Part shown: in pieces, positions 1 through 64,000 of the stretch | How the letters are laid out: every line of letters starts with the position of its first letter | How positions within the stretch are numbered: position 1 is the first letter of the stretch | Assembly (NCBI GenBank): GCA_052034585.1 | Contig: JBPOIJ010000034.1 | Location: 19,797-83,796 of the forward strand | Source of the DNA: Myxococcota bacterium | GTDB lineage: Bacteria; Myxococcota; Myxococcia; Myxococcales; Myxococcaceae | Direction: 5' to 3' | Length of the DNA: 64,000 bases | The notes under the pieces: generated by a model | What the model was told of the DNA's origin: nothing | Database searches by the model: none | What the model saw: only the letters and a program-made list of their open reading frames with translations | Program-made: the position numbers and the translations under genes

Positions 1-90
1 CGAGGTGGGCGAGCCGGTTCGTTATCTCTGAGCGACGCGCCGGTCTTCTCCCTCGACGCGCGCAGCGCCGGGCAGTACGTGACGTGAGCC

Positions 91-1122
91 GTGAAGACGC
101 CCCGACTCAGCGTGGTCATCGCGACGTGGAACCGGCTCCAGCTGTTGGGAGAGCTCCTCGACGCGCTCGGCCACCAGACGCTCCCAGCCGACGATTTCGA
201 AGTGGTGGTGGTCGACGACGGCTCGAAGGTGCCGGTCGCGCCCGAGCTCGCCAAACGAAAGGACCGCTTCGCGCTCCGCGTCTTCACCCAAGCGAACGCC
301 GGAGCCGCCGCCGCCCGTCACGCCGGCGTGCTCGAGGCGAAGGCGCCCATCATCGTCATCACCGACGACGACATGCTGGTGCCGCCGGAGTTCCTCTCCG
401 AGCACCTCAAGGCCCACGACGCCGGCTACACGCTCGTGCTCGGGCACATCGACAACGAGCCCGGCCTCGACGACAAGCCGTTGTTCGAGCGCTTCCACGC
501 CGAGCAACTCGCGCGCTTCGTCGCCCGCTACAGCCGGGAACCGACGGCGGTGCGCGGAGTGATGGTCTGCACCGGCAACGTCTCCTTCCGCCGCGACGAC
601 TACCTCAAGGTGGGCGGCTTCGACCGGTCGCTCGATCGCTCCGAGGACCGTGAGCTCGGCGTTCGGCTCCAGAAGGCCGGCGCGCGGCTGTACTTCGCGA
701 AGGACGCGCGCACCATCAACCGCAGCGACCACGTCGACCTGAACCTGTGGATGACGCGCAACTTCCGCTACGGCATCTACGACAGCCGCATTCATCAGAA
801 GCACCCCGACCGGCTCGACGCCGATCCCTGGCACTTCTTGTTCCTGGTGAACCCGGCCTCGCGCGCCTTGTTGCTGCTCAGCGCGAGCGCGCCGACGGTG
901 GGCAAGGTGCTCTCGCGTGCCGCGTATTCCGTCGCGGAGAAGTTGGACGAGCGCCGGCAGCTGCATCCACTTCTCGGCAAGGTGGCCATCGCGGGCGCGA
1001 CCTTGAGCTACGGACTCGAGTACTTCCGCGGCGTGCGTGAAGAAGCGGGCTCACTGCCGAAGACCTGGCTCGACTTCGCCCGGCACGCGGTGGCGCAAGC
1101 GCGCCGAAAGGGACAACCGTGA
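91..1122 (+). CDS. GT2-family glycosyltransferase
   Basis: 343-aa ORF with GTG start. RLSVVIATWNR...FEVVVVDDGS and ITDDD motifs are classic GT-A/GT2 signatures. GTGA stop/start overlap with the next ORF. Confidence 0.85.
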   Translation: MKTPRLSVVIATWNRLQLLGELLDALGHQTLPADDFEVVVVDDGSKVPVAPELAKRKDRFALRVFTQANAGAAAARHAGVLEAKAPIIVITDDDMLVPPEFLSEHLKAHDAGYTLVLGHIDNEPGLDDKPLFERFHAEQLARFVARYSREPTAVRGVMVCTGNVSFRRDDYLKVGGFDRSLDRSEDRELGVRLQKAGARLYFAKDARTINRSDHVDLNLWMTRNFRYGIYDSRIHQKHPDRLDADPWHFLFLVNPASRALLLLSASAPTVGKVLSRAAYSVAEKLDERRQLHPLLGKVAIAGATLSYGLEYFRGVREEAGSLPKTWLDFARHAVAQARRKGQP

Positions 1123-1979
1123 AGGTCTGGGCTCCGGGCGACGCGCTGCCGGGCGACGAGACGCCTTCGTACCTCGCCCATCAAGGCGCGCAGCTGTACC
1201 TCGTGCATCATCGCGCCGCGGCGAAGCGCCCTCGAGCGACGGTGATTCTCGCCGGGCCGATGACGCTCGAGCGCGCGCACGGCTACCTCACCTGGGTACG
1301 GCTCGCCCGAAACCTCGCGGTGAACGGCTACGACGTGCTGCGCTTCGACTACCGCGGCGTCGGCGAGAGCACTGGAGCGTTTCGTGAGCAGTCCTTCGAC
1401 ACCTGGCTGGCGGATCTCGGCCGGGTGATCAGCCACGCGAAGACGCTCGGGCCAAAGCGCGTCGTCTGTCTGGGCTTGCGGCTGGGCGCGCTGCTCGCGA
1501 GGCCGTACTTCGAAGACGGTACGCTCGACGGGCTCATCGCCTGGGAGCCGCCGCAGACCGCGCGCGCGATGATGATGGACATGCTCCGGCGCAAGCTCGC
1601 CGCCGACTACATGGAGTTCCCCGACGCCCCCCGGAAGGTCCGCGACGACTACGTGAAGGACTTCGAGCGCGGCGCCGAGGTGGAGGTCGAGGGCTACCCG
1701 TGGACGCCGAAGCTGTGGCGGTCGGCCGACGCGTTCGCCTTCGCGGAGCCGGAGCGCATCGGCGGCGAGTGGCTCTCCGTCTTCCTCGACGGCCGCGCGG
1801 AGGACAAGCTGCCGGCCGCGAAGCGGAACCACTACGGCGCCTTCAAGGTTCCGAAGCCGCCGTTCTGGCTGCAGAGCACCCACCTCATCGCCGACCTGCG
1901 CGAGCCGTTCACCTTCACCTTCGAGCGGCTCCACCAGTGGACGAACGCCTGGAGCGTCACCGATGGAGGTGACCAATGA
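1119..1979 (+). CDS. alpha/beta-hydrolase-fold protein with GLRLG elbow (resembles exosortase-A-system 'hydrolase 2' family, from memory)
   Basis: 286 aa. LRFDYRGVGESTG is typical of the alpha/beta-hydrolase fold. The nucleophile-elbow position reads CLGLRLGALLA, with Arg where Ser is expected. ATGA overlap with the next ORF. Confidence 0.7.
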   Translation: MKVWAPGDALPGDETPSYLAHQGAQLYLVHHRAAAKRPRATVILAGPMTLERAHGYLTWVRLARNLAVNGYDVLRFDYRGVGESTGAFREQSFDTWLADLGRVISHAKTLGPKRVVCLGLRLGALLARPYFEDGTLDGLIAWEPPQTARAMMMDMLRRKLAADYMEFPDAPRKVRDDYVKDFERGAEVEVEGYPWTPKLWRSADAFAFAEPERIGGEWLSVFLDGRAEDKLPAAKRNHYGAFKVPKPPFWLQSTHLIADLREPFTFTFERLHQWTNAWSVTDGGDQ

Positions 1980-2971
1980 GTTCGCGCGAGCTCGACGTGC
2001 TCGACCTGCCCTCGGGGCGCTGCGTGGGCACGATTCATCGGCCGGCCACCCGCCGCAGCGACGTCGGGCTGTTGTGGGTGAACTTCGGCTACGTGCCGCG
2101 AGACGGCCACGGAGGCCTCGCCAGTCAGGCCAGTGACGCCTTGGCGGACGACGGCGTGCTCTGCTTTCGCTTCGATCTCCCCGGGCTCGGTGACGCGCCC
2201 GGCCCGCTGCCGAAGGTGACCCACGACTTCTTCCCGGTGGTGACGGGCGGCTCCTTCACCGCGGTGACGGTGGAGCTGGTGAATCGCCTCTGTGAACGCG
2301 AAGGCCTCTCCGGACTCGTGGTCGCTGGCCTGTGCGGCGGCGCGGTGAACGCCATCTTCACTGGAGACGCGCAGAAGGCGCGGGTGAAGGGCCTCTTGCT
2401 GCTCGAGCCCGAGCTCTACGTCACCGAACCGAAGGCGGCCGATGGCACGGTGAAGCCGATGCGGCTGCGCGCGTGGCTGCGGGAGCAACTCCCGAGTCAG
2501 AAGAACGTCGCCACCTCGCTGCTCGATCGCGCGCTCTCGACTCGGTTGCCGATGGAAGAGTCGGTGAAGGCGGCGGTGCTGCGCGTCGTGCCGAAGCAGG
2601 CCACCAACTACTGGGGGTGGATGCGGCTGCTCACCGCCGAGGGAAAGTACGCGCGCTTCGTGCCGATTCCGCGCAAGGCCCTCCTCGACTTCGTGATGTC
2701 GCGCTCGGGGCTGCCCGACGTCACCAACCTCCCGCTCGCCGCGGCGTGGAAGAGCTGGCTCGAAGAAGGCCGGCCAGCGCTCGTCATCACCGCGAAGGGC
2801 AAGCTGCGCGAGCTCTTCTTCGATCGCATCAACGCCGGCATCCAGGCGCCTTCGACCGGGCCGCGGTACCAGCACGTTCGGCTCGCGGGCACGAACCACA
2901 TCTTCACCACCGGCGGCGCCATCGCCACCGTCACCAAGCACATCGAAGGCAACTGGAAGCTCTTCGGCTGA
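1976..2971 (+). CDS. alpha/beta-hydrolase-fold protein with GLCGG elbow (resembles exosortase-A-system 'hydrolase 1' family, from memory)
   Basis: 331 aa. FRFDLPGLGDAPG followed by the elbow VVAGLCGGAVNA, with Cys at the nucleophile position. Translationally coupled to the previous ORF. Confidence 0.7.
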   Translation: MSSRELDVLDLPSGRCVGTIHRPATRRSDVGLLWVNFGYVPRDGHGGLASQASDALADDGVLCFRFDLPGLGDAPGPLPKVTHDFFPVVTGGSFTAVTVELVNRLCEREGLSGLVVAGLCGGAVNAIFTGDAQKARVKGLLLLEPELYVTEPKAADGTVKPMRLRAWLREQLPSQKNVATSLLDRALSTRLPMEESVKAAVLRVVPKQATNYWGWMRLLTAEGKYARFVPIPRKALLDFVMSRSGLPDVTNLPLAAAWKSWLEEGRPALVITAKGKLRELFFDRINAGIQAPSTGPRYQHVRLAGTNHIFTTGGAIATVTKHIEGNWKLFG

Positions 2972-2974
2972 GGG

Positions 2975-4333
2975 TCAGGCGGGGAAGGCGACGACGACCT
3001 CGGCACCGGAAGTGGTGGGCGCGACGAACGCCCGGCCTCCATGACGACGCGCGACTTCACGCACGATGGCGAGGCCCAAGCCGGTGCCGGGCGGGCCTCC
3101 ACGCACTCGATGAAACGGCTCGAACACGTTCTCACGCTCGGCTTCGGGAATGCCTGGCCCGGTGTCCTTCACCGAGAGGGCAAACTCGCCGTTCGTCACG
3201 CTCGCGCGCACCGTCACCGTGCTCCCGTCGGGCGCGAACTTGAGGGCGTTCGAGAGCAGGTTGTCCAACACCTGGCGCAGCTCGATGGCGTGACAGCGAA
3301 CGGACAGCCCAGGCGTCACCTCGGCGCGGAGCTCGACGTGACGAGTCGCCGCGGCGTCACGACTCACCGAGAGCGCGTCGTCGACGACCTGCGAGATCTC
3401 CACGACCTCGACCGAGCGCTCGTCGCGCGCGATGGAGGCCGTGTCCAACAGCCGTGACGCCAGCGAGGCGAGCCGCACGACCTCCTGCCGGGTCTCGGCC
3501 AGCGCCGTCTTGAGCTCGTCTGGGGTGCGTTCACGACGGAGCGCGAGATCGAGCCGGGTGCGCATGAGCGACAGCGGCGTCCTCAGCTCGTGAGCGGCGT
3601 CGGCGAGCAACCGTTCTCGAGCGTCACGCACCGCCTGCAGCCGCTCGGTCGCTTCGCCGAGAACCTGGTGCACCTCGGAGACCTCGTCACGGCCGACATC
3701 GGGCTCGAGCCGGCGCTCCAGCTCTCCAGCGCGCACGGCTTCGAGGTGCCCTCGCAGCGCCGCCAGCCGTCGCCGGAGTCCCCTGCCTTGAACGCCCTGA
3801 ATCAGCACCAGCACCAAGACGGTCGCGAGGGTGGCGCCGAGCGCGACGAGGTGAAACGTGACCGTCGAGGCGTCGGCCTGCGCGAGGGACGCCGAGAGCT
3901 TCAGCGCGAAGACGTCGCCCGACGGGCTCTTCACCGAGACGACGAGCTGTCGATGACGGTGGCCTTCGTGTTCGACCGTCGAGAGCGAGGGCGTGTTGGG
4001 CACCGACGCGGGCAGGAGGGATTCGCGCTGCGTCCCCTCGAGCGGCGGCGGGTAGCGCATCACCTCGGCGCCGTCGGGACCGAAGAGGATGCCCTCGGGC
4101 GCGAAGGGCCTCACGCTGTCGACGAGCGGTGACGAGGCCATGTGCAGATGCGGCTCGTTCTTCGGCCCGTCGAAGAGGCTCACGCTCTCGATGGCGGCCT
4201 GGGCGAGGAGCGCTTGATCGAGGGTGCGCTCGAGCGCGGCGTGAAACACGGTGTCGGCCGCGAAGAGCACCATCGCCAAGATGGCCGCGGGAAGAATGGC
4301 GCCCCAGAGCCACAGGCGCGTCGAGAGCGTCAC
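2975..4333 (-). CDS. sensor histidine kinase (HAMP-HisKA-HATPase)
   Basis: H-box AAHELRTPL, N-box LLSNALKF, G1 DTGPGI, G2 GTGLGL. Two N-terminal TM segments. Start moved to the GTG (VTLSTRLWLWG...) that overlaps the regulator stop as GTGA. The track ORF extends to 4477. Confidence 0.85.
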   Translation of the reverse strand: MTLSTRLWLWGAILPAAILAMVLFAADTVFHAALERTLDQALLAQAAIESVSLFDGPKNEPHLHMASSPLVDSVRPFAPEGILFGPDGAEVMRYPPPLEGTQRESLLPASVPNTPSLSTVEHEGHRHRQLVVSVKSPSGDVFALKLSASLAQADASTVTFHLVALGATLATVLVLVLIQGVQGRGLRRRLAALRGHLEAVRAGELERRLEPDVGRDEVSEVHQVLGEATERLQAVRDARERLLADAAHELRTPLSLMRTRLDLALRRERTPDELKTALAETRQEVVRLASLASRLLDTASIARDERSVEVVEISQVVDDALSVSRDAAATRHVELRAEVTPGLSVRCHAIELRQVLDNLLSNALKFAPDGSTVTVRASVTNGEFALSVKDTGPGIPEAERENVFEPFHRVRGGPPGTGLGLAIVREVARRHGGRAFVAPTTSGAEVVVAFPA

Positions 4334-5019
4334 GAAGGCACCTTCCGCAGCCGGTAGCCGATGCCACGCACGGCGGCGATCTCCACGTCGTTCGCCCCGA
4401 CGTCGGTGAGCTTGGTGCGCAGGTAGCCGACGTACACGTCCACCACGTTGGGCATGCCGTCGAAGTCGGAGCCCCACACCGCCGAGAGCAACCGCGAGCG
4501 CGAGAGCACGTCGCCCGCGTGCGTCCAGAGTTCGTTGGCCAAGGCGAACTCCCGCGCAGTGAGCACCGCTTCCTTGTCTCCGCGGACGATGGCGCGCTTG
4601 CGGACGTCGAGGGTCACCGCCCCCACTTGTGGGTTCGCGCTCGTGCCCAGCCCCCGGCGCCTCAAGGCGTCGATGCGCGCCAGCAGCTCGTCGAAGTCGA
4701 AGGGCTTCACCAGGTAGTCGTCGGCGCCAGCGCGCAGGCCGGTCACCTTCTCGCCCGTCGAGCCGCGCGCCGTCAGCATCAACACCGGCGTCGACAGCCC
4801 AGCCTCTCTCCAGCGCCGCAGCACCGTGAGGCCGTCGACGTCGGGCAGCGACCAGTCGAGGAGGATGATGTCGTACGCGACGTTCTTCGCCTGCACCGCC
4901 GCGTCTTCACCCTTCGCGCAGACGTCGACCTGATGGCCCTCTTCGACCAGCCCGCGCTGGAGCAGCCTCGCCATCTGCGCTTCGTCTTCGACCAACAGGA
5001 GCTTCACGGGAGTCATCAT
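4330..5019 (-). CDS. OmpR/CusR-family response regulator
   Basis: 229 aa. Receiver domain (LLVEDE...ILLDWSLPDVDG...LVKPF) plus a winged-helix C-terminus (GYRL). Confidence 0.9.
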   Translation of the reverse strand: MMTPVKLLLVEDEAQMARLLQRGLVEEGHQVDVCAKGEDAAVQAKNVAYDIILLDWSLPDVDGLTVLRRWREAGLSTPVLMLTARGSTGEKVTGLRAGADDYLVKPFDFDELLARIDALRRRGLGTSANPQVGAVTLDVRKRAIVRGDKEAVLTAREFALANELWTHAGDVLSRSRLLSAVWGSDFDGMPNVVDVYVGYLRTKLTDVGANDVEIAAVRGIGYRLRKVPS

Positions 5020-5026
5020 GACGCCC

Positions 5027-8000
5027 TCAGTGCGTGGAAGCAGCTTCTGCGTCAGGCGGCACGCTCGCCGAACCGCGCCGTCGGCCGATGACGACCGCGA
5101 ACAGCGAAGGCAACACCAACAAGGTGAGGAGCGTCGAGGTCGCGAGCCCGCCCACCACCACCGTCGCCAACGGTCGTTGCACCTCGGCGCCCGCGCCCGT
5201 CGCCAGGGTCATCGGGAGGAACCCGAGCGCCGCCACCAACGCCGTCATCAGCACCGGCCTCGCTCGGTCGAGCGCCGCCTGCCTCGCCGCCTCCTCGGAG
5301 GAGCGGCCTTCGTCTTCGAGCTCGAGCGCACGCGACACCCAGACGACACCGTTCATCACCGCGATGCCTGAGAGCGCGATGAAGCCGATGGCCGCCGGCA
5401 ACGACACCGGCATGTCACGCGCCCAGAGCGTCAGCACGCCACCGACTCCGCCGAACGGCACCAGCGCGAAGACGAACAGCGCGGGCTTGAGCCGAGAGAA
5501 GACCCAGGTGAGCAGCGCGAGGATGCCGACGAGCACCACCGGAATGACGATGGAGAGCCGGTGCGTCGCCTCGAGCAGGTTCTCGTACTGCCCGCCCCAC
5601 ACCAGCCGGAAGCCCGAGGGCAGCGCGAGGTCCTTCACCGCGTCCTGCGCGCCCGTCACCGCCGTGCCGAGATCCTCTCCGCGCACGTTGAAGCCCACCA
5701 CCAGCCGGCGCTCGCCGTTCTTCCGATTGATGAGCGCGGGGCTCTCGGTGCGCACCACGTCGGCGACGCGAGAGAGTGGAATCAACCCGCCCGCGGGAAC
5801 GGGGAGCGAGAGGCTCTCCAGGTTCCAGGCCGTGGTGCCCGTCGTCAGCAGCCGCAGCGGCACCGCCACCGGTCCATCGAAGGTGACGCCGACATCGACG
5901 CCCACCCGGGCAGACTGCACCGCATCGAGAATTTCCCGAGACGTGAAGCCCACCGTCGCCGCGTCGATGGGCCGCGGCTGCACGGTGGCGAGCGGCACGA
6001 ACGGCGGCGCGAGCACTCGCACGTCGGCAGCGCCCGGCACCTTCGAGACCCGATGGGCCACCTCGTCGGCGGTGCGCCGGAGATCCTTCAAGTCTTCCCC
6101 GTACACGGAGATCGCGACGTCGGTCACCGCGCCACCGAGCAGCTCGTTGAAGCGCATCTGAATCGGCTGGGTGAAGGACGCCTCGGGTGTGCCCTCGTGC
6201 ACCACCGGCTCCATCTGCTCGACGAGCGCTTCCTTGGTGAGCCCCGGGCGCCAGCGCGAGGGGGGCGCGAGCTTCACGAAGATGTCGGCCTGGTCGTAGC
6301 CCATGATGTCGGTCGCCACCGCCGGGCTGCCGACGCGCGAGACGACCTGCAGCACCTCGGGGAACGCGGCCTTGAGCCTCGCCTCGAGCCGGCTGCTCGC
6401 CCGCACCGCCTCCTCCAACGAGATGTCGGGCGCGCGCACCGTCTGGATGACGAGATCGCCCTCGTCGAGGCGCGGCGTGAACTCCACGCCCAATGTCCGC
6501 CCGGCCAGCACGCCGACCACGAAGAGCACCCCGGCGCCGATCGCCACGCCCGCACGCCGCCGGAGCCCAGGGTCGAGCACCTTCGGGTAGATCCACTCGA
6601 CGAAGCGCACCAACGGTGGCGGGCGCTCCGGCATGTCCTTCTGGCGCAGCACGATGGCCGCCACCGCCGGCACCCAGGTGAGCGAGAGCAACAGCGCCGC
6701 GGTCAGCGCGAACACCACCGTCAACGCCATCGGCCGGAAGAGGATGCCGTCGACGCCGGTGAGGGAGAGCACCGGCACGTAGACCAGCAACAGCACCAGC
6801 ACCGAGAAGAAGACCGGCCGCGCCTGCTTTCCCGAGAGCTCTCGAATGCGCGAACGCATGCCGTCACGGGTGAGCGACTCCGAGCGCGAGATGCCGTGAA
6901 AGAGCCCCTCGACGAGCACCACCGCGCCATCGACCAGCAAGCCGAAGTCGAGCGCGCCCAGGCTCATCAGGTTCCCAGGCACGTCGAGCAGCGCCATCGC
7001 CGCGGCCGCGAACGCCATCGCCAGGGGAATCACCGAGGCGACCAACACCGAGGCGCGCAGGTTCCCGAGGAAGAGGAGCAGCACCAGCACGACCAAGAGC
7101 CCGCCCTCGAGCAGGTTCGACGCGACCGTTCGCAAGGTGGCCTTCACCAACGTCGAGCGGTCGTAGACGACGTCGATCTGCACGTCCTCGGGGAGCACCG
7201 CGCGGACCTCGGGCATGCGCGCGTGGATTCGGCTCATCACCTCGAGCGCGTTCGCGTCCCGGAGCATCTGGGCCATCAGGTAGAGCGTCTCCCCTTCCCC
7301 GTTCGCCGTCGCCGCACCGAGCCGGAGCCGCGCGCCTTCCCGCACCTCGCCCACGTCACCGACCCGCACCGAATTTCCCGACACCACCGCGGCGCCGAGA
7401 TCGCCCGGTCTCGAGGGCAGCGCCTGCCCGCGCAGAAGAACCTGCGACGCCCCCGAGAGCAGCGCTCCACCAGGCGCGATGCCCGACGCGGCTTCGAGTG
7501 ACGACTTGAGCTGGCCCAACGTGAGGCCGCGCGAAGCGAGCCGCTGCTCGTCGGCCACCACGTCCCACGTTCGCTGCGCCCCGCCCCACGAGTTCACCTC
7601 CACCACTCCGGAGACGGACTTGAGCAACGGCGCCACCCGGTACGTCGCCAGCTCGAGGAGCTCGGCCGGCGTTCGTTTCGGGGAAGAGAGCGTGACGTGG
7701 AAGATCTCACCCAACCCACCAGTGAGCGGCGCGAGCTCGGGAGACGCGCCGCCAGGCAGCTGCATCGTCACCACCCGCTCGGTGATCATCTGCCGCGCCA
7801 GCCACGGAGAGACGTGCGGCTCGAACACGACGGTGACCGACGAGATGCCCGAGAGCGAGAGGCTGCGCTGCTCGACGAGATCCGGCATGCCACCCAGCGT
7901 CACCTCGAGCGGGCGAGTGATGAGCCGCTCGACCTCCTCGGGCGTGAGGCCGGGCGCGCGAGTGAGGACGATGACCTGGTTGTTGGTGAGATCGGGCAAC

Positions 8001-8113
8001 GCGTCGAGCCGCATGCGCAACGAGAAGACCACCGCGCCGATGGCGAGGAGCACGGTGAGCGCGGCGACCCACCAGCGCTTGTCGACCGAGAACTCGACCA
8101 GCCGGGAGATCAT
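5027..8113 (-). CDS. CusA/CzcA-family heavy-metal RND efflux pump
   Basis: 1028 aa with 12-TM RND architecture. Strong family resemblance throughout (SVDKRWWV..., GEIFHV, DFGLLVDGAVVLVE). Confidence 0.95.
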   Translation of the reverse strand: MISRLVEFSVDKRWWVAALTVLLAIGAVVFSLRMRLDALPDLTNNQVIVLTRAPGLTPEEVERLITRPLEVTLGGMPDLVEQRSLSLSGISSVTVVFEPHVSPWLARQMITERVVTMQLPGGASPELAPLTGGLGEIFHVTLSSPKRTPAELLELATYRVAPLLKSVSGVVEVNSWGGAQRTWDVVADEQRLASRGLTLGQLKSSLEAASGIAPGGALLSGASQVLLRGQALPSRPGDLGAAVVSGNSVRVGDVGEVREGARLRLGAATANGEGETLYLMAQMLRDANALEVMSRIHARMPEVRAVLPEDVQIDVVYDRSTLVKATLRTVASNLLEGGLLVVLVLLLFLGNLRASVLVASVIPLAMAFAAAAMALLDVPGNLMSLGALDFGLLVDGAVVLVEGLFHGISRSESLTRDGMRSRIRELSGKQARPVFFSVLVLLLVYVPVLSLTGVDGILFRPMALTVVFALTAALLLSLTWVPAVAAIVLRQKDMPERPPPLVRFVEWIYPKVLDPGLRRRAGVAIGAGVLFVVGVLAGRTLGVEFTPRLDEGDLVIQTVRAPDISLEEAVRASSRLEARLKAAFPEVLQVVSRVGSPAVATDIMGYDQADIFVKLAPPSRWRPGLTKEALVEQMEPVVHEGTPEASFTQPIQMRFNELLGGAVTDVAISVYGEDLKDLRRTADEVAHRVSKVPGAADVRVLAPPFVPLATVQPRPIDAATVGFTSREILDAVQSARVGVDVGVTFDGPVAVPLRLLTTGTTAWNLESLSLPVPAGGLIPLSRVADVVRTESPALINRKNGERRLVVGFNVRGEDLGTAVTGAQDAVKDLALPSGFRLVWGGQYENLLEATHRLSIVIPVVLVGILALLTWVFSRLKPALFVFALVPFGGVGGVLTLWARDMPVSLPAAIGFIALSGIAVMNGVVWVSRALELEDEGRSSEEAARQAALDRARPVLMTALVAALGFLPMTLATGAGAEVQRPLATVVVGGLATSTLLTLLVLPSLFAVVIGRRRGSASVPPDAEAASTH

Positions 8114-9132
8114 GGCCGGCTCTCACCTTCCGCCGCGACGACTGCTTCGGCCGAGAGCCCTTCGACGACCGCCTCGGCGCCGCTGCGCGCGATGACGCGC
8201 ACCTCGACCAGGCTCGAGCCATCTCCCGTCCGCACGCGAACCTGCACCCGCCCCTCGGAGTCGATGAGCGAACGCGCCGGCACCACCCGCCAGGACGGAT
8301 CCGCCGAGACCCGGACTCGCCCCGTCGCGCCGACTGGGAGCCCAGCATCGGGAGAGGTGAACCAGGCGAGCCGGGCGCCGTCGGCGCTCTCGAGCCGAGG
8401 CGACACCGAGACCAGCTCGATGGGTCGCACCTGCGCGCCCGAGACGAAGGAATAGCGCGCCGCGGGACTCGCGCTCGCCGGGAGCCGGGCCTCGATGCGT
8501 CCTTCGCCTTCGCCCACGACTTGGATCAGCGGACGCCCTGCGGGATCTCGCACCTCTCCCACCACGGCCTCGACCGCGCTCACCACGCCAGCGATGGGCG
8601 CGCGCAACGAGACGACGCCGTCACCCGACACCAGGGCCTCTGCCGATCGATCGTTGATGCCCGACGCTCGCAGCGTCGCTCGCGCTGCCTGCGCATCGGC
8701 CCGCGCGTTCGCCAGCAGCGCCTCGACCTCGGCCAGCTCCGCCACCCGCACCAGCCCTTCGCTCTTGAGCACCTCGAGCTGCGCCTTCCGTCGCGAGAAC
8801 GCGTCGACCTTGAGCTGCTCGCCAGCGAGATCGCCCGCGGCGTGGAGCAGCTCGGGCATCAGCACGTCGACCAACGACTCTCCCGCCGACACGCGCTGAC
8901 CGGGGCGAACCCGCACCTTCACCACCCGCGCTTGGAGCGGTGGGGCGAGCGAAGCGACGCTCTCGGGGCTCGGCAACACGCGCGCGGGCGCTTCGAGCAC
9001 CGTCGTGTCTTCGGCGCTGCGAGACTCCACCCAGCGGGTGGCCACGCTCCTCGGCGCAGAGGGAGCCTCGACCGGCGCCGGCACCGACGCGCGCTCGCAC
9101 CCGACGACCAACACCACCCAGAGCCACCTCAT
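8110..9132 (-). CDS. RND periplasmic adaptor (membrane fusion protein), lipoprotein
   Basis: 340 aa. Lipobox VVGC, coiled-coil hairpin region. 4-nt overlaps with both the pump and the outer-membrane factor genes. Confidence 0.85.
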   Translation of the reverse strand: MRWLWVVLVVGCERASVPAPVEAPSAPRSVATRWVESRSAEDTTVLEAPARVLPSPESVASLAPPLQARVVKVRVRPGQRVSAGESLVDVLMPELLHAAGDLAGEQLKVDAFSRRKAQLEVLKSEGLVRVAELAEVEALLANARADAQAARATLRASGINDRSAEALVSGDGVVSLRAPIAGVVSAVEAVVGEVRDPAGRPLIQVVGEGEGRIEARLPASASPAARYSFVSGAQVRPIELVSVSPRLESADGARLAWFTSPDAGLPVGATGRVRVSADPSWRVVPARSLIDSEGRVQVRVRTGDGSSLVEVRVIARSGAEAVVEGLSAEAVVAAEGESRP

Positions 9133-10319
9133 CGACGTGCCTCCTCGGACAAGACCGCGAGCCGGAACCGAGCGAAGACCTCGTCGGCGCGGGCCCGAAT
9201 GCGCCGCGCGGTGGTGGCGACGAGCGTGCGTCGGGCCATCACCACGTCCTGCGCCGTCGCTTCTCCCGCTGCGAAGCGGCGCTCGATGCCGTCGGCGGAG
9301 TCGGTGGCGGCAGGGAGGAGTTCGTCTTCCACCGCCTTCCTCACCTCCGCGGTGTGCTCGACCTCATGGAGCGCGTCCCGGCGCTCGAGCCGCTCCTCGA
9401 CGAGCGCCGCGCGCTCCCGGCCTTGGGCCTGCGCCTGGGCTGCGGCGTTCGCCGAGCGCTCTCGCTGAGCCCGCTCGAAGACCGGGAGCGTGAGCTGGAG
9501 GGTTCCGACCGCAGCGAGGTCGCCTCCACCTTCGCGCCACCCGAGCGCACCGACCTGCAGGGAGGTGCCGCGCTGCGCCTCGAGCTCCACGCCGTGGGCC
9601 TTGGTGGCTTCGGTCAGCGCGGCAGCAGCCCCGACGACCGACGAGCGCGACGCGGCGTCGAGCACCTCCGAAGGCGCGACGTCGGCGAGGCGAATGTCGG
9701 GGAGCGCCCCCGCGACGAGGGTGTCGTCGTCGTCACGGCCGAGCACACGGTTGAGCGCGATGCCGCGGGAGAAGACCTCTCCCTCGAGCGAGAGCTCTGC
9801 GAGGTGGGCTTCGGCGACGTAGGCGCGGGTGACGGCGACGTCGACCTTCGTGAAGCCGCCGGCCGCCGCGCCGCGAGCGACCTTCTCGTGGAGATCGACG
9901 ATCAAGGTGTGTTCCCGACGCGCGGCCTCGAGCGCACCTTGCGCCGCCCAGAGCGCGAGCCAGGCCTGCGCGGTGCCCAGGCGGAGGATTCGTCTGCGAA
10001 TCGCGAGCTCGAGCCCGTCGGCTGCGCTCTCCTTGAGGGCCGTCTCGCGTCGCGAACGGCCGGCTCCAGCGAGGCTCACGTCCTGGGTGACGCCGAGGTA
10101 GAGTTCCGGGCCGGTCCCGCCGGTCTGCAGCCTGCGCCAGCCTGGTTGCACCATCACCGACGGGTTCGCGACGAGCCACGGCACCGACTCGGCGAGGGAG
10201 CGCCGCGCTTCGACGCCTTCTGCTTGCGCCTGCACCACGGGGTTTCGCTCGGCGAGCGCGAGGGCCTCGTCGAAGGTCAACGGCTGCGCGAGGGTGACGG
10301 CGAGAGCCCAGACGAGCAT
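9129..10319 (-). CDS. TolC/CzcC-family outer membrane efflux factor
   Basis: 396 aa. N-terminal LTFDEALALAERNP motif and a two-repeat OEP-like organisation. First gene of the CBA operon. Confidence 0.8.
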   Translation of the reverse strand: MLVWALAVTLAQPLTFDEALALAERNPVVQAQAEGVEARRSLAESVPWLVANPSVMVQPGWRRLQTGGTGPELYLGVTQDVSLAGAGRSRRETALKESAADGLELAIRRRILRLGTAQAWLALWAAQGALEAARREHTLIVDLHEKVARGAAAGGFTKVDVAVTRAYVAEAHLAELSLEGEVFSRGIALNRVLGRDDDDTLVAGALPDIRLADVAPSEVLDAASRSSVVGAAAALTEATKAHGVELEAQRGTSLQVGALGWREGGGDLAAVGTLQLTLPVFERAQRERSANAAAQAQAQGRERAALVEERLERRDALHEVEHTAEVRKAVEDELLPAATDSADGIERRFAAGEATAQDVVMARRTLVATTARRIRARADEVFARFRLAVLSEEARR

Positions 10320-10456
10320 GGGCGTGATGTATGCGACCGGCCCCGACGCTCCCTGACAGCTGGAAAAGAGAACTCTCAGAATTGCGTCACCGCCGAGCGA
10401 CAGCTCGCGACGTTCCTGTTTCCCTTCGAGCGGGGCAGTTCGGGTAAGGGGCGGCC

Positions 10457-12088
10457 ATGCGCACCGAGTTGGTTCTCGCCGCCCTCGTCGTTCTCTCCGC
10501 GTGCGGTCAGACGACGACCGTCATCGGAGGAAAGACCGCCGATGCGGGCGTCGACGCCGGTTCTGGCGGAGGCTCGTCGGGCGGAACCGTCGGTGGCGCT
10601 GGCGGTGGGCTCGCGGGTGGACGGACTGGTGGTGGAACGGTCGGCGGTGGAACGGTCGGCGGTGGAACAGTCGGTGGTGGCTCGGTCGGCGGTGGCTCGG
10701 TCGGCGGTGGAACGGTCGGCGGTGGAACGGTCGGCGGCGGAACCGTCGGCGGTGGCTCAGTCGGCGGTGGCTCAGTCGGCGGTGGAACAGTTGGTGGTGG
10801 ATCAGTCGGTGGTGGCTCGGTCGGTGGCGGGTCGATGGCTGGCGGCGCATCGGGTGGCTCTGCGGCGGGCGGATCAGTCGGCGGTGGCTCGGCGGGCGGA
10901 TCGCTCGGTGGTGGCTCCTCCTCTGGCGGGACCGCGGGAGGCGGAAGCGCCGGTGGCTCCGTCGCGGGCGGTCGCGCTGGCGGCACTTCGGGTGGCGCAT
11001 CGAGTGGTGGCAGCACGGCGGGTGGCGCAGCGGGCGGCACGACGGCCGGTGGAACGAGCGGTGGCGGCTCCGCGGGCGGCGGCACGGCCGGTGGAACGAG
11101 TGGTGGCGGCTCCGCGGGCGGCGCGTCGAGCGGCGGCACGGCCGCGCTCCCCACTGAAATCGTCGTGGTGCTCGTCGGTGACGGCAGCGCGGCGCTGACG
11201 ACGGGTGCGACCGCGGTCACCTTGCAGCGACGGCTCATCAGCACCGGGAATCTCGTGAGCAGCCTGCCCATGCCGATCGCGGCGAGCGGGGCCAATCAAC
11301 CCTTCACCCTCGGCGGCACCGCGTCGGCTGACGGCTCCCTGACCCTCTCGACGAACCGCCGCACCTTGGCGCTGGCAGGCTATGCCGCGACGCCGGGAAC
11401 GGCTTCGGTGCAGACGACGACGAGCGCGCGCATCGTCGGGCTCGTCAACGCCGCGGCGTTCACCGGAGGGGCGATCGACACCAGCACCGTGCTCACGACC
11501 CTCTTCCCCAACAACCCACCGCGCACCGCCGTGTCCGACGGAACGAACGTCTGGGTGGCTGGCGGGAGCGGCGGCATCTTCCGCACCACCGTGGGTTCCA
11601 CCTCGACGCCCATCAACATCTCGACGGCGCCCTCGACGGGCCGGGTGCTCGGCATCTTTGGCGGCAACCTCTTCCTCTCCACTGGCTCGCCGCCGACCGG
11701 CGTGCTGCAGGTGGGCACCGGGCTCCCGCTGGTCTCCACCACCACGACCTCCGTCGTCGCGGTCGGGAGCCCCTACGGGTTGGCGTTCTTCGACGTCTCC
11801 ACCGAGCCGGGCGACGACCTGCTGTACGTGGCCGACGAGAGCGCGGGCCTGCTCCGCTTCGTCAAGAGCGGCGGCACCTGGGCACAATCGGCCACCTTCA
11901 CGCCCGCGGTTCGCCACCTGGCGTGCTTCCTCGACGGCGCCGACGTCGTCTGCCTCGCCACCTCGTCCTCCACCTTGCTCAAGCTGCGCGACGTCGGCCA
12001 CGCGCTCGCGTCGGGAGGAATGAGCTCGCTCGGAACTGCCTCGACGAACACGGCCTTTCGTGGCCTCGCGTTCATGCCGCTCCCCTGA
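10457..12088 (+). CDS. secreted lipoprotein: Gly-rich tether plus ~310-aa conserved C-terminal (beta-propeller-like?) domain
   Basis: 543 aa. Signal peptide with lipobox LSAC. Residues ~35-228 are Gly-rich low complexity. The C-terminal domain ends AFRGLAFMPLP. The paralogue is immediately downstream. Confidence 0.8.
   Translation: MRTELVLAALVVLSACGQTTTVIGGKTADAGVDAGSGGGSSGGTVGGAGGGLAGGRTGGGTVGGGTVGGGTVGGGSVGGGSVGGGTVGGGTVGGGTVGGGSVGGGSVGGGTVGGGSVGGGSVGGGSMAGGASGGSAAGGSVGGGSAGGSLGGGSSSGGTAGGGSAGGSVAGGRAGGTSGGASSGGSTAGGAAGGTTAGGTSGGGSAGGGTAGGTSGGGSAGGASSGGTAALPTEIVVVLVGDGSAALTTGATAVTLQRRLISTGNLVSSLPMPIAASGANQPFTLGGTASADGSLTLSTNRRTLALAGYAATPGTASVQTTTSARIVGLVNAAAFTGGAIDTSTVLTTLFPNNPPRTAVSDGTNVWVAGGSGGIFRTTVGSTSTPINISTAPSTGRVLGIFGGNLFLSTGSPPTGVLQVGTGLPLVSTTTTSVVAVGSPYGLAFFDVSTEPGDDLLYVADESAGLLRFVKSGGTWAQSATFTPAVRHLACFLDGADVVCLATSSSTLLKLRDVGHALASGGMSSLGTASTNTAFRGLAFMPLP
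10628..10831 (+). repeat. in-frame 15-nt tandem repeat (GGT/SVG pentapeptide, ~13 units)
   Basis: Units ggtggaacggtcggc / ggtggctcggtcggc are read directly. The T/S order TTTSS-TTTSS suggests a 75-nt higher-order unit. Confidence 0.9.
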
Positions 12089-12182
12089 GGTGATCATTCG
12101 CAAGCGTGTCACCCCGACACGGTCGCTGAAATCGCGCGGGGGCGGCTGGTGCGCAGGTCCCTCGTCGCTCTATGTCGCGCGC

Positions 12183-13598
12183 ATGCGGTCATCACTCTCG
12201 TGGGCGCTCGCTGCGCTGGCGCTCTCCTGTGGACAAACCATCACCACCATCGGCGGGAAGATGAACGACGCCGGTGTCGTCACCGACGGAGGGACGGGCG
12301 GTGCTGGCGGAGGCGCCTCGGCGGGCGGCTCAGCGACGGCGGGAGGAAGCGCCGGCGGGACGGCGACGGCCGGTGGCTCAGCGGGAGGACGCGCTGGCGG
12401 AACGGCGACGGCCGGTGGTTCAGCGGGAGGACGCGCTGGCGGCACGGCGACGGCGGGCGGCACGGCGACGGCGGGCGGCACGGCGACGGCTGGCGGCACG
12501 GCGACGGCTGGCGGCACGGTGACGGCTGGCGGCACTGCGACGGCGGGCGGCACGGCGACGGCGGGCGGCACGGTGACGGCTGGCGGCGCTGCGACCGCTG
12601 GCGGCTCCACGGGAGGCGGCGTGGCCGGAGGCGGAACGAGCAGCCTCGGCACCGAGTTCGTCGTGCTCGTCGTCGGCGATGGCTCGGGCGCGCTCTCGAG
12701 CGCCGCAGCGCCGGTCTTCTTGCAGCGTCGCAGCCTCACCAGCGGAGCCGTCCTCGGAACGCTCCCGCTCCCCACCTCTGCGTCGGGCGCGAACCAACCC
12801 TTCACCTTGTCCGGCACCTCGGTCGCCGAGGGCGCGCTCACTCGTTCTCCCGACGGACGGAGGCTCGCGCTCGGCGGCTACGGCTCGGCGCCAGGCACCG
12901 CGAGCGTCTCCACCACCGCCACGCCGCGCGTCGTCGCGCTCGTGCAGGCGAGCTCCTTCACCAGCATGACGGTCGACACCTCGACGACGCTCTCGACCAG
13001 CTTCAGCGGCGCGAGCATTCGCTCGGCGATCAACGACGGCACCCAGGTGTGGGCGGCGGGAGCGACCGAAGGCGTCGTCTTCACCTCGGCGGGCTCGACG
13101 ACTGCCCCAACCCTCGTGGTGAACGCGCCCTCGAACGTGCGCGGCCTCGGCTTCTTCGGAGGAAACCTGTGGGTCTCCACCGGCTCGGGTCAGGCGGGCG
13201 TGCACCGCGTCGGGCTCACTGGCATCGGGCCTCCCACCTCGCTCACCTCCGTGTACCTCGGCGCCGGCACGAGCTCGCCCTACGGCTTCGCGCTCTTCGA
13301 AGACGACGCCAGCGAGCCGGGGCTCGACCTCGTCTACGTCGCCGACGACTCCTTCGGGCTCATTCGCGGCTTCAAGAGTGGCAGCATCTGGACCGCCGAC
13401 GACTACTGGACGCCGATGGTGCGCCATCTCTCGTGCACCGAAGACGGCCGTGACGTCGTGTGCCTCGCGACGACGGCGACCGACCTCTATCTCTTGCGCG
13501 ACGTGAACCGGTTCTCGCTCGGGCGCGCGCTCAGCTCGCTGGCGACCGCGGCGCCCAACACTGCGTTCCGAGGCGTGGCCTTCATGCCCGTTCCTTGA
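12183..13598 (+). CDS. secreted lipoprotein, paralogue of 10457..12088
   Basis: Start re-placed at ATG 12183 (MRSSLSWALAALALSCGQTITTIGGKMNDAGV), which parallels the upstream paralogue N-terminus. C-terminus AFRGVAFMPVP. The track ORF begins at 12060 inside the upstream gene tail. Confidence 0.8.
   Translation: MRSSLSWALAALALSCGQTITTIGGKMNDAGVVTDGGTGGAGGGASAGGSATAGGSAGGTATAGGSAGGRAGGTATAGGSAGGRAGGTATAGGTATAGGTATAGGTATAGGTVTAGGTATAGGTATAGGTVTAGGAATAGGSTGGGVAGGGTSSLGTEFVVLVVGDGSGALSSAAAPVFLQRRSLTSGAVLGTLPLPTSASGANQPFTLSGTSVAEGALTRSPDGRRLALGGYGSAPGTASVSTTATPRVVALVQASSFTSMTVDTSTTLSTSFSGASIRSAINDGTQVWAAGATEGVVFTSAGSTTAPTLVVNAPSNVRGLGFFGGNLWVSTGSGQAGVHRVGLTGIGPPTSLTSVYLGAGTSSPYGFALFEDDASEPGLDLVYVADDSFGLIRGFKSGSIWTADDYWTPMVRHLSCTEDGRDVVCLATTATDLYLLRDVNRFSLGRALSSLATAAPNTAFRGVAFMPVP
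12441..12605 (+). repeat. in-frame 18-nt tandem repeat (TATAGG hexapeptide, ~9 units)
   Basis: ggcacggcgacggcgggc-type units are read directly. The period differs from the 15-nt repeat of the paralogue. Confidence 0.9.
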
Positions 13599-13630
13599 TC
13601 GTTCAGCGCCTCTGGTTTCGAGGAGTCTCG

Positions 13631-14128
13631 ATGGCTCGCAGTCGAAAATGCCCTGACGAAGCCGCCGCCCAGTTTCCAGTCGGCACTCAGCGGCTCGGCA
13701 ACGACGGCCGGCTGTGGACGGTGACGCTCGGGAAGCACGGCCTTCGGTGGACGTATGGGCGACGCCGAAATCGCGCGCGCGCCAACACCAACCGGGCTTC
13801 GTCACCTCGCGCCCGCCGCCCGCGACCGAGTCACCAGGCGCTCGCGCTCGAGTGGGTTCGCCTCCACCCACGCGGGCTGATGACGCTCGTGCGCGACGAC
13901 GGGCTCGCGACGGTCCGCGCGCGTGCGCAGCTCCTCTCGCTCGTGCGCACCTTTCGTGACGGCTGGGAGGCCCTCACGAGCCGCAATCAAGATCTCTCCG
14001 AAGAACGGCTCGCCGAGGAGTCCGATGCGCAGCTGCGCCGGCACCTCAGCGAGTACTCGAGTGAGTCGATGCGCGCGCTGCTCGCCGAACGCCTCGCCCA
14101 GCTGCTGGTTCGCGCCACGAGGCGGTAG
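13631..14128 (+). CDS. hypothetical basic protein (165 aa)
   Basis: ATG preceded by AGGAG at 13621-13625. Coding-like GC3. No recognisable domain. Confidence 0.4.
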   Translation: MARSRKCPDEAAAQFPVGTQRLGNDGRLWTVTLGKHGLRWTYGRRRNRARANTNRASSPRARRPRPSHQALALEWVRLHPRGLMTLVRDDGLATVRARAQLLSLVRTFRDGWEALTSRNQDLSEERLAEESDAQLRRHLSEYSSESMRALLAERLAQLLVRATRR

Positions 14129-14138
14129 CGAATCGGAA

Positions 14139-16058
14139 TCAATCAGGGTCGCAGGGACCGTCGCAGGTCTGCGCGATGGTGCCGTCGCGGAAGAACTGGT
14201 CGAGCTGCCGAAGCACGGGGACGCGAACCCGCACGCCTTCGTGCACCGGCGTCGACATCGCGGGGAAGTCGGCCCGCCGATAGAAAGCGTCGGGGTCGCC
14301 CAGCTTGAAGTCGTGAATCTGGAGGCCGCTCGTCGCCGGAAAGTCCGTCTGCTCGAAGCCGTAGGGCACCACCGGCGTCGGCCGCAACACGGGCAGCCCG
14401 ATGAGGCGCGCGTGCTGCCAGCTCCCCAAGTTCGGAACGGCCGCGTCCATCAACCCGACCTGCATGAGCACCCGCTTGTCGGGGTTGCCGGGCAGGGGCT
14501 TCGCGAGCAGGTGCACTGCGTAGGTGGCGGGGTCGACGCGATCGAGCGGCCGCTGGAGCATCGCCAACAACCGCTGCACCTCGAGCGGCTCGTCGACGCT
14601 GAAGGCGAGGAACTCGAAGAGCGTCTTGAACGCCTCGGCGCGCATCATCATCGTGGTGAGTCCACAGCCTCCGACCTCGAGCGCGATTCGCTGCGTCGTC
14701 GGGTTGAGCGCCGCCATCGTCCCTCCGAGGATGTGGCCCTGGCTGATGCCGATGAAGGCCTCGGCCTTCCCGGTGACGAACGGCTCGCCCGAGGAGCGTT
14801 GGAACGCAGCGTCGCTCCCGAAGCTCTCGACCGCCCGAGTCACCACCAACCAGTTCGCCATCGCCTGGTGCACCCGATCGGTGAAGTGGGTCGCCTGGCT
14901 CAGCCGGTTCGTGAGCGCGTCGCCCACCACCGCGACGTCGGAGAAGTGCATGCCCCACCACTCGACGCCCACCATCGTGCGCCGGGTCTGAGCCGCGATG
15001 CCGCGTGCGCTCGAACTCTCGAGCTCTCCCAAGGTGCCGAAGGAGCCGTGCCCATAGAGCAACGACGGTGAGGGCCCCGCCGCGTCGAGCACCGTCTTGG
15101 GCACGATGGCGACGAAGGGAATCTCGACCGTTCCGTCCTCCTTCACCTGCCCGTCGGGGTCACGGAGCAAGGTGCACCCGGCGAGCGCCTCGTTCGAGCA
15201 GAACCTCGGGCCCGTCACCGTGCCTTTGATCAGCCTCGCGGTGTCTGGATAGGGCGCCTCGTCGAAGGAGCGAACGGTGACGTGCGGTGGGTGCGCGTCG
15301 AGCCAGGCAAGGGTGAGCGCTCGAACGCGAAAGAGATCTCTCGTCGCCCACTCGTGGCTGCCGGTGGTGAACTCCCAGGCGAGCTGGAGCTTCGAGCGCT
15401 CGATGCCCATCGCACGAACGGCCGGCATGATTCGTTGCTCGAACGCGTCGCGGAGTCGATCGAACGCGGGATCGTTGGCGGTCAGCCCGTCGCGGAGCCG
15501 GCGAAACCCCTCCGGCGCAGGCGCGAGCGCACCACTCGTCTGCTTGGCGCCGTGAACGAGCACCACGTAGCGGCGGCGATCCTCGAGGCCAGCGAACGCG
15601 TGGAGCACGATGGCCTGTCGCGTCTTGTCCACCGCGCGGGGATCGAGATCGGCGAAGTGCGCGACCGGCTTCAGCGTCTCCGCGTCGACGAGCACGGTGT
15701 TCGAGGTGTCCTTCGAGAGGCTCGGCTCGCCTCCATCCTCGAGGCGCACGAAGCCCTCGGCCGAGAGCTCGACGCCGAGCGTCGCGACGATGGTGGGCAC
15801 GGTGGAGAAGCCGTCGATGGGCACCTCGCTGGTGACGTCGAAGCGCTTGCCGTCCTTCGTGCGCGGCGCGACGTCGGAGGGAATGGTGACTCGAAACCCG
15901 CTCGGCTGCTTCTCGTCCACCACGCGGAAGAAGTCCGACGGGTAGGGGAGAATGCAGTCGGCGCCGGCGAGGAGCGGCTGACACCCACGCGGCAGCTCGA
16001 GCGGCTTCGGCGGAGGCGCGCAGCCCAACCCGAGGAAGATGATGAGAACTCGTCGCAC
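14139..16058 (-). CDS. secreted lipoprotein, putative alpha/beta serine hydrolase
   Basis: 639 aa. Lipobox LGLGC. GISQG (GxSxG) elbow in the C-terminal half and LLYGHGSFG upstream of it. Confidence 0.75.
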   Translation of the reverse strand: MRRVLIIFLGLGCAPPPKPLELPRGCQPLLAGADCILPYPSDFFRVVDEKQPSGFRVTIPSDVAPRTKDGKRFDVTSEVPIDGFSTVPTIVATLGVELSAEGFVRLEDGGEPSLSKDTSNTVLVDAETLKPVAHFADLDPRAVDKTRQAIVLHAFAGLEDRRRYVVLVHGAKQTSGALAPAPEGFRRLRDGLTANDPAFDRLRDAFEQRIMPAVRAMGIERSKLQLAWEFTTGSHEWATRDLFRVRALTLAWLDAHPPHVTVRSFDEAPYPDTARLIKGTVTGPRFCSNEALAGCTLLRDPDGQVKEDGTVEIPFVAIVPKTVLDAAGPSPSLLYGHGSFGTLGELESSSARGIAAQTRRTMVGVEWWGMHFSDVAVVGDALTNRLSQATHFTDRVHQAMANWLVVTRAVESFGSDAAFQRSSGEPFVTGKAEAFIGISQGHILGGTMAALNPTTQRIALEVGGCGLTTMMMRAEAFKTLFEFLAFSVDEPLEVQRLLAMLQRPLDRVDPATYAVHLLAKPLPGNPDKRVLMQVGLMDAAVPNLGSWQHARLIGLPVLRPTPVVPYGFEQTDFPATSGLQIHDFKLGDPDAFYRRADFPAMSTPVHEGVRVRVPVLRQLDQFFRDGTIAQTCDGPCDPD

Positions 16059-16139
16059 CCAGCACTTCTACGCCCGAACGGCGCCTCGCGAAGAGCGGAG
16101 CGCCCCGGTGTCACCGAGCGGTGACCAAGGCTCGGCTTC

Positions 16140-18158
16140 TCAGAGCTTGACGACGACGGTCTTGAACGGCGGCCGCTTCGTCGACGGCGCTTCCTTGATG
16201 AACTGCTGGTGCACCAGCTGCGCCGAGAGAATGCCCACCACCGCCATGTTGTCGGTGTTGGAGAACTGCTCGTCGTTCGAGCGCGTCAGGCACTTCTTCC
16301 AGAGCTGGCCGACCGGGCCCGGCGCGAAGAGCCCCGAGTCCTTCAGCGCCTGCTCGCTCATCAGCTCGTCGACGTAGGCCGGGCGCCGCTCACCGATGAA
16401 GCTCAGCGCGTCGGGCGCGCGGTACGGCTGCTTGGGCCGCTCGAGGATCTCCTTGGTGACGAGGTCCTTCGCGACGCGCTTGAGCACGTGCTTCTCGTCG
16501 AGCACCTTCAGCTTGTACGAAGCGGGCAGGCTGTTCGCGAGCGCCATCACCTCGCGGTCGAGGAACGGAAAGCGCCCTTCGACGCTGTTTCCCATCAGCA
16601 TGCGGTCGCCCTGCGACGAGAGCAGGTAACCCGAGAGCAGCGTGCGCACCTCGAGGTACTGGTCCTGGGCGAGGAAGTTCCACGAGCCGAACTCTGGCGG
16701 CAGCGTCGCGAGGAAGCGGGCGCGCGCGTCGAAGCCCTGGAGCGCCGCCGCGACGTCGGGCGCGAAGAGCCGCTTGAGCGCGTGGGTGCCGCTCCAGCGT
16801 GGCTCGTGGGAAAAGCCCGGCTCCTTCGCGCGCTCGAGGCCGCGGCCAAAGAACTGGCGAGTGAGCGCCTGCTGCGAGACCGGCGAGCGGGTGAGGTACG
16901 GATAGAGCCGCTCGAGCAACCGCGCCCGCCACTTCGACTGTGGTTGCCGTGCCCAGAAGCGCCGCACGCGCGCCTCGCGGAACAAGTCGTACCCGGCGAG
17001 CATCTCGTCCGAGCCCTCGCCCGTCAGCACCACCTTGATGCCGGAGTCGTGCACCAACTTCGAGAGCAGGAACAACGGCGCCGGCGCGGTGCGGAGGATC
17101 GGCCGCTCGGTGTGACGAATCACCTTGGGGAAGACCTCGGCGATGTCTTGCCGGGAGACGACGACCTCGGCGTGCTCGGTGCCCAGCCGCTGCACCATGG
17201 CGCGTTGATAGGGCGTCTCGTCGTACTCGGCGTCGGCGAAGCGCAGCGAGAAGGTCTTGAAGCCCGACGGCTTCGCCCGGCTGGCGAGCGCGGCGACGAC
17301 CGAGCTGTCGAGGCCTCCCGAGAGGTAGCTGCCCACCGGAACGTCGGCGCGCACCATGCGCAGCCGCGTCGCGTTCTCGAGCGCAGTGGAGAGCGCCTCG
17401 GTGGCCTCGGCGAGCGAACCGGAGAAGCGGTGCTGAGCGCCGAGCACGTCTGGCGCCGATCGAGTCTCGCTGCTCGGGTACATCGGCCGCCAGAAGGCGA
17501 CGTCGTGCACGAAGCGCCCGTGCTGCCACACCGCGACGTGGCCCGGCTCGAGCTCACGAACGCCCTTGAAGATCGACTGCGGCGGCACCACCGTCCAGAA
17601 GGTGAAGGTCTCGTCGAGCCCGACCGGGTCGAGCTGCCGCGAGAAGCTCGGTGCGCCAGCGAAGAGCGCCTTCACCTCGCTCGCGAAGTAGAGCCGGCCC
17701 GCGTGCTCCATCACGAAGAGCGGCCGCACGCCGACACGATCGCGCGCGAGCACGAAGGTGTGCGTCTTGGAGTCCCACAGCGCGACGGCCCACTGCCCGT
17801 TCATTCGCTCGAAGGCCGCCTCGCCCCACGCTTCCCAGGCGTGGACGATGACCTCGGTGTCGCTCTTGGTGCGGAACCGGTGGCCGAGCTGCTCCAGCTC
17901 GGCGCGCAGCTCGACGTAGTTGAAGATCTCTCCGTTGAACGAGATCCACAGGGTGCCGTCCTCGTTCGAGAGCGGCTGCTGCCCGGTGGAGAGGTCGATG
18001 ATGGAGAGCCGTGAGTGCGCCAGCCCGGCGAAGCGATCGAGATAGAGCCCGAACTCGTCGGGGCCGCGGTGCTCGAGCGCACCGGCCATCACCTCGAGCG
18101 CGTCACGAGACGGAGGCGCCGAGGCGTCGAGGTTGATGATGCCCGCGATGCCGCACAC
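16140..18158 (-). CDS. asnB: asparagine synthase (glutamine-hydrolysing) family amidotransferase
   Basis: 672 aa. N-terminal MCGIAG Ntn-glutaminase start. SGGLDSS PP-loop in the synthetase domain. Confidence 0.95.
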   Translation of the reverse strand: MCGIAGIINLDASAPPSRDALEVMAGALEHRGPDEFGLYLDRFAGLAHSRLSIIDLSTGQQPLSNEDGTLWISFNGEIFNYVELRAELEQLGHRFRTKSDTEVIVHAWEAWGEAAFERMNGQWAVALWDSKTHTFVLARDRVGVRPLFVMEHAGRLYFASEVKALFAGAPSFSRQLDPVGLDETFTFWTVVPPQSIFKGVRELEPGHVAVWQHGRFVHDVAFWRPMYPSSETRSAPDVLGAQHRFSGSLAEATEALSTALENATRLRMVRADVPVGSYLSGGLDSSVVAALASRAKPSGFKTFSLRFADAEYDETPYQRAMVQRLGTEHAEVVVSRQDIAEVFPKVIRHTERPILRTAPAPLFLLSKLVHDSGIKVVLTGEGSDEMLAGYDLFREARVRRFWARQPQSKWRARLLERLYPYLTRSPVSQQALTRQFFGRGLERAKEPGFSHEPRWSGTHALKRLFAPDVAAALQGFDARARFLATLPPEFGSWNFLAQDQYLEVRTLLSGYLLSSQGDRMLMGNSVEGRFPFLDREVMALANSLPASYKLKVLDEKHVLKRVAKDLVTKEILERPKQPYRAPDALSFIGERRPAYVDELMSEQALKDSGLFAPGPVGQLWKKCLTRSNDEQFSNTDNMAVVGILSAQLVHQQFIKEAPSTKRPPFKTVVVKL

Positions 18159-18164
18159 GGGAAC

Positions 18165-18410
18165 TCAGCCCTTCTTCTTCTGCACGAAGGCGACGATGTG
18201 GTTCACCGCGTCGAGGTTCTCGGGGACCATCTCGGCGTCGTCGACGGTGACGCCGAACTCGCTCTCGATGAAGTTGATGACCTCGAGCACGCCGGTCGAG
18301 TCCACGATGCCGGCGTCGAGCAGCGACGCCTCGTCCTTCAGGCTCGAGGCATCGGCGACGTAGAAGTTCGAGACGATGAACTGCCGAACCTTTTCCTTGA
18401 TGTCTGACAT
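18165..18410 (-). CDS. acyl/aminoacyl carrier protein
   Basis: 81 aa. LLDAGIVDSTGVLEVINFIESEF contains the DS(T/L) phosphopantetheine-attachment motif. 6 nt upstream of asnB. Confidence 0.85.
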   Translation of the reverse strand: MSDIKEKVRQFIVSNFYVADASSLKDEASLLDAGIVDSTGVLEVINFIESEFGVTVDDAEMVPENLDAVNHIVAFVQKKKG

Positions 18411-18422
18411 TGAAATGCTCCG

Positions 18423-19106
18423 TTATTTCTTCCGCGCCACGACGACTCGCGGCGCACCTTCGTGATTGTTGGCAAACCTGACGTCTTCGTAGGCCTTCGC
18501 GCGCTGGAAGAGCGCCGACATCTGCCGCTCCTGCCCCAGCCCGAACTCGAAGAGGAGATACCCGCGCGGCTTGAGCAGGGCGAGCGCTTCTTTGATGACC
18601 CGCTGGTGAATCGACAGCCCATACGGCCCGCCGTCGAAGGCCTCTCGCGGCTCGTGGTCGAGCAGGGTCGCGCTGTCGGCGGCCAGGCGCCCAGTCGAGA
18701 TGTAGGGCGGGTTGCAGACGATGACGTCGATGGACTCGGCGGCGACGTGCGGCGCGAGCGGCGCGAACAGATCGCCCTGGTGCACGCTGACCCGCTCCGA
18801 GAGCCCGAGGTGGGTCACGTTGCGCGACGCCAACTCGAAGCAGCCATCGGTGAGATCGCTCGCGAAGACCCGCGAGGTCGGCACGTGATGCGCGATGGCG
18901 CAGGCGAGGTTCCCCGAGCCGCAGCACACGTCGATGACGACCGGCCGCTCACCGGCCTGGCGAACGAGCGCGACGGCTTCCTTCGCGAGCAGCTCGGTCT
19001 CGCGCCGCGGCACGAGGGCGCCCTTCGAGACGAGCAGCGTCAGCCCCATGAAGCTGTAGGTGCCGCGCTCGTAGACGACCTGCACGTCCGGCTGTTCTTC
19101 GCTCAT
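18423..19106 (-). CDS. HemK/PrmC-like SAM-dependent methyltransferase (NPPY class)
   Basis: Start placed at MSEEQPDVQ (ATGA overlap with the ligase stop). VIDVCCGSGNL SAM motif I and VCNPPY motif IV. The track ORF extends to 19214. Confidence 0.8.
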   Translation of the reverse strand: MSEEQPDVQVVYERGTYSFMGLTLLVSKGALVPRRETELLAKEAVALVRQAGERPVVIDVCCGSGNLACAIAHHVPTSRVFASDLTDGCFELASRNVTHLGLSERVSVHQGDLFAPLAPHVAAESIDVIVCNPPYISTGRLAADSATLLDHEPREAFDGGPYGLSIHQRVIKEALALLKPRGYLLFEFGLGQERQMSALFQRAKAYEDVRFANNHEGAPRVVVARKK

Positions 19107-20734
19107 CGCTCGGCGAGCCCCGTCTTCTTGATCTTCCCCGTCGTCGTCTTCGGCAGCTCGTCGAGGAAGGCGACGTGCTTGGGCACCATGAAGTTCTCGA
19201 GCCGCTTCTGGCACTCCTTCATGATGTCCTTGTCCGTCATGGTGACGCCCTTCTCGAGCACCACGAAGGCCTTCACCGCCTGGCCGAGGATCTCGTCGGG
19301 CACGCCCACCACCGCGACCTCCTTCACCCCGGGGATGTTGGTGATGGCGCCTTCGACTTCCTTCGGGGCGACCTTCTCACCGCGCGACTTGATGATGTCG
19401 TCGGAGCGGCCCACGAAATAGAGGTAGCCCTCTTCGTCGAGGCGGCAGAGGTCGCCGGTGTGCAGCACGAACTCGCCCGGCACCGGCCCTGGCTTGAGCT
19501 TCTCGGCCGTCGCTTCCGGCTTCTCCCAGTAGCCCTTCATCACCGTGGCGCCGCGAATGACGAGCTGCCCCGTCACGTTCGGGCCGACCTTCTGGCCGTT
19601 CTCGTCCACGATCCACAGCTCGGTGTCGGGGATCGCGAGGCCGACGCTGGTCGGCTTCCGGTCGATGTCCTTCGGAGGCAGATATGTACAGCGTTTGCAC
19701 TCCGTCAAACCATACATCGAATAGATGCGCGCCGTCGGGAAGAGCTCGCGCAACATGGTGATGTGTTTGACCGGCAGCGCGGCGGCCGTGTTGGTGACGA
19801 AGGCGATCGACGAGAGGTCGAAGTCCTTCAGGTTCTTCATCTCGGCGAGCACCGCGTAGATGGTGGGCACGCCGGGAAAGCCGCTCACCTTCTCTTCCGC
19901 CATCACCTTCAGCACTTGGGCGGGGAAGGCGAAGCTGCGCTCGAGCACCAGCCGGCCGCCGACGCGGAACGTCATGATGAGCTGGTACAGCCCATAGTCG
20001 AACGCGAGCGGGAGCACCCCGAGCACCACGTCGTGCTCCTTCATCTCCAGGTACGTCGAGATGCTGGTGCCCGCGGTGAGCATGTTGCGATGGGTCAACA
20101 TCACGCCCTTCGGGTCGCCGGTGCTGCCCGAGGTGTAGATGATGGCGGCGAGGTCGTTGTCGATGCAGCGGCGGCCCGGCGGGCCGTGCTTCACGTGGGC
20201 GAAGTTGGCGCCCTTCTCGGCGGCAGCGGCTCCCCGGCCGATCGCGCTCGACCAGGCCTCGGGGTTCTTCACCGCGCCGAGCTTGGCCGCGTCGAAGGCG
20301 CCGCTGACGATGGTGCGCACGAGGTGCGGCGTCTTCGGCGCGCATTCGTTGAACACGGCCCCGAGGTGCATGTCGCTGATGAGCACCTTCGCGCGGCAAT
20401 CATTCAAGTAATAGGTGAGCTTGTCGGCCTTGGTGAGCGGGTTGATGATGCTGACGATCGCGTTGGCCTTGAGCACCGCCCAGAAGCTGACGACGGTCTC
20501 GACGGTGTTGTCGGCGAAGATGACGACGCGGTCGCTCCGCTCGACGCCCGACTCGACCAGCGCGTGAGCCAGCGCGTTGGCCTGACGGTCGATCTCTCCG
20601 TAGGTGACTCGAGTGCCCTTGCACACGAGCGCGACCTTCTCGGGCAACCGGGCGGCGGTCGTCTCGAGGAAGTCGTGGAGCAACGGGGTGGCGAGGCGGT
20701 GGAGCGCAGGGGGCGGAGCGAACGTCGTGGTCAT
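19103..20734 (-). CDS. AMP-dependent synthetase/ligase (acyl- or aminoacyl-adenylating)
   Basis: 543 aa. IIYTSGSTGDPKGV (A3), YGLTE, TGDL and KTTTGKIKK (A10) core motifs. Confidence 0.9.
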   Translation of the reverse strand: MTTTFAPPPALHRLATPLLHDFLETTAARLPEKVALVCKGTRVTYGEIDRQANALAHALVESGVERSDRVVIFADNTVETVVSFWAVLKANAIVSIINPLTKADKLTYYLNDCRAKVLISDMHLGAVFNECAPKTPHLVRTIVSGAFDAAKLGAVKNPEAWSSAIGRGAAAAEKGANFAHVKHGPPGRRCIDNDLAAIIYTSGSTGDPKGVMLTHRNMLTAGTSISTYLEMKEHDVVLGVLPLAFDYGLYQLIMTFRVGGRLVLERSFAFPAQVLKVMAEEKVSGFPGVPTIYAVLAEMKNLKDFDLSSIAFVTNTAAALPVKHITMLRELFPTARIYSMYGLTECKRCTYLPPKDIDRKPTSVGLAIPDTELWIVDENGQKVGPNVTGQLVIRGATVMKGYWEKPEATAEKLKPGPVPGEFVLHTGDLCRLDEEGYLYFVGRSDDIIKSRGEKVAPKEVEGAITNIPGVKEVAVVGVPDEILGQAVKAFVVLEKGVTMTDKDIMKECQKRLENFMVPKHVAFLDELPKTTTGKIKKTGLAER

Positions 20735-20759
20735 GCGGGTTCCTCGAGGAGAGCGAGCG

Positions 20760-21758
20760 TCAGAGCTCGTGCGTTTCGTGGAAGATGGGTTCGACCAACA
20801 GCGGCGGCAGGTGGCCGTAGCGGGTCGCGCGGCGCTTGGAGGCGATGTCCTTGAAGACGCGCTCCACCTGGTCGGGCTTGAGGCCGATGGTGGCAGCGAC
20901 CTCCGCGGCCGGCACCTGGTGGTTCACCGCCCAGAGGCAGAGGTCCATGCGGTCGTACGGCAACGCGAAGTAGAACTCTTCCTGCGTCTGCGGCAGCGAG
21001 TAGGTGTCGGTGGTGGGCGGGCGGGAGCGGATCTCGGCGGGCACTCCGAGCGTCTCGGCGAGCGCGTAGACCTGCGTCTTGTACAGATGTGCAATCGGCT
21101 TGATGTCGGCGGTGCCGTCACCCTGCTTCACGAAGAAGCCCTGGTCGTACTCGAGGCGGTTCGGCGTGCCCACCACGGCGTAGTTGAGCCGGTCGGCGTG
21201 GTAGTACTCGACCATCTTTCGCACGCGCTGCTTGTAGTTCGTCGCCGCCACCAACTGCAGATACGAGGTGAGCGGCATGCGGGCGGTCTCGAGCTCGCCC
21301 GTCGGAGACTGCACGGTGAGCGAGAACACGTTGAGCCGATCGGAGTCGACGAGCGACGGCAGGGTGATCTTCGACTTCCAGCCCTTGCCGTACTTGGGGA
21401 ACACCTCGCGAATCGCCTCGTCCTGGCGCGCGTAGCAGCCGGCGCCTTCGAGCGCCGACGCGATGGACTCGGTGATGGCCTGAATGCCCAGCGACTTGGC
21501 GAGCAGCTGGCCGAGCTCGAGCGACTCCGAGGCCGAGTGGTGTTCGGGCATGAAGACCCCGAAGACCTTGTCGGGCCCGAGCGCCTTGACCGCGAGCGCC
21601 GCGCAGACCGACGAGTCGATTCCCCCCGACAGGCCGATCACCACGCCCCGCTTCTTCAGCGTTCCCATCACGCTCGCCTTGAACCAGGCGGTGATGCGGG
21701 CGACCTCGGCGGGGCGATCGAGGTTCAGCACGTCTTTCGAGAAGGGCATCACGCCCAT
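20760..21758 (-). CDS. NadE-family PP-loop ATP pyrophosphatase (NAD synthase-like)
   Basis: VIGLSGGIDSSVCAALA PP-loop and GTPNRLEYDQGFFVKQGDGTADIKPIAHLYKTQVY NadE core. Start uncertain: ATG 21758, ATG 21749 or GTG 21785. Confidence 0.8.
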   Translation of the reverse strand: MGVMPFSKDVLNLDRPAEVARITAWFKASVMGTLKKRGVVIGLSGGIDSSVCAALAVKALGPDKVFGVFMPEHHSASESLELGQLLAKSLGIQAITESIASALEGAGCYARQDEAIREVFPKYGKGWKSKITLPSLVDSDRLNVFSLTVQSPTGELETARMPLTSYLQLVAATNYKQRVRKMVEYYHADRLNYAVVGTPNRLEYDQGFFVKQGDGTADIKPIAHLYKTQVYALAETLGVPAEIRSRPPTTDTYSLPQTQEEFYFALPYDRMDLCLWAVNHQVPAAEVAATIGLKPDQVERVFKDIASKRRATRYGHLPPLLVEPIFHETHEL

Positions 21759-21825
21759 GTTCGCCCGAGTGCCCAACCAACGCACGAGGTTTCACTGACG
21801 GCGGACGACCTGCTCAGCGACCGCC

Positions 21826-22734
21826 TCAGCGCACCTCGGCGATGGCCTTCTCGCTCAGCTGCCACACCGTCTCGACGAGCTGCGCGTCTTCCCCCGCCTT
21901 GCTCGGCGGCGTGACGGCGCAATCGGCGAGGTACGCCCCCGACTGCCCTGTCAGCGACGGCGAGGTGGCTGCGAAGACCGAGGTCGCCGCGCCCTGAGGC
22001 ACGCTCTTCATGAAGAGCCCGCCGACCGCGCGGAAGATGACGCCCTGGAGCCCCATGCTCCGGCTCAGGTTCGTGTTGATGACGCCGGGGTGAATCGAGA
22101 ACGCCTCCACGCCCTTCGGCAGCCGCTTCGCGAGGCCCTTCACGAAGAGCACGTTGGCGAGCTTCGAATCTCCATAGGCGTCGAACGGCGAGTACGCGGT
22201 CGGCTTCTTCTCGAGCGCCGCGATGAGCCGTCGACCGTCACCGCGGGCGTGGAGCGTGCTCGAGAGGGTCACGATGCGCGCGGGCGCAGACCTCTCGAGC
22301 ACCGGCAACAACGCGGTGGTGAGCGCGAAGTGCCCCAGGTGGTTGGTGCCGACCTGCAGCTCGAAGCCCTGCGAGGTCTGCCCCTGCGGCGTCGCCATGA
22401 TGCCCGCGTTGTTCACCAGCAGCTGGAGCGGCTTGCCCGAGTCCACCCAGCGCTTCGCGAAGGCGCGCACCGAGGCGAGGTCACCCAAGTCGAGCGCCTC
22501 GACGCTCAGCCTCCCGGCGGTGGGTGGGAGCTGGGTTCGAAGCTGGGCGGCGACCTCTTCGCCGGACTTCACGTTGCGCACCGCGAGGGTGACGTCGGCT
22601 CCAGCGAGGGCGAGCACGCGGGCGGTCTCGATGCCGATGCCGGAAGACGCGCCGGTGACGATGGCCGTCTTGCCAGTGAGCGACTGGCCCTGCAGCGCCT
22701 GCTCTGCGGTGGTCTTCTTTCCGAGGGAGGTCAT
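21826..22734 (-). CDS. short-chain dehydrogenase/reductase
   Basis: 302 aa from MTSLGKK. TGASSGIG cofactor motif, NNAG, and YxxxK (YGDSK). The track ORF of 670 aa is over-extended upstream. Confidence 0.9.
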   Translation of the reverse strand: MTSLGKKTTAEQALQGQSLTGKTAIVTGASSGIGIETARVLALAGADVTLAVRNVKSGEEVAAQLRTQLPPTAGRLSVEALDLGDLASVRAFAKRWVDSGKPLQLLVNNAGIMATPQGQTSQGFELQVGTNHLGHFALTTALLPVLERSAPARIVTLSSTLHARGDGRRLIAALEKKPTAYSPFDAYGDSKLANVLFVKGLAKRLPKGVEAFSIHPGVINTNLSRSMGLQGVIFRAVGGLFMKSVPQGAATSVFAATSPSLTGQSGAYLADCAVTPPSKAGEDAQLVETVWQLSEKAIAEVR

Positions 22735-22779
22735 GCGCGCCACTGTGCAGAGGCCGACGCGGCGACACCATGAAGAAGT

Positions 22780-23781
22780 GTGAACGGCCGGCGCACACCG
22801 CTCGTTGACGAGGCCGACCCTCTCCACGCTACCGTGCCGTCGGTGCAGCGCGAACGGGAGCCAGCGAGCGCGACGACGACCGAGCTGTCCGAGGCGGTCT
22901 CGGTGCTCGACGGCGTGTGGCGCGAAGAGGAGGACGTACGACCTGCGGTCGCCTCGGTGCTGAGCGCAGGCGCCGACCCTCGACCGTTCTTCGCGTCGGT
23001 GCTCGCGAAGCTCGGAGACCCGACCTTCGGCAGCGAGTCTCTGGGCGGTCGAACCCGGCGCTCGGTCTATGTCGAAGCGGTGCTCGTGGGCGGCTACCCG
23101 TGGGCGCTCGAGCTCGAGCCGACCGACGTCGCGCAGGTGCGCCAACAGGTGCAGCGGCGGTCGTCGAGGCGAAGCCCAAACCCCGTGCTGGTCGCCGCCC
23201 TCGTGCTGGTCGCGGGGGTCGCGGCGACGTTCTGGCGCGCGAATCGCACCACGCCAGTCGCCAGTGAGGTCGTCGCCCCGAACGGCCTGGTCGTGCCGCG
23301 CGCGGTTCCGACGAAGGTGATCACCCCCGAGCTCGACGTGCCGACGGCCAAGCGCAGCGTCGAGGAGACGGCCGAGGCGATGCGTGAGCGGCTCGAGACG
23401 GGCGACCTGGCGGGGGCCAAGCTGCTCGGTGAGGCCTGCGTGCTCTCCTTCAACTCGAGCCAGGCCTGCATGGTGATGTTGGCGGCGACGGAGGAGCGGC
23501 TGAGCCGCGAGAACAACCTCCCGACCCCCGAGCTGACGGCGGCTCGACGGTGGTACGCGCTCTCCTCGCGCACCGACGTCTTCCGGCGGACGATCGACGC
23601 CCGCTCCAACTGCACCTCGAGGCTCGCCGCCGACTGGCAGCGACTCATCGTCGAGGTTCCCGATCCCCACGGGTTGCTCCACCGGCTCCGAGAGGCCGCG
23701 CGCGCCTCGTGCATTCCAACGGAGCCGAGCTGCGACTCGCTGGTGAAGTACTTCTTCGAGGCGCGTGGCTCCGTGCCCTGA
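22780..23781 (+). CDS. hypothetical single-pass membrane protein
   Basis: 333 aa with one TM (PVLVAALVLVAGVAATFW) and coding-like GC3. No recognisable domain. Confidence 0.45.
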   Translation: MNGRRTPLVDEADPLHATVPSVQREREPASATTTELSEAVSVLDGVWREEEDVRPAVASVLSAGADPRPFFASVLAKLGDPTFGSESLGGRTRRSVYVEAVLVGGYPWALELEPTDVAQVRQQVQRRSSRRSPNPVLVAALVLVAGVAATFWRANRTTPVASEVVAPNGLVVPRAVPTKVITPELDVPTAKRSVEETAEAMRERLETGDLAGAKLLGEACVLSFNSSQACMVMLAATEERLSRENNLPTPELTAARRWYALSSRTDVFRRTIDARSNCTSRLAADWQRLIVEVPDPHGLLHRLREAARASCIPTEPSCDSLVKYFFEARGSVP

Positions 23782-23782
23782 G

Positions 23783-24904
23783 TCAGCGATCGGGCCAGCC
23801 GTTCCAGGGGAGCGGTGGGTCCTTCGCGTCGAGCGCACCGAAGAAAGCCAGGAGCGAGTTCACGTCCTCCGCGGACAGTGCGGGCGCGCCGGCGTGCGCG
23901 TGACCGGTGATGGCGTCGGCGAGCGAGCCAAACCGCCCGTCGTGGCCCCACGGCCCGGTGCGCAGCACGTTCCGCAAGGTCGGGGTTCGATAGGCGCCTT
24001 CGTCCTCCGGCGAGGGCATCGGAACGCTCGGGCCTGCGAAGGGGGAAGCTCTCAGGGTCGCGAGGGCCTCCTTCCGGGCTCGTGGAGGCGAGTCGACCCA
24101 GCCGATCGCGTGAAAGGCGTCGTCAGAGAAAAGCCAGGTCGAGTGACACGCGGCGCAGGCGCTCGTGAGGAAGGTGTCCAAACCCTTTCGCTCAGCCGAG
24201 GACAAGGCACGGAAGTCGCCGTCGGCGAACGCGTCGAAGCGGCCTCTGCCGAACGCCAGCTTCCGTTCGTATGCCTCGAGCGCCCTTCCCACGTTGGCGA
24301 CGACGCGGTTGATTGCGGCTCGATCGGGCTCCGTCATCGCCTCGTAAGCGCCATCGCCAGGGCGCCCGCGGGCGGGAAACCGGCTCAGATCGTCGAGGGG
24401 TGGCATCGTTCCGAACAGCCCTTCGTATCGCTCGCGGTAGGAGTCGAAGACGCGGTGGGCGAGCTCGAGCCGGGTGAAGTCCATCTCCTTGGGATTCTCG
24501 AACGCGAGAAGGGGCTGCGACCACAGAGAGTCGGCGCGTCCGTCCCACATCTGCCAGTGATGCCAGGCCGCGGCGTAGAGGGACGGCGAGTTGCGATCGA
24601 CCTGCTCGAGCCCCACTGAACTGGGCCGGAGATCCGCGAACATCTTCTCGGGGAGGTGACAGCTCGCGCACCGCACGGTCCCGTCTCTCGAGAGCCGTGC
24701 GTCAAAGAACAACTCGAAGCCCATCAGGGCGGCGCGCTCGTCGTCAGCCACCTCGTTGTTCGAGGTTGGCAGGGTCGCGCTCGTTTGCTGGAGCGAGCCG
24801 AGGCCAAGGCACTCGTTGGCCGTGCGGCCGGGGGCCTGGTCGCACGGAGGCAAACACCCGCCGAGCACTGACGCCAAGGCGGCGCGGCTGAACACGCGAA
24901 GCAT
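23783..24904 (-). CDS. di-haem cytochrome c peroxidase / MauG family
   Basis: Two CxxCH haem motifs (CASCH, CAACH) with CCP-like spacing. Start re-placed at MLRVFSRAALASVLGGC (signal/lipobox). Confidence 0.9.
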   Translation of the reverse strand: MLRVFSRAALASVLGGCLPPCDQAPGRTANECLGLGSLQQTSATLPTSNNEVADDERAALMGFELFFDARLSRDGTVRCASCHLPEKMFADLRPSSVGLEQVDRNSPSLYAAAWHHWQMWDGRADSLWSQPLLAFENPKEMDFTRLELAHRVFDSYRERYEGLFGTMPPLDDLSRFPARGRPGDGAYEAMTEPDRAAINRVVANVGRALEAYERKLAFGRGRFDAFADGDFRALSSAERKGLDTFLTSACAACHSTWLFSDDAFHAIGWVDSPPRARKEALATLRASPFAGPSVPMPSPEDEGAYRTPTLRNVLRTGPWGHDGRFGSLADAITGHAHAGAPALSAEDVNSLLAFFGALDAKDPPLPWNGWPDR

Positions 24905-24983
24905 GAGGCCGTCTTGCTCCTCTCGGGGCCGTCGCCGCAAGGGTCGTTTCAAAATCAGGCGAGGGTGCCCCCACTCAGAGGGC

Positions 24984-25691
24984 ATGACTGCTTCGCTTCG
25001 ACGCCCGTTCCTCGTGCTCTCCCTCCTGCTCGGCCTGGCTTCCGGCTGCGCGCACCAGACGTATTCCAACAAGATCCAGCCCTACGGAGACTCCAGCGCC
25101 ATCGGCGAGTTCGCCAAGCTCTCGGCGCGCTCCAACGAGATGGACGTCGAGGAGGCGGCGCACATCAAGGTGCTCGTCAACCAACTCCCCGAGGGCATGA
25201 CGACGAAGGACGGCGAGCTCTCGTACGACCGAGACCGCTACAGCGTGGTCGCCGAAGTGAAAGTGACCGACGACCCCAGCTACATCGGGCTGTGGTTCGA
25301 GAAGTACGACGACCACGAGAAGTGGAAGAGCGGGTACTGCAACGCGCAGGTGCCGCTCAACTGGATCACGCTCTACACGTGGCCGATCCTCCCGTTCTAC
25401 TGGCCGTGCTGGAAGGGCGGCCTCAAGGAAGAAGACCGGCTCGAGCACATGGTCGCGCGGATTCGAACCGCCGCCGTCGTGCTCGGCGCCAACCTCATCG
25501 TCGCCGTTCCCGGCTCCACCAGCCTCGTCGAACGGAGCACGCGGCGAGTGGTGTCGACCGCCGACATGACGCACCTGATGGGCCTCATCATCAAGGACAA
25601 CGGGCCGGGAGCCGCGCCAAAGAAGTCTCCCAGCACCGCCATCCGCGAGGTGACCGAGGCACACCCACCGAGCCGTGGAGTCAGCGACTGA
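24984..25691 (+). CDS. hypothetical lipoprotein
   Basis: Start re-placed at ATG 24984 (MTASLRRPFLVLSLLLGLASGC lipobox). 235 aa. Confidence 0.6.
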   Translation: MTASLRRPFLVLSLLLGLASGCAHQTYSNKIQPYGDSSAIGEFAKLSARSNEMDVEEAAHIKVLVNQLPEGMTTKDGELSYDRDRYSVVAEVKVTDDPSYIGLWFEKYDDHEKWKSGYCNAQVPLNWITLYTWPILPFYWPCWKGGLKEEDRLEHMVARIRTAAVVLGANLIVAVPGSTSLVERSTRRVVSTADMTHLMGLIIKDNGPGAAPKKSPSTAIREVTEAHPPSRGVSD

Positions 25692-25694
25692 GGC

Positions 25695-26216
25695 GTGCGC
25701 GCGCACGAGGGCTACAGTGACGTCGTGACCTCTGCTGCTGGCGGCTTCCAAAGAAGCTGGTTGAGCATCGCGTTGATCGCGACCCCTGCCTGGGCGCACA
25801 TGGGCCCGGGCCTGGACACCGGAGACCTCGTCGTACTCGCCGTCATCGGCATCGGCATCGCGAGCCTCGTGCAGGGAGCGCTCACCTGGCTGGTCGCGAG
25901 GAACACCTTCAGCACGCCACGGCTCTTCCTCCGGTCGTGGGGCTTCTCCGCGTTGCTCGACATCGCGGCCGTCCTCGCGCTCGTGCTCACCGACGCGCTC
26001 GAGCTCGACGCACGCCTCTTCGGCAACCGCGGCCCGCCTGCGTTGGTGCTCGTGACGCCGGTGTTGATGGCAGTGTCATGGCTCGCGTGGCCGCTGCTCG
26101 CTCCAGCTTCGAGCGCTCGTTCACGGCTCTTCGGGAGCCAGCTCCTGGTGTTCACCACCCTCGGCACCTACGTGGTGGTGATGCTCCTCCTCGGCTTCAA
26201 CCCGTTCGCGTCCTGA
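25695..26216 (+). CDS. hypothetical polytopic membrane protein
   Basis: 173 aa with 4-5 hydrophobic segments. Begins 3 nt after the preceding gene. Start uncertain. Confidence 0.4.
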   Translation: MRAHEGYSDVVTSAAGGFQRSWLSIALIATPAWAHMGPGLDTGDLVVLAVIGIGIASLVQGALTWLVARNTFSTPRLFLRSWGFSALLDIAAVLALVLTDALELDARLFGNRGPPALVLVTPVLMAVSWLAWPLLAPASSARSRLFGSQLLVFTTLGTYVVVMLLLGFNPFAS

Positions 26217-26277
26217 CCGGCGCGACTCGGCTCGCCGCCTCTCGACGTGCGTCGCGACCCATGGCACGACCGACTCC

Positions 26278-28020
26278 ATGCAGCGCCTCTTCACTCCGAC
26301 TGAAACTGCCTTCTTCGCCGCGCTCGCCGTCATGGCGTGCACCGGCACCACGGCGCAGACGATGGAGCCACCCCCCACGCCCGACACCCCCATCGACATG
26401 CCCGGCATGCAGCCCGCCGTCGTCGTCGACAAGGCGACCGCACCCGACGCGGAAGACGGCACCGCCTTCGGAGGCCCGAGCGCGCCGCTGATGGAGGGCG
26501 TGCAGGTCGTCCCCAACCGCGACAGCGTCACCATCGTCGTGCCGGCGGTGATGGGCGCCGTCGACTACCGCGTCTTCCGACTCCCCGCGGGAGCGCGCGT
26601 CACCACCGACAACGGCGGCGAGAAGGTCACCGGAACGACCCTGCACTGCGCGGGCTACCGGCAGCACAACGACACGGCGACCGCCTCGCGCGAGCTGTTG
26701 CGCAACATCGACGTCACCGACGTCAGCGCGCCGATGGCCCTCGTCGTCGAAGCCATCGACACTCCCTGTCCCTTCCCCGGGCTCCTCGCGCCGGTGCACG
26801 CGAACCTGAAGATGGGCATCGACGAGGTGCCGGTCGCCGATCGGGTCGACTTCTCGTTCTTCACCGAGGCGGAGGTCGCCGCGAAGTACGGCAGCCTCGT
26901 GCGCAACGGCCACGGCAAGGGCTCCATCCTCGGCGGGCAGGGACCAGTCGCGTCGCCCAAGGTGCTCTCACGCACGACGGTGCGGGTCACTCCACAGGGC
27001 AAGGCGATGCCGCGCACGAAGGACTTCTTCGACGAGTTCGACGGCACCTCGGGGCCGTGGATGGCGATGGGCGCCGTCGATGATGGGAACCGCGCCCACA
27101 AGGACGGCCGGCGCTTCTCGAACCCCAAGTGGGACGTCTCCATCTACAACGACGAAGCCGAGGCGGCGGTGCTCGACGAGGTGCACGGGCTCTTGCGCGT
27201 CACCCTCCCCGACTGGATTCAAGACGTCTTCTCGTCGGTGGTGCTGGTGCCTCGCCGCGTCGCGCGGCTGTCGGACACCGACTATCTCCACCTCACCTTC
27301 GAGGTCGCCTCCAACGCCACCTCGCGGCGCTACTGGTGGGTCGGGGTGTGCGGCGCCTCGGAGGCGGGCAAGACGTTCGACGCCAACGGCCACTTCGCCG
27401 GCAAGCTCGTGCAGACGCCGTTCTTCTACCAAGACGACGGCTACAACCCCTCGCTCGAGAAGTGGAACTGCCTGCAGTTCTTCCCGCGTGACGGCTCGCC
27501 CTTCGACATCGCCGGCGCCTCGCGCTCCGAGTCCGACGTGCGGGTGATGCTGAACCGGCCCGACGCCGGAGAGCGCGACAGCGTGGTGAACCTCTCGCCC
27601 GCGCAGTACCCGGCGAGCAGCGCCAAGCCGAGCTGGTTCCGCATGCAGAACGCCACCGGCACCCTGGGCGCCGGCATTCTCGACGACCAGATGTTGATTG
27701 CCCCGCGCACCCGCTTCGACGCCTGGGTGCGGCGCGATCGCCTGGTGCTCTACGTCAACGGCCAGCAGCGGCTCTGCAACGACTTCGGCCCGCACCGGCT
27801 GACGATGGCCGAGGGCGCGGTGGCCTTCGGGCAGGTGCTCTATCACTCCGCCGCCGAGCGCCTCGAGTTCTCGCGCAGCTTCAACGACCGCACCGGCCAG
27901 CGCTTCTACCTGGAGAACGCGCCCTACGCGGACGAGCGCGAGTGGGACAACCTCGGCTACGAGGAAGGCGTCGGCGCTCCGGCTGGCTTCGACGCGAGCC
28001 AGTGCTACGTGGCGAAGTGA
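26278..28020 (+). CDS. secreted lipoprotein of unknown function (580 aa)
   Basis: Lipobox AVMAC and a Pro-rich linker. The stop overlaps the start of the downstream acetyltransferase (TGATG). Confidence 0.7.
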   Translation: MQRLFTPTETAFFAALAVMACTGTTAQTMEPPPTPDTPIDMPGMQPAVVVDKATAPDAEDGTAFGGPSAPLMEGVQVVPNRDSVTIVVPAVMGAVDYRVFRLPAGARVTTDNGGEKVTGTTLHCAGYRQHNDTATASRELLRNIDVTDVSAPMALVVEAIDTPCPFPGLLAPVHANLKMGIDEVPVADRVDFSFFTEAEVAAKYGSLVRNGHGKGSILGGQGPVASPKVLSRTTVRVTPQGKAMPRTKDFFDEFDGTSGPWMAMGAVDDGNRAHKDGRRFSNPKWDVSIYNDEAEAAVLDEVHGLLRVTLPDWIQDVFSSVVLVPRRVARLSDTDYLHLTFEVASNATSRRYWWVGVCGASEAGKTFDANGHFAGKLVQTPFFYQDDGYNPSLEKWNCLQFFPRDGSPFDIAGASRSESDVRVMLNRPDAGERDSVVNLSPAQYPASSAKPSWFRMQNATGTLGAGILDDQMLIAPRTRFDAWVRRDRLVLYVNGQQRLCNDFGPHRLTMAEGAVAFGQVLYHSAAERLEFSRSFNDRTGQRFYLENAPYADEREWDNLGYEEGVGAPAGFDASQCYVAK

Positions 28021-28670
28021 TGGCGAACCCGCTCACCACGGCCCTCGACAAGTTTCGCCGCGATCGCGCGAAGGGCACCTCGACTCGGCGGCTCGTCGAG
28101 CGGGCGGCGCGCTATTCCTACGAGCTGGCCGCCGCGAAGCTGTACCTGCGTGACGTCTCCATCGTCGGCTCCGGCGTGCGGTGCAACGGGCGGCCGCGCA
28201 TCGTCAACCACGGCACGATGATCATCGGCGCGAACACCCTCTTGCGGAGCGTGATGGTGGCGGTCGAGCTCACCTGCGACGAGAAGGCCGTGCTCAGCAT
28301 CGGCCAGGACTGTTCGATCAACTACGGCGCGAGCATCGGCTGCACCAAGCAGATCGAGATCGGCCCTCGCTGCCGGTTGGGCCCGTACACGATGATCATC
28401 GACAGCCAGTTTCACGAGCTCTACGACCGGCGGGCGCGGCCGGCTGGCGTCTTCACCACCCTCGAGAGCGACGTCTGGCTGGGCGCGAAGGTGAGCGTGA
28501 TGCCAGGCGTTCGCATCGGGAAGGCCTCGGTGGTGGCGACCGGCGCGGTGGTGACGAAAGACGTCCCTCCGTTCACCGTCGTCGCCGGAGTCCCCGCGAA
28601 GGTCATCGACCGAATCGACCCCGAGAAGTTCGTCGCCCGCGCGCCGTCCGGCGCAGAAGTCGAGGACTGA
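28020..28670 (+). CDS. hexapeptide-repeat (LbH) acetyltransferase, copy 1
   Basis: DVWLGAKVSVMPGVRIGKASVVATGAVVTKDVPPFTVVAGVPAKV is typical of the Maa/WcaF-type LbH C-terminus. Start re-placed at MANPLTT. Confidence 0.85.
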   Translation: MANPLTTALDKFRRDRAKGTSTRRLVERAARYSYELAAAKLYLRDVSIVGSGVRCNGRPRIVNHGTMIIGANTLLRSVMVAVELTCDEKAVLSIGQDCSINYGASIGCTKQIEIGPRCRLGPYTMIIDSQFHELYDRRARPAGVFTTLESDVWLGAKVSVMPGVRIGKASVVATGAVVTKDVPPFTVVAGVPAKVIDRIDPEKFVARAPSGAEVED

Positions 28671-28673
28671 GGC

Positions 28674-29321
28674 GTGCGGCACGTCATCGCGGGCGCGTTT
28701 CGAAAGCTCCGGCGCGATCTCGGCCACGGGCTCAAGCCACGGGTCCTGCTCGAGCGAGTCACCCGCTACACCGCCGAGCTGGCGGCCGCGAAGCTCTACC
28801 TCCGAGACGTCACCTCGACCGGCAGCGGTGTTCGGTGCCTCGGTCGGCCACGCATCGTGAACCACGGGACGATGCACCTCGGCAGTCACTGTCTGCTCCG
28901 CAGCGTCATCGTGCCCGTCGAGCTCACCTGCGAGGAAGGCGCGACGCTCAGCATCGGTGACGACTGCTTCTTGAACTACGGGGTGAGCATCGGCTGCACG
29001 AACCGCATCGAGCTCGGAGCGCACTGCGACATCGGGCCGTACTGCATGATCATCGACACCCAGTTCCACGATCTCCACGACCGCTCCAAGCGCCCGCCGG
29101 GCGTGCCGACGATCATCGAGCGCGACGTCTGGCTCGGCGCGAAGGTGAACGTGATGCCTGGCGTGCGCATCGGGCGAGGCTCGGTCATCGCGGCTGGCGC
29201 GGTGGTGACGAGAGACGTCCCGCCGTTCTCGGTCGCAGCCGGCGTTCCCGCCAAGGTGGTGCAGACGCTCGACCCGTCGAAGTTCAGGGCCAACGCCAGC
29301 GCTCCGCCCGACGATCTCTGA
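28674..29321 (+). CDS. hexapeptide-repeat (LbH) acetyltransferase, copy 2 (tandem paralogue)
   Basis: 215 aa, colinear with copy 1, including the N-terminal AELAAAKLYLRDV...GSGVRC.GRPRIVNHGTM extension. Confidence 0.85.
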   Translation: MRHVIAGAFRKLRRDLGHGLKPRVLLERVTRYTAELAAAKLYLRDVTSTGSGVRCLGRPRIVNHGTMHLGSHCLLRSVIVPVELTCEEGATLSIGDDCFLNYGVSIGCTNRIELGAHCDIGPYCMIIDTQFHDLHDRSKRPPGVPTIIERDVWLGAKVNVMPGVRIGRGSVIAAGAVVTRDVPPFSVAAGVPAKVVQTLDPSKFRANASAPPDDL

Positions 29322-29380
29322 GGGCGGGCGACTCCACCGCTTCGTCGATCGTGCGCACGCTCAAATGGGCGAGTTCGGTG

Positions 29381-30535
29381 TCATTTGCGGCTCCACTCCA
29401 TCACCCCACCCGAGAGCGTGCGCAGCGAGTCCGAGGCGAGATAGGCGCGCGCCGCCGGGAGCCCCTTCAGCTGCGCGTCGAAGAAGGCGAGCGCGGCAGG
29501 CTCGAGCCAGGTGAAGTAGGTCTCGCAGCGGGCGACGTCGGCGCTGCGCTGCTGCTGCCAGGTCACGCACCCGTCGAGCTTGTGCTCGAAGGTCGTGTGC
29601 CGCGCCGACGCTTCGGTGATCCACCCGAGGTACTTCTCGCCCGCCGGCATGCGCTGATACGGCTGAGGCCGCATCGCGGCGGTCGCTTCGGACGTCTCGT
29701 CGCCGATGCCGGTGAGGCTCAGGTACGGGCGGGTCACCGAGTCCCACGAGGTGTCGAGGAAGCCATCGTCGCCGGGGCCTTCGGGAGAGCAGCCGACGAA
29801 CGCCTTCACCCGGGGATCCGCCAAGGTGTGCACCGAGGTGCCGAGCTGCCGCGTCGCGCCCGCCACCATCTCGGTGGAGCCCGCGCCTGCCGAGTGCCCC
29901 AGGTAGCCGAGCTTGGAGAGGTCGAGCGACCCCGCGAGCGGCCCGGTCGAGTTGGTGCGCTCGAGGAGGTCGATCACCTGGCGAACGTCGTGCGGTCGAT
30001 CCCAGTGGAGGTACTTGAAGGTCGCGCACTCGGCGACGGTCGGAAGCCCCAAGGAGGTGCAGAGCGCAGTCCGCGAGGCCTCGTCCCGCGGCGCGTGCGC
30101 GATGGCGACCACCAGATAGCCAGCGCGGACCAAGGGTGCCGCCCACTCCTCACCGACGGTGAGCGCGTTCGAGATGCCCTGCGCTCCTCCGTGAGAATAG
30201 AGAATCACCGGGAGCGGGAGCGGTGCGCCCTGCGGCCGTCGGAAGGCGACCTCGATCGTCCGGCCTCCGTCGGTGAAGCCGTCGTCGTAGGTGAGGCTGC
30301 GCACCACCGGCGGGGCGGGCGAGAAGGTGCCGGACTGATAGCCGCACGCCGTCAGGTTCGAGCTCGAGCACCCAGCATCGACGCCTGGGATGCCCGAATC
30401 GACTCCCGCATCCACTCCGGCGTCGACCCCCGCGTCCACACCCGCGTCGACCTCGGCGACGACTCCCGCATCCTCACTTCGCGGCCGCTCACCGCAGCCG
30501 ACGAGGACCACGCACAGCACGAGAAGAGAGCGCAT
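29381..30535 (-). CDS. secreted lipoprotein, alpha/beta hydrolase (dienelactone hydrolase / PAF-acetylhydrolase-like)
   Basis: 384 aa. Lipobox LVGC, (DAGV)n tether, GHSAG nucleophile elbow, YSHGG oxyanion-type motif. Confidence 0.8.
   Translation of the reverse strand: MRSLLVLCVVLVGCGERPRSEDAGVVAEVDAGVDAGVDAGVDAGVDSGIPGVDAGCSSSNLTACGYQSGTFSPAPPVVRSLTYDDGFTDGGRTIEVAFRRPQGAPLPLPVILYSHGGAQGISNALTVGEEWAAPLVRAGYLVVAIAHAPRDEASRTALCTSLGLPTVAECATFKYLHWDRPHDVRQVIDLLERTNSTGPLAGSLDLSKLGYLGHSAGAGSTEMVAGATRQLGTSVHTLADPRVKAFVGCSPEGPGDDGFLDTSWDSVTRPYLSLTGIGDETSEATAAMRPQPYQRMPAGEKYLGWITEASARHTTFEHKLDGCVTWQQQRSADVARCETYFTWLEPAALAFFDAQLKGLPAARAYLASDSLRTLSGGVMEWSRK
30371..30472 (-). repeat. in-frame 12-nt tandem repeat (DAGV tetrapeptide)
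   Basis: EDAGVVAEVDAGVDAGVDAGVDAGVDSGIPGVDAG is read from the translation. Confidence 0.8.
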
Positions 30536-30586
30536 GGTCCGTTCAACCCGTCGGGCGCACGCAGGTTGCGCGCACGTTCTCCCACC

Positions 30587-31336
30587 TCATCCCAACCGGT
30601 CCTTCTTCAGGGTGCGGAGGAAAATCACGACGAACTTCGGGTCGTTGATGAGGTAGCGCCGCCAGAGTCGGCCGGGCTCCTGGCTGAGCCGGTAGAGCCA
30701 CTCGAGCCCCGTCTTCCGCATCACCGCCGGCGCCCGCTTCACCGTGCCCGCGAGGAAATCGAGGCTCGCGCCGATGCCCAACATCACCGCTGGCTTCACC
30801 CGCTCGGCGACCGCGTCCATCAGGAACTCCTGCTTGGGCGCCCCGAAGGCCATCATGATGAGGTCGGGCTTCGCGGCGACGAGCTGGTCGGCGATGCGGC
30901 TCAGCTGGGCCTGATCGTCCACCTTCACCATCGGCCCATCGAAGCCGACCACGTTCGTCCCGAAGCGCTCCTTCGCCACCTGCGCGGCCTTCTCGGCGAC
31001 GCCAGGGCCGGCGCCGAGGAAATAGACCCGCCAGCCTTTGCGCGCGGCCAGCTGGAGCACGGGCTCGAGGAGATCGGACCCGGCGACCCGCTCCGGCAGC
31101 GGCGTGCTGAGCAGCTTGGACGCCCACACCAGCGGCATGCCGTCGGCGACCGAGAGCGAGGCGCGCGTGTAGATGCGCTCGAAGGCGGCGTCGTCTTCCA
31201 CGTTCACCACGTGATCGATGTTCGGCGTCACCACGAAGCCGCCTTGCTTCGCCTCGACCAACGCCTCGATGCGGTCCATCGCCTGGTGGAAGGTGACGAC
31301 GTCGACGGGGACCTTGCCGATGGTGAGCCGCTGCAT
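30587..31336 (-). CDS. WecG/TagA/CpsF-family glycosyltransferase
   Basis: 249 aa from MQRLTIGKVPVDVVTF. VVTPNIDH, ADGMPLVWAS, FGAPKQE and EWLYRL are family hallmarks. The track ORF is over-extended. Confidence 0.9.
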   Translation of the reverse strand: MQRLTIGKVPVDVVTFHQAMDRIEALVEAKQGGFVVTPNIDHVVNVEDDAAFERIYTRASLSVADGMPLVWASKLLSTPLPERVAGSDLLEPVLQLAARKGWRVYFLGAGPGVAEKAAQVAKERFGTNVVGFDGPMVKVDDQAQLSRIADQLVAAKPDLIMMAFGAPKQEFLMDAVAERVKPAVMLGIGASLDFLAGTVKRAPAVMRKTGLEWLYRLSQEPGRLWRRYLINDPKFVVIFLRTLKKDRLG

Positions 31337-31412
31337 TCGCGCCGACTGTACGGTGGGTGTTTCCTTTGGCCACAGTTTCTTCCTCGCGGAAGGCGCGCTA
31401 CGCACGGCAGGA

Positions 31413-32348
31413 GTGCTCCCCGCGGTTCGCCAGCTCCTCAGGCCCGATGACGCAGCCCGTGCCGTCGGCCGTTCGCTCCCTCGCCCGGCGCTGGAGGTCG
31501 GGGTCGGCGCTGCGCTCGCGGGCTTGGGCGTCTCGCTCTGTCTGCATCGCGTCGGTCCGGCGCGCGCTTCCGATTGGCAGCCGGGCCTCACCCTCGAGGC
31601 GAGCGCGCTCGACGAGCTGCTCGAGCTGCTCCTCACCCGGCGCCCCGGCTCGGCGGCGAACTGGCTCTCGTTGTCCTTCGATGACGGCTACCGCGACGCG
31701 GCCGACTACATTCGGTCGCGCGCGCCTCGTTTTCCGGCGGTGGAGTTCTTCTTCTTCGTCTGCCCCCGGAAGATCGAACGGCGCGTCGGCTTCCGCTGGG
31801 ACCTGGTGGAGAAGCGGCTCTTGGCGGGCACGTCGCGTGACGAAGCGGTGGCGCTCCTCGACGAGCCGCACTCGACCGTCACCGAGCACCAACGCGCCGA
31901 GCTGCGCAGCCTCGCCGACGCCGCGCCGTTTCAGCTGGCGAGCGTGGAGGAGCTCGGCGCGCTGGTGACGTTCCCGAACGTGAAGCTGGGGAATCACTCC
32001 AACCTGCACGCGAGCCCGAACAAGCTGCCCGACGAAGAGGTGACCCGCGACTACCGGGAGTCGAAGGAGGACTTCGAGCGCCTCTTCGGCCAGCAGCAGC
32101 ACTTCGCCTTCCCCTTCGGCACGCCGCAGCACCACTTTCAGCAGCGCCACGTCGACGTGCTTCGGTCGCTCGGCGACTTCGCCATCTGGACGACGGAGGC
32201 GCGGCCCTACCGGCTCACCGAGCGACGGCCCGGGGCAGTGCTCCCGCGCTTTCCCATCAACGGGCAGCGAACGCCCGCCGAGCTCGCGGGGTGGATCGCG
32301 GCACGCGCCACCGCCTTTCGGCTCGCCGGTACCCGACACCACTTCTGA
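31413..32348 (+). CDS. polysaccharide deacetylase (NodB-like) family protein
   Basis: LCLHRV...LSLSFDDGYRDA motif and a C-terminal FPFG region. Start is ambiguous: GTG 31353, GTG 31413 or TTG 31524. Confidence 0.7.
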   Translation: MLPAVRQLLRPDDAARAVGRSLPRPALEVGVGAALAGLGVSLCLHRVGPARASDWQPGLTLEASALDELLELLLTRRPGSAANWLSLSFDDGYRDAADYIRSRAPRFPAVEFFFFVCPRKIERRVGFRWDLVEKRLLAGTSRDEAVALLDEPHSTVTEHQRAELRSLADAAPFQLASVEELGALVTFPNVKLGNHSNLHASPNKLPDEEVTRDYRESKEDFERLFGQQQHFAFPFGTPQHHFQQRHVDVLRSLGDFAIWTTEARPYRLTERRPGAVLPRFPINGQRTPAELAGWIAARATAFRLAGTRHHF

Positions 32349-32419
32349 AGATGGCGCGTCGTCAGGAAGGTGATGGGGTGCAGCTGTGCAGTGTCGTGCA
32401 CAGGCCCGAGCCTGAGCCG

Positions 32420-32448
32420 TTGATCCACCGCGCCTTCGATTTCATACT
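32420..32448 (+). promoter_or_regulatory. candidate sigma-70-type promoter giving a leaderless or near-leaderless mRNA
   Basis: TTGATC (32420-25), 17-nt spacer, CATACT (32443-48), then 6 nt to ATG 32455. No Shine-Dalgarno sequence is visible. Confidence 0.3.
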
Positions 32449-32454
32449 CCTTCG

Positions 32455-33534
32455 ATGCGCCTCTGCTCGTCCTCGTACCTCGTCGCTGCAGTCCTCTTCG
32501 CCGTCTCGTGCAGTCCCGCCGTCGGAACGAATGACGCGGGGGCGGGCGGCGGGCTGAGCGGGACCGGCGGAGGCCTCAGCGGAACCGGCGGTGGCACCAG
32601 CGGAACCGGCGGAGGGACGACGGGCGGCGGCGCCAGCGGCACTGGTGGCGGCACGACCGCGGGCGGCTCGAGCGGCACCGGCGGAGGAACGACGGCCGGC
32701 GGCTCCAGCGGCACCGGTGGCGGCACGACGGCGGGCGGCTCGAGCGGCACCGGCGGAGGAACGACGGCCGGCGGCACCAGCGGCACGGGTGGCGGCACGA
32801 CCGCGGGCGGCTCGAGCGGCACAGGCGGAGGCTCGGTGACGCTCCCTGACGGCGGGCTTCCTCGCTTCAGCTTCTTCGTCGTCAGCCACGCCGCCGTGTT
32901 GCGCGTCTCCAACAACCCGCAGGGCTTCGGCGGCGACCTCCGGCGCGGAGACACCGGACTCGGCGCTGGGCTCCGTGGCGCCGACCGCACGTGCACCGAG
33001 TTGGCCGAGCGTTCGATGCCCGGCGCGGGAGCCAAGGTGTGGCGCGCCTTCCTCTCGGCTGACCAAGGTGAAGACGGCGGCGTCGTGCACGCGCGCGACC
33101 GCATCGGCAACGGGCCCTGGTACGATCGCCAAGGCCGGCTCTTCGCGATGACCCTCTCCCAGGCGCTCACCACGCGCCCCACCGGCTGCGACAGCACCAT
33201 CTGCAACGACCTGCCGAACGAAGACGGCGTTCCCAACCACGGCGCCAGCGGCATGCAGGTCGACAACCACGACACCCTCACCGGCTCGTCCACGATGGGG
33301 ATGAACATCGCCGGGCGCAACTGCCGCTCCTGGACCACCAACGCCACCGACGCGGGCACGCCGCAGCTCGGGCATTCCTGGCCGGCGAGCTCGGGCCAGA
33401 GCTGGACGACGGTGCACCTCGCGGGCGGCTGCGGCGCGGGCATCAACCTCCAGCAGACGGGCGGGCCGAACGCTCCCACCGTCGGCGCGGGCGGCGGCTA
33501 CGGCGGCTGGTACTGCTTCGCGCTCACGCCGTGA
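32455..33534 (+). CDS. secreted lipoprotein: Gly-rich tether plus endostatin-like / DUF1554-like C-terminal domain
   Basis: Lipobox AVSC. C-terminal GLRGADRTCTELA...VWRAFLS and NCRSWTTNATDAG resemble the endostatin motifs GIRGADFQCFQQA...FRAFLS and CETWRTEA (recalled from memory). Confidence 0.75.
   Translation: MRLCSSSYLVAAVLFAVSCSPAVGTNDAGAGGGLSGTGGGLSGTGGGTSGTGGGTTGGGASGTGGGTTAGGSSGTGGGTTAGGSSGTGGGTTAGGSSGTGGGTTAGGTSGTGGGTTAGGSSGTGGGSVTLPDGGLPRFSFFVVSHAAVLRVSNNPQGFGGDLRRGDTGLGAGLRGADRTCTELAERSMPGAGAKVWRAFLSADQGEDGGVVHARDRIGNGPWYDRQGRLFAMTLSQALTTRPTGCDSTICNDLPNEDGVPNHGASGMQVDNHDTLTGSSTMGMNIAGRNCRSWTTNATDAGTPQLGHSWPASSGQSWTTVHLAGGCGAGINLQQTGGPNAPTVGAGGGYGGWYCFALTP
32542..32835 (+). repeat. 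in-frame ~36-nt tandem repeat (GGSSGTGGGTTA dodecapeptide)
   Basis: SGTGGGTTAGGS is repeated about 5 times in the translation. This is a third distinct repeat period among the Gly-tethered lipoproteins. Confidence 0.85.
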
Positions 33535-33535
33535 C

Positions 33536-34972
33536 TCAGTCGTCGAACGCGCACCGAAAGGGGAGCCGCTCGGTCGCGCGCTCTTCGACGAGCTCCTCCG
33601 ACTCGACGCGGAAGACGGCACGCCCGAGGGTGGCGATGGCCCGGTGCCACTCCGACAGTCGAGCGAGCCGTTTGCCGGCCCAGCGCGCATAGGCCCTCGC
33701 GTCCTCGAGCTCGACGACGATGGGGAGCGCCCCGAGATTCGGCGGAGGCGTCGCGCCACCCCACTCCGAGGGCGGAGCGCGGTGCGTCCCCAGACAGAAG
33801 CGCGCATACTCGTCGTGCGTCACCGGGCGCTCGTCGAGGAGCAGCTCTCCCACTCGCACCATCGGCCTCGCATCTCGCCCGGGCCACTCGCGCTCGAGCA
33901 CCTCGTCGTCCTCTTCGTCCGTCGGCGTCGCCGCGCTGCGGAGCGGGAAGGCCGGGAGGTCGACCGGCACCAGCGACGACGCCGCGAGGGTGGCGCCGAA
34001 GTGGCCCAGGTCGAGCCGCGCCATCTCGTCCTCGAGCGCCCATGCCGCCGCCCGCTCGTTGGGAAAAGTGCGCTCGAGCACCGCGGCAAGCGCGGTCGCC
34101 TGCGCAGGTCCGACGTGGTCCTGAACCTTGGCGAAGGTGGCGAGCAGCGCGCCCCACGACGGAAAGCGCGCGGTCGGCTCTCGCTGCAAGCACCGCTCGG
34201 CGAAGGCCTCGACCGACGCAGGGAGCCCAGCGCGACGCTCGCGCAACGGCCGGGGGCGCTCGGTGAGGAGCTGGCGAATGAACTCGAAGCCCTCCCCGGG
34301 AAACGCCGAGGCGCCGGTGAGCAACTCGTGGAGCACGAGCCCAGCGGTGAACATCGGGGAGAACGGGCTCGGCGGCAGGCCCCGCACCTGCTCGGGCGAC
34401 AGGTAGCGCGCGGCCCGGAGCGGCATCGTCACCATCGCGCCGGCGGCCATCGTGCGCTCCGAGAGGGTCGCGGCGTCGAGCTCGGCCCGCACCTCGCCCT
34501 GCCAAGCGAAGGTGAGCTCCGCGGCGTCGAGCCCCAGGCCGTCCGTCTGTCGACGGCTCAGCTCCGCCCAGGCGCGAAGCAGCGGCTCCAACACGCCAAG
34601 CGCGAGCCCGGCTGGCAGGTCGGTCATGGGCGTGGCGTGCACGAGCTCGTCGAGGGTGACGTCGCCCGGAGGCGCCTCGACGAGCGCCACCACCTCGAGC
34701 GACTCGTTGGCGAGCGCTGCGAGGAGCGATGGGAAGGCGCGGCTCGTCACCGTCATCAGCAGCCGGCCCCGACGACGGAGCAGCGCCTCGTGCTGACGAA
34801 AGAGCTCGGGGTCGCCGCGGAGAGGCGAGGCGAGCTCGCGCACCACGCAGAGCCGAGGTCGCGCATCGTGGATGACGATGGCGCGAGAGCGCGCGAACCA
34901 GCCGTCGCTCCACTCGGGCCCAATGACGAGCGCCGGGCCCACCCAGCGCGTGGGTCGAACGAGCGACTTCAT
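33536..34972 (-). CDS. kinase-like (pseudokinase) domain fused to an FGE-sulfatase/SUMF1-like domain
   Basis: 478 aa. Retains the YLSPEQ (APE-like) and LHELLTG lobe. No GxGxxG, VAIK, HRD or DFG is recognisable. C-terminus ERPVTHDEYARFC...DARAYARWAGKRLARLSEW is FGE-like. ATGA overlap with the upstream gene. Confidence 0.75.
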   Translation of the reverse strand: MKSLVRPTRWVGPALVIGPEWSDGWFARSRAIVIHDARPRLCVVRELASPLRGDPELFRQHEALLRRRGRLLMTVTSRAFPSLLAALANESLEVVALVEAPPGDVTLDELVHATPMTDLPAGLALGVLEPLLRAWAELSRRQTDGLGLDAAELTFAWQGEVRAELDAATLSERTMAAGAMVTMPLRAARYLSPEQVRGLPPSPFSPMFTAGLVLHELLTGASAFPGEGFEFIRQLLTERPRPLRERRAGLPASVEAFAERCLQREPTARFPSWGALLATFAKVQDHVGPAQATALAAVLERTFPNERAAAWALEDEMARLDLGHFGATLAASSLVPVDLPAFPLRSAATPTDEEDDEVLEREWPGRDARPMVRVGELLLDERPVTHDEYARFCLGTHRAPPSEWGGATPPPNLGALPIVVELEDARAYARWAGKRLARLSEWHRAIATLGRAVFRVESEELVEERATERLPFRCAFDD

Positions 34973-35628
34973 CGGGCCTCCAGGGCGACGAAGGTGGCGA
35001 GGCTGCGAGCGCGAACGCTGGCGAGCGGAGCGATGCGCACGTCGAGGCTCACCCGGGTCATCGGCTCCTCCACCACCTGCGCGCCGTGCAGGTGCAAGGG
35101 CGTGAACAACAGCACCTCGCCCTTCTTCACCTCGAGCGGCGGCAGTCGGTGGCGGGTGAAGGCAGGGTCGTCATCGAGCAACCGCTTCGACTCGGCGAAG
35201 GGCACCGCGTGGAGCGCCGCCGTGCGTCGCGCGTCCGTCAGGGCGAACCAGAGGTTCCGCTCGTCGAGGCCGTGGCCGATGTGATGATCGGTGTGGACTG
35301 GCACCGGTGAGACCTGGTCTTTCGGCACCAGCACCCGGAAGTGCGGAATCGCCTGCACCGCGACGGCCTCGAAGGGCAGCTCCGGCAGCGCCGCGCGAAC
35401 GAGCGCATTCACCAGCGCCCGCGCCTCGTGGCCGTCACCCTCGAAGCAGAGCGCCCGCGACGCCTCGAGCGCCTTCGCCGGGTCGAGCACCTCGTGGGCC
35501 CGCGCGAGCGACGCGACCTGGTGTCCCCTCGAGCGGAGCCGTTCGAGCACCCAGGCCTCCAGCGCCGAGACGTCGACCCGCCGCCGCTCCAGGTCCCACG
35601 CGGGGAGGAAGCCGGTGAGCCTCGGCAC
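34969..35628 (-). CDS. Fe(II)/2-oxoglutarate-dependent oxygenase (PhyH-like)
   Basis: 219 aa. HTD (HxD) followed ~60 aa later by LHLHGA and RVSLDVR, the pattern of the double-stranded beta-helix facial triad plus 2OG-binding Arg. Confidence 0.65.
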   Translation of the reverse strand: MPRLTGFLPAWDLERRRVDVSALEAWVLERLRSRGHQVASLARAHEVLDPAKALEASRALCFEGDGHEARALVNALVRAALPELPFEAVAVQAIPHFRVLVPKDQVSPVPVHTDHHIGHGLDERNLWFALTDARRTAALHAVPFAESKRLLDDDPAFTRHRLPPLEVKKGEVLLFTPLHLHGAQVVEEPMTRVSLDVRIAPLASVRARSLATFVALEAR

Positions 35629-35631
35629 CGC

Positions 35632-36078
35632 TCACCTCATCGATTCGACGGTGATGGCTCCGAGGAACTTCTGCTTGCCGATGATGCCCACCGTGTTCTC
35701 GGCGTCTTCCGTCTTGGTGATGCCGAGGTGCACCACCAGCACGGCCGCGTCGGAGGCGAGCGCGATGGGCACGCCTGCCTGCTGCGAGATGACGGACTCG
35801 ACGCACACCACCGCGAGCCCGCCCGCCGAGATGTGCTGCGTCATCTCGACGATGAGCTTCGCGACGCCCGCCTTCTCGTGCCCCTCGGCGAGGAAGAGCC
35901 GGGTCGGTGCGCCGCGGGCGAGCTTGGCGACCTCCACCATCGCGTCGGCAATCTGACTCGCCGACATCGTCGGGCTCGCGGGCACCACCACCAACGACTG
36001 CCAGCTGCCGCGCATCACGCCGAGCAGCTGCTGGTAGACCTGTTGGCTCAGCTTCGGCTGTGCGTCGTGCTTGCTCAC
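35632..36078 (-). CDS. degenerate MinD/BY-kinase-like P-loop domain lacking Walker motifs
   Basis: 148 aa. SLVVVPASPTMSAS sits where Walker A (GxxGxGKS/T) belongs. VVCVES...ASDAAVLVVHLGITK...FLGAI mirrors the BY-kinase C-terminal half. GTGA overlap with the GT2 gene. Confidence 0.6.
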   Translation of the reverse strand: MSKHDAQPKLSQQVYQQLLGVMRGSWQSLVVVPASPTMSASQIADAMVEVAKLARGAPTRLFLAEGHEKAGVAKLIVEMTQHISAGGLAVVCVESVISQQAGVPIALASDAAVLVVHLGITKTEDAENTVGIIGKQKFLGAITVESMR

Positions 36079-37286
36079 TTCGTCTCGCCCTCACGCGTGG
36101 TGCGCACCCAGGTCTGAGGTTTCTGCGACGCCTTGCCTCGAAAGGCCAGCATCACTTTCCACACCACGTAGGCGGGCGCGAAGGCGAGATCGACGAGGCC
36201 TCGCAGCCCCGTCTTCGAGTGGAGCCAACCCGCGGTGACGTAGAGCCACAACGCGAAGGCCGAGAGCGAGAAGAGCGACGCCGGCAGCAGCACCCATCGG
36301 CTGGGCAGGAAGAAGGCCAAGGCCGCGGCGGCGATCATCCCGCCCACCGTGGCGACGGCGATGCGGCTCAGCGGAGGCACCAGCACGTCCATCGCGAGAT
36401 CGAAGAGCAGCCCACTCCGAACCGAGAGCGCCTCACGAAGGAGCGGCCAGCCGTGCAGCTTCGCCATCTGCGCGCGGCCATGCTCCCAGCGGTTGCGCTG
36501 CGAGCGCGACGCCTGCTCACCCGACACCATCTCGCCCAGCACGTCGGCCTCGCCCACCCAGACGACGCGATGGCCGCGCTTGCCGATGCGAATGCCGTAC
36601 TCGAGGTCTTCCACCAGCGAGAACGCGTCGTGCGGCACCTCGGCGAGCAGCTTGGCCGAGAAGCACATGCCGTTGCCGCGCAGCCCGCAGGAGACACCGA
36701 GCCGCTCTCGGCCGGTGGAGCGCACCTGATGAAACATGGCCAGCGCGATGCGCATCAGCCGGGTGCGCCACGAGGCGTTGGGGTTCGAGACGCCGTAGTG
36801 CGCCTGCATGGCCGTCGCGCCCGCCGCCAAGCGCGCCGAGAAGGCCGAGAGGAGGTTGGGCGAGACGAGGGTGTCGGCGTCCACCACGCAGCAGGCGTCG
36901 GCCTTGAACGCGTCCTTGGCGCTCCACTCGAAGGCGTAGGCGAGCGCGAAGCCCTTGCCGCGGCGCTCGGTGTCGGTGCGCTCGAGCACGGTCGCGCCAG
37001 CTTCCCGCGCCTTCTGGGCGGTGTCGTCGGAGCAGTTGTCGGCGACCACCACGACGCGCCGCAGCTCGGGTGGATAGGCGATGGCGAGCAGGCTCTTCAC
37101 CGTCTGCGCGATGCCGAGCGCTTCGTCGTGGGCGGGCACCACGAGATCGAACCGGTGCGTCGGCGGCGAGGGAGGCGTCGGCGCAGGAACGGGCCGCGAG
37201 AGGAGCGCGAGCACGCCGAGATACCCAGTGGTGAAGAGCACCGGCAGCGCCAGCACCGCGAGCGCCAGCGCCAGGGCCTCGTTCAC
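36075..37286 (-). CDS. membrane-embedded GT2 glycosyltransferase with Q(R/Q)xRW motif (synthase-like)
   Basis: VVPAHDE, VADNCSDDT, VVDADT, VEDLEY and QRNRWEHG motifs. TM helices at both termini. Start placed at the GTG overlapping the PCP stop (GTGA). Confidence 0.9.
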   Translation of the reverse strand: MNEALALALAVLALPVLFTTGYLGVLALLSRPVPAPTPPSPPTHRFDLVVPAHDEALGIAQTVKSLLAIAYPPELRRVVVVADNCSDDTAQKAREAGATVLERTDTERRGKGFALAYAFEWSAKDAFKADACCVVDADTLVSPNLLSAFSARLAAGATAMQAHYGVSNPNASWRTRLMRIALAMFHQVRSTGRERLGVSCGLRGNGMCFSAKLLAEVPHDAFSLVEDLEYGIRIGKRGHRVVWVGEADVLGEMVSGEQASRSQRNRWEHGRAQMAKLHGWPLLREALSVRSGLLFDLAMDVLVPPLSRIAVATVGGMIAAAALAFFLPSRWVLLPASLFSLSAFALWLYVTAGWLHSKTGLRGLVDLAFAPAYVVWKVMLAFRGKASQKPQTWVRTTREGETK

Positions 37287-38782
37287 GGCAGCTTCACCTG
37301 ACTCAACACAGGAATCTCGAGGCGGCGCGAGACCTGCCACGCCTCGACGAGCGTTCGGCTCCGCACGTCCCTCACCGCGCCGATGCAGAGGGCGACGACG
37401 AGGGAGAGGAAGAAGGCACCTCCGAGGAGCACCGCAGCGTTCGGTGAGGCGGGCTTCTTCGGCACCGACGCGGGCCGCACCACCGAGTAGCGGTACTTGA
37501 ACGCTGCGCGCGCGGTGTCCTGCTCGATGCGGGCGCCGTCGATGCGCATCATCAGCTCTTCGTACTTGGCGGCCGCGACCCGGAGGTTGTTGCGAGCGTG
37601 CTCGACGAGCGGGTCTTCGGACAGCTCGGAGAGGGAGAGCGCGGCTTGGGTCTGCTGGCGGCGGGGCGCGGGCCGGCTCGGACGGCTCGGCTCGACCAAC
37701 GCGTCGGGGTCCTTCCCGCCCTTGCGGTGGTACTCGGCGATGAGCTGCTCGATGTCTTGCTTCACCTGCGACATCTGCGGCGAGTCGAGCTTCATCTGCT
37801 CGATGCGCTGCTGGGCGTCGATGACGACGGGGTGTTGGTCGGCGTACTGAACGCGGAACTCCTGCAGCTGAGCGGTGAGCTCCTGGAGCCGGCGGCTGCG
37901 GAAGTCCTCCAGGTCGGCCAGCGCGCGCTTCTTCGAGTTGAGGAGGAACTTGAGCTGGGCGAGCTCCTGCTCGGTCGCCGCGGGCGGCGCGTTGGGCGTG
38001 GGCTCGGGCGCCGACGGAGGGTTCACCACGGGCGAGGCCGTCTCACCAATCGGGGTCGGCACGTTGGGGCCAGGCGCGCCACCCTTGCGCCGCTCGTCCC
38101 GCACCCGCTCGAGCTCGTGGAGCGCGTCGTCGACGGCCTTCTGCACCTGCGAAGCATGGGACTCGAGAATGGCGAGGGCTTCGCTGATGGCGGTCATCTC
38201 GGTGACGTGCCGGGTCTCGAGGAAGTTCTGCTGCGCCGTCTCGACCAACAGGTAGGCGGTCTGCGCGTCTTGCCAGTCGATGCTGATGTTCACCGTCTGG
38301 GCGTCGGTCTCGACCCGAAGCCGCTTCTCGAGCGTGCCCACCATCGCGTCCATGCGGTCTTCGTCGGTGAGCGGCCCGCTCACCAGCCGCATCGCGAGGT
38401 CCTTCACCTTCACCACCGGTGGGCGGTGCTCTTCCCAGGCCTTGAGCAGGTTCGTCTGCTTGATGAGCGAGACGAGGTTGTCGTGGGCGAAGATGAGCTC
38501 ACGCGCGGCACGCGTCGGGTCCTCGGAGCGCACGCTCGACCGCGGGTTGCCCAGCGCGCGAATGATCTCGTTCTGGTTGGCGAGCAGCTTCGCCTCGGCG
38601 TGCCAGGTGCGAGGAACGAGGAAGGCCCCTGCGACACCGGCACCCAGCGTCACTACGAAGGCCAGCAGCGAGAGGAGCCGGTGCCGACGAACGCCACGAA
38701 ACACGAAGCCGATGATGTTGCGAATGAGCGCGTAGTCGAAGAGATCGAGCGACTCTTCCTTCGTCGGCGTCGCTTGGCTCAC
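37283..38782 (-). CDS. polysaccharide co-polymerase (Wzz/GumC/Wzc-type) without kinase domain
   Basis: 499 aa from VSQATPTKEE. TM1, long coiled-coil periplasmic region, Pro-rich segment, C-terminal TM (AVLLGGAFFLSLVVALCIGAV). No Walker motifs. GTGA overlap with the CheY stop. Confidence 0.85.
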   Translation of the reverse strand: MSQATPTKEESLDLFDYALIRNIIGFVFRGVRRHRLLSLLAFVVTLGAGVAGAFLVPRTWHAEAKLLANQNEIIRALGNPRSSVRSEDPTRAARELIFAHDNLVSLIKQTNLLKAWEEHRPPVVKVKDLAMRLVSGPLTDEDRMDAMVGTLEKRLRVETDAQTVNISIDWQDAQTAYLLVETAQQNFLETRHVTEMTAISEALAILESHASQVQKAVDDALHELERVRDERRKGGAPGPNVPTPIGETASPVVNPPSAPEPTPNAPPAATEQELAQLKFLLNSKKRALADLEDFRSRRLQELTAQLQEFRVQYADQHPVVIDAQQRIEQMKLDSPQMSQVKQDIEQLIAEYHRKGGKDPDALVEPSRPSRPAPRRQQTQAALSLSELSEDPLVEHARNNLRVAAAKYEELMMRIDGARIEQDTARAAFKYRYSVVRPASVPKKPASPNAAVLLGGAFFLSLVVALCIGAVRDVRSRTLVEAWQVSRRLEIPVLSQVKLP

Positions 38783-39165
38783 GTGCCGTCCTGGGAGAGC
38801 GTCTCCTTCACCAGCGCGACGAACTGCGACTGGGTGAAGGGCTTGGCGAGGTAGCGCTTGACGCCCAGCTCTTCGGCATAGGCCCGGTCTTCGGGCATCG
38901 TGCGTGCGCTGATCATCAGAATCGGGAGCCCCTTCAAGGTCGCCGAGTTTCGCACGTGATCGCACACGTCGTAACCGGAAGACTCCGGCAACATGAGATC
39001 GACGCAGAGAATGGAGGGCCGGCCCTCGTCGAGCTTCTTGATCGCCGCCCGCCCGTCCCCGGCGTAGCTCACCGTGAAGCCCATGCGGGTGAGGTAGGCG
39101 CCGATGACCTTGCGAATGTCTGGGTCGTCATCGACGACCAACGCTGTCTGGACCGAGTCTGTCAC
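38779..39165 (-). CDS. single-domain CheY-like response regulator
   Basis: 128 aa. VVDDDPD acidic pocket, phospho-acceptor in ILCVDLMLPE, conserved S/T (MISA) and K (LAKPF). Confidence 0.9.
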   Translation of the reverse strand: MTDSVQTALVVDDDPDIRKVIGAYLTRMGFTVSYAGDGRAAIKKLDEGRPSILCVDLMLPESSGYDVCDHVRNSATLKGLPILMISARTMPEDRAYAEELGVKRYLAKPFTQSQFVALVKETLSQDGT

Positions 39166-39211
39166 GCGGAGGTTCCTGTCACCGTCCTAGCATTTTTCTG
39201 CCCTGGCTGAA

Positions 39212-40420
39212 TCACCACGTGGTGCTGTCCTGGTCATGAAACTGGGCTCCGAGAGTGAGGGCCCAGAGCGTCGTGGGCGCACCTCCGAGCCGGGGCTGCG
39301 ACGTCCACACGAGGCGGCCCGTTCCGAGGAACGAGAGCCAGGTGGAGAAGGCCCAGGTGGCCGAGGCCTCGCTGAAGAGCGCAGTGTCTCCGGCTTGCGG
39401 CGATCGCCCGAGTGGAACCGCGTACCCCGCCCCGACCGAGGCCGTGACCGTCAGCTTCGACGTCGGGCGCGCGTTGCCTCCCAGCCGTCCCTCCAGGCGC
39501 TCGTAGACGAGGCCGGTGAAGCGATCGGCGAAGGGCGACATTCGCAACGAGGCGGTCAGCTGCACGGGCACACCGAACGGCTCGGGCGCCGCCGAGAGCG
39601 ACGCTGCGGCCACTGGGAGCACCTCGAGATGGAAGCCGGGCGGAGGCCCGTTGGGGATCTCCACCACCCGTTCTCGCGTCACCGCCGCACCGCCGCCGAG
39701 GGTGAGCACCGTGGTGCGCGCGAGCTGCCACTCGGCCGATTCCATGCCCAACATGATCGACTGCTCGGCACCCGTGATGAACGCCGCGTGGCTCGCCTGC
39801 CCGGTGGTGATGAGCCGAAAGCGACGACTGGCGACCCAGCGAAGACTCGCGAGCCCGACCGGGCCGTGCTGGAGCGGAAGCTGGAGGCCTCCGGAAGGGT
39901 CGCCCGAGAGCAGGTATGCGCCGCTCAGGGACAGCGCGACTCGGTCGGTCGGGCGCCAATCGAAGGCGAACGCCGAGGCAGAGCGCACGTAGCTCACCGC
40001 GCCGAGCGTCTGCACCTCGTAGACCCCGGTCGGCTGCGAGCCCGCCGGCAATCGGAGCGAGCCGATGTCGGCGGTGCCGTAGGCGCCATCTTGCCGGAGC
40101 GAGAACGACCACCGCTCGAAGCGCTTGGAATAGAGGAGCGACGCTTGATGGAGCGGGAGCACCCGCGGCCTGAGCTGCCACTCACGAATGATCAGCTGCG
40201 GGGCGTAGCGGAGCACCAGCGCCGAGTCCGACCAGGTGAGCCCGCCCTGCGCGAGGGGGTCGAGCTGGAAGTCGGAGGTGAGAATGGTGGCGGCGTCTCC
40301 CGGCAGCGGCGCCCGGCTGGTGAGCGACGTCGTGGCCGAGACCTCGTAGCCCACCACCGCGGCGAACCCTGGCGTCGCCCAGAGCGCCAGGAGCACGACG
40401 GTGGCGAGGCGAGCGTTCAT
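39212..40420 (-). CDS. outer-membrane beta-barrel protein (Wzp/EpsX-like porin candidate)
   Basis: 402 aa. Signal peptide ending FAAV, alternating-hydrophobicity strands throughout, C-terminal aromatic residue (…DSTTW). ATGA overlap with the OPX gene. Confidence 0.7.
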   Translation of the reverse strand: MNARLATVVLLALWATPGFAAVVGYEVSATTSLTSRAPLPGDAATILTSDFQLDPLAQGGLTWSDSALVLRYAPQLIIREWQLRPRVLPLHQASLLYSKRFERWSFSLRQDGAYGTADIGSLRLPAGSQPTGVYEVQTLGAVSYVRSASAFAFDWRPTDRVALSLSGAYLLSGDPSGGLQLPLQHGPVGLASLRWVASRRFRLITTGQASHAAFITGAEQSIMLGMESAEWQLARTTVLTLGGGAAVTRERVVEIPNGPPPGFHLEVLPVAAASLSAAPEPFGVPVQLTASLRMSPFADRFTGLVYERLEGRLGGNARPTSKLTVTASVGAGYAVPLGRSPQAGDTALFSEASATWAFSTWLSFLGTGRLVWTSQPRLGGAPTTLWALTLGAQFHDQDSTTW

Positions 40421-41010
40421 TCGGCGACGACGACGTCTTGTGGCAGCAGGAGGAACTTCACCGAGGCCGGGTCGCCGTTGGTCAGATCTTCCCAGGTGAA
40501 CCGAATGCGCACCGGCTTCACGGTGGGGCTCGGCTTGCGAATGACGAAGATGCCGTCCTTGTGAGCGAAGTCGGTGAGCCCACCGGCAGCGGCGATGGCG
40601 TGCACGACGCCGGCGCCTGGCTCGAGCACCACCACGCCTGGGCGAACGACCTCTCCGACGACCGAGACGTTGAGCGGCCGCATCTCTTCGAGCGACACGG
40701 TGACGACCGGCGTGTTGATGAACTCCTTGAGCCGCACCTGGAGCTCGGACGCGACCTGCGTCGGCATCTTGCCCGCCACCACCCAGTCGTTCACCAGCGG
40801 CAGCGACACCTTTCCATCGCCGCGCACCCTCACCCGCGCGCTCATCGCCTCTTGTTGGAAGACGCGAACCTGGAGCGTGTCACCGGGGCCGATGACGTAC
40901 TCGCCCGGCGCGGTGGCCCCATAGGCATCGACGGGAATGAAGACGCCTTTCGGCGCATAACAACTGGAGCCGACCAGCACGGCCAACGAGGCGAGCGACG
41001 CGCGGAGCAT
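40417..41010 (-). CDS. short outer-membrane polysaccharide export (OPX/Wza-family) lipoprotein
   Basis: 197 aa. Lipobox GSSC, Poly_export/PES motif YVIGPGDTLQVRVF, one SLBB-like domain (VSVVGEVVRPGVVVL). No C-terminal amphipathic helix domain. Confidence 0.85.
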   Translation of the reverse strand: MLRASLASLAVLVGSSCYAPKGVFIPVDAYGATAPGEYVIGPGDTLQVRVFQQEAMSARVRVRGDGKVSLPLVNDWVVAGKMPTQVASELQVRLKEFINTPVVTVSLEEMRPLNVSVVGEVVRPGVVVLEPGAGVVHAIAAAGGLTDFAHKDGIFVIRKPSPTVKPVRIRFTWEDLTNGDPASVKFLLLPQDVVVAE

Positions 41011-41061
41011 GCGCTGGTTCTGGCACGCGTTGAGTCGCGGTCAAGGGGACGAACCCGGTCG

Positions 41062-42138
41062 TCAGTCGAAGTAGTTCCCGACGACCTGCGCATTCGGCAC
41101 CCAGTCGCCGCACAGGTCGCCCGTCGAGTGGAAGACGAGCTTCTGGAGCACGCCCGACTGCACGCCCTCGTGATGCGCGACGTAGCTCGCGGCCTCGAAC
41201 ACCACCTCGACGGGGCCGCGGCGGTAGACCTCGTTCGAGTAGTAGTAGCCAGCCGTCATGCCGACGAAGGTCCAGCCGGGCCGGGTGACGAGCGCGTTCG
41301 ACATCACCTCCGCCATGAGCGCGTGCGCCGAGACGCGATGCCGTTCGATCCACGTCGCCTCGCGGCTGTCTCGATAGAGCGCGCCGAGCTCGGACAACGA
41401 GCGAAAGACCACCTGGCTCACCCCGAGCCGCTCCGCTTCGTCGAGATAGGCCTCGACCTCGGCCAGGGTGCCGACCGCCTGCGAGTTGAGAATGCACACG
41501 AGCTTGAGCTCGAGCCCCGTCGCGAGCACGTCACGCGCCGTTCGTTCGAACGCCGCACGCGCACGAATCGCGACGCCGTTGTCGAAGCGCATCACCCGAT
41601 GATTCACCGCTTCATCGAAGTGACAGCGTGAGAGTTCGATTCGATCGAAGCGGGCGCTCGCGAGCGCAGGCAGCAGACGGGCGTCGCACGCGAGGCCGGA
41701 GCCGTTCGTGTAGAGGACCCGGAGCGGAAAGAGTCCCTCGTGTGAACGCAGCAGCTCGAGCAACCCGAGCAGCCACTCGGGATCAGCCGTCGCCTCGAGC
41801 CCACTCAAGCTGAGGCCCATCGGAAAGCCGGCGAGCTCCGTCCAGGCGCGCGCGAGGCCGTCGAAGTACTGCCGCCGATCGCCGATGACCGTCTTCGCCG
41901 AGAGCCGGTTCGCGTCGAGCCGGAGCAGCTCTTCACTGCAGAACGAGCAGTGCGCGTTGCACGGCACTGGGTTCGCGTACGGGGTGAAGGTGAGGCCCGG
42001 ACGCAGGAGAAATGGTCTGCCGCGGAGCAGTCGCTCGACGGGCGCTGGAGGCTCGAAGCTGCGCCACTTGCCCTCGCGCAGCTCGCCCGGCGTGGTGATG
42101 TCCGCCGCGCGGCGAAACTGGTTGGGCCGAACCGTCAT
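41062..42138 (-). CDS. radical SAM enzyme (no SPASM/auxiliary Cys cluster evident)
   Basis: 358 aa. CNAHCSFC is a CX3CX2C motif near residue 60, with SLSGLEAT in the GGE-motif position. ATGA overlap with the upstream dioxygenase. Confidence 0.8.
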   Translation of the reverse strand: MTVRPNQFRRAADITTPGELREGKWRSFEPPAPVERLLRGRPFLLRPGLTFTPYANPVPCNAHCSFCSEELLRLDANRLSAKTVIGDRRQYFDGLARAWTELAGFPMGLSLSGLEATADPEWLLGLLELLRSHEGLFPLRVLYTNGSGLACDARLLPALASARFDRIELSRCHFDEAVNHRVMRFDNGVAIRARAAFERTARDVLATGLELKLVCILNSQAVGTLAEVEAYLDEAERLGVSQVVFRSLSELGALYRDSREATWIERHRVSAHALMAEVMSNALVTRPGWTFVGMTAGYYYSNEVYRRGPVEVVFEAASYVAHHEGVQSGVLQKLVFHSTGDLCGDWVPNAQVVGNYFD

Positions 42139-44576
42139 GGCGGCGGCCCTACGTCGACGACGCCCGCCATCGCCACCGCGAGCGAACGCGTACCGGAAAA
42201 CGCTTCCCGCGAGTGGCCGTAGCGAACGTTGTCACAGAGCAGGAGATCGCCCGCGCGCCACTGAGCGCCTTCGCGGGTCTCGAGAAAGCCGTGCAGCAGC
42301 AGGTCGAGCTCGCCGCGAGTGAACGGCCTGCCATCTCCGCGCGGATAGCGCCGGTGCCCGTTTCGAACGGACGGTGGATCGAGCGCGATTCGCGGAAACA
42401 ACAGTGAGCGCCCGCAAAACGCCGGAACTCGAATGCGCGTCATGAGCGTGGCGTGGCCGCCTCCTTCGTCCTTCCACCAGCACTCGTCGAACTGGTGCGT
42501 CGCGGCTCGACATCGGCGCGCGGCTTCGGCGCGGTCGGTGGTGGCGAAGCGCTCCTGCCAGGAACGGAAGAAGTTGAGGTGCCGTTCGGGGTGACCCTCG
42601 TCGACGAAGCCCATCTCGATGAGGAGCCCGTGCCGGCGCAGCCCATCGAGCAGCGAAGTGCCCCCGTTGGTGACGAGGAAACGTTCGAGCGCCGCGGCCT
42701 CGTGCACGAAGGTGCGTCCGCCCTGGTCCGGCTCGACGTCGCGCGCCGAGAAGAAGAGGAGCCGCGCGGGAATGGTGCGTTGGTAGAGCACCTCGTTGTG
42801 CGGGAGCAGCCAGAGGTGCGGTGGATACTCGTCGGTCGCGCGCAGCTCCGGGCTCAACGCGCGGCGAGTGGTGCGACCACTGCTCATCCCGCCCCAGGGG
42901 AACGAGTCGTTCGGCGAGAAGCCGAGCGCAGCGAGAATGGTCGTCGGGAGCGCGCCCGCGTGCTCGACCTCGATGCCGGTGTTCTGCACGAGCACCGCGC
43001 CATGACGATCGAACTCACGCCGAATGGCGGCACTGCGGGCGTCGTTCAGCGTTCCCTCGCCGTCGAAGACACGCACGCTGAAGCGCACGTCACGCCGAAC
43101 GAGCTCGGGCGGAAATGCGTACGCCTGAGGTCCATCGGTCGCGATCGGGCCCAGCGAGGACTCAGTGGGGAGGATCGGCGAGCTCGCGGCCCTCCCGACG
43201 CTAGCCGTCTCGTCGAGGACCGGCAGGGACGCACCGTCGTTCGCGTCGACTCGGTCCATCTCGGCAGGAGGTGGGCCATGGGCGTTCGACGAGGCTGGCG
43301 AGCGCGTCGACGAACCAGCCAGGTTGCTCGCGTGAGATGGCCCGGCTCGAACGCTCACGGCTCTCGCGCGCGGCACGAGCGTCGATGCATCGGGGTCGAG
43401 CGGAACGGTCGCGGGTTGCCCGTGATTGGCCCGCGCGCCTCGAACGAACGCGTCGCCGTTCAGCTCCGATGATGCATGCCCCATGGGCGGTCCTGAGTCC
43501 GCTTGGCCGATCGCTCCAGGCCCGTCGACAATCGTGACCAGCGCCGGGTCGTGAACCGACTCCGGCGAAGCACTGGACGCCCTCACCTCCCCCGCCATCG
43601 CGACGAGCACGTTCCGCTCACCGGTGAACGACTCACGCGAATGTCCGAAGCGCACGTTGTCGAAGAGCACGAGATCGCCCGCGCGCTGCGCCACGCCTTC
43701 ACGAGTCTCGAGCAGCACCGAGCGAACGACCTCTTCTTCATCCGGCGTCAGCGAACTCCCATCACCGAGCGGGAATCGTCGAAGACCATTCCGCGCAGCC
43801 GGCCCATCGAGCGCCACGCGCGGAAACCGGAGAAACCCGTCGCCCCACTTCGCCGCGAGGGTGATGCACGTCATCAGCGTCTGCTCCGGCCCCCACCAGC
43901 ACTGGTCGTGTTCGTCGCTCGCCGCGCTCGCCCGCCGCATCGCCTCGTCCGCGTCGTCGGTCTCGAAGCGTTCCTGCCACGACTGAAACGTGTTCGACGC
44001 CTTCTCCGGGTGCCGCGCGTCGAGGAAGCCGGTCTCGATGGACACGCCGTGACGGACCATGCGCTCGAGGAGAATGGGCGCGCGGCGTGCCAGCTCGGCC
44101 TCCACCGCCCGCGCGGAGTGAAGAAAGATCCGCCCTCCACTCGGAGCAACCCCGAGACAGGCGAAGAGCACCCAGCGTGGACTCGCTCGCCGGTACTGCA
44201 CCTCGTTGTTCGCGAGCAGGTAGAGGTCGGGCGGGTAGTAGTCGAGCCGACGGAGCCCAGGCGCGGCCCACTTCTCCTGCGTCGAGGCGGCCGTTCGTCC
44301 ACCGAGTGAGAACTGCTGCGACGGCCCGAAGCCGAGCGCAGGAAGCACCTCGACGACCTCCTCGACCCGAGTGAGCCCCGTTCCAGTGACGTGAAGCGCC
44401 CCGTGCCGCTCGAGCTCGATGCGCAGGCAACGCACCCCGAGTTCATCGAGCCGGCCGCGAGCGTCGAAGACCCGCCCGCTGAAGCGTTCGCCGCGCATCG
44501 CGACAGACCGTTCACGCCAACGCTCGACGGGCGACGTCACCAGCCCATCGTCGCAGGTGCTGCACCCATCCTCCAA
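42135..44576 (-). CDS. tandem TauD/clavaminate-synthase-like Fe(II)/2OG dioxygenase (two ~330-aa repeats joined by a low-complexity linker)
   Basis: 813-aa ORF. Repeat 2 has LLPHNEV...DNVRYGHSRE (HxE...H...R). Repeat 1 has LLANNEV...DNVRFGHSRE. Start uncertain: TTG 44576, GTG 44540 or ATG 44498. Confidence 0.7.
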   Translation of the reverse strand: MEDGCSTCDDGLVTSPVERWRERSVAMRGERFSGRVFDARGRLDELGVRCLRIELERHGALHVTGTGLTRVEEVVEVLPALGFGPSQQFSLGGRTAASTQEKWAAPGLRRLDYYPPDLYLLANNEVQYRRASPRWVLFACLGVAPSGGRIFLHSARAVEAELARRAPILLERMVRHGVSIETGFLDARHPEKASNTFQSWQERFETDDADEAMRRASAASDEHDQCWWGPEQTLMTCITLAAKWGDGFLRFPRVALDGPAARNGLRRFPLGDGSSLTPDEEEVVRSVLLETREGVAQRAGDLVLFDNVRFGHSRESFTGERNVLVAMAGEVRASSASPESVHDPALVTIVDGPGAIGQADSGPPMGHASSELNGDAFVRGARANHGQPATVPLDPDASTLVPRARAVSVRAGPSHASNLAGSSTRSPASSNAHGPPPAEMDRVDANDGASLPVLDETASVGRAASSPILPTESSLGPIATDGPQAYAFPPELVRRDVRFSVRVFDGEGTLNDARSAAIRREFDRHGAVLVQNTGIEVEHAGALPTTILAALGFSPNDSFPWGGMSSGRTTRRALSPELRATDEYPPHLWLLPHNEVLYQRTIPARLLFFSARDVEPDQGGRTFVHEAAALERFLVTNGGTSLLDGLRRHGLLIEMGFVDEGHPERHLNFFRSWQERFATTDRAEAARRCRAATHQFDECWWKDEGGGHATLMTRIRVPAFCGRSLLFPRIALDPPSVRNGHRRYPRGDGRPFTRGELDLLLHGFLETREGAQWRAGDLLLCDNVRYGHSREAFSGTRSLAVAMAGVVDVGPPP

Positions 44577-44582
44577 CCGTCG

Positions 44583-46082
44583 TTACTTGGAGATGTTCTC
44601 CTTCAGGATCTGCCCCAAGACGATTCGGTCGGCGACGAGCCAGCGGCCAATCGGCGTCACCGAGCCACCCCGGCTGTACTTTCGAATCGTGTAGTACACG
44701 AGCTGGTACTTCTCGCCGTGCGCCTCCGCGAGGCAGACCTGAAACTCGTCGTACACGCGCGGGTAGGTCGTGACGATGAGGTAGTCGCCCTGCTCGCGGG
44801 TGTCGGTGCTGGTGGTGCTCACGTGCTGGAGCGCCGAGTTGATCACCATTCGCTCCCACGAGGAGTAGCCCGCCGCCTTGATCGCAGTCGTCGCCGTGCT
44901 CATCAGCCCCGAATCGGTCGAGCGCGCTGACGGCATTCGGGTCGCCTCGAGCGCCGCGCGCGCCTGCGAGAGCACCACGTCGACGTGCGCGCGATACTTT
45001 CTCGCGAGGGCGAGGCTCTCGGGGTCCTTCTTGCCCAGCCACTGCTCCCGGTACGTCGCCAGCGCCTCGGCCCCTTCAGCGCCATCTTTCAGGCCTTCGA
45101 TGATGTCCTTGATGACGCGGTGAGGGGCGTTGTTCTCGATCGCCCACTTCCCGCGCCCCATGAGCTGGAAGAACGCTCCCGCGCGCCCGCCGTTCGAGGC
45201 CGGGTTCTCGCTCGCCACGTCGGCCAGACACGAATCGAGCTTGGTGCCGAGGTGCATCGAGAACTCCACCTCGAGCCGCTTGAGCCGCTCGTCACGGGAG
45301 AACGCGGGGTGCTCGGCCTCGAGGTGTTCGAGGTGGGTGACGCCCTTCTCGCGGAGCTTCTGGTACTGCCGCATGTCGCCCAGCCACTCGCCGATGCGCG
45401 CCGGGCTGTAGGGCCGCTTGAGCTTGCAGTCGAAGGTGGGTCCGAACACGGCGGCGAGCTCGTCGAGTTGCTGGCCCACGTCCTTCGCTTCGGCGGCGAA
45501 CGCGGCGGCCTTCTCCTCGGCGGCCTTCTTTCCCGCGGCGACCTTCTCGGCGAGCTTCACCTCGAACTGGTCGATGCTCGCGCGAGCGGCGACGACCTGC
45601 GGGTGCTGCTGATCCCCGACTCGCTCGAGCGCGCTCCGCATCTGCTGCGCGGCACCTTTCAGCGAGATTCGATCGATCGCCGCGATGGGATCGATGGCAG
45701 CGAGCTCCTCCTGATAGCGCTCGGCGACCTTCTGGTACTCCTCGAAGTAGTGCCGATCGATCGACCCCATGGCGACCTCGGCGCCCGCAGCCGGTGCTTC
45801 TCCAGTCGACGCCGCGAGCCCCTTGGCGCGAATGCGGTCGATGAGCGCGGTCGAGCGATCGACCTGTGCCTTCCACGCCGCGTCCCGGTTGCGCAGCTTC
45901 CCGAACTCGGTGCGAACACCGTTCACCTTGAGCACCAGCGAGTTGGCGGTCGCGCGATCCCCCGCTCGAAGGAGCTCGGCTTGCTGCTCGATGGCGTCGA
46001 GCTGGGCCTGCAGCTCGGGAAGCTCGGCCAGCGCGACCGTCGCGGCGAAAGCCATCAGGACGACTGCCAGACGATTGGGCAT
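44583..46082 (-). CDS. secreted protein of unknown function, coiled-coil-rich N-terminal half
   Basis: 499 aa. Signal peptide MPNRLAVVLMAFAATVALA. Coding-like GC3. Ends 6 nt before the dioxygenase ORF. Confidence 0.7.
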   Translation of the reverse strand: MPNRLAVVLMAFAATVALAELPELQAQLDAIEQQAELLRAGDRATANSLVLKVNGVRTEFGKLRNRDAAWKAQVDRSTALIDRIRAKGLAASTGEAPAAGAEVAMGSIDRHYFEEYQKVAERYQEELAAIDPIAAIDRISLKGAAQQMRSALERVGDQQHPQVVAARASIDQFEVKLAEKVAAGKKAAEEKAAAFAAEAKDVGQQLDELAAVFGPTFDCKLKRPYSPARIGEWLGDMRQYQKLREKGVTHLEHLEAEHPAFSRDERLKRLEVEFSMHLGTKLDSCLADVASENPASNGGRAGAFFQLMGRGKWAIENNAPHRVIKDIIEGLKDGAEGAEALATYREQWLGKKDPESLALARKYRAHVDVVLSQARAALEATRMPSARSTDSGLMSTATTAIKAAGYSSWERMVINSALQHVSTTSTDTREQGDYLIVTTYPRVYDEFQVCLAEAHGEKYQLVYYTIRKYSRGGSVTPIGRWLVADRIVLGQILKENISK

Positions 46083-46188
46083 TCGAAGCTCGTGGGTGGA
46101 GAGGAAGAGGAGACGACGCTCGAGGACTTCGCGACGGGACGCGCGATTCTGACACGCAGCCCGAAGGTCCCGGAATCACTTCGGCTCC

Positions 46189-46440
46189 ATGGTGTCCCGC
46201 GGCGATGCGCTCGCGCGTCTTCTCCGGAACGTGAAGACGCTCCCCACTGGCTACAGCTCAAGCCACTTCGCCAGCCGCGAGCTCGCCAGGCAGATCGAGC
46301 GGTTCACCACGCTGACGAGCGCGCCTCCCGTTCGCGGGGCCTTCGGAGCAGCCGATCAGTGGGAGACCGTCGACGCTCGCTCGGCGCCACGAACGAAGAC
46401 GTCGAACGACCACCGCGACCAGCAGGCTCGGCAGCGCTGA
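46189..46440 (+). other. possible 83-aa antisense-oriented ORF or gene remnant
   Basis: High GC3 across the ORF, inside an otherwise unexplained 377-bp gap in a minus-strand operon. No motif recognised. Confidence 0.25.
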
Positions 46441-46459
46441 CTCGCCATCTCCAGGCTCA

Positions 46460-47974
46460 TCAGGCCTGTGCACCCACCTCGGGACCAGCCAGGGCCGGCT
46501 CCTTCTTCCTCGCGGTCTTCACGAAGGCGATGAGCTCCTTCACCTTCACCGCGCCCGAGCCAATCACCAACACCACGTAGACGAGCCCATCGGCGCCGAG
46601 CCGCACGAACGGGTGCACCCGCTCGAGCAGGTACCAATCGAGCGCCGAGACGAGCACGCAGGCCACCACCGTTCTCGCGATGACGCTCAGGCTCCGGGCA
46701 TCGAACGCACGCCGGCCCACCAACGCCGTCATCGCCACCGTCACGACGATCTCCGTCCCCAGCTGCGCGATGGCCGCGCCGATGCCCGCCCCGCCCTGCC
46801 CGAACCAGCGCGTCGACGGCCCGATGAAGATGGCGTTGAGCACCGGGTTCGCGACGAGCCCACCGATGGAGATGAAGGCCTGCGTCCACGCCCGCCCGGT
46901 GAGGATGAGCGCGTTCGACGAGAGGATCGCCACGTAGGTGAGCACGAAGATGCTCGCGAGCACCTTGAGCGAGGTCGCCGCCGGCGCGAAGGCTGGGCCG
47001 TAGAGCAAGGTGATCCACTCCTTCGCGCCCAGCGCCATGAAGAGCGAGGTGGGGAACGCGATGGCGAGCACGAGCTCGAGGCTGCGCCGCATCACCTGGG
47101 TGTACTCCTCGTCGGAGCGGGCCCGCGCGCGCGCGAAGAGCGGCATCAGCACCCAGCCGATCATCGGCGTCACCATCAGCGCGAGGCCGGCGATGAGGCT
47201 CGAGGCGCCGTACCAGCCGACCTCCTCTTCCCCCGCCACCACCGCGAGGATGCTCACGTCGAGCTTGTTGTAGATGGTGTGCGCCGCGAGGTTCACGACC
47301 ATCGGCAGCGAGGCGGCGATGGCCAACCTGGTCGCCTTCACGTCGACCCGCCACGTCATCGCGAGGTGCTTGGTGACGAGCCGGGTGCTGACGACGGTCT
47401 TGAGCCCTTCCGACGCCACCACCGCGAGCGCCACCGTCCACAGCGGCCACTTCATCACCACCGCGAGCAGCGTCCCTCCGCCCCAGACGATCTTCGAGGC
47501 GATGTTGAGGAACGACAGCTCGTTCACCGTGCCTCGCGCGTGGAGCAGCGCGGCCAGGCTCTGGTTGAAGGTGAAGAAGAGCGCCGAGACGCCGTAGAGG
47601 TGCACCACCAGCCACGTCTCGGGCGGCCGGTTCGTCAGCATGAGGAACGCCTGGGTCACCCCGAAGAGGAGCAGCGCGACCAGCATGCGCAGCGCGGTGA
47701 CGCCGCCGTAGAACTCCGAGGCGTGCTGGTAGCGGACCGAGACCTCCTTGCGGATGTAGGTGTCGACGCCGAAGCCCGCGAGCACGAAGAGCGTCGAGGT
47801 GAAGGCGTCGGCGAAGTTCACCACCCCGAAGCCCTGCGGCCCGAGGTAGCGCGGCAGGAGCAGCCGCACTCCGAGCGCGATGCCCCAGGTGACCATCAAG
47901 GAGCCGAACAGCTTCACCGCGTTCTTCGCGGCGAGCTTGGTGTCCTTCTCGGCCGTCGAAGACGCGTCGGACAT
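46460..47974 (-). CDS. wzx: Wzx-type polysaccharide flippase (MOP superfamily)
   Basis: 504 aa with ~12-14 TM segments. N-terminal KNAVKLFGSLMVTWGIALGVRLLLPRYLGPQGFG is typical of the polysaccharide biosynthesis protein family. Confidence 0.9.
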   Translation of the reverse strand: MSDASSTAEKDTKLAAKNAVKLFGSLMVTWGIALGVRLLLPRYLGPQGFGVVNFADAFTSTLFVLAGFGVDTYIRKEVSVRYQHASEFYGGVTALRMLVALLLFGVTQAFLMLTNRPPETWLVVHLYGVSALFFTFNQSLAALLHARGTVNELSFLNIASKIVWGGGTLLAVVMKWPLWTVALAVVASEGLKTVVSTRLVTKHLAMTWRVDVKATRLAIAASLPMVVNLAAHTIYNKLDVSILAVVAGEEEVGWYGASSLIAGLALMVTPMIGWVLMPLFARARARSDEEYTQVMRRSLELVLAIAFPTSLFMALGAKEWITLLYGPAFAPAATSLKVLASIFVLTYVAILSSNALILTGRAWTQAFISIGGLVANPVLNAIFIGPSTRWFGQGGAGIGAAIAQLGTEIVVTVAMTALVGRRAFDARSLSVIARTVVACVLVSALDWYLLERVHPFVRLGADGLVYVVLVIGSGAVKVKELIAFVKTARKKEPALAGPEVGAQA

Positions 47975-48094
47975 GGGAGTGCGCGGGAGGCCTACTCAAG
48001 AACCGAGTCGCTGCCTCTTCCAATCCTCATCGACGAAGAAGGCCCGGCAGACTCGAAGGTCCACCGGGCCCGGGAAGAGTTCACCCTCGGCGCT

Positions 48095-49477
48095 TCAGCT
48101 CGCGCCCCTGCCCGTCAGCACCACCGGGAAGGTCTTCAAGATGAGGCTGATGTCCTTCGTGAAGCTCCAGGTGTCGATGTACTGGAGGTCCATGTACATC
48201 CACTGCTCGAAGGAGATCTCGTTGCGGCCCGAGACCTGCCAGATGCAGGTGAGGCCGGGGCGAACCGAGAGCCGGCGGCGCTGCCAGGACTGATACTTCG
48301 CGACCTCCTGCGGAACGGGCGGGCGCGGGCCCACGACGCTCATGTCACCACGGAGCACGTTGATGAGCTGCGGCAGCTCGTCGATGGAGAACTTCCGGAG
48401 GAAGCGGCCGATGGAGGTGATGCGCGGGTCCCTCTTCATCTTGAAGACCGGCCCGTCCATCTCGTTCTGCTCGGCGAGCTTGGCCTTCAGCTCCTCGGCG
48501 TTCACCACCATCGTGCGGAACTTCAGCATGCGGAACGGGCGGCCGTGCAGCCCGACCCGCGTCTGGCGGAAGAGCACCGGGCCACGCGAGGTGAGCTTGA
48601 TGAGCGCCGCCACCGTGAGCAGCAAGGGCGCGAGCAGCCAGAGCGCGATGCCCGAGGAGAGGATGTCGAAGGCGCGCTTGAAGGCCATCGCCACCGGGCG
48701 CGAGGCGACCGTCTGGTAGTGGAGGTAGCCGTCCTTCACGCCGTGAGTGCCCAAGGGGCGCGCGCGGTCGAAGCGGAACATCGAGGCGGGGAGCGCGAAC
48801 GGAATGCCGAAGGCCTCGCACACCTTGATGGCCTTCTGGGTCTCGGGCGCGTTCGCGACGGAGTTCGAGGCGAAGTACACCTCGGCGACCGGCATCGTGC
48901 GCAGCACCGAGTCGAGGTCGGTGGTGGTGCCCAGCGTCTGGCCCTTGAGCTGCGACGGCGTGGTCTCGTCGGCGTAGCGAACGAAGCCGGCGACCTGCAT
49001 GCGGCCGTTCTTCTTCACCTCGTCAGCGGTCGCCCGGCCGAGCGGCCCGACGCCCACGATGAGCACGTCGTCGATGGGGCCCGACTGGCTCGAGAAGTTG
49101 CGGAAGACGGAGAACCGCATGCCGATGGCGAGCGGCCAGAGGATGAGGAGGAAGACGCCGACGTTCGGCAGCCCTTCCATGCGGAAGATGAGGCTCGCCA
49201 CCGCCAACACCGTGGTGACCGCCAGCACGAGCACCGACGTCATCGCCGCGTCGTCCGGCGCGCTGCGCTCAGACGCCCACGGGTCGTAGTGCCGCAACGA
49301 CATCGCGATGATGAGCCAGGTCAGCAGCGCCGGAATGGCCATGCCGAGCGCGATGGACTCGAAGCCGCCGTGGATCCACGAGGCTGCTGCCAAGGCGATG
49401 AGGACGAGGAGCAGGTCGAGCAGGAAGCTGACCCGCGCCACGAACCCTGCTGCGATTCGCCCGAAAAGTGAGTTCAT
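48095..49477 (-). CDS. polyprenyl-phosphate glycosyl-1-phosphate transferase (WbaP/EpsZ-type PHPT)
   Basis: 460 aa. C-terminal bacterial sugar transferase domain: KRAFDI, LKFRTM, DELPQLINVLRGDMSVVGPRP. Confidence 0.95.
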   Translation of the reverse strand: MNSLFGRIAAGFVARVSFLLDLLLVLIALAAASWIHGGFESIALGMAIPALLTWLIIAMSLRHYDPWASERSAPDDAAMTSVLVLAVTTVLAVASLIFRMEGLPNVGVFLLILWPLAIGMRFSVFRNFSSQSGPIDDVLIVGVGPLGRATADEVKKNGRMQVAGFVRYADETTPSQLKGQTLGTTTDLDSVLRTMPVAEVYFASNSVANAPETQKAIKVCEAFGIPFALPASMFRFDRARPLGTHGVKDGYLHYQTVASRPVAMAFKRAFDILSSGIALWLLAPLLLTVAALIKLTSRGPVLFRQTRVGLHGRPFRMLKFRTMVVNAEELKAKLAEQNEMDGPVFKMKRDPRITSIGRFLRKFSIDELPQLINVLRGDMSVVGPRPPVPQEVAKYQSWQRRRLSVRPGLTCIWQVSGRNEISFEQWMYMDLQYIDTWSFTKDISLILKTFPVVLTGRGAS

Positions 49478-49529
49478 GTGGGATTCTCGCCGAATGACCC
49501 GCGTCAGTTGTCCCCTTTGACTCGAAAGT

Positions 49530-49559
49530 TACATAACGCATCGCGCTAGTCACTGTCAA
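49530..49559 (-). promoter_or_regulatory. candidate sigma-70-type promoter for the PHPT-wzx transcription unit
   Basis: On the minus strand: perfect TTGACA (49559-49554), 18-nt spacer, TATGTA (49535-49530), about 50 nt upstream of ATG 49477. Lies in a visibly AT-richer segment. Confidence 0.4.
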
Positions 49560-49572
49560 GGGTCGACGGGCC

Positions 49573-49586
49573 GTGATTTCAATCAC
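49573..49586. promoter_or_regulatory. 14-bp palindrome GTGATT-TC-AATCAC just upstream of the -35 box
   Basis: Perfect 6-bp inverted arms read directly. A related half-site GTGAAATC occurs about 75 bp away at ~49653. Confidence 0.35.
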
Positions 49587-49590
49587 TTCT

Positions 49591-49633
49591 GAAGAAAAAG
49601 GAGTCCTACAGTGGATCTTTTCTGTTGGGCTCC
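49591..49633 (-). terminator. candidate intrinsic terminator downstream of the PCP-Wzy gene
   Basis: Minus strand: GGAGCCCAACAG, 10-nt loop, CTGTAGGACTCC (12-position stem with 2 mismatches), followed by TTTTTCTTC. Confidence 0.45.
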
Positions 49634-49847
49634 AGGAAAATTGTTCTGCAATCGTGAAATCCGTCTCGACTGTAGAGCCATGATTTTACGACGGTTCAAG
49701 AGAGCGTGAAGTTCCGAAATTGGGGTGGTTTTTCATCGAGAGCGGTGCGAGCCGAAGGACGAACGGAGCGACCGCCGTGGGACACGCCATGCGCGTGATC
49801 ACGCCAGATTCGGGGCCGGAGCCCCAACCAAATGGGCAGTTCGCGGA

Positions 49848-52370
49848 TCAGGCTGCTGATGAGGCGACGCCGGCGGCCTGAGGTCGAGCAAGCGCGCGAG
49901 GCAGCACGCCGTACCACTGCCGATGCCGACTGGCGGCGCGCCCGATGATGGCGACGGCGACCGAGACGAAGAAGACGAACTGCATCGCCTGCGTGCCCAT
50001 GTCTCCGAAGGCCTGGAGCAGATAGGTGATGAGCACCGCGCTCGCGACGAGCAGCCCGATGCGCTCCTCGGTGTCGTCCACCACCTTGATGGCGCGCGCG
50101 AAGAAGAAGCTCGTCACTCCGAGGTAGAGCCAGACGGCGAAGAACCCGAGCAACCCGCCGATCCACAACAGCCAGAGCACCGAGTTGTGGCCGATGTGCC
50201 CGAAGGCCGACTGCGCGAAGTCGTTCGAGGGAATGAACTCGGTGAAGGCGTGGCCGAAGCCCTGGCCGAGCACCATGTCGCGCTCCCAGGACTTGAGGAG
50301 GTTGAAGTTCTCGATGTCGCGCTCGGCGTTCGAGCTCTCCTCCTCGGTCTCGGCGGCAGGCGCGACGATCGACCGGAGCTTGACCACCGGCTTGAAGACG
50401 CCCCCCCGCTGATTCCACCCGACGGCGGTGTAGAGCAACAGCACCGGCACCATCGCCACCACGAACTGGGTGAGCGCGCGCTTCACTCGGTGCATCGGGC
50501 TCATCAGGTAGATGAAGCCCAGCGCCAGCACGATGTCGACGTAGGCGATGCGGCGGTCGTTGAGCCTCAGCGCCATGAAGAGGAACGGCAGCCAGAGCAG
50601 CGCCTCGCCGAGGTGGCGCCACGACGGGCGTTCCCAGATGCGCGCCAGCGCGAGCACCACCCCGATGCTGAACACCATCGTGTCGTTGTGGCCGGTGGTG
50701 TGTGGAGGGTACTCGCCCGCGGGGAAGGCGACCCGGTACATGAACCAGGTGCCGAGGAGCGACTTCACCACGCTCCCCACCACCAGCACCCGGCCCACCA
50801 GCCGCAGGTCCTTCGGGAAGTCGAAGGCGAGCAGCGAGAGCATCGCCACCACCGGCATGAAGAGCAGCGCGCGGACCTGCCAGAGCGCCTCGCGGAAGAC
50901 GCCTCCACGCAAGACGCCCCAGGCGACGAGCCAGCCGATGGTGAGGAAAGACACGAGGAGCGCCGTTCGCAGCGGACGCGGGCCCGGCGTGCCTGGCGCT
51001 TCCATCGCGCTCGAGCGGCCCACGATGCGGCGGAGCAACGTCAGCCCGGTCAGGCCCATCACCGCGAGCTCGAAGCCGGTGAACCAGGCGACGTTGGTGA
51101 AGAAGAGCTTGCCCAGCGACCAGAGCGGCGACCGCCAGAGGTTGTAGTACGGCCGGTCGGTCGGGTCGTCGAGGGTGACCGCGAGCAGCATCAGCCCCAA
51201 CAGCGGCCACTTGAGCGGCAGCTTCCACAACGCCACCAGCCCGAGCACCACCAGGCCGGGCGCCATGCCGAAGAGCGGGTTGCCTCGGCCCACCGCCAAC
51301 GACGCGCCGCTCGCGACGCCGAGGAGCACCATCGGCACCACCGAGCGTGCGGCTTCGCCCACCATCAGGCCCGACCAGTCGCGGCGAATGTGCGCGAGCA
51401 CCGGGAGACCGGTGAGGCGGGTGACCTGCGCCGCGGTGAGGACCCGCCGGCTCAACATCGCTGCGCCGACGCTGCCGCCGACGACCGTCGTCACCGCCAA
51501 CACCGCGAGCGCGACCAGCCACCCGAGCGTCGACGGTCCATCGGGGCGGCGCGGCGGCAAGGGCGGCTTCGTCACCAGCAACCGGAACCGCGCCGACTTC
51601 GCCATCGCCTCGGCGCGCAGGTGGGTGTTGTCGGCCTCGAGCCAGAGCTCCGAGAAGCGCCGCGAGTCGCGCATGAGCTGTTCCTGCACCCCGGCGTAGT
51701 TCGGCCACACGCCGAGCGAGCGCGCGCGCCGTTGTTCGGTCTCGATGAGCTCGAGCCGGGCCTTCATCTCGGCTTCGACGCCGTCACGCTGACCGTCGAG
51801 GGAGCTCGCGGAGGCCTCGAGCGCGTGCACGTCACGCTCGATGCGGAGGTCCTTCAGCGCCGCCACGGTGCCGCTGACGATGGCCACCGCCACCTCGCGC
51901 TCGGGCCAGTCGCAGGCGATGAAGACCTTGTCGCGCTCCACCCAGACCGCGAGGTGCTTGTCCACCATCGCCACCAGCGCGTCGAGGAGGTCGACCTCGC
52001 TCACCGGCCCGCGCAGCGTCTCCATCACCCGGTTCTTGAGCCGAATCGGCCAGGGCCGCGACGACTCCCAGCGGTCCATCAAGCCGGTGCGCTTCACCAA
52101 CGCCACGAGGTGCGCCTTGGAGGTGAGCTCTTCAGGCAATTCCCGGAGGCCCTGCTGGAGCGGCGGCACCGCGTCGAAGGGCGCCGTCAGCCGGTACATC
52201 GTCGTCGGCTCGGAGACGATGACCTCGGCCTGGACTCGCCACACCGGCGGCATCGCCGCGTTCACGAGGAACACCGCGAGGAAGGCCGCCACGACGCTCA
52301 GGGCGCCCGCGAGCCGATGCCTCGACAGGCTCACCCGCAGCAGCTGCCGCACCCACCGCTCGCGTCGCAT
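49848..52370 (-). CDS. fusion protein: N-terminal PCP (Wzz/GumC-like) domain plus C-terminal Wzy/O-antigen-ligase-like polymerase domain
   Basis: 840 aa. Residues ~1-300 show TM1, a coiled-coil periplasmic region, the Pro-rich KPPLPPRRPDGP motif and TM2. The remainder has ~10 TM segments with a Wzy_C-like loop (GQGFGHAF...FGHIGHNSVLWLLWIGGLLG). Confidence 0.85.
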   Translation of the reverse strand: MRRERWVRQLLRVSLSRHRLAGALSVVAAFLAVFLVNAAMPPVWRVQAEVIVSEPTTMYRLTAPFDAVPPLQQGLRELPEELTSKAHLVALVKRTGLMDRWESSRPWPIRLKNRVMETLRGPVSEVDLLDALVAMVDKHLAVWVERDKVFIACDWPEREVAVAIVSGTVAALKDLRIERDVHALEASASSLDGQRDGVEAEMKARLELIETEQRRARSLGVWPNYAGVQEQLMRDSRRFSELWLEADNTHLRAEAMAKSARFRLLVTKPPLPPRRPDGPSTLGWLVALAVLAVTTVVGGSVGAAMLSRRVLTAAQVTRLTGLPVLAHIRRDWSGLMVGEAARSVVPMVLLGVASGASLAVGRGNPLFGMAPGLVVLGLVALWKLPLKWPLLGLMLLAVTLDDPTDRPYYNLWRSPLWSLGKLFFTNVAWFTGFELAVMGLTGLTLLRRIVGRSSAMEAPGTPGPRPLRTALLVSFLTIGWLVAWGVLRGGVFREALWQVRALLFMPVVAMLSLLAFDFPKDLRLVGRVLVVGSVVKSLLGTWFMYRVAFPAGEYPPHTTGHNDTMVFSIGVVLALARIWERPSWRHLGEALLWLPFLFMALRLNDRRIAYVDIVLALGFIYLMSPMHRVKRALTQFVVAMVPVLLLYTAVGWNQRGGVFKPVVKLRSIVAPAAETEEESSNAERDIENFNLLKSWERDMVLGQGFGHAFTEFIPSNDFAQSAFGHIGHNSVLWLLWIGGLLGFFAVWLYLGVTSFFFARAIKVVDDTEERIGLLVASAVLITYLLQAFGDMGTQAMQFVFFVSVAVAIIGRAASRHRQWYGVLPRALARPQAAGVASSAA

Positions 52371-52371
52371 C

Positions 52372-52545
52372 TCAGGTCCCGAGCCGGGGCAGCACCACCC
52401 GCACGAAGAAGGCGTAGGTGACGTGGAGGAGGACGAGCCCCAACAACGCGAACCGCAGCCCTCGCACGGGGTGCCGTTGCCTCGCCGCCAGCACCGGAAT
52501 GCCGATGAGCCCGATGACGATGGAGAGGAGGAGGAGCTTGCTCAC
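52372..52545 (-). CDS. 57-aa two-TM membrane microprotein
   Basis: GTG start forms a GTGA overlap with the GH44 stop. Its own stop lies 1 nt before the PCP-Wzy ATG. Two hydrophobic helices (LLLLSIVIGLIGIPVLA; FALLGLVLLHVTYAFFVRVV). Confidence 0.5.
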   Translation of the reverse strand: MSKLLLLSIVIGLIGIPVLAARQRHPVRGLRFALLGLVLLHVTYAFFVRVVLPRLGT

Positions 52546-54299
52546 GGGGAGAGCACGAGGACCGAGACCGACAACGGCGGCATCGTATAGCGAAACGCGT
52601 TGGTTCCGCTCGCGGTGACGGCGGTGCCTCGGGTCACGGTGGCCGTCGAGCCCTGCAGCACGAAGGGCGTCAGCGTCTGGTAGCGCTGCGGGTGGGCGAC
52701 CGAGATGCCGGCCGCGTGGGCGGTCGTCTCCTTGTTGATGGCGACCAGCACGGTGCGGCCCGGGTTGGCGGCGTCGACGCTCGCGTAGATGGTGGCCATC
52801 GGCACGGCGCTCGAGGTGGCGTCGATGGAGGTGTCTCCGAAGGCCCCGCCCTGCCCGTCGAAGTTGCGGAAGGCCTCGAAGGCGGCGTCGGCGAACGTCT
52901 CGGCGCCGTTGAGCTTCCAGTAGGTCGCGAGCTCGACGCTCTCTCGGCCAAAGACGCCGAGCACGTCGGCGGTGGCGATGGCGCCGCTGATGTGCCCGCC
53001 GCCGCCGTAGTTCCACTCGGTGAAGGCCAGCTTGGTGCCCGGGTTGGTGCGCTGAATCTTCTCGCGCAGCCGTGGCAGCAGTCGCACCGGCTGGTTGTTG
53101 ATGGTCTGGACGATCCAGCTCGACTCGACGTAGCCGGTGTCCCACAGGCTCCGCGGGGCCTGGACGCGGGCGGTGACGGACGCGGCGCTGGTGTCGGTGC
53201 CGATGATGCGCTGGTTGCCGCCGCGGGCCTCTGGGTACCAGTGGAGGTCGAGGTAGTCGACGAGCCGCTTGCCCTCGGTCTGGCTCGCCATCGCGGCCTG
53301 GGTGAGGAAGTAGTCGATGTACTCGCCCTTCCCGCTCGCGTCGGTCGCGTTCTGCAGGTTCACGTAGCCGTTCCAGCCGTACGAAACGAAGCCGGTCACC
53401 TCGGCCTGGGGCCAGGCGCGCTTGACGGCCTTCGCGTAGTCGAGGCTGCGGGTGGTGAGCTCGACGTAGGTCACCTTGACCGGGTGAATCTCGGCGTGGG
53501 TGTCGCTCCAGAGGTCGGGCTCGTTGTCGAGGGAGAAGAGGACCTGGGTCGAGCCGGCGTTCGTCTTCACCCAGTTCACGAACTCGTCTTGGTAGACGAA
53601 GCCGTCGGAGGTGTCGGGCGTGGTTGCGAAGGCCGAGCCCTTGGTGTGCCGGTTCTGCTTGAAGCGCGTCGTCAGGTAGTTCGCGCCCGAGCCGCGCACG
53701 TCGCCGCCGGGGCTCTTGTCGGCCGCGACGTGATCGACGATGGGCACGGTGACGAGGAGCGCGGCGTTGATGGCGCGCGCAGCGGTGAGTCGATCGGTGA
53801 TGACCTGCCCGGCGGTGCCCGAGTTCGAGAGGTACCCGTCGTTCTGGTACATGTAGTCGCTCCCGGCGTTCGAGGCGTTGTTCTCCCAGTTGAACGCGGT
53901 GAGACGGTTGCCTCCGAGGCGGAGCAGCCCGTAGCGGTTGCGCGTCGGGTTCGCGGCCTGGTTGGTGCCGTAGATGAGGGGCGAAATGCGGTGCCGGTTC
54001 CGGTCGGAGCGGATGGTGAAGGTGACGTCGGCCGCTGCGGGGGCGTCGGGCGTGAGGGGCTGATCGAGGTTCAGGCTCGAGCTGCCGCCGCCGGTGACGG
54101 TGCCGCCGCCAGTGGCCGAACCTCCGCCGGAGACCGAGCCTCCGCCGGTGACGGAGCCTCCGCCGGTCGCGTCGCCGCCTCCGGTTCCAGAGACGCCACC
54201 TGCCGAGCTGCCGCCCCCGACCCCACCGTCATTCCCCATCATCGGCGCGCTGCAGCCGACCAACACGCTCACTGCCACCATCATCGTTCGCGTCGTCAT
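52542..54299 (-). CDS. GH44-like glycoside hydrolase lipoprotein with Gly-rich tether
   Basis: Start re-placed at MTTRTMMVAVSVLVGC. ISPLIYGTNQ, LRLGGNRLTAFNWENNASNAGSDY, SLDNEPDLWSDTHAEIHP and FTEWNYGG match my memory of GH44 catalytic-domain motifs. Confidence 0.75.
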   Translation of the reverse strand: MTTRTMMVAVSVLVGCSAPMMGNDGGVGGGSSAGGVSGTGGGDATGGGSVTGGGSVSGGGSATGGGTVTGGGSSSLNLDQPLTPDAPAAADVTFTIRSDRNRHRISPLIYGTNQAANPTRNRYGLLRLGGNRLTAFNWENNASNAGSDYMYQNDGYLSNSGTAGQVITDRLTAARAINAALLVTVPIVDHVAADKSPGGDVRGSGANYLTTRFKQNRHTKGSAFATTPDTSDGFVYQDEFVNWVKTNAGSTQVLFSLDNEPDLWSDTHAEIHPVKVTYVELTTRSLDYAKAVKRAWPQAEVTGFVSYGWNGYVNLQNATDASGKGEYIDYFLTQAAMASQTEGKRLVDYLDLHWYPEARGGNQRIIGTDTSAASVTARVQAPRSLWDTGYVESSWIVQTINNQPVRLLPRLREKIQRTNPGTKLAFTEWNYGGGGHISGAIATADVLGVFGRESVELATYWKLNGAETFADAAFEAFRNFDGQGGAFGDTSIDATSSAVPMATIYASVDAANPGRTVLVAINKETTAHAAGISVAHPQRYQTLTPFVLQGSTATVTRGTAVTASGTNAFRYTMPPLSVSVLVLSP

Positions 54300-54460
54300 C
54301 GTGCACCTCACGTCAGGACTGCACCGGGAACACAGGCTGGGCTTCGCCTCACCCGGTGCAAGGCGGAGCTCTGAGCCGCATCGACTTCGAGTTCGCGAAC
54401 ACAACGTGCGCGCGTCAGAGTAAGGCGGGCGTAGCACTTCTCAAGGAGCGCGTCGCCCGC

Positions 54461-55393
54461 ATGAACGTCTTCACCACGCCCGAGTTCCTCGAAACGGCGG
54501 GAGACGTCTTCTTTCCGAACCAGCGGCGCAGCCTCGAGGTGTTTCGCATCGATGGCCGGGTGCTGCGCTTGCTCGTCGTCAACGGCACCGTCATCGAGCG
54601 AATGCCCTTCTACGACTATCCCCAGCCGCTCGAGGGGTGGACCGGGCCGGTCGAGGAGCGCTGGTTCTTTCCCCGCACGGTGGTGCGCACGACCGAGGTC
54701 AAGGAGCGGACCGAGCCCGAGCCGCCTGGCCTCCAGCCCTCGCCGTACGTCGACTGGAGCCGCTTCGCCGACGAGAAGGCGTTTCAGGCGCACGTCGCGA
54801 GCAACCCGCAGCTCAAGTCGAATGATCCGGCGCGGCAGCGGCGCAAGCTCGAGCGTGAGGTGGGGCCGATCGAGTTTCGTTGGCACGACGAGCGGCCGGA
54901 GGTGTTCGAGACCTGCGTACGGTGGAAGTCGAGCCAGTACCGGGAGACGGGCGTGGGCGACATGTTCGCCGCGAGTGAGAACGTCGAGTTGTTCCGCGCG
55001 CTCGTGCGGCGTGGCGTGGTGAAGGTGGCGAGCCTCTCGGCGAAGGGGACGCTGCTCGCGGTGCACTTCGGCTCGCACACCGACCGACGCTTCACCTGGT
55101 GGGTGCCGGCGTACGACCCGGCGTACTCGAAGTTCTCTCCGGGGCGGCTGTTGTTGCTCGAGTTGTTGCGCGAGAGCCAGGCGCGCGGCGACCTCGAGTT
55201 CGACTTCCTCATCGGGGACGAGAAGTACAAGTTCATGTTCGCGACCCACAACCGCGTCATCGGGCCGGTGGGGGCTCCGCCGGTGCCGCGGCTGGTGCAG
55301 GCGCTCGCGAAGAAGCAGGCGAAGGCGGTGCTCGAGCGTTACCCGAAGGCGATGGAGTGGGCGCGAAGCCTCAAGCGGAAGTTCGGCCAGTGA
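54461..55393 (+). CDS. CelD/BcsL / FemAB-like GNAT acyltransferase (Acetyltransf_6-type)
   Basis: ATG 54461 preceded by AAGGAG. C-terminal AYDPAYSKFSPGRLLLLELL...FDFLIGDEKYKFMFATH is the family hallmark. Confidence 0.8.
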   Translation: MNVFTTPEFLETAGDVFFPNQRRSLEVFRIDGRVLRLLVVNGTVIERMPFYDYPQPLEGWTGPVEERWFFPRTVVRTTEVKERTEPEPPGLQPSPYVDWSRFADEKAFQAHVASNPQLKSNDPARQRRKLEREVGPIEFRWHDERPEVFETCVRWKSSQYRETGVGDMFAASENVELFRALVRRGVVKVASLSAKGTLLAVHFGSHTDRRFTWWVPAYDPAYSKFSPGRLLLLELLRESQARGDLEFDFLIGDEKYKFMFATHNRVIGPVGAPPVPRLVQALAKKQAKAVLERYPKAMEWARSLKRKFGQ

Positions 55394-55770
55394 GCGATGC
55401 CACCGAGCCGGCCATCGAGCGGGCCCAGAACCCGAAGTTCGATCGCGAGCGCGCTCGTGGCGCCGCGCAGCACCCGAAACGAACGCAGCGCTGCGAGGAG
55501 CCACCAGGGAAGCTGGTTCCCCTGGTGAACCGGGCGAAGTGCGAGGGCAAGGCAGACTGTGTCGCGGTGTGCCCCTACGGCGTGTTCGAAGTGGGCACCA
55601 TCAGTGAGGCCGAGTTCCGCGCGCTGCCGGTGTTCGCCCGCGTGAAGGTCTGGGTGCACGGGAAGAAGACTGCGTTCACGCCCAAGGCCGACGCCTGCCG
55701 CGCGTGTGGAATGTGCGTCGTCGCGTGCCCGGAGAAGGCGATCTCCCTCGTGGCTGGTCGATCGAGCTGA
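55390..55770 (+). CDS. 2-cluster ferredoxin (7-Cys pattern)
   Basis: 126 aa. CEGKADCVAVCP (Cx5Cx3CP) and CRACGMCVVACP (CxxCxxCxxxCP). The GTG start forms a GTGA overlap with the acyltransferase stop. Confidence 0.75.
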   Translation: MSDATEPAIERAQNPKFDRERARGAAQHPKRTQRCEEPPGKLVPLVNRAKCEGKADCVAVCPYGVFEVGTISEAEFRALPVFARVKVWVHGKKTAFTPKADACRACGMCVVACPEKAISLVAGRSS

Positions 55771-55807
55771 CCGAGCTGGACGGGTTCGTGCAGTTGCCGG
55801 AGACACC

Positions 55808-56047
55808 TCACCTGCGCGCTGCGCTCGACTCGAGCCGCCGCATCAAGAACCCGGTCACCAGCAGCGGCGGGAGAAGCAGCACCACCACGAAGAAGGTGAG
55901 CGCGTAGAGCAACCCGAGAAAGAGCGCCGCTCGATCCGTCACCGTTCCCGACAAGGCGCTCACGTGCTGCCGCGCCCCGAGCAGCTCGAGGAAGGCGAAG
56001 AAGGCGGCGGTGACGACGGCGGTTCGAAGCGCGAGCGAGCGAGTCAT
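55808..56047 (-). CDS. 79-aa two-TM membrane protein
   Basis: ATGA overlap with the upstream 385-aa gene. Two hydrophobic helices. Confidence 0.5.
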   Translation of the reverse strand: MTRSLALRTAVVTAAFFAFLELLGARQHVSALSGTVTDRAALFLGLLYALTFFVVVLLLPPLLVTGFLMRRLESSAARR

Positions 56048-57201
56048 GGCGTCCTCGTGAGCATGGGAGTGGCGGAGGCCCGCTTCCACAGTGGGCCTTC
56101 GGTGAGCGCGTAGAGCAGCACCGCGTCGGCGAGGTGATTGCCTGCGGCGTAGCGAAGCCCCGTCTCGTCCCGCACCGGGAACGCGGCGAAGCCCAGGCTG
56201 GTGACGAGCGCGTCGAGGTACTCGTCGTCGTCGAACGCGGCTGCGCCAAGAAGCGCGAGCCCGCTCGAACCCGCGTTCGCCTCCACCAACGGAATGGTTG
56301 GACCCGAGTCGACGTCGTCGACGTTGCGGAGCACCGCCGGCCACTCCGCCGCCCAGCCGAAGCCGAGCGTTCGATGTCCGAGGAGCGTCCGTGCACGCCG
56401 GTACTGATCAGCCGCGAACTCCGCGTCGACGAGCTGGAGCATGTGCGCCGACAGCCAGAGCGTCGACCCTTCCGGACCATCGAGCGGCGCGCCTCCGTGC
56501 CGAAAGCTCGAGCGGAGCAGCCCGGTGCGCGGCTCCACGAGGTGGGTCTTCACTGAGGCGAGCCAGGCGTCGACGAGCTCCCGATGCGAACGCCCATCGA
56601 TCCGATCCGACAGGGTCACCGCCGCGACCGCGATGGAGTTGCAGAACGTCCACCCTTCGTCGGGGTAGCTCTCGGCGAGATGCAACGGCGCGACCTCGAG
56701 CTGGCGGGCGACCTCGTCCACCTGCCGACGAAGGGCCGTGCGGAACTCCGGCGACTCCCGAACGGTCTGCCGCGCGGCGAGCATGAGGGCGAGCTCTCCG
56801 TCGACGAAGAGGCTGCGCTGGGCGTCGTCGTGAAACGGCTCGCGACGCCCATAGGGCAGCAGGAAGAAGAGATGCCCGCGCTGCTCGTCTCGCAGCGTCT
56901 GCCGAATGAGCGCGTCAGCGACCGCGAGGTGCTCGTCGGCGCGCCCCGGCTCCGAGAGCGCGAGGTTGGTGAAGGCGAGCACGCCGAAGGTGCGGCTCAT
57001 CAAGTCCCACTCCGGGTTCAGCCGTCGGAGCAGCGCCCGCTCGTCCGATTCGTCTCGCAGCGCGACCACTGCCTGCCGCCGCGCGAGCTGTTCGACGAGC
57101 ACCGCTCTCGGCGGAGGCGCGAAGACGAGCTGCAGCGCCGGCAGCCACGCGCCGAGCAGGACCACGAAGAGCACCACCGAACCGACGCGTCGCTTCCCCA
57201 T
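56044..57201 (-). CDS. membrane-anchored protein of unknown function (385 aa)
   Basis: N-terminal TM anchor (VVLFVVLLGAWLPAL) and coding-like GC3. No catalytic motif recognised. Confidence 0.65.
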   Translation of the reverse strand: MGKRRVGSVVLFVVLLGAWLPALQLVFAPPPRAVLVEQLARRQAVVALRDESDERALLRRLNPEWDLMSRTFGVLAFTNLALSEPGRADEHLAVADALIRQTLRDEQRGHLFFLLPYGRREPFHDDAQRSLFVDGELALMLAARQTVRESPEFRTALRRQVDEVARQLEVAPLHLAESYPDEGWTFCNSIAVAAVTLSDRIDGRSHRELVDAWLASVKTHLVEPRTGLLRSSFRHGGAPLDGPEGSTLWLSAHMLQLVDAEFAADQYRRARTLLGHRTLGFGWAAEWPAVLRNVDDVDSGPTIPLVEANAGSSGLALLGAAAFDDDEYLDALVTSLGFAAFPVRDETGLRYAAGNHLADAVLLYALTEGPLWKRASATPMLTRTP

Positions 57202-57247
57202 GCAGGAAGGATCGTTCGAGCCAGCCGTTTGGTGCAGCTCTTCGCGG

Positions 57248-57277
57248 CGAACGGTCGAAGGGCGCTCCGAACGGTCG
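57248..57277. promoter_or_regulatory. direct repeat CGAACGGTCG x2 with 20-bp periodicity upstream of gene 56044..57201
   Basis: Two identical 10-mers at 57248-57257 and 57268-57277, read directly. They lie 47-76 bp upstream of the ATG. Confidence 0.3.
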
Positions 57278-57279
57278 CT

Positions 57280-58536
57280 TCACCTCGGATCGACGACGCG
57301 CCCCGCGAAGAGAACGAGCCCCGTCTTCACGTCACGAATGAAGAACAGGAAGGGTCGATCGATGATCACCTCGGTCGACTGCGGCAGCGCCGTCGGAGCG
57401 AAGCCGAAGCTCGTGGCCGCAGCCGCTTCGGTGCCGTTCTCATCCAGAATGATGATCGCCTGGTGGACTGCGGCAGGCACGTAGAGCTCGGGCTTCCCCG
57501 TCATGCCGGAGAAGTCGGCTCTCGAAGCATCGAACGCGTCGGCCATGCCCAGCGCCTTCAGATCATCGACGAGCTCGAAGCTGTTCGCGAACTCGAACTT
57601 CGGCAGCCGCACGTCGTAGAGGTGAGGCTCCGCGCGCTTCACCAGGTCGTGCAGCTTCGCCGCGTCGAGCCCGCCGACGACGTCGGCGAACTTGCCGACC
57701 GGCGGCGCCAGCACCACCAGCGAGACGTCTTGTCCGTCGTAGAGGAGCTCGAGCACCTGGGTGCCGTCGACGAGCGCCGCCTTGGCACCCTTCAACTTCG
57801 AGTTGCGCATCATCGTCACTTCGGGCTTCGAGCCATCGAGCAGGGTGAAGGGGTACGGCTGGGTCGACGCCTTGTCGAAGACCTCGTCCCAGGCTGCGTT
57901 GAAGTACAGCGTGTTCACCACTGCGAGGCTCACGCCGGCGAGCGCGTTCGGCGCGAACAGCTGGCCGATCTTTCCCTCGGTGCGCTGGCTGACCCACTGG
58001 TTGATCGACACCCGTGCGGCATCTGTGGAGAAGTCGAGCAGACGCACGCCGGCCCCGTATTCCTGCGCCAACGTGTCGAGGTAGGGCTGCTCGAAGTGCT
58101 GACCCTTCTTGGCGAAGAGCTGGTTGGTCGCCACCAACCGAAACGGACGCCCGTCCTTCCCCTTCGCGTTGACGCCCCGCGACTCGATGGCGGCCTCGAG
58201 GGTGTTCATCGCCCGGTGGTGTTGCGCCTCGGGCAACGTCTGTTGGAGCGCCTTGATGATGCCGACGCGGGTGTTGCCACGCGCGCCGACCTCGACCATC
58301 GAAGTCGCCGTGGTGATGCTCGAAGGCGAGAAGAGGAAGTTGCCGTGAGGGTGCCTCGCGAGAAGCGAGAGCGCCAACGCGGTGTTCGCGGCGCTGGCGG
58401 CTTCGAGATCGACGTCGGGAGCCGCCTGGGTGATGCGCTCGGCCTTCGACGACACGTCTTCACCTGGTGGGGTGATGTCGCGTGGATCGGTACAGCCAAC
58501 CGTCACCAGCACCACCAACGGAGCGAACCGGATCAT
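57280..58536 (-). CDS. serpin-family protease inhibitor, lipoprotein
   Basis: 418 aa from MIRFAPLVVLVTVGC. NFLFSPSSI, NTLYFNAAW and an inhibitory-type hinge ENGTEAAAATS followed by IIDRPFLFFIRD. The track ORF of 820 aa is over-extended. Confidence 0.9.
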   Translation of the reverse strand: MIRFAPLVVLVTVGCTDPRDITPPGEDVSSKAERITQAAPDVDLEAASAANTALALSLLARHPHGNFLFSPSSITTATSMVEVGARGNTRVGIIKALQQTLPEAQHHRAMNTLEAAIESRGVNAKGKDGRPFRLVATNQLFAKKGQHFEQPYLDTLAQEYGAGVRLLDFSTDAARVSINQWVSQRTEGKIGQLFAPNALAGVSLAVVNTLYFNAAWDEVFDKASTQPYPFTLLDGSKPEVTMMRNSKLKGAKAALVDGTQVLELLYDGQDVSLVVLAPPVGKFADVVGGLDAAKLHDLVKRAEPHLYDVRLPKFEFANSFELVDDLKALGMADAFDASRADFSGMTGKPELYVPAAVHQAIIILDENGTEAAAATSFGFAPTALPQSTEVIIDRPFLFFIRDVKTGLVLFAGRVVDPR

Positions 58537-58726
58537 CGGCGCTCGTCGTGCAAGGTGACGACCAGCTGGCGCGCTGCTTTCTTGGGAGGTTCCGAAGGTG
58601 CCGCGCGCAAAACCCGACTCACCCGACGTCGATGCATGACAGCGCTGCCTCACCTGAGTGTCGGTGCCATCCGACGATTGTCGCCTCGACCCGACGCACC
58701 GCCTGGCCGCCTCCCTCGCAGCGTCC

Positions 58727-58741
58727 TGGTTCCGAGGTTGC
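58727..58741 (+). promoter_or_regulatory. sigma-54-like -24/-12 element (TGGTTC-N5-TTGCA)
   Basis: GG and GC are separated by exactly 10 nt. However, the element ends only 14 nt before ATG 58756. Confidence 0.3.
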
Positions 58742-58755
58742 ACGAGGCGCGCGCG

Positions 58756-60153
58756 ATGAGAACGACCTTCTTGCTCGCCCTGCTGTCGTGCTCGTGCGGC
58801 CGAACGCCTGGCTTCGACGAACCGGTCATCACTCCGACCGACCCGTACGAGCCGACCAAGCTGCACCCGCCGGTCGACGCCCCGCCGCTGACGCGCAGCG
58901 CGAAGTGCTCGTCGACGAGACTCGCCCCTCCGCTGACGAGCTTCGCCTCGCAGCCTGCTCCCACCGGCCTCACTCGCGCAGACGTCGACCAGCTCTTCGC
59001 GGTCGACGGACCGACCGGGAGCGGCGTGCTCACCGCCGATCTCTGGGATGACGGAACGGTCTGGGCGCTCGTCGCCGCCGGCCCCAACTCGACGTTCGCC
59101 TCGGTGCCAGCCCCCGAAGGCGTCTCGGTCGTCGGGCTCTCCCCACGCGGGAAGGTGCTCGCGGCCTTCCCGACCACGGTGGGAGGCCGAATCGCTGCCA
59201 GCCCTCGCGGCGTGGTGCTCGTGGCGACCACCTTGAACGGAACGATGACGATTCAGGGCACGACGCTCACCAGCCGCGGGCGGAGCGACGTCGCCTACCT
59301 CGCGTTCGACTTCGACGGCTCCTTGCGGTGGACCCACGTCGTCGGAGACGAGGGCTTCGACGCGCCCAAGGTCGTCGAGACGAGCGCCGACGGGCACTTC
59401 CTCGTCGCGGCAGACGTGAGCTCCAGCCTCCTCACCGAGTCGCTCGATGCTCGCGATGGAACGGTGCGGTGGGCGAATCACGAGGTTCGCGCCGTTTCCA
59501 GCTCGCCGAACCACGGCCCGGCGATCGCCTTGGTGGAGGTCGCGGGAGGCGCAGCCGTCGTCGGCCGGTTCGACTCGTTTCGCCCTCCCGGCGCCGCTCC
59601 CGTCACGGCGGGTCTCCCTCAAGCGCCCTTCGTCGTCCTCTACGACTCGTCGGGAGCGGTCCGCTGGACTCGCACCGCCAAGGGGACCTGCCCCGGCTGG
59701 GGCTCGACGGGCGCGAACGGCGTCAGCCTCCAAGGCGAACACCTGCTGGTGAGCGGTTCGTTCTGCGACTCGATGGATCTCGATGGCGTGGTGGTTCGCG
59801 GTGACGGCGCGTTCCTCTGGGAGCTCGACCTCTCCTCGGGCCGCACGACCGGAGGCGTCGCGCTCGGTGGCACGGCCTGGGCGCAGTACGCCGTCGTCGA
59901 TGGTCGAGGAGGCCTCGCCCTCCTCTCGGGAAATTGGGGCGGCGTTTCGGCCTCACTCCTGCGTTGGTCGCCGGACGGAACCGCACGGCCGCCGCTCGCG
60001 CTGAAAGGGGCGCTCAACAACAGCAGCTTCACCAGCCTCGTGAGCAACGCGTGCGGAGACGTGCTCGTCGTGGTCGCCAGCCGGGAGCCAAGCTTCGTCC
60101 CGCGGCCCACCAGCTTCGGCACGTCGATCGCGCTCCAGTTCGAGGCTCAGTGA
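58756..60153 (+). CDS. secreted lipoprotein, beta-propeller-like, unknown function
   Basis: 465 aa from MRTTFLLALLSCSCG. Repeated DG..RW / SG.VRW strand-like motifs. The track ORF of 1189 aa is over-extended upstream. Confidence 0.7.
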   Translation: MRTTFLLALLSCSCGRTPGFDEPVITPTDPYEPTKLHPPVDAPPLTRSAKCSSTRLAPPLTSFASQPAPTGLTRADVDQLFAVDGPTGSGVLTADLWDDGTVWALVAAGPNSTFASVPAPEGVSVVGLSPRGKVLAAFPTTVGGRIAASPRGVVLVATTLNGTMTIQGTTLTSRGRSDVAYLAFDFDGSLRWTHVVGDEGFDAPKVVETSADGHFLVAADVSSSLLTESLDARDGTVRWANHEVRAVSSSPNHGPAIALVEVAGGAAVVGRFDSFRPPGAAPVTAGLPQAPFVVLYDSSGAVRWTRTAKGTCPGWGSTGANGVSLQGEHLLVSGSFCDSMDLDGVVVRGDGAFLWELDLSSGRTTGGVALGGTAWAQYAVVDGRGGLALLSGNWGGVSASLLRWSPDGTARPPLALKGALNNSSFTSLVSNACGDVLVVVASREPSFVPRPTSFGTSIALQFEAQ

Positions 60154-60428
60154 CACGCGTTCCCAGCGCCGTGCGGGTGACAGGCTCCCGAGCAGCACTC
60201 GGTGCCGGCGGTGCAGCCCTCACCGGTCGCCTTGCAGGCAGCACCACCGCCCGCGCCGCCAGCCGTTCCACCAGCGAGCCCACCACCAGCCGCTCCACCA
60301 CCAGCGAGTCCGCCACCAGCGACCCCACCCGCCGCGGCGCCGCCAGCCGCACCGGCGTCCATCGCTCCAGACGGCATCCCACACGCCCACGAGAGGCCGA
60401 GCAGCACCAGCAGCACGAGACGATTCAT
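60147..60428 (-). CDS. mini-lipoprotein: Gly/Ala tether plus six-Cys knottin-pattern module
   Basis: 93 aa from MNRLVLLVLLGLSWAC. C-terminus CKATGEGCTAGTECCSGACHPHGAGNACH gives C-x6-C-x5-CC-x3-C-x8-C. Its stop overlaps the convergent gene's stop (TCAGTGA). Confidence 0.6.
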   Translation of the reverse strand: MNRLVLLVLLGLSWACGMPSGAMDAGAAGGAAAGGVAGGGLAGGGAAGGGLAGGTAGGAGGGAACKATGEGCTAGTECCSGACHPHGAGNACH

Positions 60429-60529
60429 TGGCACTCCCTACCCGACGTCGGAGGCGAGGCCCCTGCGACCAATCGTCGCATCTGGTGGTCCGAACCCTGG
60501 CTCGAGGCAGCCGCGCGTGAACGGCCTCG

Positions 60530-61198
60530 TCAGTCGATGACGAGCTTGAAGCCCACGCCCCGCACCGTCTTCAGCTCGAAGCCGTCGGCCTTCAGCTTCT
60601 TCTTGAGCGAGGAGACGAAGTTGTCGACGGTGTGCACGTCCACCACCACGTCGCCCCACACCCGGTCGAGCAGCTCGTCGCGCGAGAGCACGCTGCCCTT
60701 CGCGGAGAGGAGACAGACCAAGAGGTCGAACTCCTTGCGGGTGAGCGGCACCTCGCCCTTGGGGCCCTTCACCACCCGAGTCGCTTCGTCGATGGCGTAC
60801 GGCCCGAGCTGATGAGGGGCCGCCGTCGAGACCACCGCCCGTCGAGAGAGCGCGCCGATGCGAGCGAGCAGCTCCTTGAGTCGATACGGCTTGCCCACGT
60901 AGTCGTCGGCGCCGGCGTCGAAGCCCTTCACCACGTCGTCTTCCAACGTTCGCGCGGTCAGCATCAGCACCCGCGTCGGCGCACCCGAGCGCTTCACCTC
61001 GCGGCAGAGCTGGGAGCCGTCTCCGTCGGGCAGCATCAGGTCGAGCACCAACACGTCGGGCGTCGACTCCTTCAGCGCGGCGCGGGCCTCGGCCAGGGTG
61101 GCAGCCGTGCGCACGAGGTAGCGCTCGTCCTCGAGGGTCTCGGCGAGGGCCTCCCGCAGGTTCCGATCGTCCTCCACCAAGAGCACCTGCGCGGTCAT
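60530..61198 (-). CDS. OmpR-family response regulator
   Basis: 222 aa. VLLVEDD, VLVLDLMLPDGDG and VGKPY receiver motifs. Winged-helix C-terminus (VRGVGFKL). Confidence 0.9.
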   Translation of the reverse strand: MTAQVLLVEDDRNLREALAETLEDERYLVRTAATLAEARAALKESTPDVLVLDLMLPDGDGSQLCREVKRSGAPTRVLMLTARTLEDDVVKGFDAGADDYVGKPYRLKELLARIGALSRRAVVSTAAPHQLGPYAIDEATRVVKGPKGEVPLTRKEFDLLVCLLSAKGSVLSRDELLDRVWGDVVVDVHTVDNFVSSLKKKLKADGFELKTVRGVGFKLVID

Positions 61199-61205
61199 TC
61201 GTTCC

Positions 61206-61976
61206 TCAGAAGACGTCGAACCACGCCAGCACGAGCACCACCGCGGCGCTCCCGTAGAGCAAGAGGTAGCCGTTCACCTTCTTCGACAACAAGAAGACCA
61301 CCAGCACGCCGAGCACCAGCGACGAGCCCTCGAGCACGGGCTCCATCCACCCTCGGCCCTGGAGCCCGAAGCGCGCCGAGAGCCACGCCGCCGAGCCACC
61401 CGCCGCGCCCGCCGCCAGCACCCGCAGCCGCTGGTTCCACACCGGCACCCGCCAGGCCTTGATGCGCGCGACCAGGCCATCTCCGAGCGCGAAGCCCAGC
61501 CAGAAGAGCCGGAAGCGGGCGATGAAGTGCACCAGGTTGTAGGCCACGACGTAGAAGAGCACCGCCCACGGGCCGAGCAGCGGCACCAGCGCCACCGAGA
61601 GCGCGCCCACCGCCGGCCGAAGCGAGAGCCAGAAGAAGCCGTCACCCAGCGCCGCGAGCGGGCCCATCAGGAGCGACTTGAAGCGGTCGACCGAATCGGG
61701 TTCGAGCTCGGCGCGCGCGATGCGCTGCTCGATGGCCAGCACCCCGCCCACGATGGCCGCCGCGACGTAGGGGTGGGTGTTGAACGGCGAGAGGTGACGG
61801 CTGAAGGCGGCTCGGCGCTGCGTCTCGTCGGGGTAGAGCCGCTCGAGGGCCGGCGCCAACGCATAGAGGAAGCCGAGCGCCTGCATGCTCTCGGTCGAGA
61901 ACCCGGCCTGGAGGAACAAGCTGCGCCACGAGCAGCGGAGCAACGTCCACGTCGAGAGGGTCGCCTCAGCGCTCAT
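61206..61976 (-). CDS. PTS mannose/sorbose-family EIID-like membrane component
   Basis: 256 aa from MSAEATLS. The FNTHPY motif is characteristic of EIID-Man. ATGA overlap with the EIIC-like gene. Confidence 0.8.
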   Translation of the reverse strand: MSAEATLSTWTLLRCSWRSLFLQAGFSTESMQALGFLYALAPALERLYPDETQRRAAFSRHLSPFNTHPYVAAAIVGGVLAIEQRIARAELEPDSVDRFKSLLMGPLAALGDGFFWLSLRPAVGALSVALVPLLGPWAVLFYVVAYNLVHFIARFRLFWLGFALGDGLVARIKAWRVPVWNQRLRVLAAGAAGGSAAWLSARFGLQGRGWMEPVLEGSSLVLGVLVVFLLSKKVNGYLLLYGSAAVVLVLAWFDVF

Positions 61977-62674
61977 CGCGCCCTCAGGGTGAAGAAGGCG
62001 ACGATGGCGGCCACCACCACGGCGACGGCCGCAGCGACCCCCGGACGACCCTGGCCTCGGGCGAAGATGGCGAGGCCGGCAGCCACCATGCCGAGCACTG
62101 GATAGGCGAGCGCCAGCCCTCGCATCGACGCCAACGGCAGCTCCCCGACGACGAGGTGGAGGACGAGCGCCACCGGAACCGCGACCGCCGAGGCCAAGCC
62201 GTAGAAGACGAAGTGCGGCCACATCGCCTTCACGTTCTGCCACGCGATGCCCTCGATGCCGCCCGACGAGACCGCGCTCAACGCACGCCCGAAGTAGCGC
62301 CTGGCGCGCGAGTCGAGGCGCAGCTCCACCAGCCGGCCGACGATGCCTGCCGGTGCACAGAGGAGAATCGTCAGCGACCAGAGCGCAGGTGTCGACGGCG
62401 CGCCCATCGTGTGTCCGAGCGCGGTGGCGAGGGCGGTCGCGGTCACCGCAGGGAGCGTCTCGTGATCGGGGTGCGCGCCGCCGAGCGACGCCCCGCTGAG
62501 GTGGAAGAGCTCGAAGACGAGGCCGACCATCAGCCCTGCCTCGACGTCACCCAACATCACCGAGAGCCCCACCGCTGCCGGGAGTGGCCGGCTCACCGCC
62601 GCTTGAAGAAAGGCCCTCCGCTCGAGCGCGAGGAGCCCGCCCCACAGCCCGGTGATGAGCGCCGCAGCCAACAC
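61973..62674 (-). CDS. PTS mannose/sorbose-family EIIC-like membrane component
   Basis: 233 aa with GTG start. Polytopic, with FELFHL... and general EIIC-Man-like organisation. Immediately upstream of the EIID-like gene. Confidence 0.7.
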   Translation of the reverse strand: MLAAALITGLWGGLLALERRAFLQAAVSRPLPAAVGLSVMLGDVEAGLMVGLVFELFHLSGASLGGAHPDHETLPAVTATALATALGHTMGAPSTPALWSLTILLCAPAGIVGRLVELRLDSRARRYFGRALSAVSSGGIEGIAWQNVKAMWPHFVFYGLASAVAVPVALVLHLVVGELPLASMRGLALAYPVLGMVAAGLAIFARGQGRPGVAAAVAVVVAAIVAFFTLRAR

Positions 62675-62725
62675 GCCGTCATCCTGCTCGCCGAGCGCGG
62701 AGTCGTCGAGAATTCGAGGAGCGCG

Positions 62726-63673
62726 CTACTTCCCTTCGACGAAGAAGAGAATCACCGAGGTGATGGCCGCGGCTCCAGCGAGGCCGAACATCACGAACGC
62801 GCCGGTCTGGAGTCCCTGCACCAGCTTCACCGTGCCCACCGGCCGCTCCATGATGTGCGCGGCGTTGTCGGCGGCGATGGCGTACATGATGCCGCCGGCG
62901 ATGGCGGCCGCTCCCGCAGTGCCCGCCGCGACCCAGGTGAAGAGCCGCCCCTTCTTCACCGGCTCGGCCGGCTTCACGATGGTGCCGCCGGAGTTGCCCG
63001 TTCCACCGGTGTCCTTCGGAGTGAGCTTCGGGTCCTTCGGCGTGTCCTTCGGGGTGTCTTTCGGAGTGTCCTTCGGCGGGTCCTTCTTCGCTTCGATGGC
63101 GGGCGTCGCCGGCCGGAGGTTGATGGTCATCTCCGTCGCGCGCTGCACCTGCATCACGAAGGCACGCTCGGTCGTCTCGAAGCCCTCGGCCTTCACGGTG
63201 AGCTTGTGGTTGCCGGCGGTGAGCTCGACCGAGGCAGGCGAGTTGCCGAGCACCTTGCCGTCCACTTCGATGAGCGCGTTCGGCGGATCGGCGAAGACGA
63301 GCAGCTGCTGGAGCCCCTTCTCCTTGAGCCGGCGCTCGAGGTTCGCGATGGCGTCGTTGACGGTGTCCTTGTCCTTCGCGTCGGGCGCCATGCGGAGGTA
63401 GTCGCGGTACGCACGCAGCGCCTTGGGCACGTCGCCCAGCTGCTCGTGGCAGCGGCCGATGTTGTAGAAGAGCACCGCTGACGGCTTGATGGCGTAGGCC
63501 TCTTCGAACTTCACGATGGCGTCGGCGTAGCGCGCTTCCTTGTAGAGCTTCTGGGCCGCGAGGAAGGCCTCCTTGGCTCGCTGGGTGTCGTCAGCCACCG
63601 GCGCGGGCGGCGGCGTCTTCGGCTTCGCTGGAGCAGAGACCACCAACGCGATGCAGAGCGCGGGAACGATCAT
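62726..63673 (-). CDS. TPR + PEGA domain protein with C-terminal TM anchor
   Basis: 315 aa. A TPR-like pair (YADAIVKFEEAY...YNIGRCHEQLGD), a PEGA-type domain (ALIEVDGKVLGNSPASVELTAGNHKLTV), a (KDTP)n linker and a C-terminal TM segment. Confidence 0.8.
   Translation of the reverse strand: MIVPALCIALVVSAPAKPKTPPPAPVADDTQRAKEAFLAAQKLYKEARYADAIVKFEEAYAIKPSAVLFYNIGRCHEQLGDVPKALRAYRDYLRMAPDAKDKDTVNDAIANLERRLKEKGLQQLLVFADPPNALIEVDGKVLGNSPASVELTAGNHKLTVKAEGFETTERAFVMQVQRATEMTINLRPATPAIEAKKDPPKDTPKDTPKDTPKDPKLTPKDTGGTGNSGGTIVKPAEPVKKGRLFTWVAAGTAGAAAIAGGIMYAIAADNAAHIMERPVGTVKLVQGLQTGAFVMFGLAGAAAITSVILFFVEGK
63008..63085 (-). repeat. in-frame 12-nt tandem repeat (KDTP tetrapeptide)
   Basis: KDPPKDTPKDTPKDTPKDPKLTPKDT in the translation. 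gtgtccttcgg-type units are visible in the DNA. Confidence 0.8.
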
Positions 63674-63716
63674 GGTCGGGTCATCTCACGGAGTTCCGGC
63701 TCATGCCAGAACCTGC

Positions 63717-64000
63717 TCAATTCGAGTACGGGTCCTTGAGGTCTTCGGGCTGAGCGTAGGGGTCCTTGATCTCCGGTCCGGGTCCCGACGGCGGCTTGGA
63801 CGGCCCAGGGCCGGTTCCGCCACGCTTCTTCTCGAGCTCGATGGGCGGCCGCTGCGTTCCTGCCTCGGGCACCGCGATCTTCTTCGACAGGTCCTGGTAG
63901 CCCTTGAGCGCGAACTTGAGGTTCATGACGCTCTCGGGTTTGCGGTTGAGCTTGAGCGGGGTGATGCCCAGCGAGACCTCGTCCTCGAAGACCTCGGCCC
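63717..64000 (-). CDS. PEGA-domain protein, 5' end truncated by the window
   Basis: The reading frame stays open upstream of the track's Met 63926 (…VFEDEVSLGITPLKLNRKPESVMNLKFALKGYQDL, PEGA-like). Pro/Gly-rich C-terminus. Confidence 0.55.
   Translation of the reverse strand, partial: AEVFEDEVSLGITPLKLNRKPESVMNLKFALKGYQDLSKKIAVPEAGTQRPPIELEKKRGGTGPGPSKPPSGPGPEIKDPYAQPEDLKDPYSN

What the first reader, a model, noticed from the sequence alone, without database searches (positions are those of the whole stretch)
14139..21785. Carrier-protein cassette: NadE-like enzyme, adenylating ligase, NPPY methyltransferase, ACP, AsnB and secreted hydrolase
Six minus-strand genes have short junctions: 25 nt, an ATGA overlap, 12 nt, 6 nt and 81 nt. 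A ligase plus an 81-aa carrier protein implies a thioester-tethered acyl or aminoacyl intermediate. Two ATP-dependent amidating enzymes (NadE-family and AsnB-family) and an amino-group-type methyltransferase accompany them. Ligase, ACP and AsnB also occur in exosortase-A/PEP-CTERM EPS loci (from memory). There the partner is a PLP decarboxylase, not a NadE-like enzyme plus methyltransferase. The product may be an amidated, N-methylated small acyl or aminoacyl decoration for a glycan or lipid.
Basis: partly seen in the sequence, partly recalled or inferred. Interest (0 to 1): 0.7.

Follow-up and report, generated by a model that had tools for sequence, protein, structure and literature searches.

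The report
Carrier-protein amidation cassette in EPS locus
Five of the six genes form a conserved cassette, found in more than ten bacterial phyla inside slime-polysaccharide gene clusters, that probably builds an amidated, N-methylated aspartate-like group on a carrier protein; its "NAD synthase" and "release-factor methyltransferase" labels are probably wrong.

Summary
The six minus-strand genes exist exactly as described, and every junction length was verified. Five of them form a real cassette: a NadE-like PP-loop enzyme, an adenylating ligase, a HemK-like NPPY methyltransferase, an 81-aa carrier protein and an AsnB-like amidotransferase. The sixth gene is a lipoprotein esterase. It lies in a ~13-kb block that is absent from a syntenic relative and is never co-conserved with the others.

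The window carries a complete myxobacterial eps (Wzx/Wzy) locus. The cassette sits in that locus's variable middle region.

In 80 species genomes from more than ten phyla, the NadE-like gene (57-92% identical) is almost always next to a ligase, a carrier protein and an AsnB, in varying order. The methyltransferase occurs in about a quarter of the loci. Neighbouring genes are exopolysaccharide and exosortase (XrtA/XrtW) genes.

The ligase pocket matches VinN, which tethers aspartate-type substrates to a carrier protein through the side-chain carboxyl.

Best model: an Asp-like unit is tethered to the carrier, its free carboxylate is amidated, the amide is N-methylated, and the product is transferred to the polysaccharide. 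I found no literature on this cassette.

It is a new variant of the uncharacterised exosortase-A ligase/ACP/decarboxylase/amidotransferase set. The chemistry is inferred, not shown.

The parts
20760..21785 (-). NadE-like PP-loop ATP pyrophosphatase (PRK00876 subfamily). It is the constant member of the cassette. The likely true start is the ATG at 21749.
   Evidence: It scores 522.7 bits on NF002048, above the cutoff of 313. The motifs SGGIDS and GFFVKQGDGTAD are conserved in 83 of 83 homologues. The AF2 model matches the NH3-dependent NadE fold (TM 0.8 normalised to target, 17-27% identity) and carries an extra three-stranded beta insertion. All 45 loci with at least 7 kb on both sides have at least one of ligase, AsnB or ACP within 8 kb.
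19103..20734 (-). VinN-like adenylating ligase, a predicted aminoacyl-carrier-protein synthetase for an Asp-type substrate.
   Evidence: It has the AMP-binding and AMP-binding_C domains, and its best NCBIfam hit is TIGR03098 at 475.6 bits, below the cutoff. For the pocket segment, VinN (3WV4/3WVN) is the best PDB match at E 2e-20, against 4e-9 for the next hit. The alignment has a single one-residue gap outside the pocket motifs. D246, Y247, T316, K347 and R348 align with VinN D230, F231, S299, K330 and R331. The motifs FDYGLY, TNTAAALP and TECKR are conserved in about 40 loci.
18423..19106 (-). HemK/PrmC-like N-methyltransferase. It has the catalytic domain only, with NPPY at residues 132-135. 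It is an accessory tailoring enzyme.
   Evidence: It scores 156 bits on TIGR00536 (cutoff 115.5) but 184.6 on the PrmC equivalog TIGR03534, below the cutoff of 199.1. Its alignment to HemK structures begins at about HemK residue 70-80, so the release-factor-binding N-terminal domain is absent. NPPY is conserved in 22 of 22 homologues. All three distant homologues examined sit beside NadE-like, AsnB and ligase genes.
18165..18410 (-). Stand-alone 81-aa carrier protein with the phosphopantetheine attachment site at Ser38 (GIVDSTG).
   Evidence: It matches Pfam PP-binding. Its best PDB relatives are type II peptidyl/aminoacyl carrier proteins, including DltC, PltL and PigG, rather than fatty-acid ACPs. 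The DS motif is conserved in 64 of 64 homologues.
16140..18158 (-). AsnB-family glutamine-hydrolysing amidotransferase, with the Cys2 nucleophile and an SGGLDS PP-loop.
   Evidence: It scores 514 bits on TIGR01536 and 427.5 on TIGR03108, below the cutoff of 817. Its best PDB hits are the hydroxyamidotransferase 7YLZ and AsnB 1CT9. It is directly adjacent to the NadE-like gene in most other phyla. It is absent from the four-gene loci L003 and L084.
1119..2971 (+). Two tandem alpha/beta hydrolases (1119-1979 and 1976-2971). They are candidate acyl-transfer or thioesterase partners. In this window a ~13-kb insertion separates them from the cassette.
   Evidence: Their best NCBIfam hits are the exosortase-A-associated hydrolase 2 (TIGR03101, 84 bits) and hydrolase 1 (TIGR03100, 42 bits), both below cutoff. 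The pair lies next to the cassette in L001, L004 and L006, immediately after AsnB in L001 and upstream of the NadE-like gene in L006. It is also present in L015 and L028.

Best explanation
The unit is a five-gene cassette that makes a decoration on a carrier protein, embedded in the variable middle of a myxobacterial Wzx/Wzy exopolysaccharide (eps) locus. It is a lineage-specific version of a core found in more than ten phyla: NadE-like enzyme, AsnB-like enzyme, ligase and carrier protein.

Proposed mechanism:
1. The VinN-like ligase adenylates an aspartate-type amino-dicarboxylate at its side-chain carboxyl. It loads the substrate as a thioester on the phosphopantetheine of Ser38 of the 81-aa carrier protein. 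The alpha-amino and alpha-carboxylate groups stay free; Lys347 and Arg348 hold the carboxylate.
2. The NadE-like PP-loop enzyme adenylates that free carboxylate and replaces AMP with ammonia. This gives an isoasparagine-type carboxamide.
3. The AsnB-like enzyme either supplies glutamine-derived ammonia or performs a second amidation, on the same cargo or on a uronic acid of the repeat unit.
4. The truncated HemK-like enzyme N-methylates the carboxamide, the same chemistry PrmC performs on a glutamine side chain.
5. The finished group is passed to the polysaccharide or its lipid-linked precursor. The transfer is done by accessory enzymes that differ between lineages. Here these are the hydr1/hydr2-like alpha/beta hydrolases. 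Elsewhere they are EpsC/CysE-like hexapeptide transferases and GDSL-like proteins.

Shown: gene content, motifs, co-conservation and the EPS/exosortase context. Inferred: the substrate, the order of steps and the acceptor.
For: Co-conservation:
- A genome scan anchored on the NadE-like protein returned 80 loci from Myxococcota, Alpha-, Beta- and Gammaproteobacteria, Planctomycetota, Acidobacteriota, Nitrospirota, Bacteroidota, Chlorobi, Ignavibacteriota, Chloroflexota, Gemmatimonadota and Armatimonadota. At least 586 stretches encoding a relative were found.
- Across the 83 loci, ORF clustering found a ligase in 71, an AsnB in 66, a carrier protein in 64 and the methyltransferase in 22.
- Among the 45 loci with at least 7 kb on both sides, 41 have the ligase, 40 AsnB and 34 the carrier protein. 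All three are present in 32, and no locus lacks all three.
- Gene order differs between phyla, which argues for selection on linkage.
- Reverse anchors agree. All three distant methyltransferase homologues examined sit beside the cassette. Of 15 well-flanked metagenome loci found with the class-I ligase, 14 have the carrier protein, 10 AsnB and 9 the NadE-like gene.

Context:
- The window encodes EpsB, Wzy, EpsZ, Wzx, EpsY, EpsX, EpsW, EpsV, EpsU and EpsD. It is syntenic with L001.
- The nearest neighbours in 32 diverse loci are dominated by sugar acetyltransferases, the XrtA priming glycosyltransferase, EpsC-like transferases, exosortase XrtW and sugar aminotransferases.
- XrtW lies directly after the NadE-like gene in L056, and an XrtA-system deacetylase is in the same locus.

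Chemistry:
- The VinN pocket match is given. VinN loads 3-methylaspartate or aspartate on the carrier protein VinL before a tailoring enzyme acts on the tethered substrate (PMC11284099).
- The arginine equivalent to VinN Arg331 is kept in nearly all the cassette-associated ligases aligned.
- The carrier protein resembles aminoacyl carriers.
- Catalytic motifs are conserved in every component.
- In L146 a WbuX-like PP-loop N-acetyl-sugar amidotransferase lies next to the ligase in a locus that lacks the NadE-like gene.
Against: - No step has biochemical support.
- A side-chain-tethered aspartate has only one free carboxylate, so two amidating enzymes are unexplained.
- The NadE-like protein keeps every canonical NadE motif. 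It is more conserved (57-92%) than its ligase (31-91%). This could mean that it acts on a constant substrate that is not the ligase's cargo.
- Ligases of class II (YYVYGLS) and class III (SHTYGLF) lack the amino-binding Asp, so the cargo is not the same everywhere.
- The four-gene loci L003 and L084 lack AsnB and sit among housekeeping genes, an MFS transporter and sigma factors, not EPS genes.
- No dedicated transferase is universally conserved.
- No exosortase was found among the window ORFs that were scanned.
Confidence: 0.55

Rival explanations
1. The overall purpose is the same (EPS decoration) but the labour is divided differently. The ligase, carrier protein and methyltransferase deliver an aminoacyl group. 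The NadE-like and AsnB-like enzymes act on sugar-nucleotide or lipid-linked sugar intermediates. They would make uronamides or acetamidino groups, as WbpS-type AsnB homologues and WbuX/WbpG-type PP-loop enzymes are thought to do (my own knowledge).
For: The NadE-like and AsnB genes are the most tightly linked pair, with gaps of 3-60 nt in most phyla. The NadE-like protein is far more conserved than the ligase, although the ligase pockets fall into three classes. L146 carries a WbuX-like sugar amidotransferase next to the ligase and lacks the NadE-like gene. Sugar aminotransferases and UDP-sugar dehydrogenases are frequent neighbours.
Against: L003 and L084 keep the NadE-like gene, ligase, methyltransferase and carrier protein with no sugar genes nearby. 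The NadE-like gene is linked to a carrier protein even where the ligase or AsnB is missing, as in L043. The NadE-like protein is not related to the WbuX family beyond the PP-loop.
Confidence: 0.2
2. The cassette makes a diffusible small molecule or a lipid head group, such as an N-methyl-isoasparagine-containing metabolite or aminolipid, rather than a polysaccharide substituent. Its position in EPS loci would reflect co-regulation only.
For: L003 and L084 lie outside EPS loci, next to an MFS transporter. The closest characterised ligase/carrier pair, VinN/VinL, feeds a polyketide. Weak carrier-protein hits include the ornithine-lipid and cispentacin carrier proteins.
Against: No condensation, ketosynthase or acyltransferase domain typical of small-molecule assembly is conserved beside the cassette. 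The context is EPS or exosortase genes across many phyla.
Confidence: 0.15
3. The NadE-like gene is a genuine NAD+ synthetase and its linkage to the other genes is incidental or regulatory.
For: It passes the NCBIfam NadE thresholds and has the NadE fold and active-site motifs.
Against: Linkage to the ligase, carrier protein and AsnB persists across more than ten phyla despite rearranged gene order. Identity to any solved NadE is only 17-27%, and there is a family-specific insertion. No cultured Myxococcus, Corallococcus, Stigmatella or Cystobacter genome appears among the 80 best hits, although their homologues would be expected to rank at the top. The gene is therefore dispensable for NAD supply in this family.
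Confidence: 0.05
4. The HemK-like enzyme is a protein glutamine methyltransferase. It would act on release factors, on the carrier protein or on a sorted PEP-CTERM protein, not on the small cargo.
For: It has HemK-family membership and the NPPY motif. Databases call it a release-factor methyltransferase.
Against: It falls below the PrmC equivalog cutoff, it lacks the N-terminal substrate-recognition domain, and it occurs only beside this cassette. L087 even carries two tandem copies.
Confidence: 0.05

Closest known systems
Exosortase-A (XrtA/PEP-CTERM) associated set: ligase TIGR03098, carrier protein, PLP decarboxylase TIGR03099, hydrolases TIGR03100 and TIGR03101, amidotransferase TIGR03108 (function uncharacterised)
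   Same: These models are the best NCBIfam hits for the ligase and both hydrolases, and the second-best hit for the AsnB. The architecture is the same: ligase, stand-alone carrier protein and AsnB inside EPS loci. Exosortases and XrtA-system genes flank the cassette in other phyla.
   Different: All scores are below the curated cutoffs. No PLP decarboxylase was found. A NadE-like PP-loop enzyme is the constant member instead, and a HemK-like methyltransferase is added in about a quarter of loci. Here the cassette sits in a Wzx/Wzy myxobacterial eps locus, and no exosortase was seen among the scanned ORFs.
VinN/VinL/VinO starter-unit pathway of vicenistatin (macrolactam polyketides)
   Same: The ligase pocket determinants and the length of the beta13-beta14 loop match VinN. 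The ligase pairs with a stand-alone carrier protein. The logic is also the same: the free alpha-carboxylate of a side-chain-tethered aspartate-type unit is modified while on the carrier.
   Different: The carboxylate is predicted to be amidated by PP-loop or AsnB enzymes rather than removed by a PLP decarboxylase. There is no second ligase, acyltransferase or PKS. The context is polysaccharide synthesis, not polyketide synthesis.
NH3-dependent NAD+ synthetase NadE
   Same: The fold, the SGGxDS PP-loop and the GFFxKxGDGxAD motif are shared, and the protein passes the TIGR00552 and NF002048 thresholds.
   Different: Identity to solved NadEs is only 17-27%. The protein has a conserved insertion of about 50 residues that forms a small beta sheet. 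It is always linked to the ligase, carrier protein and AsnB, and it is absent from cultured relatives.
PrmC/HemK release-factor N5-glutamine methyltransferase
   Same: It has the catalytic Rossmann domain and the NPPY motif, and the predicted chemistry is methylation of a carboxamide nitrogen.
   Different: It has no N-terminal release-factor-binding domain, it is below the PrmC equivalog cutoff, and its context is specific to the cassette.
Dlt D-alanylation system (DltA ligase, DltC carrier, DltB, DltD)
   Same: A stand-alone adenylating ligase loads an amino acid on a small carrier protein to decorate an extracytoplasmic polymer. DltC is among the carrier protein's closest solved relatives. 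A GDSL-like protein follows the carrier protein in beta-proteobacterial loci; DltD has the same SGNH/GDSL fold (my own knowledge).
   Different: No MBOAT (DltB) homologue was found. The cargo is tailored by amidation and methylation before transfer. The predicted target is an EPS, not teichoic acid.
OxyD-type AsnB homologues that amidate carrier- or CoA-bound malonate to give the malonamyl starter of oxytetracycline (my own knowledge)
   Same: An AsnB-family amidotransferase acts on the free carboxylate of a thioester-tethered dicarboxylate.
   Different: The relationship was not tested here, there is no PKS context, and this cassette has an additional PP-loop enzyme.

Membership tests
NAD+ synthetase (NadE; NF002048/PRK00876, TIGR00552) | HMM score above the curated cutoff | tested here: met
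   It scores 522.7 bits on NF002048 (cutoff 313) and 158.8 bits on TIGR00552 (cutoff 63.65).
NAD+ synthetase (NadE; NF002048/PRK00876, TIGR00552) | PP-loop and NadE active-site motifs, and the NadE fold | tested here: met
   SGGIDS and GFFVKQGDGTAD are conserved in 83 of 83 homologues. The top Foldseek hits are NH3-dependent NadE structures, with TM 0.8 normalised to target.
NAD+ synthetase (NadE; NF002048/PRK00876, TIGR00552) | Housekeeping role: present in all NAD-prototrophic relatives and independent of a biosynthetic cassette | tested here: not met
   The gene is always linked to a ligase, carrier protein or AsnB. No cultured Myxococcaceae or Archangiaceae isolate is among the 80 best genome hits. 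I could not check whether a second NadE exists in the same genomes.
NAD+ synthetase (NadE; NF002048/PRK00876, TIGR00552) | Amidation of nicotinic acid adenine dinucleotide | not testable with these tools
   This needs an enzyme assay or a complementation test.
Exosortase-A associated ligase/ACP/decarboxylase/hydrolase/amidotransferase set | Ligase reaches the TIGR03098 cutoff | tested here: not met
   It scores 475.6 bits against a cutoff of 592.35, although this is the top-ranked model.
Exosortase-A associated ligase/ACP/decarboxylase/hydrolase/amidotransferase set | Amidotransferase reaches the TIGR03108 cutoff | tested here: not met
   It scores 427.5 bits against a cutoff of 816.9.
Exosortase-A associated ligase/ACP/decarboxylase/hydrolase/amidotransferase set | PLP-dependent decarboxylase (TIGR03099) in the unit | tested here: not met
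   No decarboxylase was found among the window ORFs scanned. None was among the 25 most frequent families in the census of 133 neighbouring ORFs.
Exosortase-A associated ligase/ACP/decarboxylase/hydrolase/amidotransferase set | Paired hydrolase 1 and hydrolase 2 | tested here: inconclusive
   A tandem pair at 1119-2971 hits TIGR03101 (84 bits; cutoff 203) and TIGR03100 (42 bits; cutoff 168) as the best models. The pair is adjacent to the cassette in L001, L004 and L006.
Exosortase-A associated ligase/ACP/decarboxylase/hydrolase/amidotransferase set | Exosortase and PEP-CTERM system in the same locus | tested here: inconclusive
   No exosortase was found among the scanned window ORFs. In other phyla XrtW, an exosortase-E-like protein, the XrtA deacetylase, the XrtA priming glycosyltransferase and the PEP-CTERM FemAB protein flank the cassette.
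VinN-type aspartate/beta-amino-acid adenylating enzymes with a stand-alone carrier protein | Pocket determinants D230, F231, S299, K330 and R331, and the shortened beta13-beta14 loop | tested here: met
   D246, Y247, T316, K347 and R348 align with these residues. The motif 'TECKR' is identical and the alignment has no gap there. VinN is the best PDB match for the pocket segment, at E 2e-20.
VinN-type aspartate/beta-amino-acid adenylating enzymes with a stand-alone carrier protein | Adjacent stand-alone carrier protein | tested here: met
   The 81-aa carrier protein lies two genes downstream. It is present in 14 of 15 well-flanked loci anchored on the ligase.
VinN-type aspartate/beta-amino-acid adenylating enzymes with a stand-alone carrier protein | VinO-type decarboxylase, second ligase, acyltransferase and PKS partners | tested here: not met
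   None of these was found in the window or among the conserved neighbours.
PrmC/HemK release-factor glutamine methyltransferase | NPPY catalytic motif and HemK-family HMM | tested here: met
   NPPY is at residues 132-135 and is conserved in 22 of 22 homologues. TIGR00536 scores 156 bits (cutoff 115.5).
PrmC/HemK release-factor glutamine methyltransferase | PrmC equivalog score and the N-terminal release-factor-binding domain | tested here: not met
   TIGR03534 scores 184.6 bits, below the cutoff of 199.1. Alignments to HemK structures start at about HemK residue 70-80, and the protein is only 227 aa.
Asparagine synthetase B (TIGR01536) | HMM cutoff, N-terminal Cys nucleophile and PP-loop | tested here: met
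   It scores 514 bits (cutoff 267). MCGI is present in 60 of 67 homologues and SGGxDS in 66 of 67.
Asparagine synthetase B (TIGR01536) | Makes free asparagine from aspartate | not testable with these tools
Dlt D-alanylation system | DltB (MBOAT) and DltD partners | tested here: not met
   No MBOAT was found among the neighbours. Only a weak GDSL-like protein occurs, in 10 loci.

The most novel reading that the evidence does not exclude
The entire PRK00876 'NAD(+) synthase' subfamily, found in hundreds of species across more than ten phyla, is not an NAD synthase. It would be the signature enzyme of an undescribed carrier-protein pathway. Together with an AsnB partner it would convert the free carboxylate of a side-chain-tethered aspartate-type unit into a carboxamide, or into an amidine. 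Where the truncated HemK enzyme is present, the product would also be N-methylated. This would create a new class of nitrogen-rich substituent on exosortase-linked and myxobacterial exopolysaccharides.
Probability: 0.4. Interest if true: 0.75.

Novelty: new variant of a known kind. Interest (0 to 1): 0.62.

Why it matters
- It would assign a function to a widespread gene set that automated annotation labels as NAD synthase, asparagine synthase, long-chain fatty-acid CoA ligase and release-factor methyltransferase. The NAD synthase and release-factor methyltransferase labels would then be corrected in thousands of genomes and MAGs.
- It gives a concrete, testable chemical hypothesis for the long-uncharacterised ligase/carrier-protein genes of exosortase (PEP-CTERM) EPS loci. 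By analogy with VinN/VinL/VinO, the classical XrtA version would make beta-alanyl-type units by decarboxylation. This version would make amidated ones.
- It predicts an unusual EPS substituent, an N-methyl-isoasparaginyl-type group, in myxobacteria. EPS there governs motility and development, and the middle of the eps locus is known to vary between species (PMC7484181).

Tried and rejected
- An exact-sequence look-up of the window ligase found nothing.
- Nine literature searches found no description of the cassette or of PRK00876 in this context. Those on Myxococcus eps genes and VinN returned only background papers. The original PEP-CTERM paper does not mention these genes in its main text. 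The VinN structure paper is not held in the library.
- I rejected the OlsH/OlsI ornithine-lipid pathway. The carrier-protein score is 52 bits against a cutoff of 130, and that pathway uses a GH3-like enzyme.
- I rejected the sixth gene as a member of the cassette.
- The SDR directly upstream (21826-22698) and the MauG-like peroxidase (23783-25072) are not core members. The SDR occurs in 0 related loci. MauG occurs only in close relatives.
- No Rfam family was found in the window.
- No promoter-like sites were found, and terminator-like sites were fewer than in shuffled sequence.
- The 81-nt gap after AsnB folds no better than shuffled sequence (z = -0.06), so no terminator can be claimed.
- The supplementary gene table for the M. 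xanthus eps locus could not be retrieved in searchable form.

Full report
OBSERVATION

The junctions are exactly as stated: 25 nt, an ATGA overlap, 12 nt, 6 nt and 81 nt.

HMM assignments:
- 20760-21785 is a NadE-like protein of the PRK00876 subfamily (NF002048, 522.7 bits; cutoff 313).
- 19103-20734 is an AMP-binding ligase. Its top NCBIfam model is the exosortase-A-associated ligase TIGR03098, at 475.6 bits, below the cutoff of 592.
- 18423-19106 is a HemK-family methyltransferase. It scores 184.6 bits on the PrmC equivalog, below the cutoff of 199.1.
- 18165-18410 is a carrier protein.
- 16140-18158 is an AsnB-family amidotransferase (TIGR01536, 514 bits). It scores 427.5 bits on the XrtA amidotransferase model TIGR03108, below the cutoff of 817.
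- 14139-16058 has no family hit.

I modelled the 639-aa protein from 30 homologues. The model is confident (pLDDT 93). Its C-terminal half is an alpha/beta hydrolase closest to CE7 acetyl-xylan esterases. The protein has a lipobox and invariant residues Ser439, Asp538 and His606.

WHICH GENES BELONG TOGETHER

I anchored on the NadE-like protein. Its homologues are very conserved: the 120 listed hits are at least 68% identical, and the 8000 scored candidates all have E below 1e-10.

Contexts of four homologues showed the following:
- NadE-ligase-methyltransferase-carrier protein-AsnB in a close relative (L001).
- NadE-AsnB-ligase-methyltransferase-carrier protein in others (L085, L086).
- A four-gene form without AsnB (L003, L084).

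A scan of 185,579 species genomes returned at least 586 stretches encoding a relative. The 80 best loci come from more than ten phyla. I then ran tblastn with the six window proteins and an all-against-all ORF clustering. Across the 83 loci:
- The NadE-like gene is in 83, the ligase in 71, AsnB in 66, the carrier protein in 64 and the methyltransferase in 22.
- The esterase and the upstream SDR are in none.

Among the 45 loci with at least 7 kb on both sides:
- 41 have the ligase, 40 have AsnB and 34 have a carrier-protein ORF of at least 70 aa.
- 32 have all three, and none lacks all three.

Gene order differs between lineages:
- NadE-AsnB-ligase-methyltransferase-carrier protein in Betaproteobacteria.
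- NadE-carrier protein-ligase-AsnB in Sorangium.
- AsnB-carrier protein-ligase-NadE in Planctomycetota.

Linkage kept through rearrangement is the signature of selection for a functional unit.

Reverse anchors agree. The methyltransferase subfamily is labelled 'release factor glutamine methyltransferase' almost everywhere. It sits beside NadE-like, AsnB and ligase genes in all three distant contexts examined, and L087 has two tandem copies. I also scanned metagenome contigs with the class-I ligase. Of 15 loci with at least 5 kb on both sides, 14 have the carrier protein, 10 AsnB, 9 the NadE-like gene and 3 the methyltransferase.

The core is therefore the NadE-like enzyme, the ligase and the carrier protein, usually with AsnB. 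The methyltransferase is an accessory.

The esterase is not a member. Relative to the syntenic locus L001, window 2965-16139 is an inserted block. It carries:
- a histidine kinase (2975-4477);
- a response regulator (4330-5019);
- an AcrB/MFP/OEP efflux system (5027-10319);
- ORFs rich in Pro/Thr repeats;
- the esterase.

A 66%-identical esterase homologue lies in an unrelated neighbourhood.

CONTEXT

The window carries a complete myxobacterial Wzx/Wzy eps locus. The best NCBIfam models, mostly below the equivalog cutoffs, are:

| Protein | Coordinates |
|---|---|
| EpsB | 52542-54437 |
| Wzy | 49848-52370 |
| EpsZ | 48095-49477 |
| Wzx | 46460-47974 |
| EpsY | 40417-41010 |
| EpsX | 39212-40420 |
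| EpsW | 38779-39186 |
| EpsV | 37283-38965 |
| EpsU | 36075-37340 |
| EpsD | 91-1122 |

The locus also has a WecG-type transferase, a deacetylase-like protein and two hexapeptide acyltransferases. The cassette lies between EpsU and EpsD. This is the region that Perez-Burgos et al. report as differing between Myxococcus species (PMC7484181).

Next to EpsD are two tandem alpha/beta hydrolases (1119-1979 and 1976-2971). Their best models are exosortase-A hydrolase 2 and hydrolase 1, both below cutoff. The pair lies next to the cassette in L001, L004 and L006, immediately after AsnB in L001 and upstream of the NadE-like gene in L006. It recurs in a Nitrosomonadales locus and an Acidobacteriota locus.

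In other phyla the recurrent neighbours are:
- the XrtA-system priming glycosyltransferase and deacetylase;
- Wzz/GNVR and ParA-like chain-length proteins;
- GT4 glycosyltransferases;
- NeuD/PglB-type and EpsC/CysE-type hexapeptide transferases;
- a GDSL-like protein;
- sugar aminotransferases;
- sigma-54 response regulators.

Exosortase W directly follows the NadE-like gene in Ca. Manganitrophus (556 bits; cutoff 425). An exosortase-E-like gene precedes it in L017.

Ligase/carrier-protein loci that lack the NadE-like gene are still exosortase loci. L159 has XrtW and the PEP-CTERM FemAB protein. L126 has the XrtA deacetylase. L146 has a WbuX-like PP-loop N-acetyl-sugar amidotransferase next to the ligase.

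The exceptions are L003 and L084. There the four-gene form lies among housekeeping genes, an MFS transporter, a sigma-54 activator and an ECF sigma factor.

WHAT THE PARTS LOOK LIKE

Ligase:
- Over its full length the best solved relatives are NRPS adenylation domains and stand-alone aminoacyl-carrier-protein synthetases.
- For the substrate-pocket segment, VinN is by far the best match, at E 2e-20 against 4e-9 for the next hit. The alignment has a single one-residue gap outside the pocket motifs.
- The residues that define VinN's recognition of 3-methylaspartate and aspartate as a beta-amino acid are D230, F231, S299, K330 and R331, together with a shortened beta13-beta14 loop (PMC11253843).
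- They correspond to D246, Y247, T316, K347 and R348 in the window ligase. The motif 'TECKR' is identical in the two proteins.
- VinN loads its substrate through the side-chain carboxyl on the stand-alone carrier protein VinL. A PLP decarboxylase, VinO, then removes the free alpha-carboxylate on the carrier (PMC11284099).
- That trio mirrors the exosortase-A set of ligase, carrier protein and decarboxylase.
- Among the ligases nearest the NadE-like gene in the related loci, about 40 share the class-I signature FDYGLY / TNTAAALP / TECKR. These include the ligases of the methyltransferase-containing loci.
- Two other classes lack the amino-binding Asp (YYVYGLS, and SHTYGLF in Sorangium). Nearly all keep the arginine equivalent to VinN Arg331, which suggests a distal carboxylate in every case.

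Carrier protein: the closest solved relatives are type II peptidyl/aminoacyl carriers, including DltC, PltL and PigG.

NadE-like protein:
- It keeps SGGIDS and GFFVKQGDGTAD in 83 of 83 homologues.
- It adopts the NH3-dependent NadE fold.
- It is only 17-27% identical to any solved NadE.
- It has a conserved extra beta-sheet insertion.

AsnB-like protein: it keeps the Cys2 glutaminase nucleophile and its own PP-loop.

Methyltransferase: it is the HemK catalytic domain with NPPY, without the N-terminal release-factor-binding domain.

MECHANISM

The mechanism is inferred. I think the ligase tethers an aspartate-type amino-dicarboxylate to the carrier protein through the side-chain carboxyl. The NadE-like enzyme adenylates and amidates the free alpha-carboxylate. 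The HemK-like enzyme methylates the new carboxamide nitrogen, as PrmC does on glutamine. The unit is then transferred to the EPS by lineage-specific hydrolase-fold or hexapeptide transferases.

The AsnB partner is the weak point, because a tethered aspartate offers only one carboxylate. AsnB may do one of three things:
- feed ammonia to the NadE-like enzyme;
- make the amide, which the PP-loop enzyme then converts further, for example to an amidine;
- amidate a uronic acid of the repeat unit.

The NadE-like protein is more conserved than the ligase, although the ligase pockets differ between loci. This is also unexplained. It keeps alive the rival view that the NadE-like and AsnB enzymes act on a constant sugar substrate.

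That the NadE-like gene is simply the housekeeping NAD synthase is unlikely. It is always in this cassette, and no cultured Myxococcaceae or Archangiaceae genome appears among the 80 best hits, where any homologue would be expected to rank. I could not check for a second NadE in the same genomes.

COMPARISON AND NOVELTY

The closest known system by membership is the uncharacterised exosortase-A ligase/carrier protein/decarboxylase/hydrolase/amidotransferase set. The window proteins fall below all its curated cutoffs, the decarboxylase is missing, and a NadE-like enzyme is the constant member instead.

The closest characterised mechanism is VinN/VinL/VinO. The Dlt system is a functional analogue for decorating an extracellular polymer through a carrier protein.

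Literature searches found no description of this cassette. NCBIfam release 20 has no specific model for its ligase, carrier protein, methyltransferase or AsnB. I therefore rate it a new variant of a known kind, of moderate to high interest. It is widespread and systematically mis-annotated, and it yields a concrete chemical prediction. No step has been demonstrated.

Noticed in passing
window 14139-16058 (-): A 639-aa lipoprotein with no Pfam or NCBIfam family. A confident AF2 model shows a C-terminal CE7-like alpha/beta-hydrolase domain and an N-terminal beta-rich domain. Ser439, Asp538 and His606 are invariant. About 300 homologues were found, and the named ones are all from Myxococcota; all are annotated as hypothetical proteins.
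   Followed up: yes
window 2975-10319 (-): A histidine kinase, an OmpR-type response regulator and an AcrB/MFP/OEP RND efflux operon lie inside the eps locus. They belong to a ~13-kb block (2965-16139) that is absent from the syntenic locus L001.
   Followed up: partly
window 10600-12620: Dense 15-54-nt tandem repeats occur here. Read on the minus strand they encode Pro/Thr-rich linkers within poorly defined ORFs (10874-12112 and 12420-13871) that have no family hits. A similar repeat is present in L004 (882-1244).
   Followed up: partly
window 23783-25072 (-); L001 7154-8194; L007; L087 end: A MauG/di-haem cytochrome c peroxidase-like gene lies a few kb from the cassette in the myxobacterial relatives. 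One also lies near the cassette in a gammaproteobacterial MAG. I do not know whether this is chance or a functional link.
   Followed up: no
window 33536-35628 (-) and 42135-44576 (-): Inside the eps locus there are a kinase-like protein with an FGE-sulfatase domain, a PhyH-like dioxygenase and an 813-aa protein with a TauD-like dioxygenase domain. These are possible further EPS tailoring enzymes.
   Followed up: no
L087 6102-7831: Two tandem HemK-like methyltransferases (279 and 276 aa) follow the ligase in a gammaproteobacterial MAG. This hints at double methylation in some lineages.
   Followed up: no
L146 9608-11877: In a locus without the NadE-like gene, a class-III aminotransferase (putrescine-aminotransferase-like) and a WbuX-like PP-loop N-acetyl-sugar amidotransferase directly follow the class-I ligase. 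This looks like a modular swap of the PP-loop enzyme.
   Followed up: partly
L063, L062, L054, L042, L080, L082 (Mesorhizobium), upstream of the NadE-like gene: A ~900-aa NRPS-like adenylation protein lies immediately upstream of the cassette, in addition to the class-I ligase. The methyltransferase is on the opposite strand downstream.
   Followed up: no
L036 and L043 (same Myxococcales MAG): This genome has two NadE-like copies. One is in a full cassette. The other is followed only by a carrier protein and an EpsC/CysE-like hexapeptide transferase.
   Followed up: no

Follow-up and report, generated by a model that had tools for sequence, protein, structure and literature searches.

A probable lineage-specific insertion carrying a tandem TauD-like/radical SAM gene pair at the wzx–epsY junction of a myxobacterial eps operon

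Three minus-strand open reading frames, A, B and C, are located at the wzx–epsY junction of an eps-type operon in the window (the whole 64-kb stretch of DNA analyzed), and have exactly the coordinates that an earlier note gave for them. Our preferred reading, to which we assign a probability of about 0.6, is that the 5.45-kb region 41011–46459 is a recent lineage-specific insertion at this junction, composed of two unrelated items, gene A and the gene pair B–C, and not a coherent three-enzyme module. B–C is a pair with coupled translation that stems from a self-contained cassette, and the copy in the window is incomplete, as it lacks the gene for a nucleotidyltransferase-fold protein (NT). The genes follow one another on the minus strand in the order EpsZ, Wzx, A (499 aa), B (tandem TauD-like), C (radical SAM), EpsY, EpsX, EpsW, EpsV, EpsU:

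48095..49477, minus strand, EpsZ-like initiating phosphoglycosyl transferase (NF041877 EpsZ 642 bits, Bac_transf 234 bits)
46460..47974, minus strand, Wzx_EPS-like flippase, left insert border (NF041871 426 bits)
46083..46459, wzx–A spacer of 377 nt, with no counterpart in the insert-free relative L079
44583..46082, minus strand, gene A, 499 aa, predicted secreted, helical repeats with a beta domain at the C-terminus (AF2 pLDDT 83.5)
42135..44498, minus strand, gene B, 787-aa tandem TauD/TfdA-like protein (PF02668 65 bits)
43542..44498, minus strand, N-terminal TauD-like domain of B, N-x-E...H, Asn in place of the first iron-binding His
43137..43541, minus strand, low-complexity interdomain linker of B, exceeding that of homologues by about 90 aa
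42135..43136, minus strand, C-terminal TauD-like domain of B, intact H-x-E...H facial triad (PHNE ... GHSRE)
41062..42138, minus strand, gene C, 358-aa radical SAM enzyme, start overlapping the stop of B (ATGA), CNAHCSFC motif
41011..41061, C–epsY spacer of 51 nt, right insert border, with identical spacing in the sister lineage L076
40417..41010, minus strand, EpsY-like short OPX protein (NF041843 198 bits, Poly_export and SLBB)
39212..40420, minus strand, EpsX-like outer-membrane beta-barrel (NF041842 72 bits; PF28089 EpsX on identical contigs)
38779..39165, minus strand, EpsW-like single-domain response regulator (NF041866 128 bits)
37283..38782, minus strand, EpsV-like PCP (NF041864 338 bits; 499-aa gene call on contig L002)
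36075..37286, minus strand, EpsU-like GT2 (NF041865 570 bits)

The gene types and the position of the three genes between wzx and the export genes, as described in the earlier note, are confirmed by ORF coordinates, Pfam and NCBIfam. For each flanking gene the best NCBIfam match is the corresponding Eps model, with every score under the equivalog cut-off (e.g., 642 against 800 for EpsZ, 570 against 700 for EpsU, 72 against 550 for EpsX), and therefore the source is a genus or family other than that of Myxococcus xanthus. By these sequence scores, the flanks appear to be orthologous-type eps genes in a taxon more distant from M. xanthus. The gene set and its order on both sides of the insert are the same as in the M. 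xanthus EPS Wzx/Wzy locus, where EpsV and EpsU, further on, are genes 7421 and 7422. M. xanthus and the window also have in common the EpsW regulator and the composite translocon of short OPX and beta-barrel (PMC9601211, PMC12802240). What differs is the wzx–epsY junction: in M. xanthus EpsZ, Wzx and EpsY are encoded by the consecutive genes MXAN_7415, MXAN_7416 and MXAN_7417 (PMC7484181), in agreement with the earlier note on the absence of the insert there, whereas here 5.45 kb and three extra genes lie between wzx and epsY. The window also encodes other decoration genes, namely a GNAT, a hexapeptide acetyltransferase, a deacetylase and an AMP-binding enzyme.

Comparison with relatives argues for a recent event. 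In contig L079 (EpsZ 86%, Wzx 83%, EpsY 90% identical) there is no insert, and the epsY ATG overlaps the wzx stop (ATGA); DNA similarity to this relative stops at position 46497, within wzx. In L081/L082 (EpsZ 96%, Wzx 92% identical) an opposite-strand fatty-acid desaturase gene directly follows wzx. Hence the trio is not conserved in close relatives, an outcome that the earlier note itself had named as refuting its proposal. The insert is shared only by the sister lineage L076 (C 91%, EpsY 98% identical), which has B–C–EpsY in common with the window, while L077 and L083 (C 81%, B ~72–79% identical) carry the canonical order B–C–NT at another location, flanked by Exo_endo_phos/OMP genes on one side and FtsX genes on the other. 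The frequency of the insert among relatives is based on few contigs, the metagenome scan with Wzx having yielded just two loci. An assembly artefact has been ruled out, as both junctions are seen again among contigs that were assembled separately and stem from distinct sequencing runs (L001, L003, L069, L070).

Around the insert neither target-site duplications nor terminal repeats, direct or inverted, were detected; all that emerged was the duplication within B and some short matches due to chance. Base composition and GC3 give no foreign signature, the GC3 of B (0.80 vs. 0.85–0.96 in the neighbours) being weak evidence of foreign origin. No promoter-like or terminator-like sites were identified in the wzx–A spacer, nor any terminator-like site in either insert spacer; the sole promoter-like site located is upstream of epsZ (sigma70-like, 49710–49683). 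An 83-aa plus-strand ORF is present in the wzx–A spacer at 46189–46440. When the window and seven cassette loci were searched for riboswitches and further RNA families, a tRNA was the only result.

The overlap of B and C (ATGA) is read directly from the junction sequence, ccgccATGAcgg. Of the tight packing reported earlier this part stands, but the 6-nt gap between A and B probably does not. The ORF of B as first called spans 42135–44576, reaching a TTG at 44576; its homologues start at the Met of the ATG at 44498 (MRGERF.. aligned with MRDEHF..), and independent gene calls on identical contigs yield a protein of 787–789 aa. Therefore the ORF was probably over-extended, the real gap being about 78–84 nt.

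B is a member of PF02668, its TauD match scoring 65 bits at a Pfam gathering cut-off of 27. Both halves are TauD-like and 47–48% identical, constituting a true internal duplication, and tandem homologues number about 80 at 90% clustering. The closest PDB matches of both halves are At3g21360 (1y0z) and the sulfoquinovose dioxygenase SqoD (9yut), with E-values of 2.6e-11 and 8.3e-07 for the C-terminal half. As in this clade, the C-terminal half has the HxE...H triad (H-N-E ... H, GHSRE) with Glu as the carboxylate ligand, assigned by alignment to At3g21360/SqoD and to His115/Glu117/His308 of MaSqoD (PMC12951627). Unlike this clade, B is a fused tandem whose N-terminal copy has Asn for the first His: in the motif YPPDLYLLANNEVQY, aligned to the HxE motif of At3g21360/SqoD, N-N-E replaces H-x-E, and NNE is seen in every homologue recovered by motif scan. 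Judging from the motif, the N-terminal domain is probably non-catalytic. The residues by which SqoD binds sulfoquinovose, Gln120 and Trp253 (PMC12951627), are absent from B, with Gln120 aligned to Tyr and Trp253 having no counterpart. B is longer (787 aa) than most of its homologues (599–746 aa), and the GC3 of its linker, 0.79, is the same as that of the flanking domains.

C belongs to a deeply divergent, uncharacterised radical-SAM family with 367 detectable homologues. Its CX3CX2C motif, C60-N-A-H-C64-S-F-C67, is invariant in 54 homologues, the signature motifs of the family are RPGLTFTPYANP, GYYYYNE and QKLVFHSxGxLCGDW, and the protein from the window keeps every family-invariant residue. 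Among cysteines outside CX3CX2C, only C215 is invariant, with C343 nearly so, which does not constitute the cysteine-rich C-terminal SPASM/twitch motif that holds auxiliary Fe-S clusters in RiPP maturases and anSME. Searches with C gave nothing in Pfam, PF04055 included, even at E≤10, nothing in NCBIfam at E≤0.01, and no PDB match by sequence, even with the 54-sequence profile; a precomputed PF04055 match exists in a minority of homologues. Viperin models of NCBIfam and Pfam do not match C, and PADLOC pVip does so weakly (E=0.003, 15 bits, core only). The AF2 model (pLDDT 91.9, pTM 0.90) shows the partial (beta/alpha)6 TIM-barrel core fold and has 113 Foldseek matches in PDB with E≤0.001, all of them radical SAM enzymes among the matches listed, the best being MoaA, viperin, SuiB, NifB, DesII and BlsE at TM of about 0.5. 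MoaA, viperin, DesII and BlsE all act on nucleotides or nucleotide-linked sugars. C resembles these four in having CX3CX2C near the N-terminus and a partial TIM barrel (probability 1.0, TM 0.48–0.52), but is only 11–20% identical to them and has neither the second cluster of MoaA nor any SPASM or twitch cysteines. The HMM and structure checks proposed in the earlier note thus bear out both assignments, TauD (PF02668) for B and a confidently predicted radical-SAM fold for C, and no characterised family, glycan or non-glycan, fits the enzymes.

The genomic context of C was studied in 58 loci from a GTDB-wide scan with the C alignment, with ORFs clustered over 60 non-redundant loci from other genomes. 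C is present in 60/60 of the latter, NT in 51/60 and B in 24/60. The 24 B-containing loci come from Myxococcota and one Leptospiraceae; in these, as in the window, where the two genes overlap, the tandem TauD gene lies upstream of the radical SAM gene, and the pair is nearly always followed by the NT-fold gene. In Bacteroidota and other phyla the cassette comprises the radical SAM and nucleotidyltransferase genes only. The canonical cassette is [tandem TauD]-[radical SAM]-[~170-aa Pol-beta-type nucleotidyltransferase], widespread and uncharacterised. The gene tables of Rhodocytophaga, Leptospiraceae, Polyangiales and Myxococcaceae-like contigs agree with this survey. No other conserved neighbours were detected over the 60 loci; apart from shadow ORFs, what recurred belonged to generic families, namely ABC-F ATPases, histidine kinases and, in four loci related to one another, an M1 peptidase. 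We found no relevant literature on an association of radical SAM, nucleotidyltransferase and TauD proteins, or on its link to exopolysaccharide.

NT is a ~170-aa nucleotidyltransferase-fold protein (124–369 aa, median 168.5) with weak matches to NTP_transf_5, MdcG and ANT(2''), all under the Pfam cut-offs, and an invariant G...DxD...D, as in small Pol-beta-fold nucleotidyltransferases of these types; the NT HMM recognises the C–NT fusion proteins P0012 (E 3e-56) and P0013 (E 6e-52). This usual partner of C elsewhere has no counterpart in the window, where the NT HMM found nothing over 64 kb (best E 1.7) and C is followed by epsY instead.

Gene A presents a different picture. Its product has a signal-peptide-like segment at the N-terminus, which B and C lack. 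It had no match in Pfam, NCBIfam, PADLOC or PDB sequence searches, its model had no Foldseek match in PDB with E<0.001 and none below E=0.01, and a Pfam scan of 28 family members found nothing. Only four relatives were retrieved from a search of 5.8 billion proteins, with 195 remote ones at the representative level. The contigs of three of these four were read; they show unrelated contexts and no linkage to B–C, and the locus that carries the closest homologue is not syntenic with the window. A is a predicted exported helical-repeat protein without a conserved genomic partner.

The earlier note considered A–B–C to be one conserved oxidative/radical module acting on the polymer or on a non-sugar substituent and co-translated with the export machinery. 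Same-strand adjacency and the ATGA overlap of B and C agree with this, but we consider it barely credible. In the loci surveyed, A is never linked to B–C elsewhere; all 24 B–C loci lie outside PHPT/Wzx/OPX loci, and the neighbourhood survey that the note called for identifies NT, not A, as the conserved third partner. A and B are probably separated by about 84 nt instead of 6 nt, and the signal-peptide-like segment on A alone implies different compartments. As A is predicted to be exported, and B and C cytoplasmic, a single substrate for all three is topologically unlikely; moreover, radical SAM enzymes cannot act on exported polymer, since they need cytoplasmic Fe-S assembly and reductants. 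It is very improbable, too, that B–C is a functionless remnant, a broken NT-less cassette fragment in neutral decay. The missing near-universal partner, the unusually long low-complexity linker of B and a dN/dS of C slightly above that of the neighbouring eps genes (0.20 vs. 0.09–0.12 for EpsY/X/W) could be read in this way. However, dN/dS of C, together with 0.13 for the B fragment, is similar to the 0.22 against a canonical-context homologue, and B and C are clearly under purifying selection; neither reading frame is disrupted, CX3CX2C and HxE...H are retained along with every invariant residue, and the arrangement is conserved in the sister lineage.

More weight, although still tentatively, is given to co-option, in which B–C, once inserted, took on the modification of an EPS precursor in the cytoplasm (hydroxylation, epimerisation, deoxygenation or C–C chemistry), so that a chemically distinct EPS resulted; A might work independently, on polymer that has been exported. 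Such precursor tailoring is possible because both genes are under purifying selection, and the arrangement is retained under it in two lineages, diverged at dS of about 0.24. The intra-operon position, with a terminator-like site in neither insert spacer, fits as well, since the downstream operon genes require transcription across the insert. The nearest characterised relative of B, SqoD, works on a sugar (sulfoquinovose), the structural neighbours of C, DesII and BlsE, on nucleotide-sugars, other decoration genes lie in the same window, and loss of NT would be sensible if the substrate were already nucleotide-activated, the sugars being supplied by the cell. Against this, not one of the 60 C loci, the 24 other B–C loci included, is a polysaccharide locus: a tblastn survey of the 58 loci from the scan for homologues of EpsZ, Wzx, EpsY, EpsX, EpsV, EpsU and A found none, although it might overlook very divergent Wzx/OPX in non-myxobacterial loci. 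Furthermore, Gln120 and Trp253 of SqoD are not conserved in B, the fold matches of C reach a TM of no more than about 0.5 and hold for the superfamily in general, and the different cargo at the 3' junction of wzx in a close relative points to a permissive insertion hotspot. However, tailoring genes of polysaccharide loci are typically lineage-specific acquisitions, so that an EPS role in this lineage is compatible with other eps loci lacking the pair, and NT could be encoded beyond the 64-kb window. On balance, the absence of a dedicated EPS role is judged somewhat more likely than co-option; C–H functionalisation of an EPS precursor by B–C in this lineage is possible, and no evidence here favours it.

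Under the preferred reading of a composite insertion, B–C in the window would most likely be transcribed by read-through along with the eps genes. With SAM and a single [4Fe-4S] cluster, C would form a 5'-deoxyadenosyl radical that removes hydrogen from a small molecule in the cytoplasm, possibly nucleotide-linked, as suggested by the NT partner and the MoaA/viperin/DesII-like fold; the invariant Cys215 is a candidate for donating a hydrogen atom. In B, the C-terminal domain, with its intact HxE...H, would perform a 2-oxoglutarate-dependent oxidation, and the N-terminal domain (NxE) may serve as a non-catalytic scaffold.

A broader, speculative and rather unlikely proposal is that the radical SAM/NT pair, joined by the tandem pseudo-plus-active TauD in Myxococcota, Leptospiraceae and possibly Legionella (the latter judged from B homologues), is an undescribed, widely scattered system for a nucleotide-linked metabolite, whose radical/oxygenase half was captured by the eps operon for a C–H-functionalised EPS sugar. 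For enzymology, the target is a radical SAM family that sequence searches of Pfam, NCBIfam and PDB fail to reveal, with a conserved NT partner, and joined in some phyla by a pseudo/active tandem dioxygenase. For EPS biology the case is cautionary: operon adjacency had been read as a dedicated module, while the comparison of genomes indicates that the genes entered recently, at a junction where close relatives have other cargo. At the same time, sister lineages whose eps operons are much alike but differ in having or lacking the insert constitute a natural experiment, which bears on whether cassette recruitment can diversify a well-studied social-motility polysaccharide.

The locus is an operon of known type with a lineage-specific insert derived from a widespread enzyme cassette that is still uncharacterised. 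Its flanks are an ordinary Wzx/Wzy eps operon of the M. xanthus type, in which both the composite EpsY/EpsX translocon (PMC9601211) and the EpsW regulator (PMC12802240) are present. The EpsY-like gene is followed on its 3' side, in order, by genes for an EpsX-like beta-barrel, an EpsW-like CheY-type regulator, an EpsV-like PCP and an EpsU-like GT2, and Pfam and NCBIfam support the flanking gene order given in the earlier note. The top NCBIfam match of every flank gene is the corresponding M. xanthus Eps model, with scores below the equivalog cut-off, so the host is a more distant myxobacterium. In M. xanthus EpsZ, Wzx and EpsY are encoded by the consecutive genes MXAN_7415-7417 (PMC7484181), in agreement with the earlier note that its eps locus has no such insert, whereas here genes A, B and C are located between wzx and epsY, in an insert of 5449 nt (41011-46459).

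48095-49477, minus strand: EpsZ-like PHPT (Pfam, NCBIfam)
46460-47974, minus strand: Wzx_EPS-like flippase (Pfam, NCBIfam)
44583-46082, minus strand: gene A, ORF of 499 aa, predicted secreted protein
42135-44576, minus strand: gene B, ORF of a tandem TauD-like protein; homologues start at the Met encoded at 44498
43137-43541, minus strand: interdomain linker of B, low-complexity, Ser/Ala/Pro/Gly-rich
41062-42138, minus strand: gene C, ORF of 358 aa, radical SAM enzyme
40417-41010, minus strand: EpsY-like short OPX (Pfam, NCBIfam)

The three minus-strand ORFs lie at the positions reported previously, and the sequence shows the reported ATGA overlap between B and C. The proposed 6-nt gap between A and B rests on a TTG at 44576; given the start of the homologues and independent gene calls of 787-789 aa for B on identical contigs, the actual gap is approximately 78-84 nt. 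The wzx-A and C-epsY spacings are 377 and 51 nt; the former contains an 83-aa plus-strand ORF (46189-46440, GC3 0.82), either a gene or a chance ORF. Weak consensus scans detected no terminator-like site in either spacer and a sole promoter-like site, upstream of epsZ; B and C are probably transcribed together with the operon. Both junctions are present again in contigs that were assembled separately and derive from several sequencing runs (L001, L003, L069, L070), ruling out an assembly chimera. Around the insert there are no flanking repeats that would mark an insertion mechanism, and its base composition does not set it apart.

Four relatives, nearer and more distant, bracket the insertion event. 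The metagenomic relative L079 (EpsZ 86%, Wzx 83%, EpsY 90% identical to the window) lacks the insert, the epsY start overlapping the wzx stop (ATGA), and its DNA similarity to the window ends at 46497 and resumes at 40956. In a closer relative (EpsZ 96%, Wzx 92%), a 354-aa gene of the fatty-acid desaturase family (L081:5856-6920, L082:1950-3014), on the opposite strand, directly follows wzx in place of A or epsY. The sister lineage L076 (C 91%, EpsY 98%) also has B-C-51 nt-EpsY-EpsX-EpsW, while the next closest homologues (C 81%, B ~72-79%), in L077 and L083, form the canonical B-C-NT arrangement, NT being a ~170-aa nucleotidyltransferase-fold protein, in syntenic positions between Exo_endo_phos/OMP genes and FtsX genes. 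As relatives both with and without the insert are found, it is young and restricted to a narrow clade. The insertion junction carries different cargo in different relatives, and the wzx 3' junction looks like a site of variable insertion in the clade of L081/L082 and the window.

C belongs to the radical SAM superfamily, as proposed earlier, by its CNAHCSFC motif and high-confidence predicted fold (pLDDT 91.9), and fits no described subfamily. Pfam gives no match even at E=10, NCBIfam none at E<=0.01, and PDB sequence searches find no relative, even when a 54-sequence profile is used; the top structural neighbours (MoaA, viperin, SuiB, NifB, DesII, BlsE) reach TM of only ~0.5 at 11-20% identity. 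The 367 detectable family members are strongly conserved, with ~60 invariant positions including one extra cysteine, C215, and lack SPASM-type cysteines.

B contains a true internal tandem: its two TauD/TfdA-like domains are 47-48% identical. It belongs to PF02668, nearest to the At3g21360/SqoD clade. Its nearest solved relatives are Arabidopsis At3g21360 and 9yut, the sulfoquinovose dioxygenase MaSqoD (triad His115/Glu117/His308; PMC12951627), the sugar-binding residues of which are not conserved in B. The earlier description as a tandem HxE-type dioxygenase holds for the architecture and for the C-terminal domain, where H-N-E...H is kept; it fails for the N-terminal domain, where N-N-E, with Asn in place of the first iron ligand, stands both in the window and in all homologues recovered by motif scan. 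The tandem thus appears to combine a conserved pseudo-enzyme with an enzyme, an unusual dead/live pair. The linker, in frame and identical across independent contigs, is ~90 aa longer than in homologues (protein of 787 aa vs 599-746 aa for most of them). Tandem homologues from cultured isolates, P0346 (Legionella bononiensis) and P0319 (Archangium violaceum), one of them from outside Myxococcota, would be experimentally convenient.

Judged from its sequence, A appears to start with a signal-peptide-like segment. In its predicted structure (pLDDT 83.5) a run of helical repeats leads into a small beta domain; there is no PDB fold match and no family assignment. Only four relatives were found among 5.8 billion clustered proteins, three of them in unrelated contexts by the contigs read.

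A scan of GTDB with the C alignment, in which each species was represented by one genome, yielded 58 loci, and tblastn with all window proteins found no homologues of EpsZ, Wzx, EpsY, EpsX, EpsV, EpsU or A at <=10 kb from C in any of them, which speaks against a trio conserved as a unit in wzx/OPX loci. Unbiased ORF clustering of 60 non-redundant loci recovered C in 60/60, NT immediately downstream of it in 51/60 and B immediately upstream in 24/60 (Myxococcota and one Leptospiraceae), and no other conserved neighbour. Invariant G...DxD...D residues and weak matches to NTP_transf_5, MdcG and ANT(2'') indicate that NT is a nucleotidyltransferase of minimal Pol-beta type. Natural C-NT fusions occur in the database as P0012 (512 aa; NT HMM E 3e-56) and P0013 (496 aa; 6e-52), Rosetta-stone evidence suggesting that C and NT work together; the NT profile has no match anywhere in the 64-kb window. 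The locus survey and the unrelated contexts of A define the conserved unit as [B]-C-NT, neither A-B-C nor a polysaccharide-locus element. We found no published account of this rSAM-NTase-TauD association. In two cassette loci (L007:6347-7873, Leptospiraceae; L009:5007-6668, Polyangiales), a gene upstream of B encodes a large, polytopic membrane protein that has no Pfam match. In L007 this gene shares the strand of B, 42 nt away, and its product has a CDDAFISFRY motif recalling GT-C enzymes. The gene is not a conserved feature of the cassette loci.

Other genes of the window may be mentioned here. Directly downstream of EpsU (34969-35628 and 33536-34972, minus strand) are a 148-aa ORF and two proteins, one PhyH-like, the other with weak domains of kinase-like and FGE-sulfatase-like type; the PhyH-like protein (phytanoyl-CoA dioxygenase family), absent from the earlier note, is another oxygenase candidate adjoining the eps genes. 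Upstream of epsZ are an 840-aa protein without Pfam match (49848-52370, minus strand; weak EpsV-like similarity at 51699-52322), a GH44 glycoside hydrolase (52542-54437, minus strand) and a FemAB-type GNAT acetyltransferase (54356-55393, plus strand). More polysaccharide-decoration-type genes (asparagine synthase-like, AMP-binding enzyme, hexapeptide acyltransferase, WecG/TagA glycosyltransferase, polysaccharide deacetylase) are located at 16140-20923 (minus strand) and 28674-32348, among them an 85-aa ORF (18165-18422), possibly a carrier protein.

The idea of A-B-C as a three-gene polymer-modifying module is largely refuted by the composition of the conserved unit and by the predicted export of A, which could then have no cytoplasmic substrate in common with B and C. 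We favour the reading that B and C keep an ancestral non-EPS role while riding in the operon, possibly with an NT encoded elsewhere, since none of the 60 other loci is glycan-associated and the junction resembles an insertion hotspot. Recruitment of B and C for tailoring of EPS precursors, with existing nucleotide-sugars making NT redundant, is rather unlikely; EPS tailoring by the insert is unproven and comparatively unsupported. A fully neutral remnant is disfavoured, as the selection data speak against it: comparison of the window with L076 gives dN/dS values of 0.20 for C and 0.13 for the part of B that is available (0.09-0.12 for EpsY, EpsX and EpsW), and the window copy retains all invariant residues and catalytic motifs, making decay of B-C unlikely.

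As to mechanism, C would cleave SAM reductively and abstract hydrogen from a cytoplasmic small molecule, with C215 as a candidate hydrogen donor; our best guess is a nucleotide-linked substrate, given the partnership with NT and the fact that the structural neighbours of C act on nucleotides or nucleotide-sugars. In B, a 2OG-dependent oxidation would fall to the C-terminal domain, and the N-terminal pseudo-domain may be a scaffold or substrate-binding partner. The testable leads are the rSAM-NTase-TauD cassette itself and the sister lineages with versus without the insert.

Follow-up and report, generated by a model that had tools for sequence, protein, structure and literature searches.

Gene organization of the locus

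The window analysed here is a 64,000-nt stretch of DNA from a Myxococcota bacterium. Its reverse strand carries an open reading frame of 813 codons from a TTG, free of stop codons and frameshifts, for a TauD-family dioxygenase, and a radical SAM gene whose start overlaps the dioxygenase stop codon as ATGA (Table 1). The residue numbering of the original prediction, which is used throughout, is exact for the 813-aa frame, but its TTG start had to be corrected. In homologues and in the database copy P0001 (787 aa) the protein starts at M27; therefore, M27 is probably the true start, and the 26 residues that precede it in the TTG frame are probably untranslated. A scan for promoters and terminators between positions 40300 and 46600 gave no signal above chance.

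Table 1. Features of the dioxygenase locus (positions in the window)
Feature	Position	Strand	Remark
Two-domain TauD-family ORF	42135..44576	-	813 aa from TTG; 787 aa from ATG (M27) more likely
Candidate start ATG (M27)	44496-44498	-	787-aa protein
[quoted passage not shown]
N-type site residues	N123 44208-44210; E125 44202-44204; H312 43641-43643; also R314, R321	-	
Linker, aa 332-484	43125..43583	-	Disordered, Ala/Ser/Pro/Gly-rich
H-type domain, aa 485-813	42138..43124	-	Canonical Fe(II)/2OG site
H-type triad	H593 42798-42800; E595 42792-42794; H788 42213-42215	-	
Putative 2-oxoglutarate (2OG) contacts, H-type	R568 42873-42875; T622 42711-42713; R790; R797 42186-42188	-	
Radical SAM gene, 358 aa	41062..42138	-	ATG overlaps dioxygenase stop codon

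The two halves are duplicated and differ at the active site

The 813-aa frame had been proposed to contain two colinear repeats joined by a Ser/Ala/Pro-rich linker, and both parts of this description were borne out. When aa 1-340 were compared with aa 481-813 by BLASTP, aa 28-331 aligned with aa 495-807 at 48% identity over 315 columns (E 2e-81), far beyond chance. Pfam reported PF02668 (TauD) with 65 bits (cut-off 27, E 1.3e-17) in four stretches spread across both halves. The linker (aa 332-495, 164 residues) contains 27 Ala, 22 Ser, 21 Pro and 15 Gly, and AlphaFold pLDDT is below 50 throughout.

The second repeat, referred to as the H-type domain, has the sequence LLPHNEV from aa 590 and GHSRE at 787. 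It carries the H-x-D/E...H motif and the 2OG-binding Arg of Fe(II)/2OG oxygenases. T622 presumably belongs to the 2OG site, by analogy with Thr126 of TauD. The predicted triad of H593, E595 and H788 maps onto the crystallographic ligands His115, Glu117 and His308 of MaSqoD. R568 and R797 align with Arg92 and Arg317 of the same enzyme, in which Arg92 contacts 2OG (PMC12951627).

The first repeat, the N-type domain, reads LLANNEV from aa 120 and keeps GHSRE at 311. In the half-to-half alignment N123 stands opposite H593, N124 opposite N594 and E125 opposite E595, which confirms that this repeat lacks the first His. The Asn is encoded by AAC, compared with CAC for the His of the H-type half. In addition, S98 occupies the position of R568 and I150 that of T622. 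The N-type domain thus lacks the H-x-D/E...H motif together with the 2OG-binding Arg and Thr.

The altered site is conserved across the family

Among 107 N-type domains the first triad position is Asn in 104, Ser in two and His in none. For the Asn, the Glu and the distal His alike, conservation is 96% or higher, and the two C-terminal Arg (R314 and R321 here) are retained as well. The Asn codons are AAC (30) and AAT (11); both are a single base change from His, which indicates that the Asn is actively maintained. H-type domains show HxE...H...R...R nearly without exception, with HNEHRR in 95 of the 106 labelled copies; the remainder comprises HQE variants, copies that are truncated or gapped, and one N-type domain carrying the wrong label. 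Mean paired identity is 54.6% for the N-type and 57.4% for the H-type domains. The positions of R568 and T622 reach a conservation of 99% or more in the H-type set but vary in the N-type set. The latter has invariant residues of its own: R94, Q100 and W103 on the lid loop, and E202. In a few members that branch deeply, the N-type domain has also lost its distal His or its Arg residues (NNEVKM, NPEQRR, SAEHKL). The iron site of the first repeat had been called degenerate. It is indeed altered, but it is not decaying; rather, it is frozen under strong purifying selection. The missing ligand is also not supplied by a His from a shifted position. Across the family alignment we detected no conserved, N-type-specific His as a replacement, and the sole other conserved His, H153/H625, occurs in both types.

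One reading of this constraint is that both domains are active, with the N-type Asn/Glu/His site using another metal, or working without 2OG, to catalyse a second reaction, so that the protein would be a bifunctional two-step enzyme. The synonymous Asn codons, the retained Glu, distal His and both Arg, and the overall conservation close to that of the H-type all agree with such a function, and the lid-loop invariants suggest a specific ligand. However, the equivalents of the 2OG Arg and of T622 are lost and variable, and the deep-branching losses would be intolerable for an essential catalytic site. Moreover, an Fe/2OG oxygenase with Asn as the first His was not found in the literature searched, and we know of none that works in this way. 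We therefore consider a bifunctional enzyme unlikely. The 2-His-1-carboxylate triad can be altered without loss of function, as in halogenases (HxA/G...H) and AspH (two His only). In those enzymes the carboxylate is missing while both His remain; in the N-type domain, by contrast, Asn takes the place of the first His, the carboxylate persists and 2OG-binding residues are gone too.

Fused and split forms of the dioxygenase

The order of N-type followed by H-type domain is common to more than 100 relatives from Myxococcota, Legionella, Leptospiraceae and MAGs labelled Alphaproteobacteria, Micavibrio and Bdellovibrionales. In a search of 1.84 billion representative proteins, 27 clusters (50% identity) matched at E 1e-30 or better, and the family emerged as a sharply delimited clade that is phylogenetically wide. 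Approximately 90 proteins have the fused form. In the MAGs labelled Alphaproteobacteria, Micavibrio and Bdellovibrionales the halves are two neighbouring genes, and such split orthologues, the N-type gene first and the H-type gene second, were found in about 11 independent MAG contigs. By Rosetta-stone logic, orthologues in two adjacent genes argue for a physical complex. The N-type and H-type sequences form separate clades, which indicates that one old duplication gave rise to both types. Fusion and fission have both occurred in the family.

The split forms could also suggest an artefact, in which an assembly or sequencing error joined adjacent genes or a His codon was misread as Asn, AAC being one base from CAC. 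The linker of the window protein is unusual as well: at about 155 aa it exceeds that of every other family member by some 125 aa, and its GC3 is slightly lower (0.74 vs 0.81). We found no tandem repeats in the linker as a source of its length. Against an error stand the approximately 90 independent fused homologues with the same order and the same Asn, among them the closest relatives (72-79% identity, linkers of about 30 aa), and the reading frame that is open throughout. An artefact is thus effectively refuted. Since the pair recurs in several bacterial phyla, in some cases as adjacent genes, it is a real two-part enzyme that has so far not been described. In the literature searched we found neither a description of tandem, heterodimeric or pseudo-enzyme TauD proteins of this family nor biochemical work on any of its members.

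Predicted structure and known relatives

The AlphaFold model of the dioxygenase has a pLDDT of 83.7, with both domains above 90, and a pTM of 0.82 despite 131 disordered residues. By the definition of pTM, this implies that the two domains are predicted to hold one fixed arrangement. The top Foldseek matches of the model were At3g21360, PvcB, TauD, TmpA, AAD-1 and BBOX1, all with probability 1.00, and the best PDB match was At3g21360 with a TM-score of 0.71-0.73. The protein thus has the DSBH fold of the TauD/TfdA family.

The best PDB matches in both sequence and fold, At3g21360 (1Y0Z/2Q4A) and MaSqoD (9YUT-9YUX; PMC12951627), belong to a branch of the TauD/TfdA family. They share with the window protein the DSBH fold, the H-x-E...H spacing, the lid-loop 2OG Arg and an H-x-R-x6-R motif. 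In contrast, they are single-domain proteins with about 20% identity to each half and without an Asn-type paralogous partner. An identity as SqoD was rejected: SqoD recognizes sulfoquinovose through Gln120 and Trp253 (PMC12951627), of which the former aligns with Tyr598 and the latter lies in a 3-residue insertion missing here, and overall identity is again about 20%.

Outside the family, the nearest proteins in the representative search were stand-alone and NRPS-embedded (A-T-C-TauD) hydroxylases, with 48-60 bits. They share PF02668 and a C-terminal motif of the DN..R..H.R type. However, each has just one TauD domain, whose triad is complete, and their PF02668 scores of 117-153 bits contrast with the 65 bits that the two domains of the present protein reach together. 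Near the family loci examined, NRPS genes were absent. Clavaminate synthase, VioC/AsnO-type and carnitine-pathway equivalogs were rejected as well, with NCBIfam scores far below the cut-offs (ClavSyn_CS1 23.7/450; TMLD 30.1/268; BBOX 17.1/415; GntD 14.2/345) and matches that are local and confined to the DN..R..H.R motif.

A similar architecture is known from the eukaryotic prolyl-hydroxylase-like proteins Tpa1/Ofd1/OGFOD1, in which each chain has two DSBH domains and only one of them binds Fe and 2OG; the silent domain of Tpa1 forms part of the surface of the substrate pocket in the active domain (PMC2847220, PMC4396695). These proteins belong to another branch of the superfamily, cited there as PF03171 and PF10637 and not PF02668. 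Their active domain is N-terminal, whereas the putative active domain here is C-terminal. The halves of Tpa1 have no detectable sequence similarity, whereas those of the window protein are 48% identical and the presumably silent one keeps two of the three triad residues. Split-gene forms, present here, are not described for Tpa1/Ofd1/OGFOD1. Membership in that group was rejected, as the Pfam scan returned PF02668 only, with neither a prolyl-hydroxylase-type N-terminal domain nor Ofd1_CTDD, and the likeness is architectural only.

Proposed pairing of a catalytic domain with a constrained non-canonical partner

Taken together, we favour, with a probability of about 0.65, a single-chain heterodimer in which the C-terminal Fe(II)/2OG domain would perform catalysis and the N-terminal domain would be a non-canonical partner held under constraint. 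The two parts would be old paralogous DSBH domains of the TauD/At3g21360 type. The H-type domain would act as a normal Fe(II)/2OG oxygenase, with iron bound by H593, E595 and H788 and 2OG held by R568 of the lid loop, T622 and R797. The N-type domain may stand in for the second protomer of an ancestral homodimer, the two domains packing as a pseudo-dimer. Because Asn replaces the first His and the lid-loop Arg and the Thr are lost, it most likely does not perform 2OG-dependent oxygen activation and, judging by these residues, would be catalytically silent. Its near-equal constraint and its own invariant lid-loop residues R94, Q100 and W103 point, in our view, to an obligate partner that serves the catalytic domain structurally or in substrate binding.

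The original prediction had left the choice between a catalytic subunit fused to a pseudo-enzyme partner and a repeat with altered metal ligation. The former is supported, as the loss of two further 2OG-site residues favours a pseudo-enzyme partner over a second active site. Some room is left for altered ligation because Asn, Glu and the distal His are under strong purifying selection. In particular, the invariant Glu, distal His and both C-terminal Arg would be unexpected in a purely structural domain, which makes a working metal or ligand site possible.

The N-type domain could alternatively be a ligand-sensing or regulatory module, neither passive scaffold nor catalyst, with an effector or the product as its ligand and the catalytic domain under its gating control. 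Its remodelled yet conserved pocket, with the Arg residues kept and the N-type-specific lid-loop residues added, would fit this role, and Ofd1/Tpa1 are a precedent for divided labour between two DSBH domains in one chain. However, this proposal overlaps with the single-chain heterodimer and is inseparable from it by sequence; as a separate explanation we regard it as very unlikely.

TauD-family Fe(II)/2OG oxygenases are usually regarded as homo-oligomers whose subunits are identical and all active. In this family one of the subunits has become a conserved partner of a non-canonical type, which offers a natural system to study what a "dead" oxygenase protomer contributes, be it stability, substrate binding or gating, and a natural test of metal binding by an Asn-Glu-His site. 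For annotation, the N-type genes of the split lineages should not be labelled active dioxygenases.

The radical SAM partner and the gene neighbourhood

A radical SAM gene lies directly downstream of the dioxygenase in all 23 Myxococcota-type loci with downstream room, one of which carries an Alphaproteobacteria MAG label, and also in Leptospiraceae. The dioxygenase is translationally coupled to it in Myxococcota. The radical SAM protein has a single cluster motif, C60xxxC64xxC67, with invariant Cys. Its AlphaFold model (pLDDT 91.9) matched MoaA, viperin, SuiB and NifB at probability 1.00, MoaA and viperin being the nearest structures. The CX3CX2C motif and the partial TIM-barrel fold place it in the radical SAM superfamily; PF04055 was reported for some homologues, and the window protein itself falls below Pfam reporting. 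A third gene, for a minimal nucleotidyltransferase-like protein, is usual in the Myxococcota and Leptospiraceae cassette and absent from this window. It has the motif G[ST]...DxD...D and weak matches to nucleotidyltransferases. The profiles of the radical SAM protein and the third gene product gave no meaningful sequence matches in the PDB.

An annotation as anti-phage defence was rejected. PADLOC support was limited to a weak match of the radical SAM protein to pVip (15 bits, E 0.003), and neither the dioxygenase, the 499-aa ORF upstream of it nor the third gene matched. The radical SAM protein may or may not be a prokaryotic viperin: it scored 11.9 on NCBIfam viperin_w_prok (cut-off 180), and its fold matched viperin with a TM-score of 0.5-0.64, close to the MoaA match. 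The upstream 499-aa ORF, predicted to be secreted, is absent from all other family loci examined and has no homology to the genes upstream in Archangium and Leptospiraceae; we therefore rejected it as a member of the unit. The EPS-cluster context was likewise discarded as a functional clue, as no EpsY or EPS genes lie near any other family locus.

The family also draws attention to a three-gene cassette that is as yet uncharacterised. In its Myxococcota and Leptospiraceae form, the dioxygenase pair, the radical SAM protein with its viperin/MoaA-like fold and, usually, the nucleotidyltransferase-like protein would probably act on one shared small molecule. This molecule may conceivably be nucleotide-derived, a guess that is weak because the pVip match is so low. 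More broadly, the dioxygenase could be an obligate heteromeric TauD-type oxygenase whose N-type Asn-Glu-His site is a new working metal or ligand centre and which, with the other two proteins, modifies or makes a small molecule, perhaps derived from a nucleotide, in bacteria that are predatory or host-associated (Myxococcota, Bdellovibrionales, Micavibrio, Legionella). We rate this full scenario as quite unlikely.

The radical SAM partner is missing in Legionella and in the split-gene lineages. A 264-aa gene downstream of the dioxygenase in Legionella was considered as a divergent radical SAM gene and rejected for lack of similarity. Conversely, Rhodocytophaga has a radical SAM/nucleotidyltransferase pair without any dioxygenase. 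The two modules are therefore separable.

Sequence of the dioxygenase and its two halves

The dioxygenase gene is an ORF of 813 codons that opens with TTG. Since the homologues and the database copy of the protein (P0001) begin at M27, the true protein probably has 787 aa; residue numbers below are those of the 813-aa ORF. The protein matches the Pfam TauD/TfdA family PF02668 with 65 bits against a cut-off of 27. Alignment of aa 28-331 with aa 495-807 gave 48% identity over 315 columns (E 2e-81), which bears out the two colinear repeats of the original prediction. The motifs lie where it had placed them, with LLANNEV at 120, LLPHNEV at 590 and GHSRE at 311 and 787. N123 (codon AAC) stands opposite H593 (CAC), and E125 opposite E595. 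We refer to the first-half domain, with Asn at the first position of the iron-binding triad, as N-type and to the canonical second-half domain as H-type.

Conservation of the two sites

We compared the site residues in an alignment of about 107 copies per domain type. H-type domains carry the pattern H-x-E...H...R...R with almost no exceptions. At triad position 1, N-type domains have Asn in 104 copies, Ser in two and never His. Glu is retained in all of them and the distal His in about 102. The alignment contains no N-type-specific His able to stand in for the missing ligand, which speaks against a His supplied from a shifted position in repeat 1. The N-type Asn is encoded by AAC in 30 cases and AAT in 11. 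Because both codons occur, each one base from a His codon, the Asn is kept by selection rather than common descent.

At least 99% of H-type domains conserve R568 and T622, two positions that vary among N-type domains (S98 and I150 in the window). T622 is located in the GGxT motif, which we take to be the source of the 2OG C5-carboxylate contact in TauD (Thr126). The H-type triad H593/E595/H788 aligns with His115/Glu117/His308 of MaSqoD, and R568 with its Arg92, which contacts 2OG according to the structure paper (PMC12951627). Four residues, R94, Q100, W103 and E202, are invariant in N-type domains only, three of them on the same lid loop. N-type domains as a whole are nearly as well conserved as H-type ones, with 54.6% versus 57.4% identity (4005 matched pairs).

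The dioxygenase is best read as a single-chain heterodimer in which the H-type domain would be the Fe(II)/2OG catalyst. The N-type domain would be a constrained, non-canonical partner that replaced the second protomer of an ancestral homodimer; it probably aids stability or substrate binding. As the main rival, the Asn-Glu-His site could itself be functional, perhaps through an Asn that ligates weakly, and catalyze a second reaction. That Asn, Glu and His are invariant favors such a working site; however, the 2OG contacts are lost in N-type domains, and the site has decayed further in deep branches, where a few members lack the distal His or Arg residues. For the single-chain heterodimer there is a documented parallel in a different branch of the superfamily, Tpa1/Ofd1/OGFOD1, in which Fe and 2OG are bound by only one of two DSBH domains, with the other, silent one lining the active pocket (PMC2847220).

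Fused and split relatives

A search of 5.8 billion proteins returned 83 relatives, almost all two-domain proteins of 600-750 aa, annotated as 'TauD/TfdA family dioxygenase' or hypothetical and nothing more. All complete members have LLP-N-NE in the first half and LLP-H-NE in the second. In an exhaustive HMMER search of 1.84 billion representatives with the N-type domain, only 27 clusters reached E 1e-30 or better; below them came an abrupt drop in score to about 50-60 bits, the level of generic single-domain TauD proteins, some of which sit inside NRPS modules. Judged by this drop, the family is small, distinct and divergent. Among the representatives, a distant single-domain TauD relative (P0271) is fused to a GFO/IDH/MocA oxidoreductase, reminiscent of the way the sulfoquinovose pathway pairs a dioxygenase with a reductase.

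Scanning one genome per species, we found 38 loci. The single-ORF form occurs in Myxococcota (Archangium, Myxococcaceae, Polyangiales) and Legionella, and in one Leptospiraceae locus found apart from the scan. Orthologues as two separate genes, a form raised by the original prediction, lie adjacent on about 11 MAG contigs labelled Alphaproteobacteria, Micavibrio, Bdellovibrionales or 'Patescibacteria', with the N-type gene (~320 aa, LLPNGEI) directly upstream of the H-type gene (~360-380 aa, LLPHNEI). The fused form in the single-ORF lineages, together with these adjacent split forms, rules out that an assembly error joined two genes. In a neighbor-joining tree the split forms were a single subclade, and N-type and H-type domains formed one clade each, barring labelling outliers. 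This separation implies that one duplication would have preceded the family radiation.

The family is concentrated in bacteria with a predatory or host-associated life style, namely Myxococcota, Bdellovibrionales, Micavibrio, Legionella and Leptospiraceae (surveyed loci L002, L026-L040). MAG labels may mislead, as one 'Alphaproteobacteria' contig (L010) looks myxobacterial. A conserved FWTDD tail closes the H-type C-terminus in Legionella and the split-gene lineages and is missing from Myxococcota proteins, including that of the window.

In the full-text literature searched there was no account of a comparable TauD-family protein, whether tandem, heteromeric or pseudo-enzyme, and no NCBIfam model covers the family. 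Already known are the fold, the H-type chemistry and the concept of a dead paralogue as partner. New are the conserved N-type/H-type pair in the TauD family with Asn fixed at the first iron-ligand position, its fused and split forms, and its linkage to a radical SAM gene.

Predicted structure and linker

An AlphaFold model built with a 52-sequence alignment had a pLDDT of 83.7 and a pTM of 0.82, with both domains above 90, only the linker below 50, and about 650 of 787 residues ordered. Because a pTM of 0.82 should be reachable only with confident relative placement of the two domains, the model lends indirect support to pseudo-dimer packing of N-type and H-type. The top Foldseek match was At3g21360 (1Y0Z; TM 0.71-0.73 per target), followed by PvcB, TauD, TmpA, AAD-1, PlaO1 and BBOX1. 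Sequence searches of the PDB were concordant (At3g21360, 2.5e-11; MaSqoD, 8e-7). We rejected an identity as SqoD since the residues with which SqoD binds its sugar are not kept here.

The segment between the domains has a high content of Ala, Ser, Pro and Gly, contains no tandem repeats, and is predicted by AlphaFold to be disordered. Its GC3 is 0.74 versus 0.81-0.82 in the domains. Inter-domain spacing has a family median of 152 residues (124-193 elsewhere) and is 279 in the window, where alignment with the nearest relatives (72-79% identity) revealed about 125 extra residues. This disordered insertion is specific to the window's lineage and probably functionally neutral. Thus, the 160-aa linker of the original prediction is not a feature of the family.

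Partner genes and genomic setting

In the radical SAM protein, C60xxxC64xxC67 is invariant and is the only cluster motif. Its AlphaFold model (pLDDT 91.9) is closest to MoaA and viperin, two enzymes with nucleoside triphosphate substrates. The gene lies directly downstream of the dioxygenase in every one of the 23 Myxococcota-type loci that leave space for it (54-78% identity; one contig labelled Alphaproteobacteria), likewise in the Leptospiraceae genome, and in none of the Legionella or split-gene loci surveyed. In 21 loci a third gene (~165-180 aa) overlaps its end; the product shows a G[ST]...DxD...D pattern and weak nucleotidyltransferase matches. This gene is missing in the window, Archangium violaceum and A. 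minus. As a weak guess from the partner genes only, the dioxygenase substrate might be nucleotide-derived. In Rhodocytophaga rosea the radical SAM and third genes are paired without a dioxygenase. Given this, and the missing radical SAM gene in Legionella and split lineages, the dioxygenase pair and the radical SAM/third-gene pair are separable modules united in Myxococcota.

At the Legionella loci, the dioxygenase is followed by a conserved protein of 264 aa that belongs to no Pfam family and has no homology to the radical SAM protein. Ankyrin-repeat and U-box neighbors occur at Legionella and Micavibrio loci.

Coordinates of the dioxygenase, its neighbors and related features (window positions unless a locus handle, L002-L043, precedes them)
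Feature	Position	Strand	Remark
Protein with weak matches	33536-34972	-	FGE-sulfatase, protein kinase
PhyH-like dioxygenase	34969-35628	-	small
GT2	36075-37340	-
Wzz-like	37283-38965	-
EpsY-like exporter	40417-41010	-
Radical SAM gene	41062-42138	-	ATG overlaps dioxygenase stop as ATGA
Dioxygenase	42135-44576	-
499-aa ORF	44583-46082	-	immediately upstream of dioxygenase; N-terminal signal-peptide-like segment
Wzx flippase	46460-47974	-
Initiating sugar transferase	48095-49477	-
GH44	52542-54437	-
Third gene	L004-L025, L043 (e.g. L043:9076-9627, L025:11163-11693); L042:9086-9580
FWTDD tail	L002:8001-10127, L028-L040 H-type genes		H-type C-terminus
Legionella 264-aa protein	L002:10169-10963; L026, L027, L035		in place of radical SAM gene

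In the window, the dioxygenase is set in a Wzx/Wzy-type exopolysaccharide cluster, a co-directional array at 29381-54437 (-), with the dioxygenase/radical SAM pair and the 499-aa ORF between Wzx and EpsY. We set this cluster aside as a clue to function because no other family locus surveyed has such a context. The 499-aa ORF has no match in Pfam, NCBIfam or PADLOC, adjoins the cassette at no other locus surveyed and is not conserved with it. The polysaccharide cluster also includes a small PhyH-like dioxygenase and another protein whose matches to FGE-sulfatase and protein kinase are weak.
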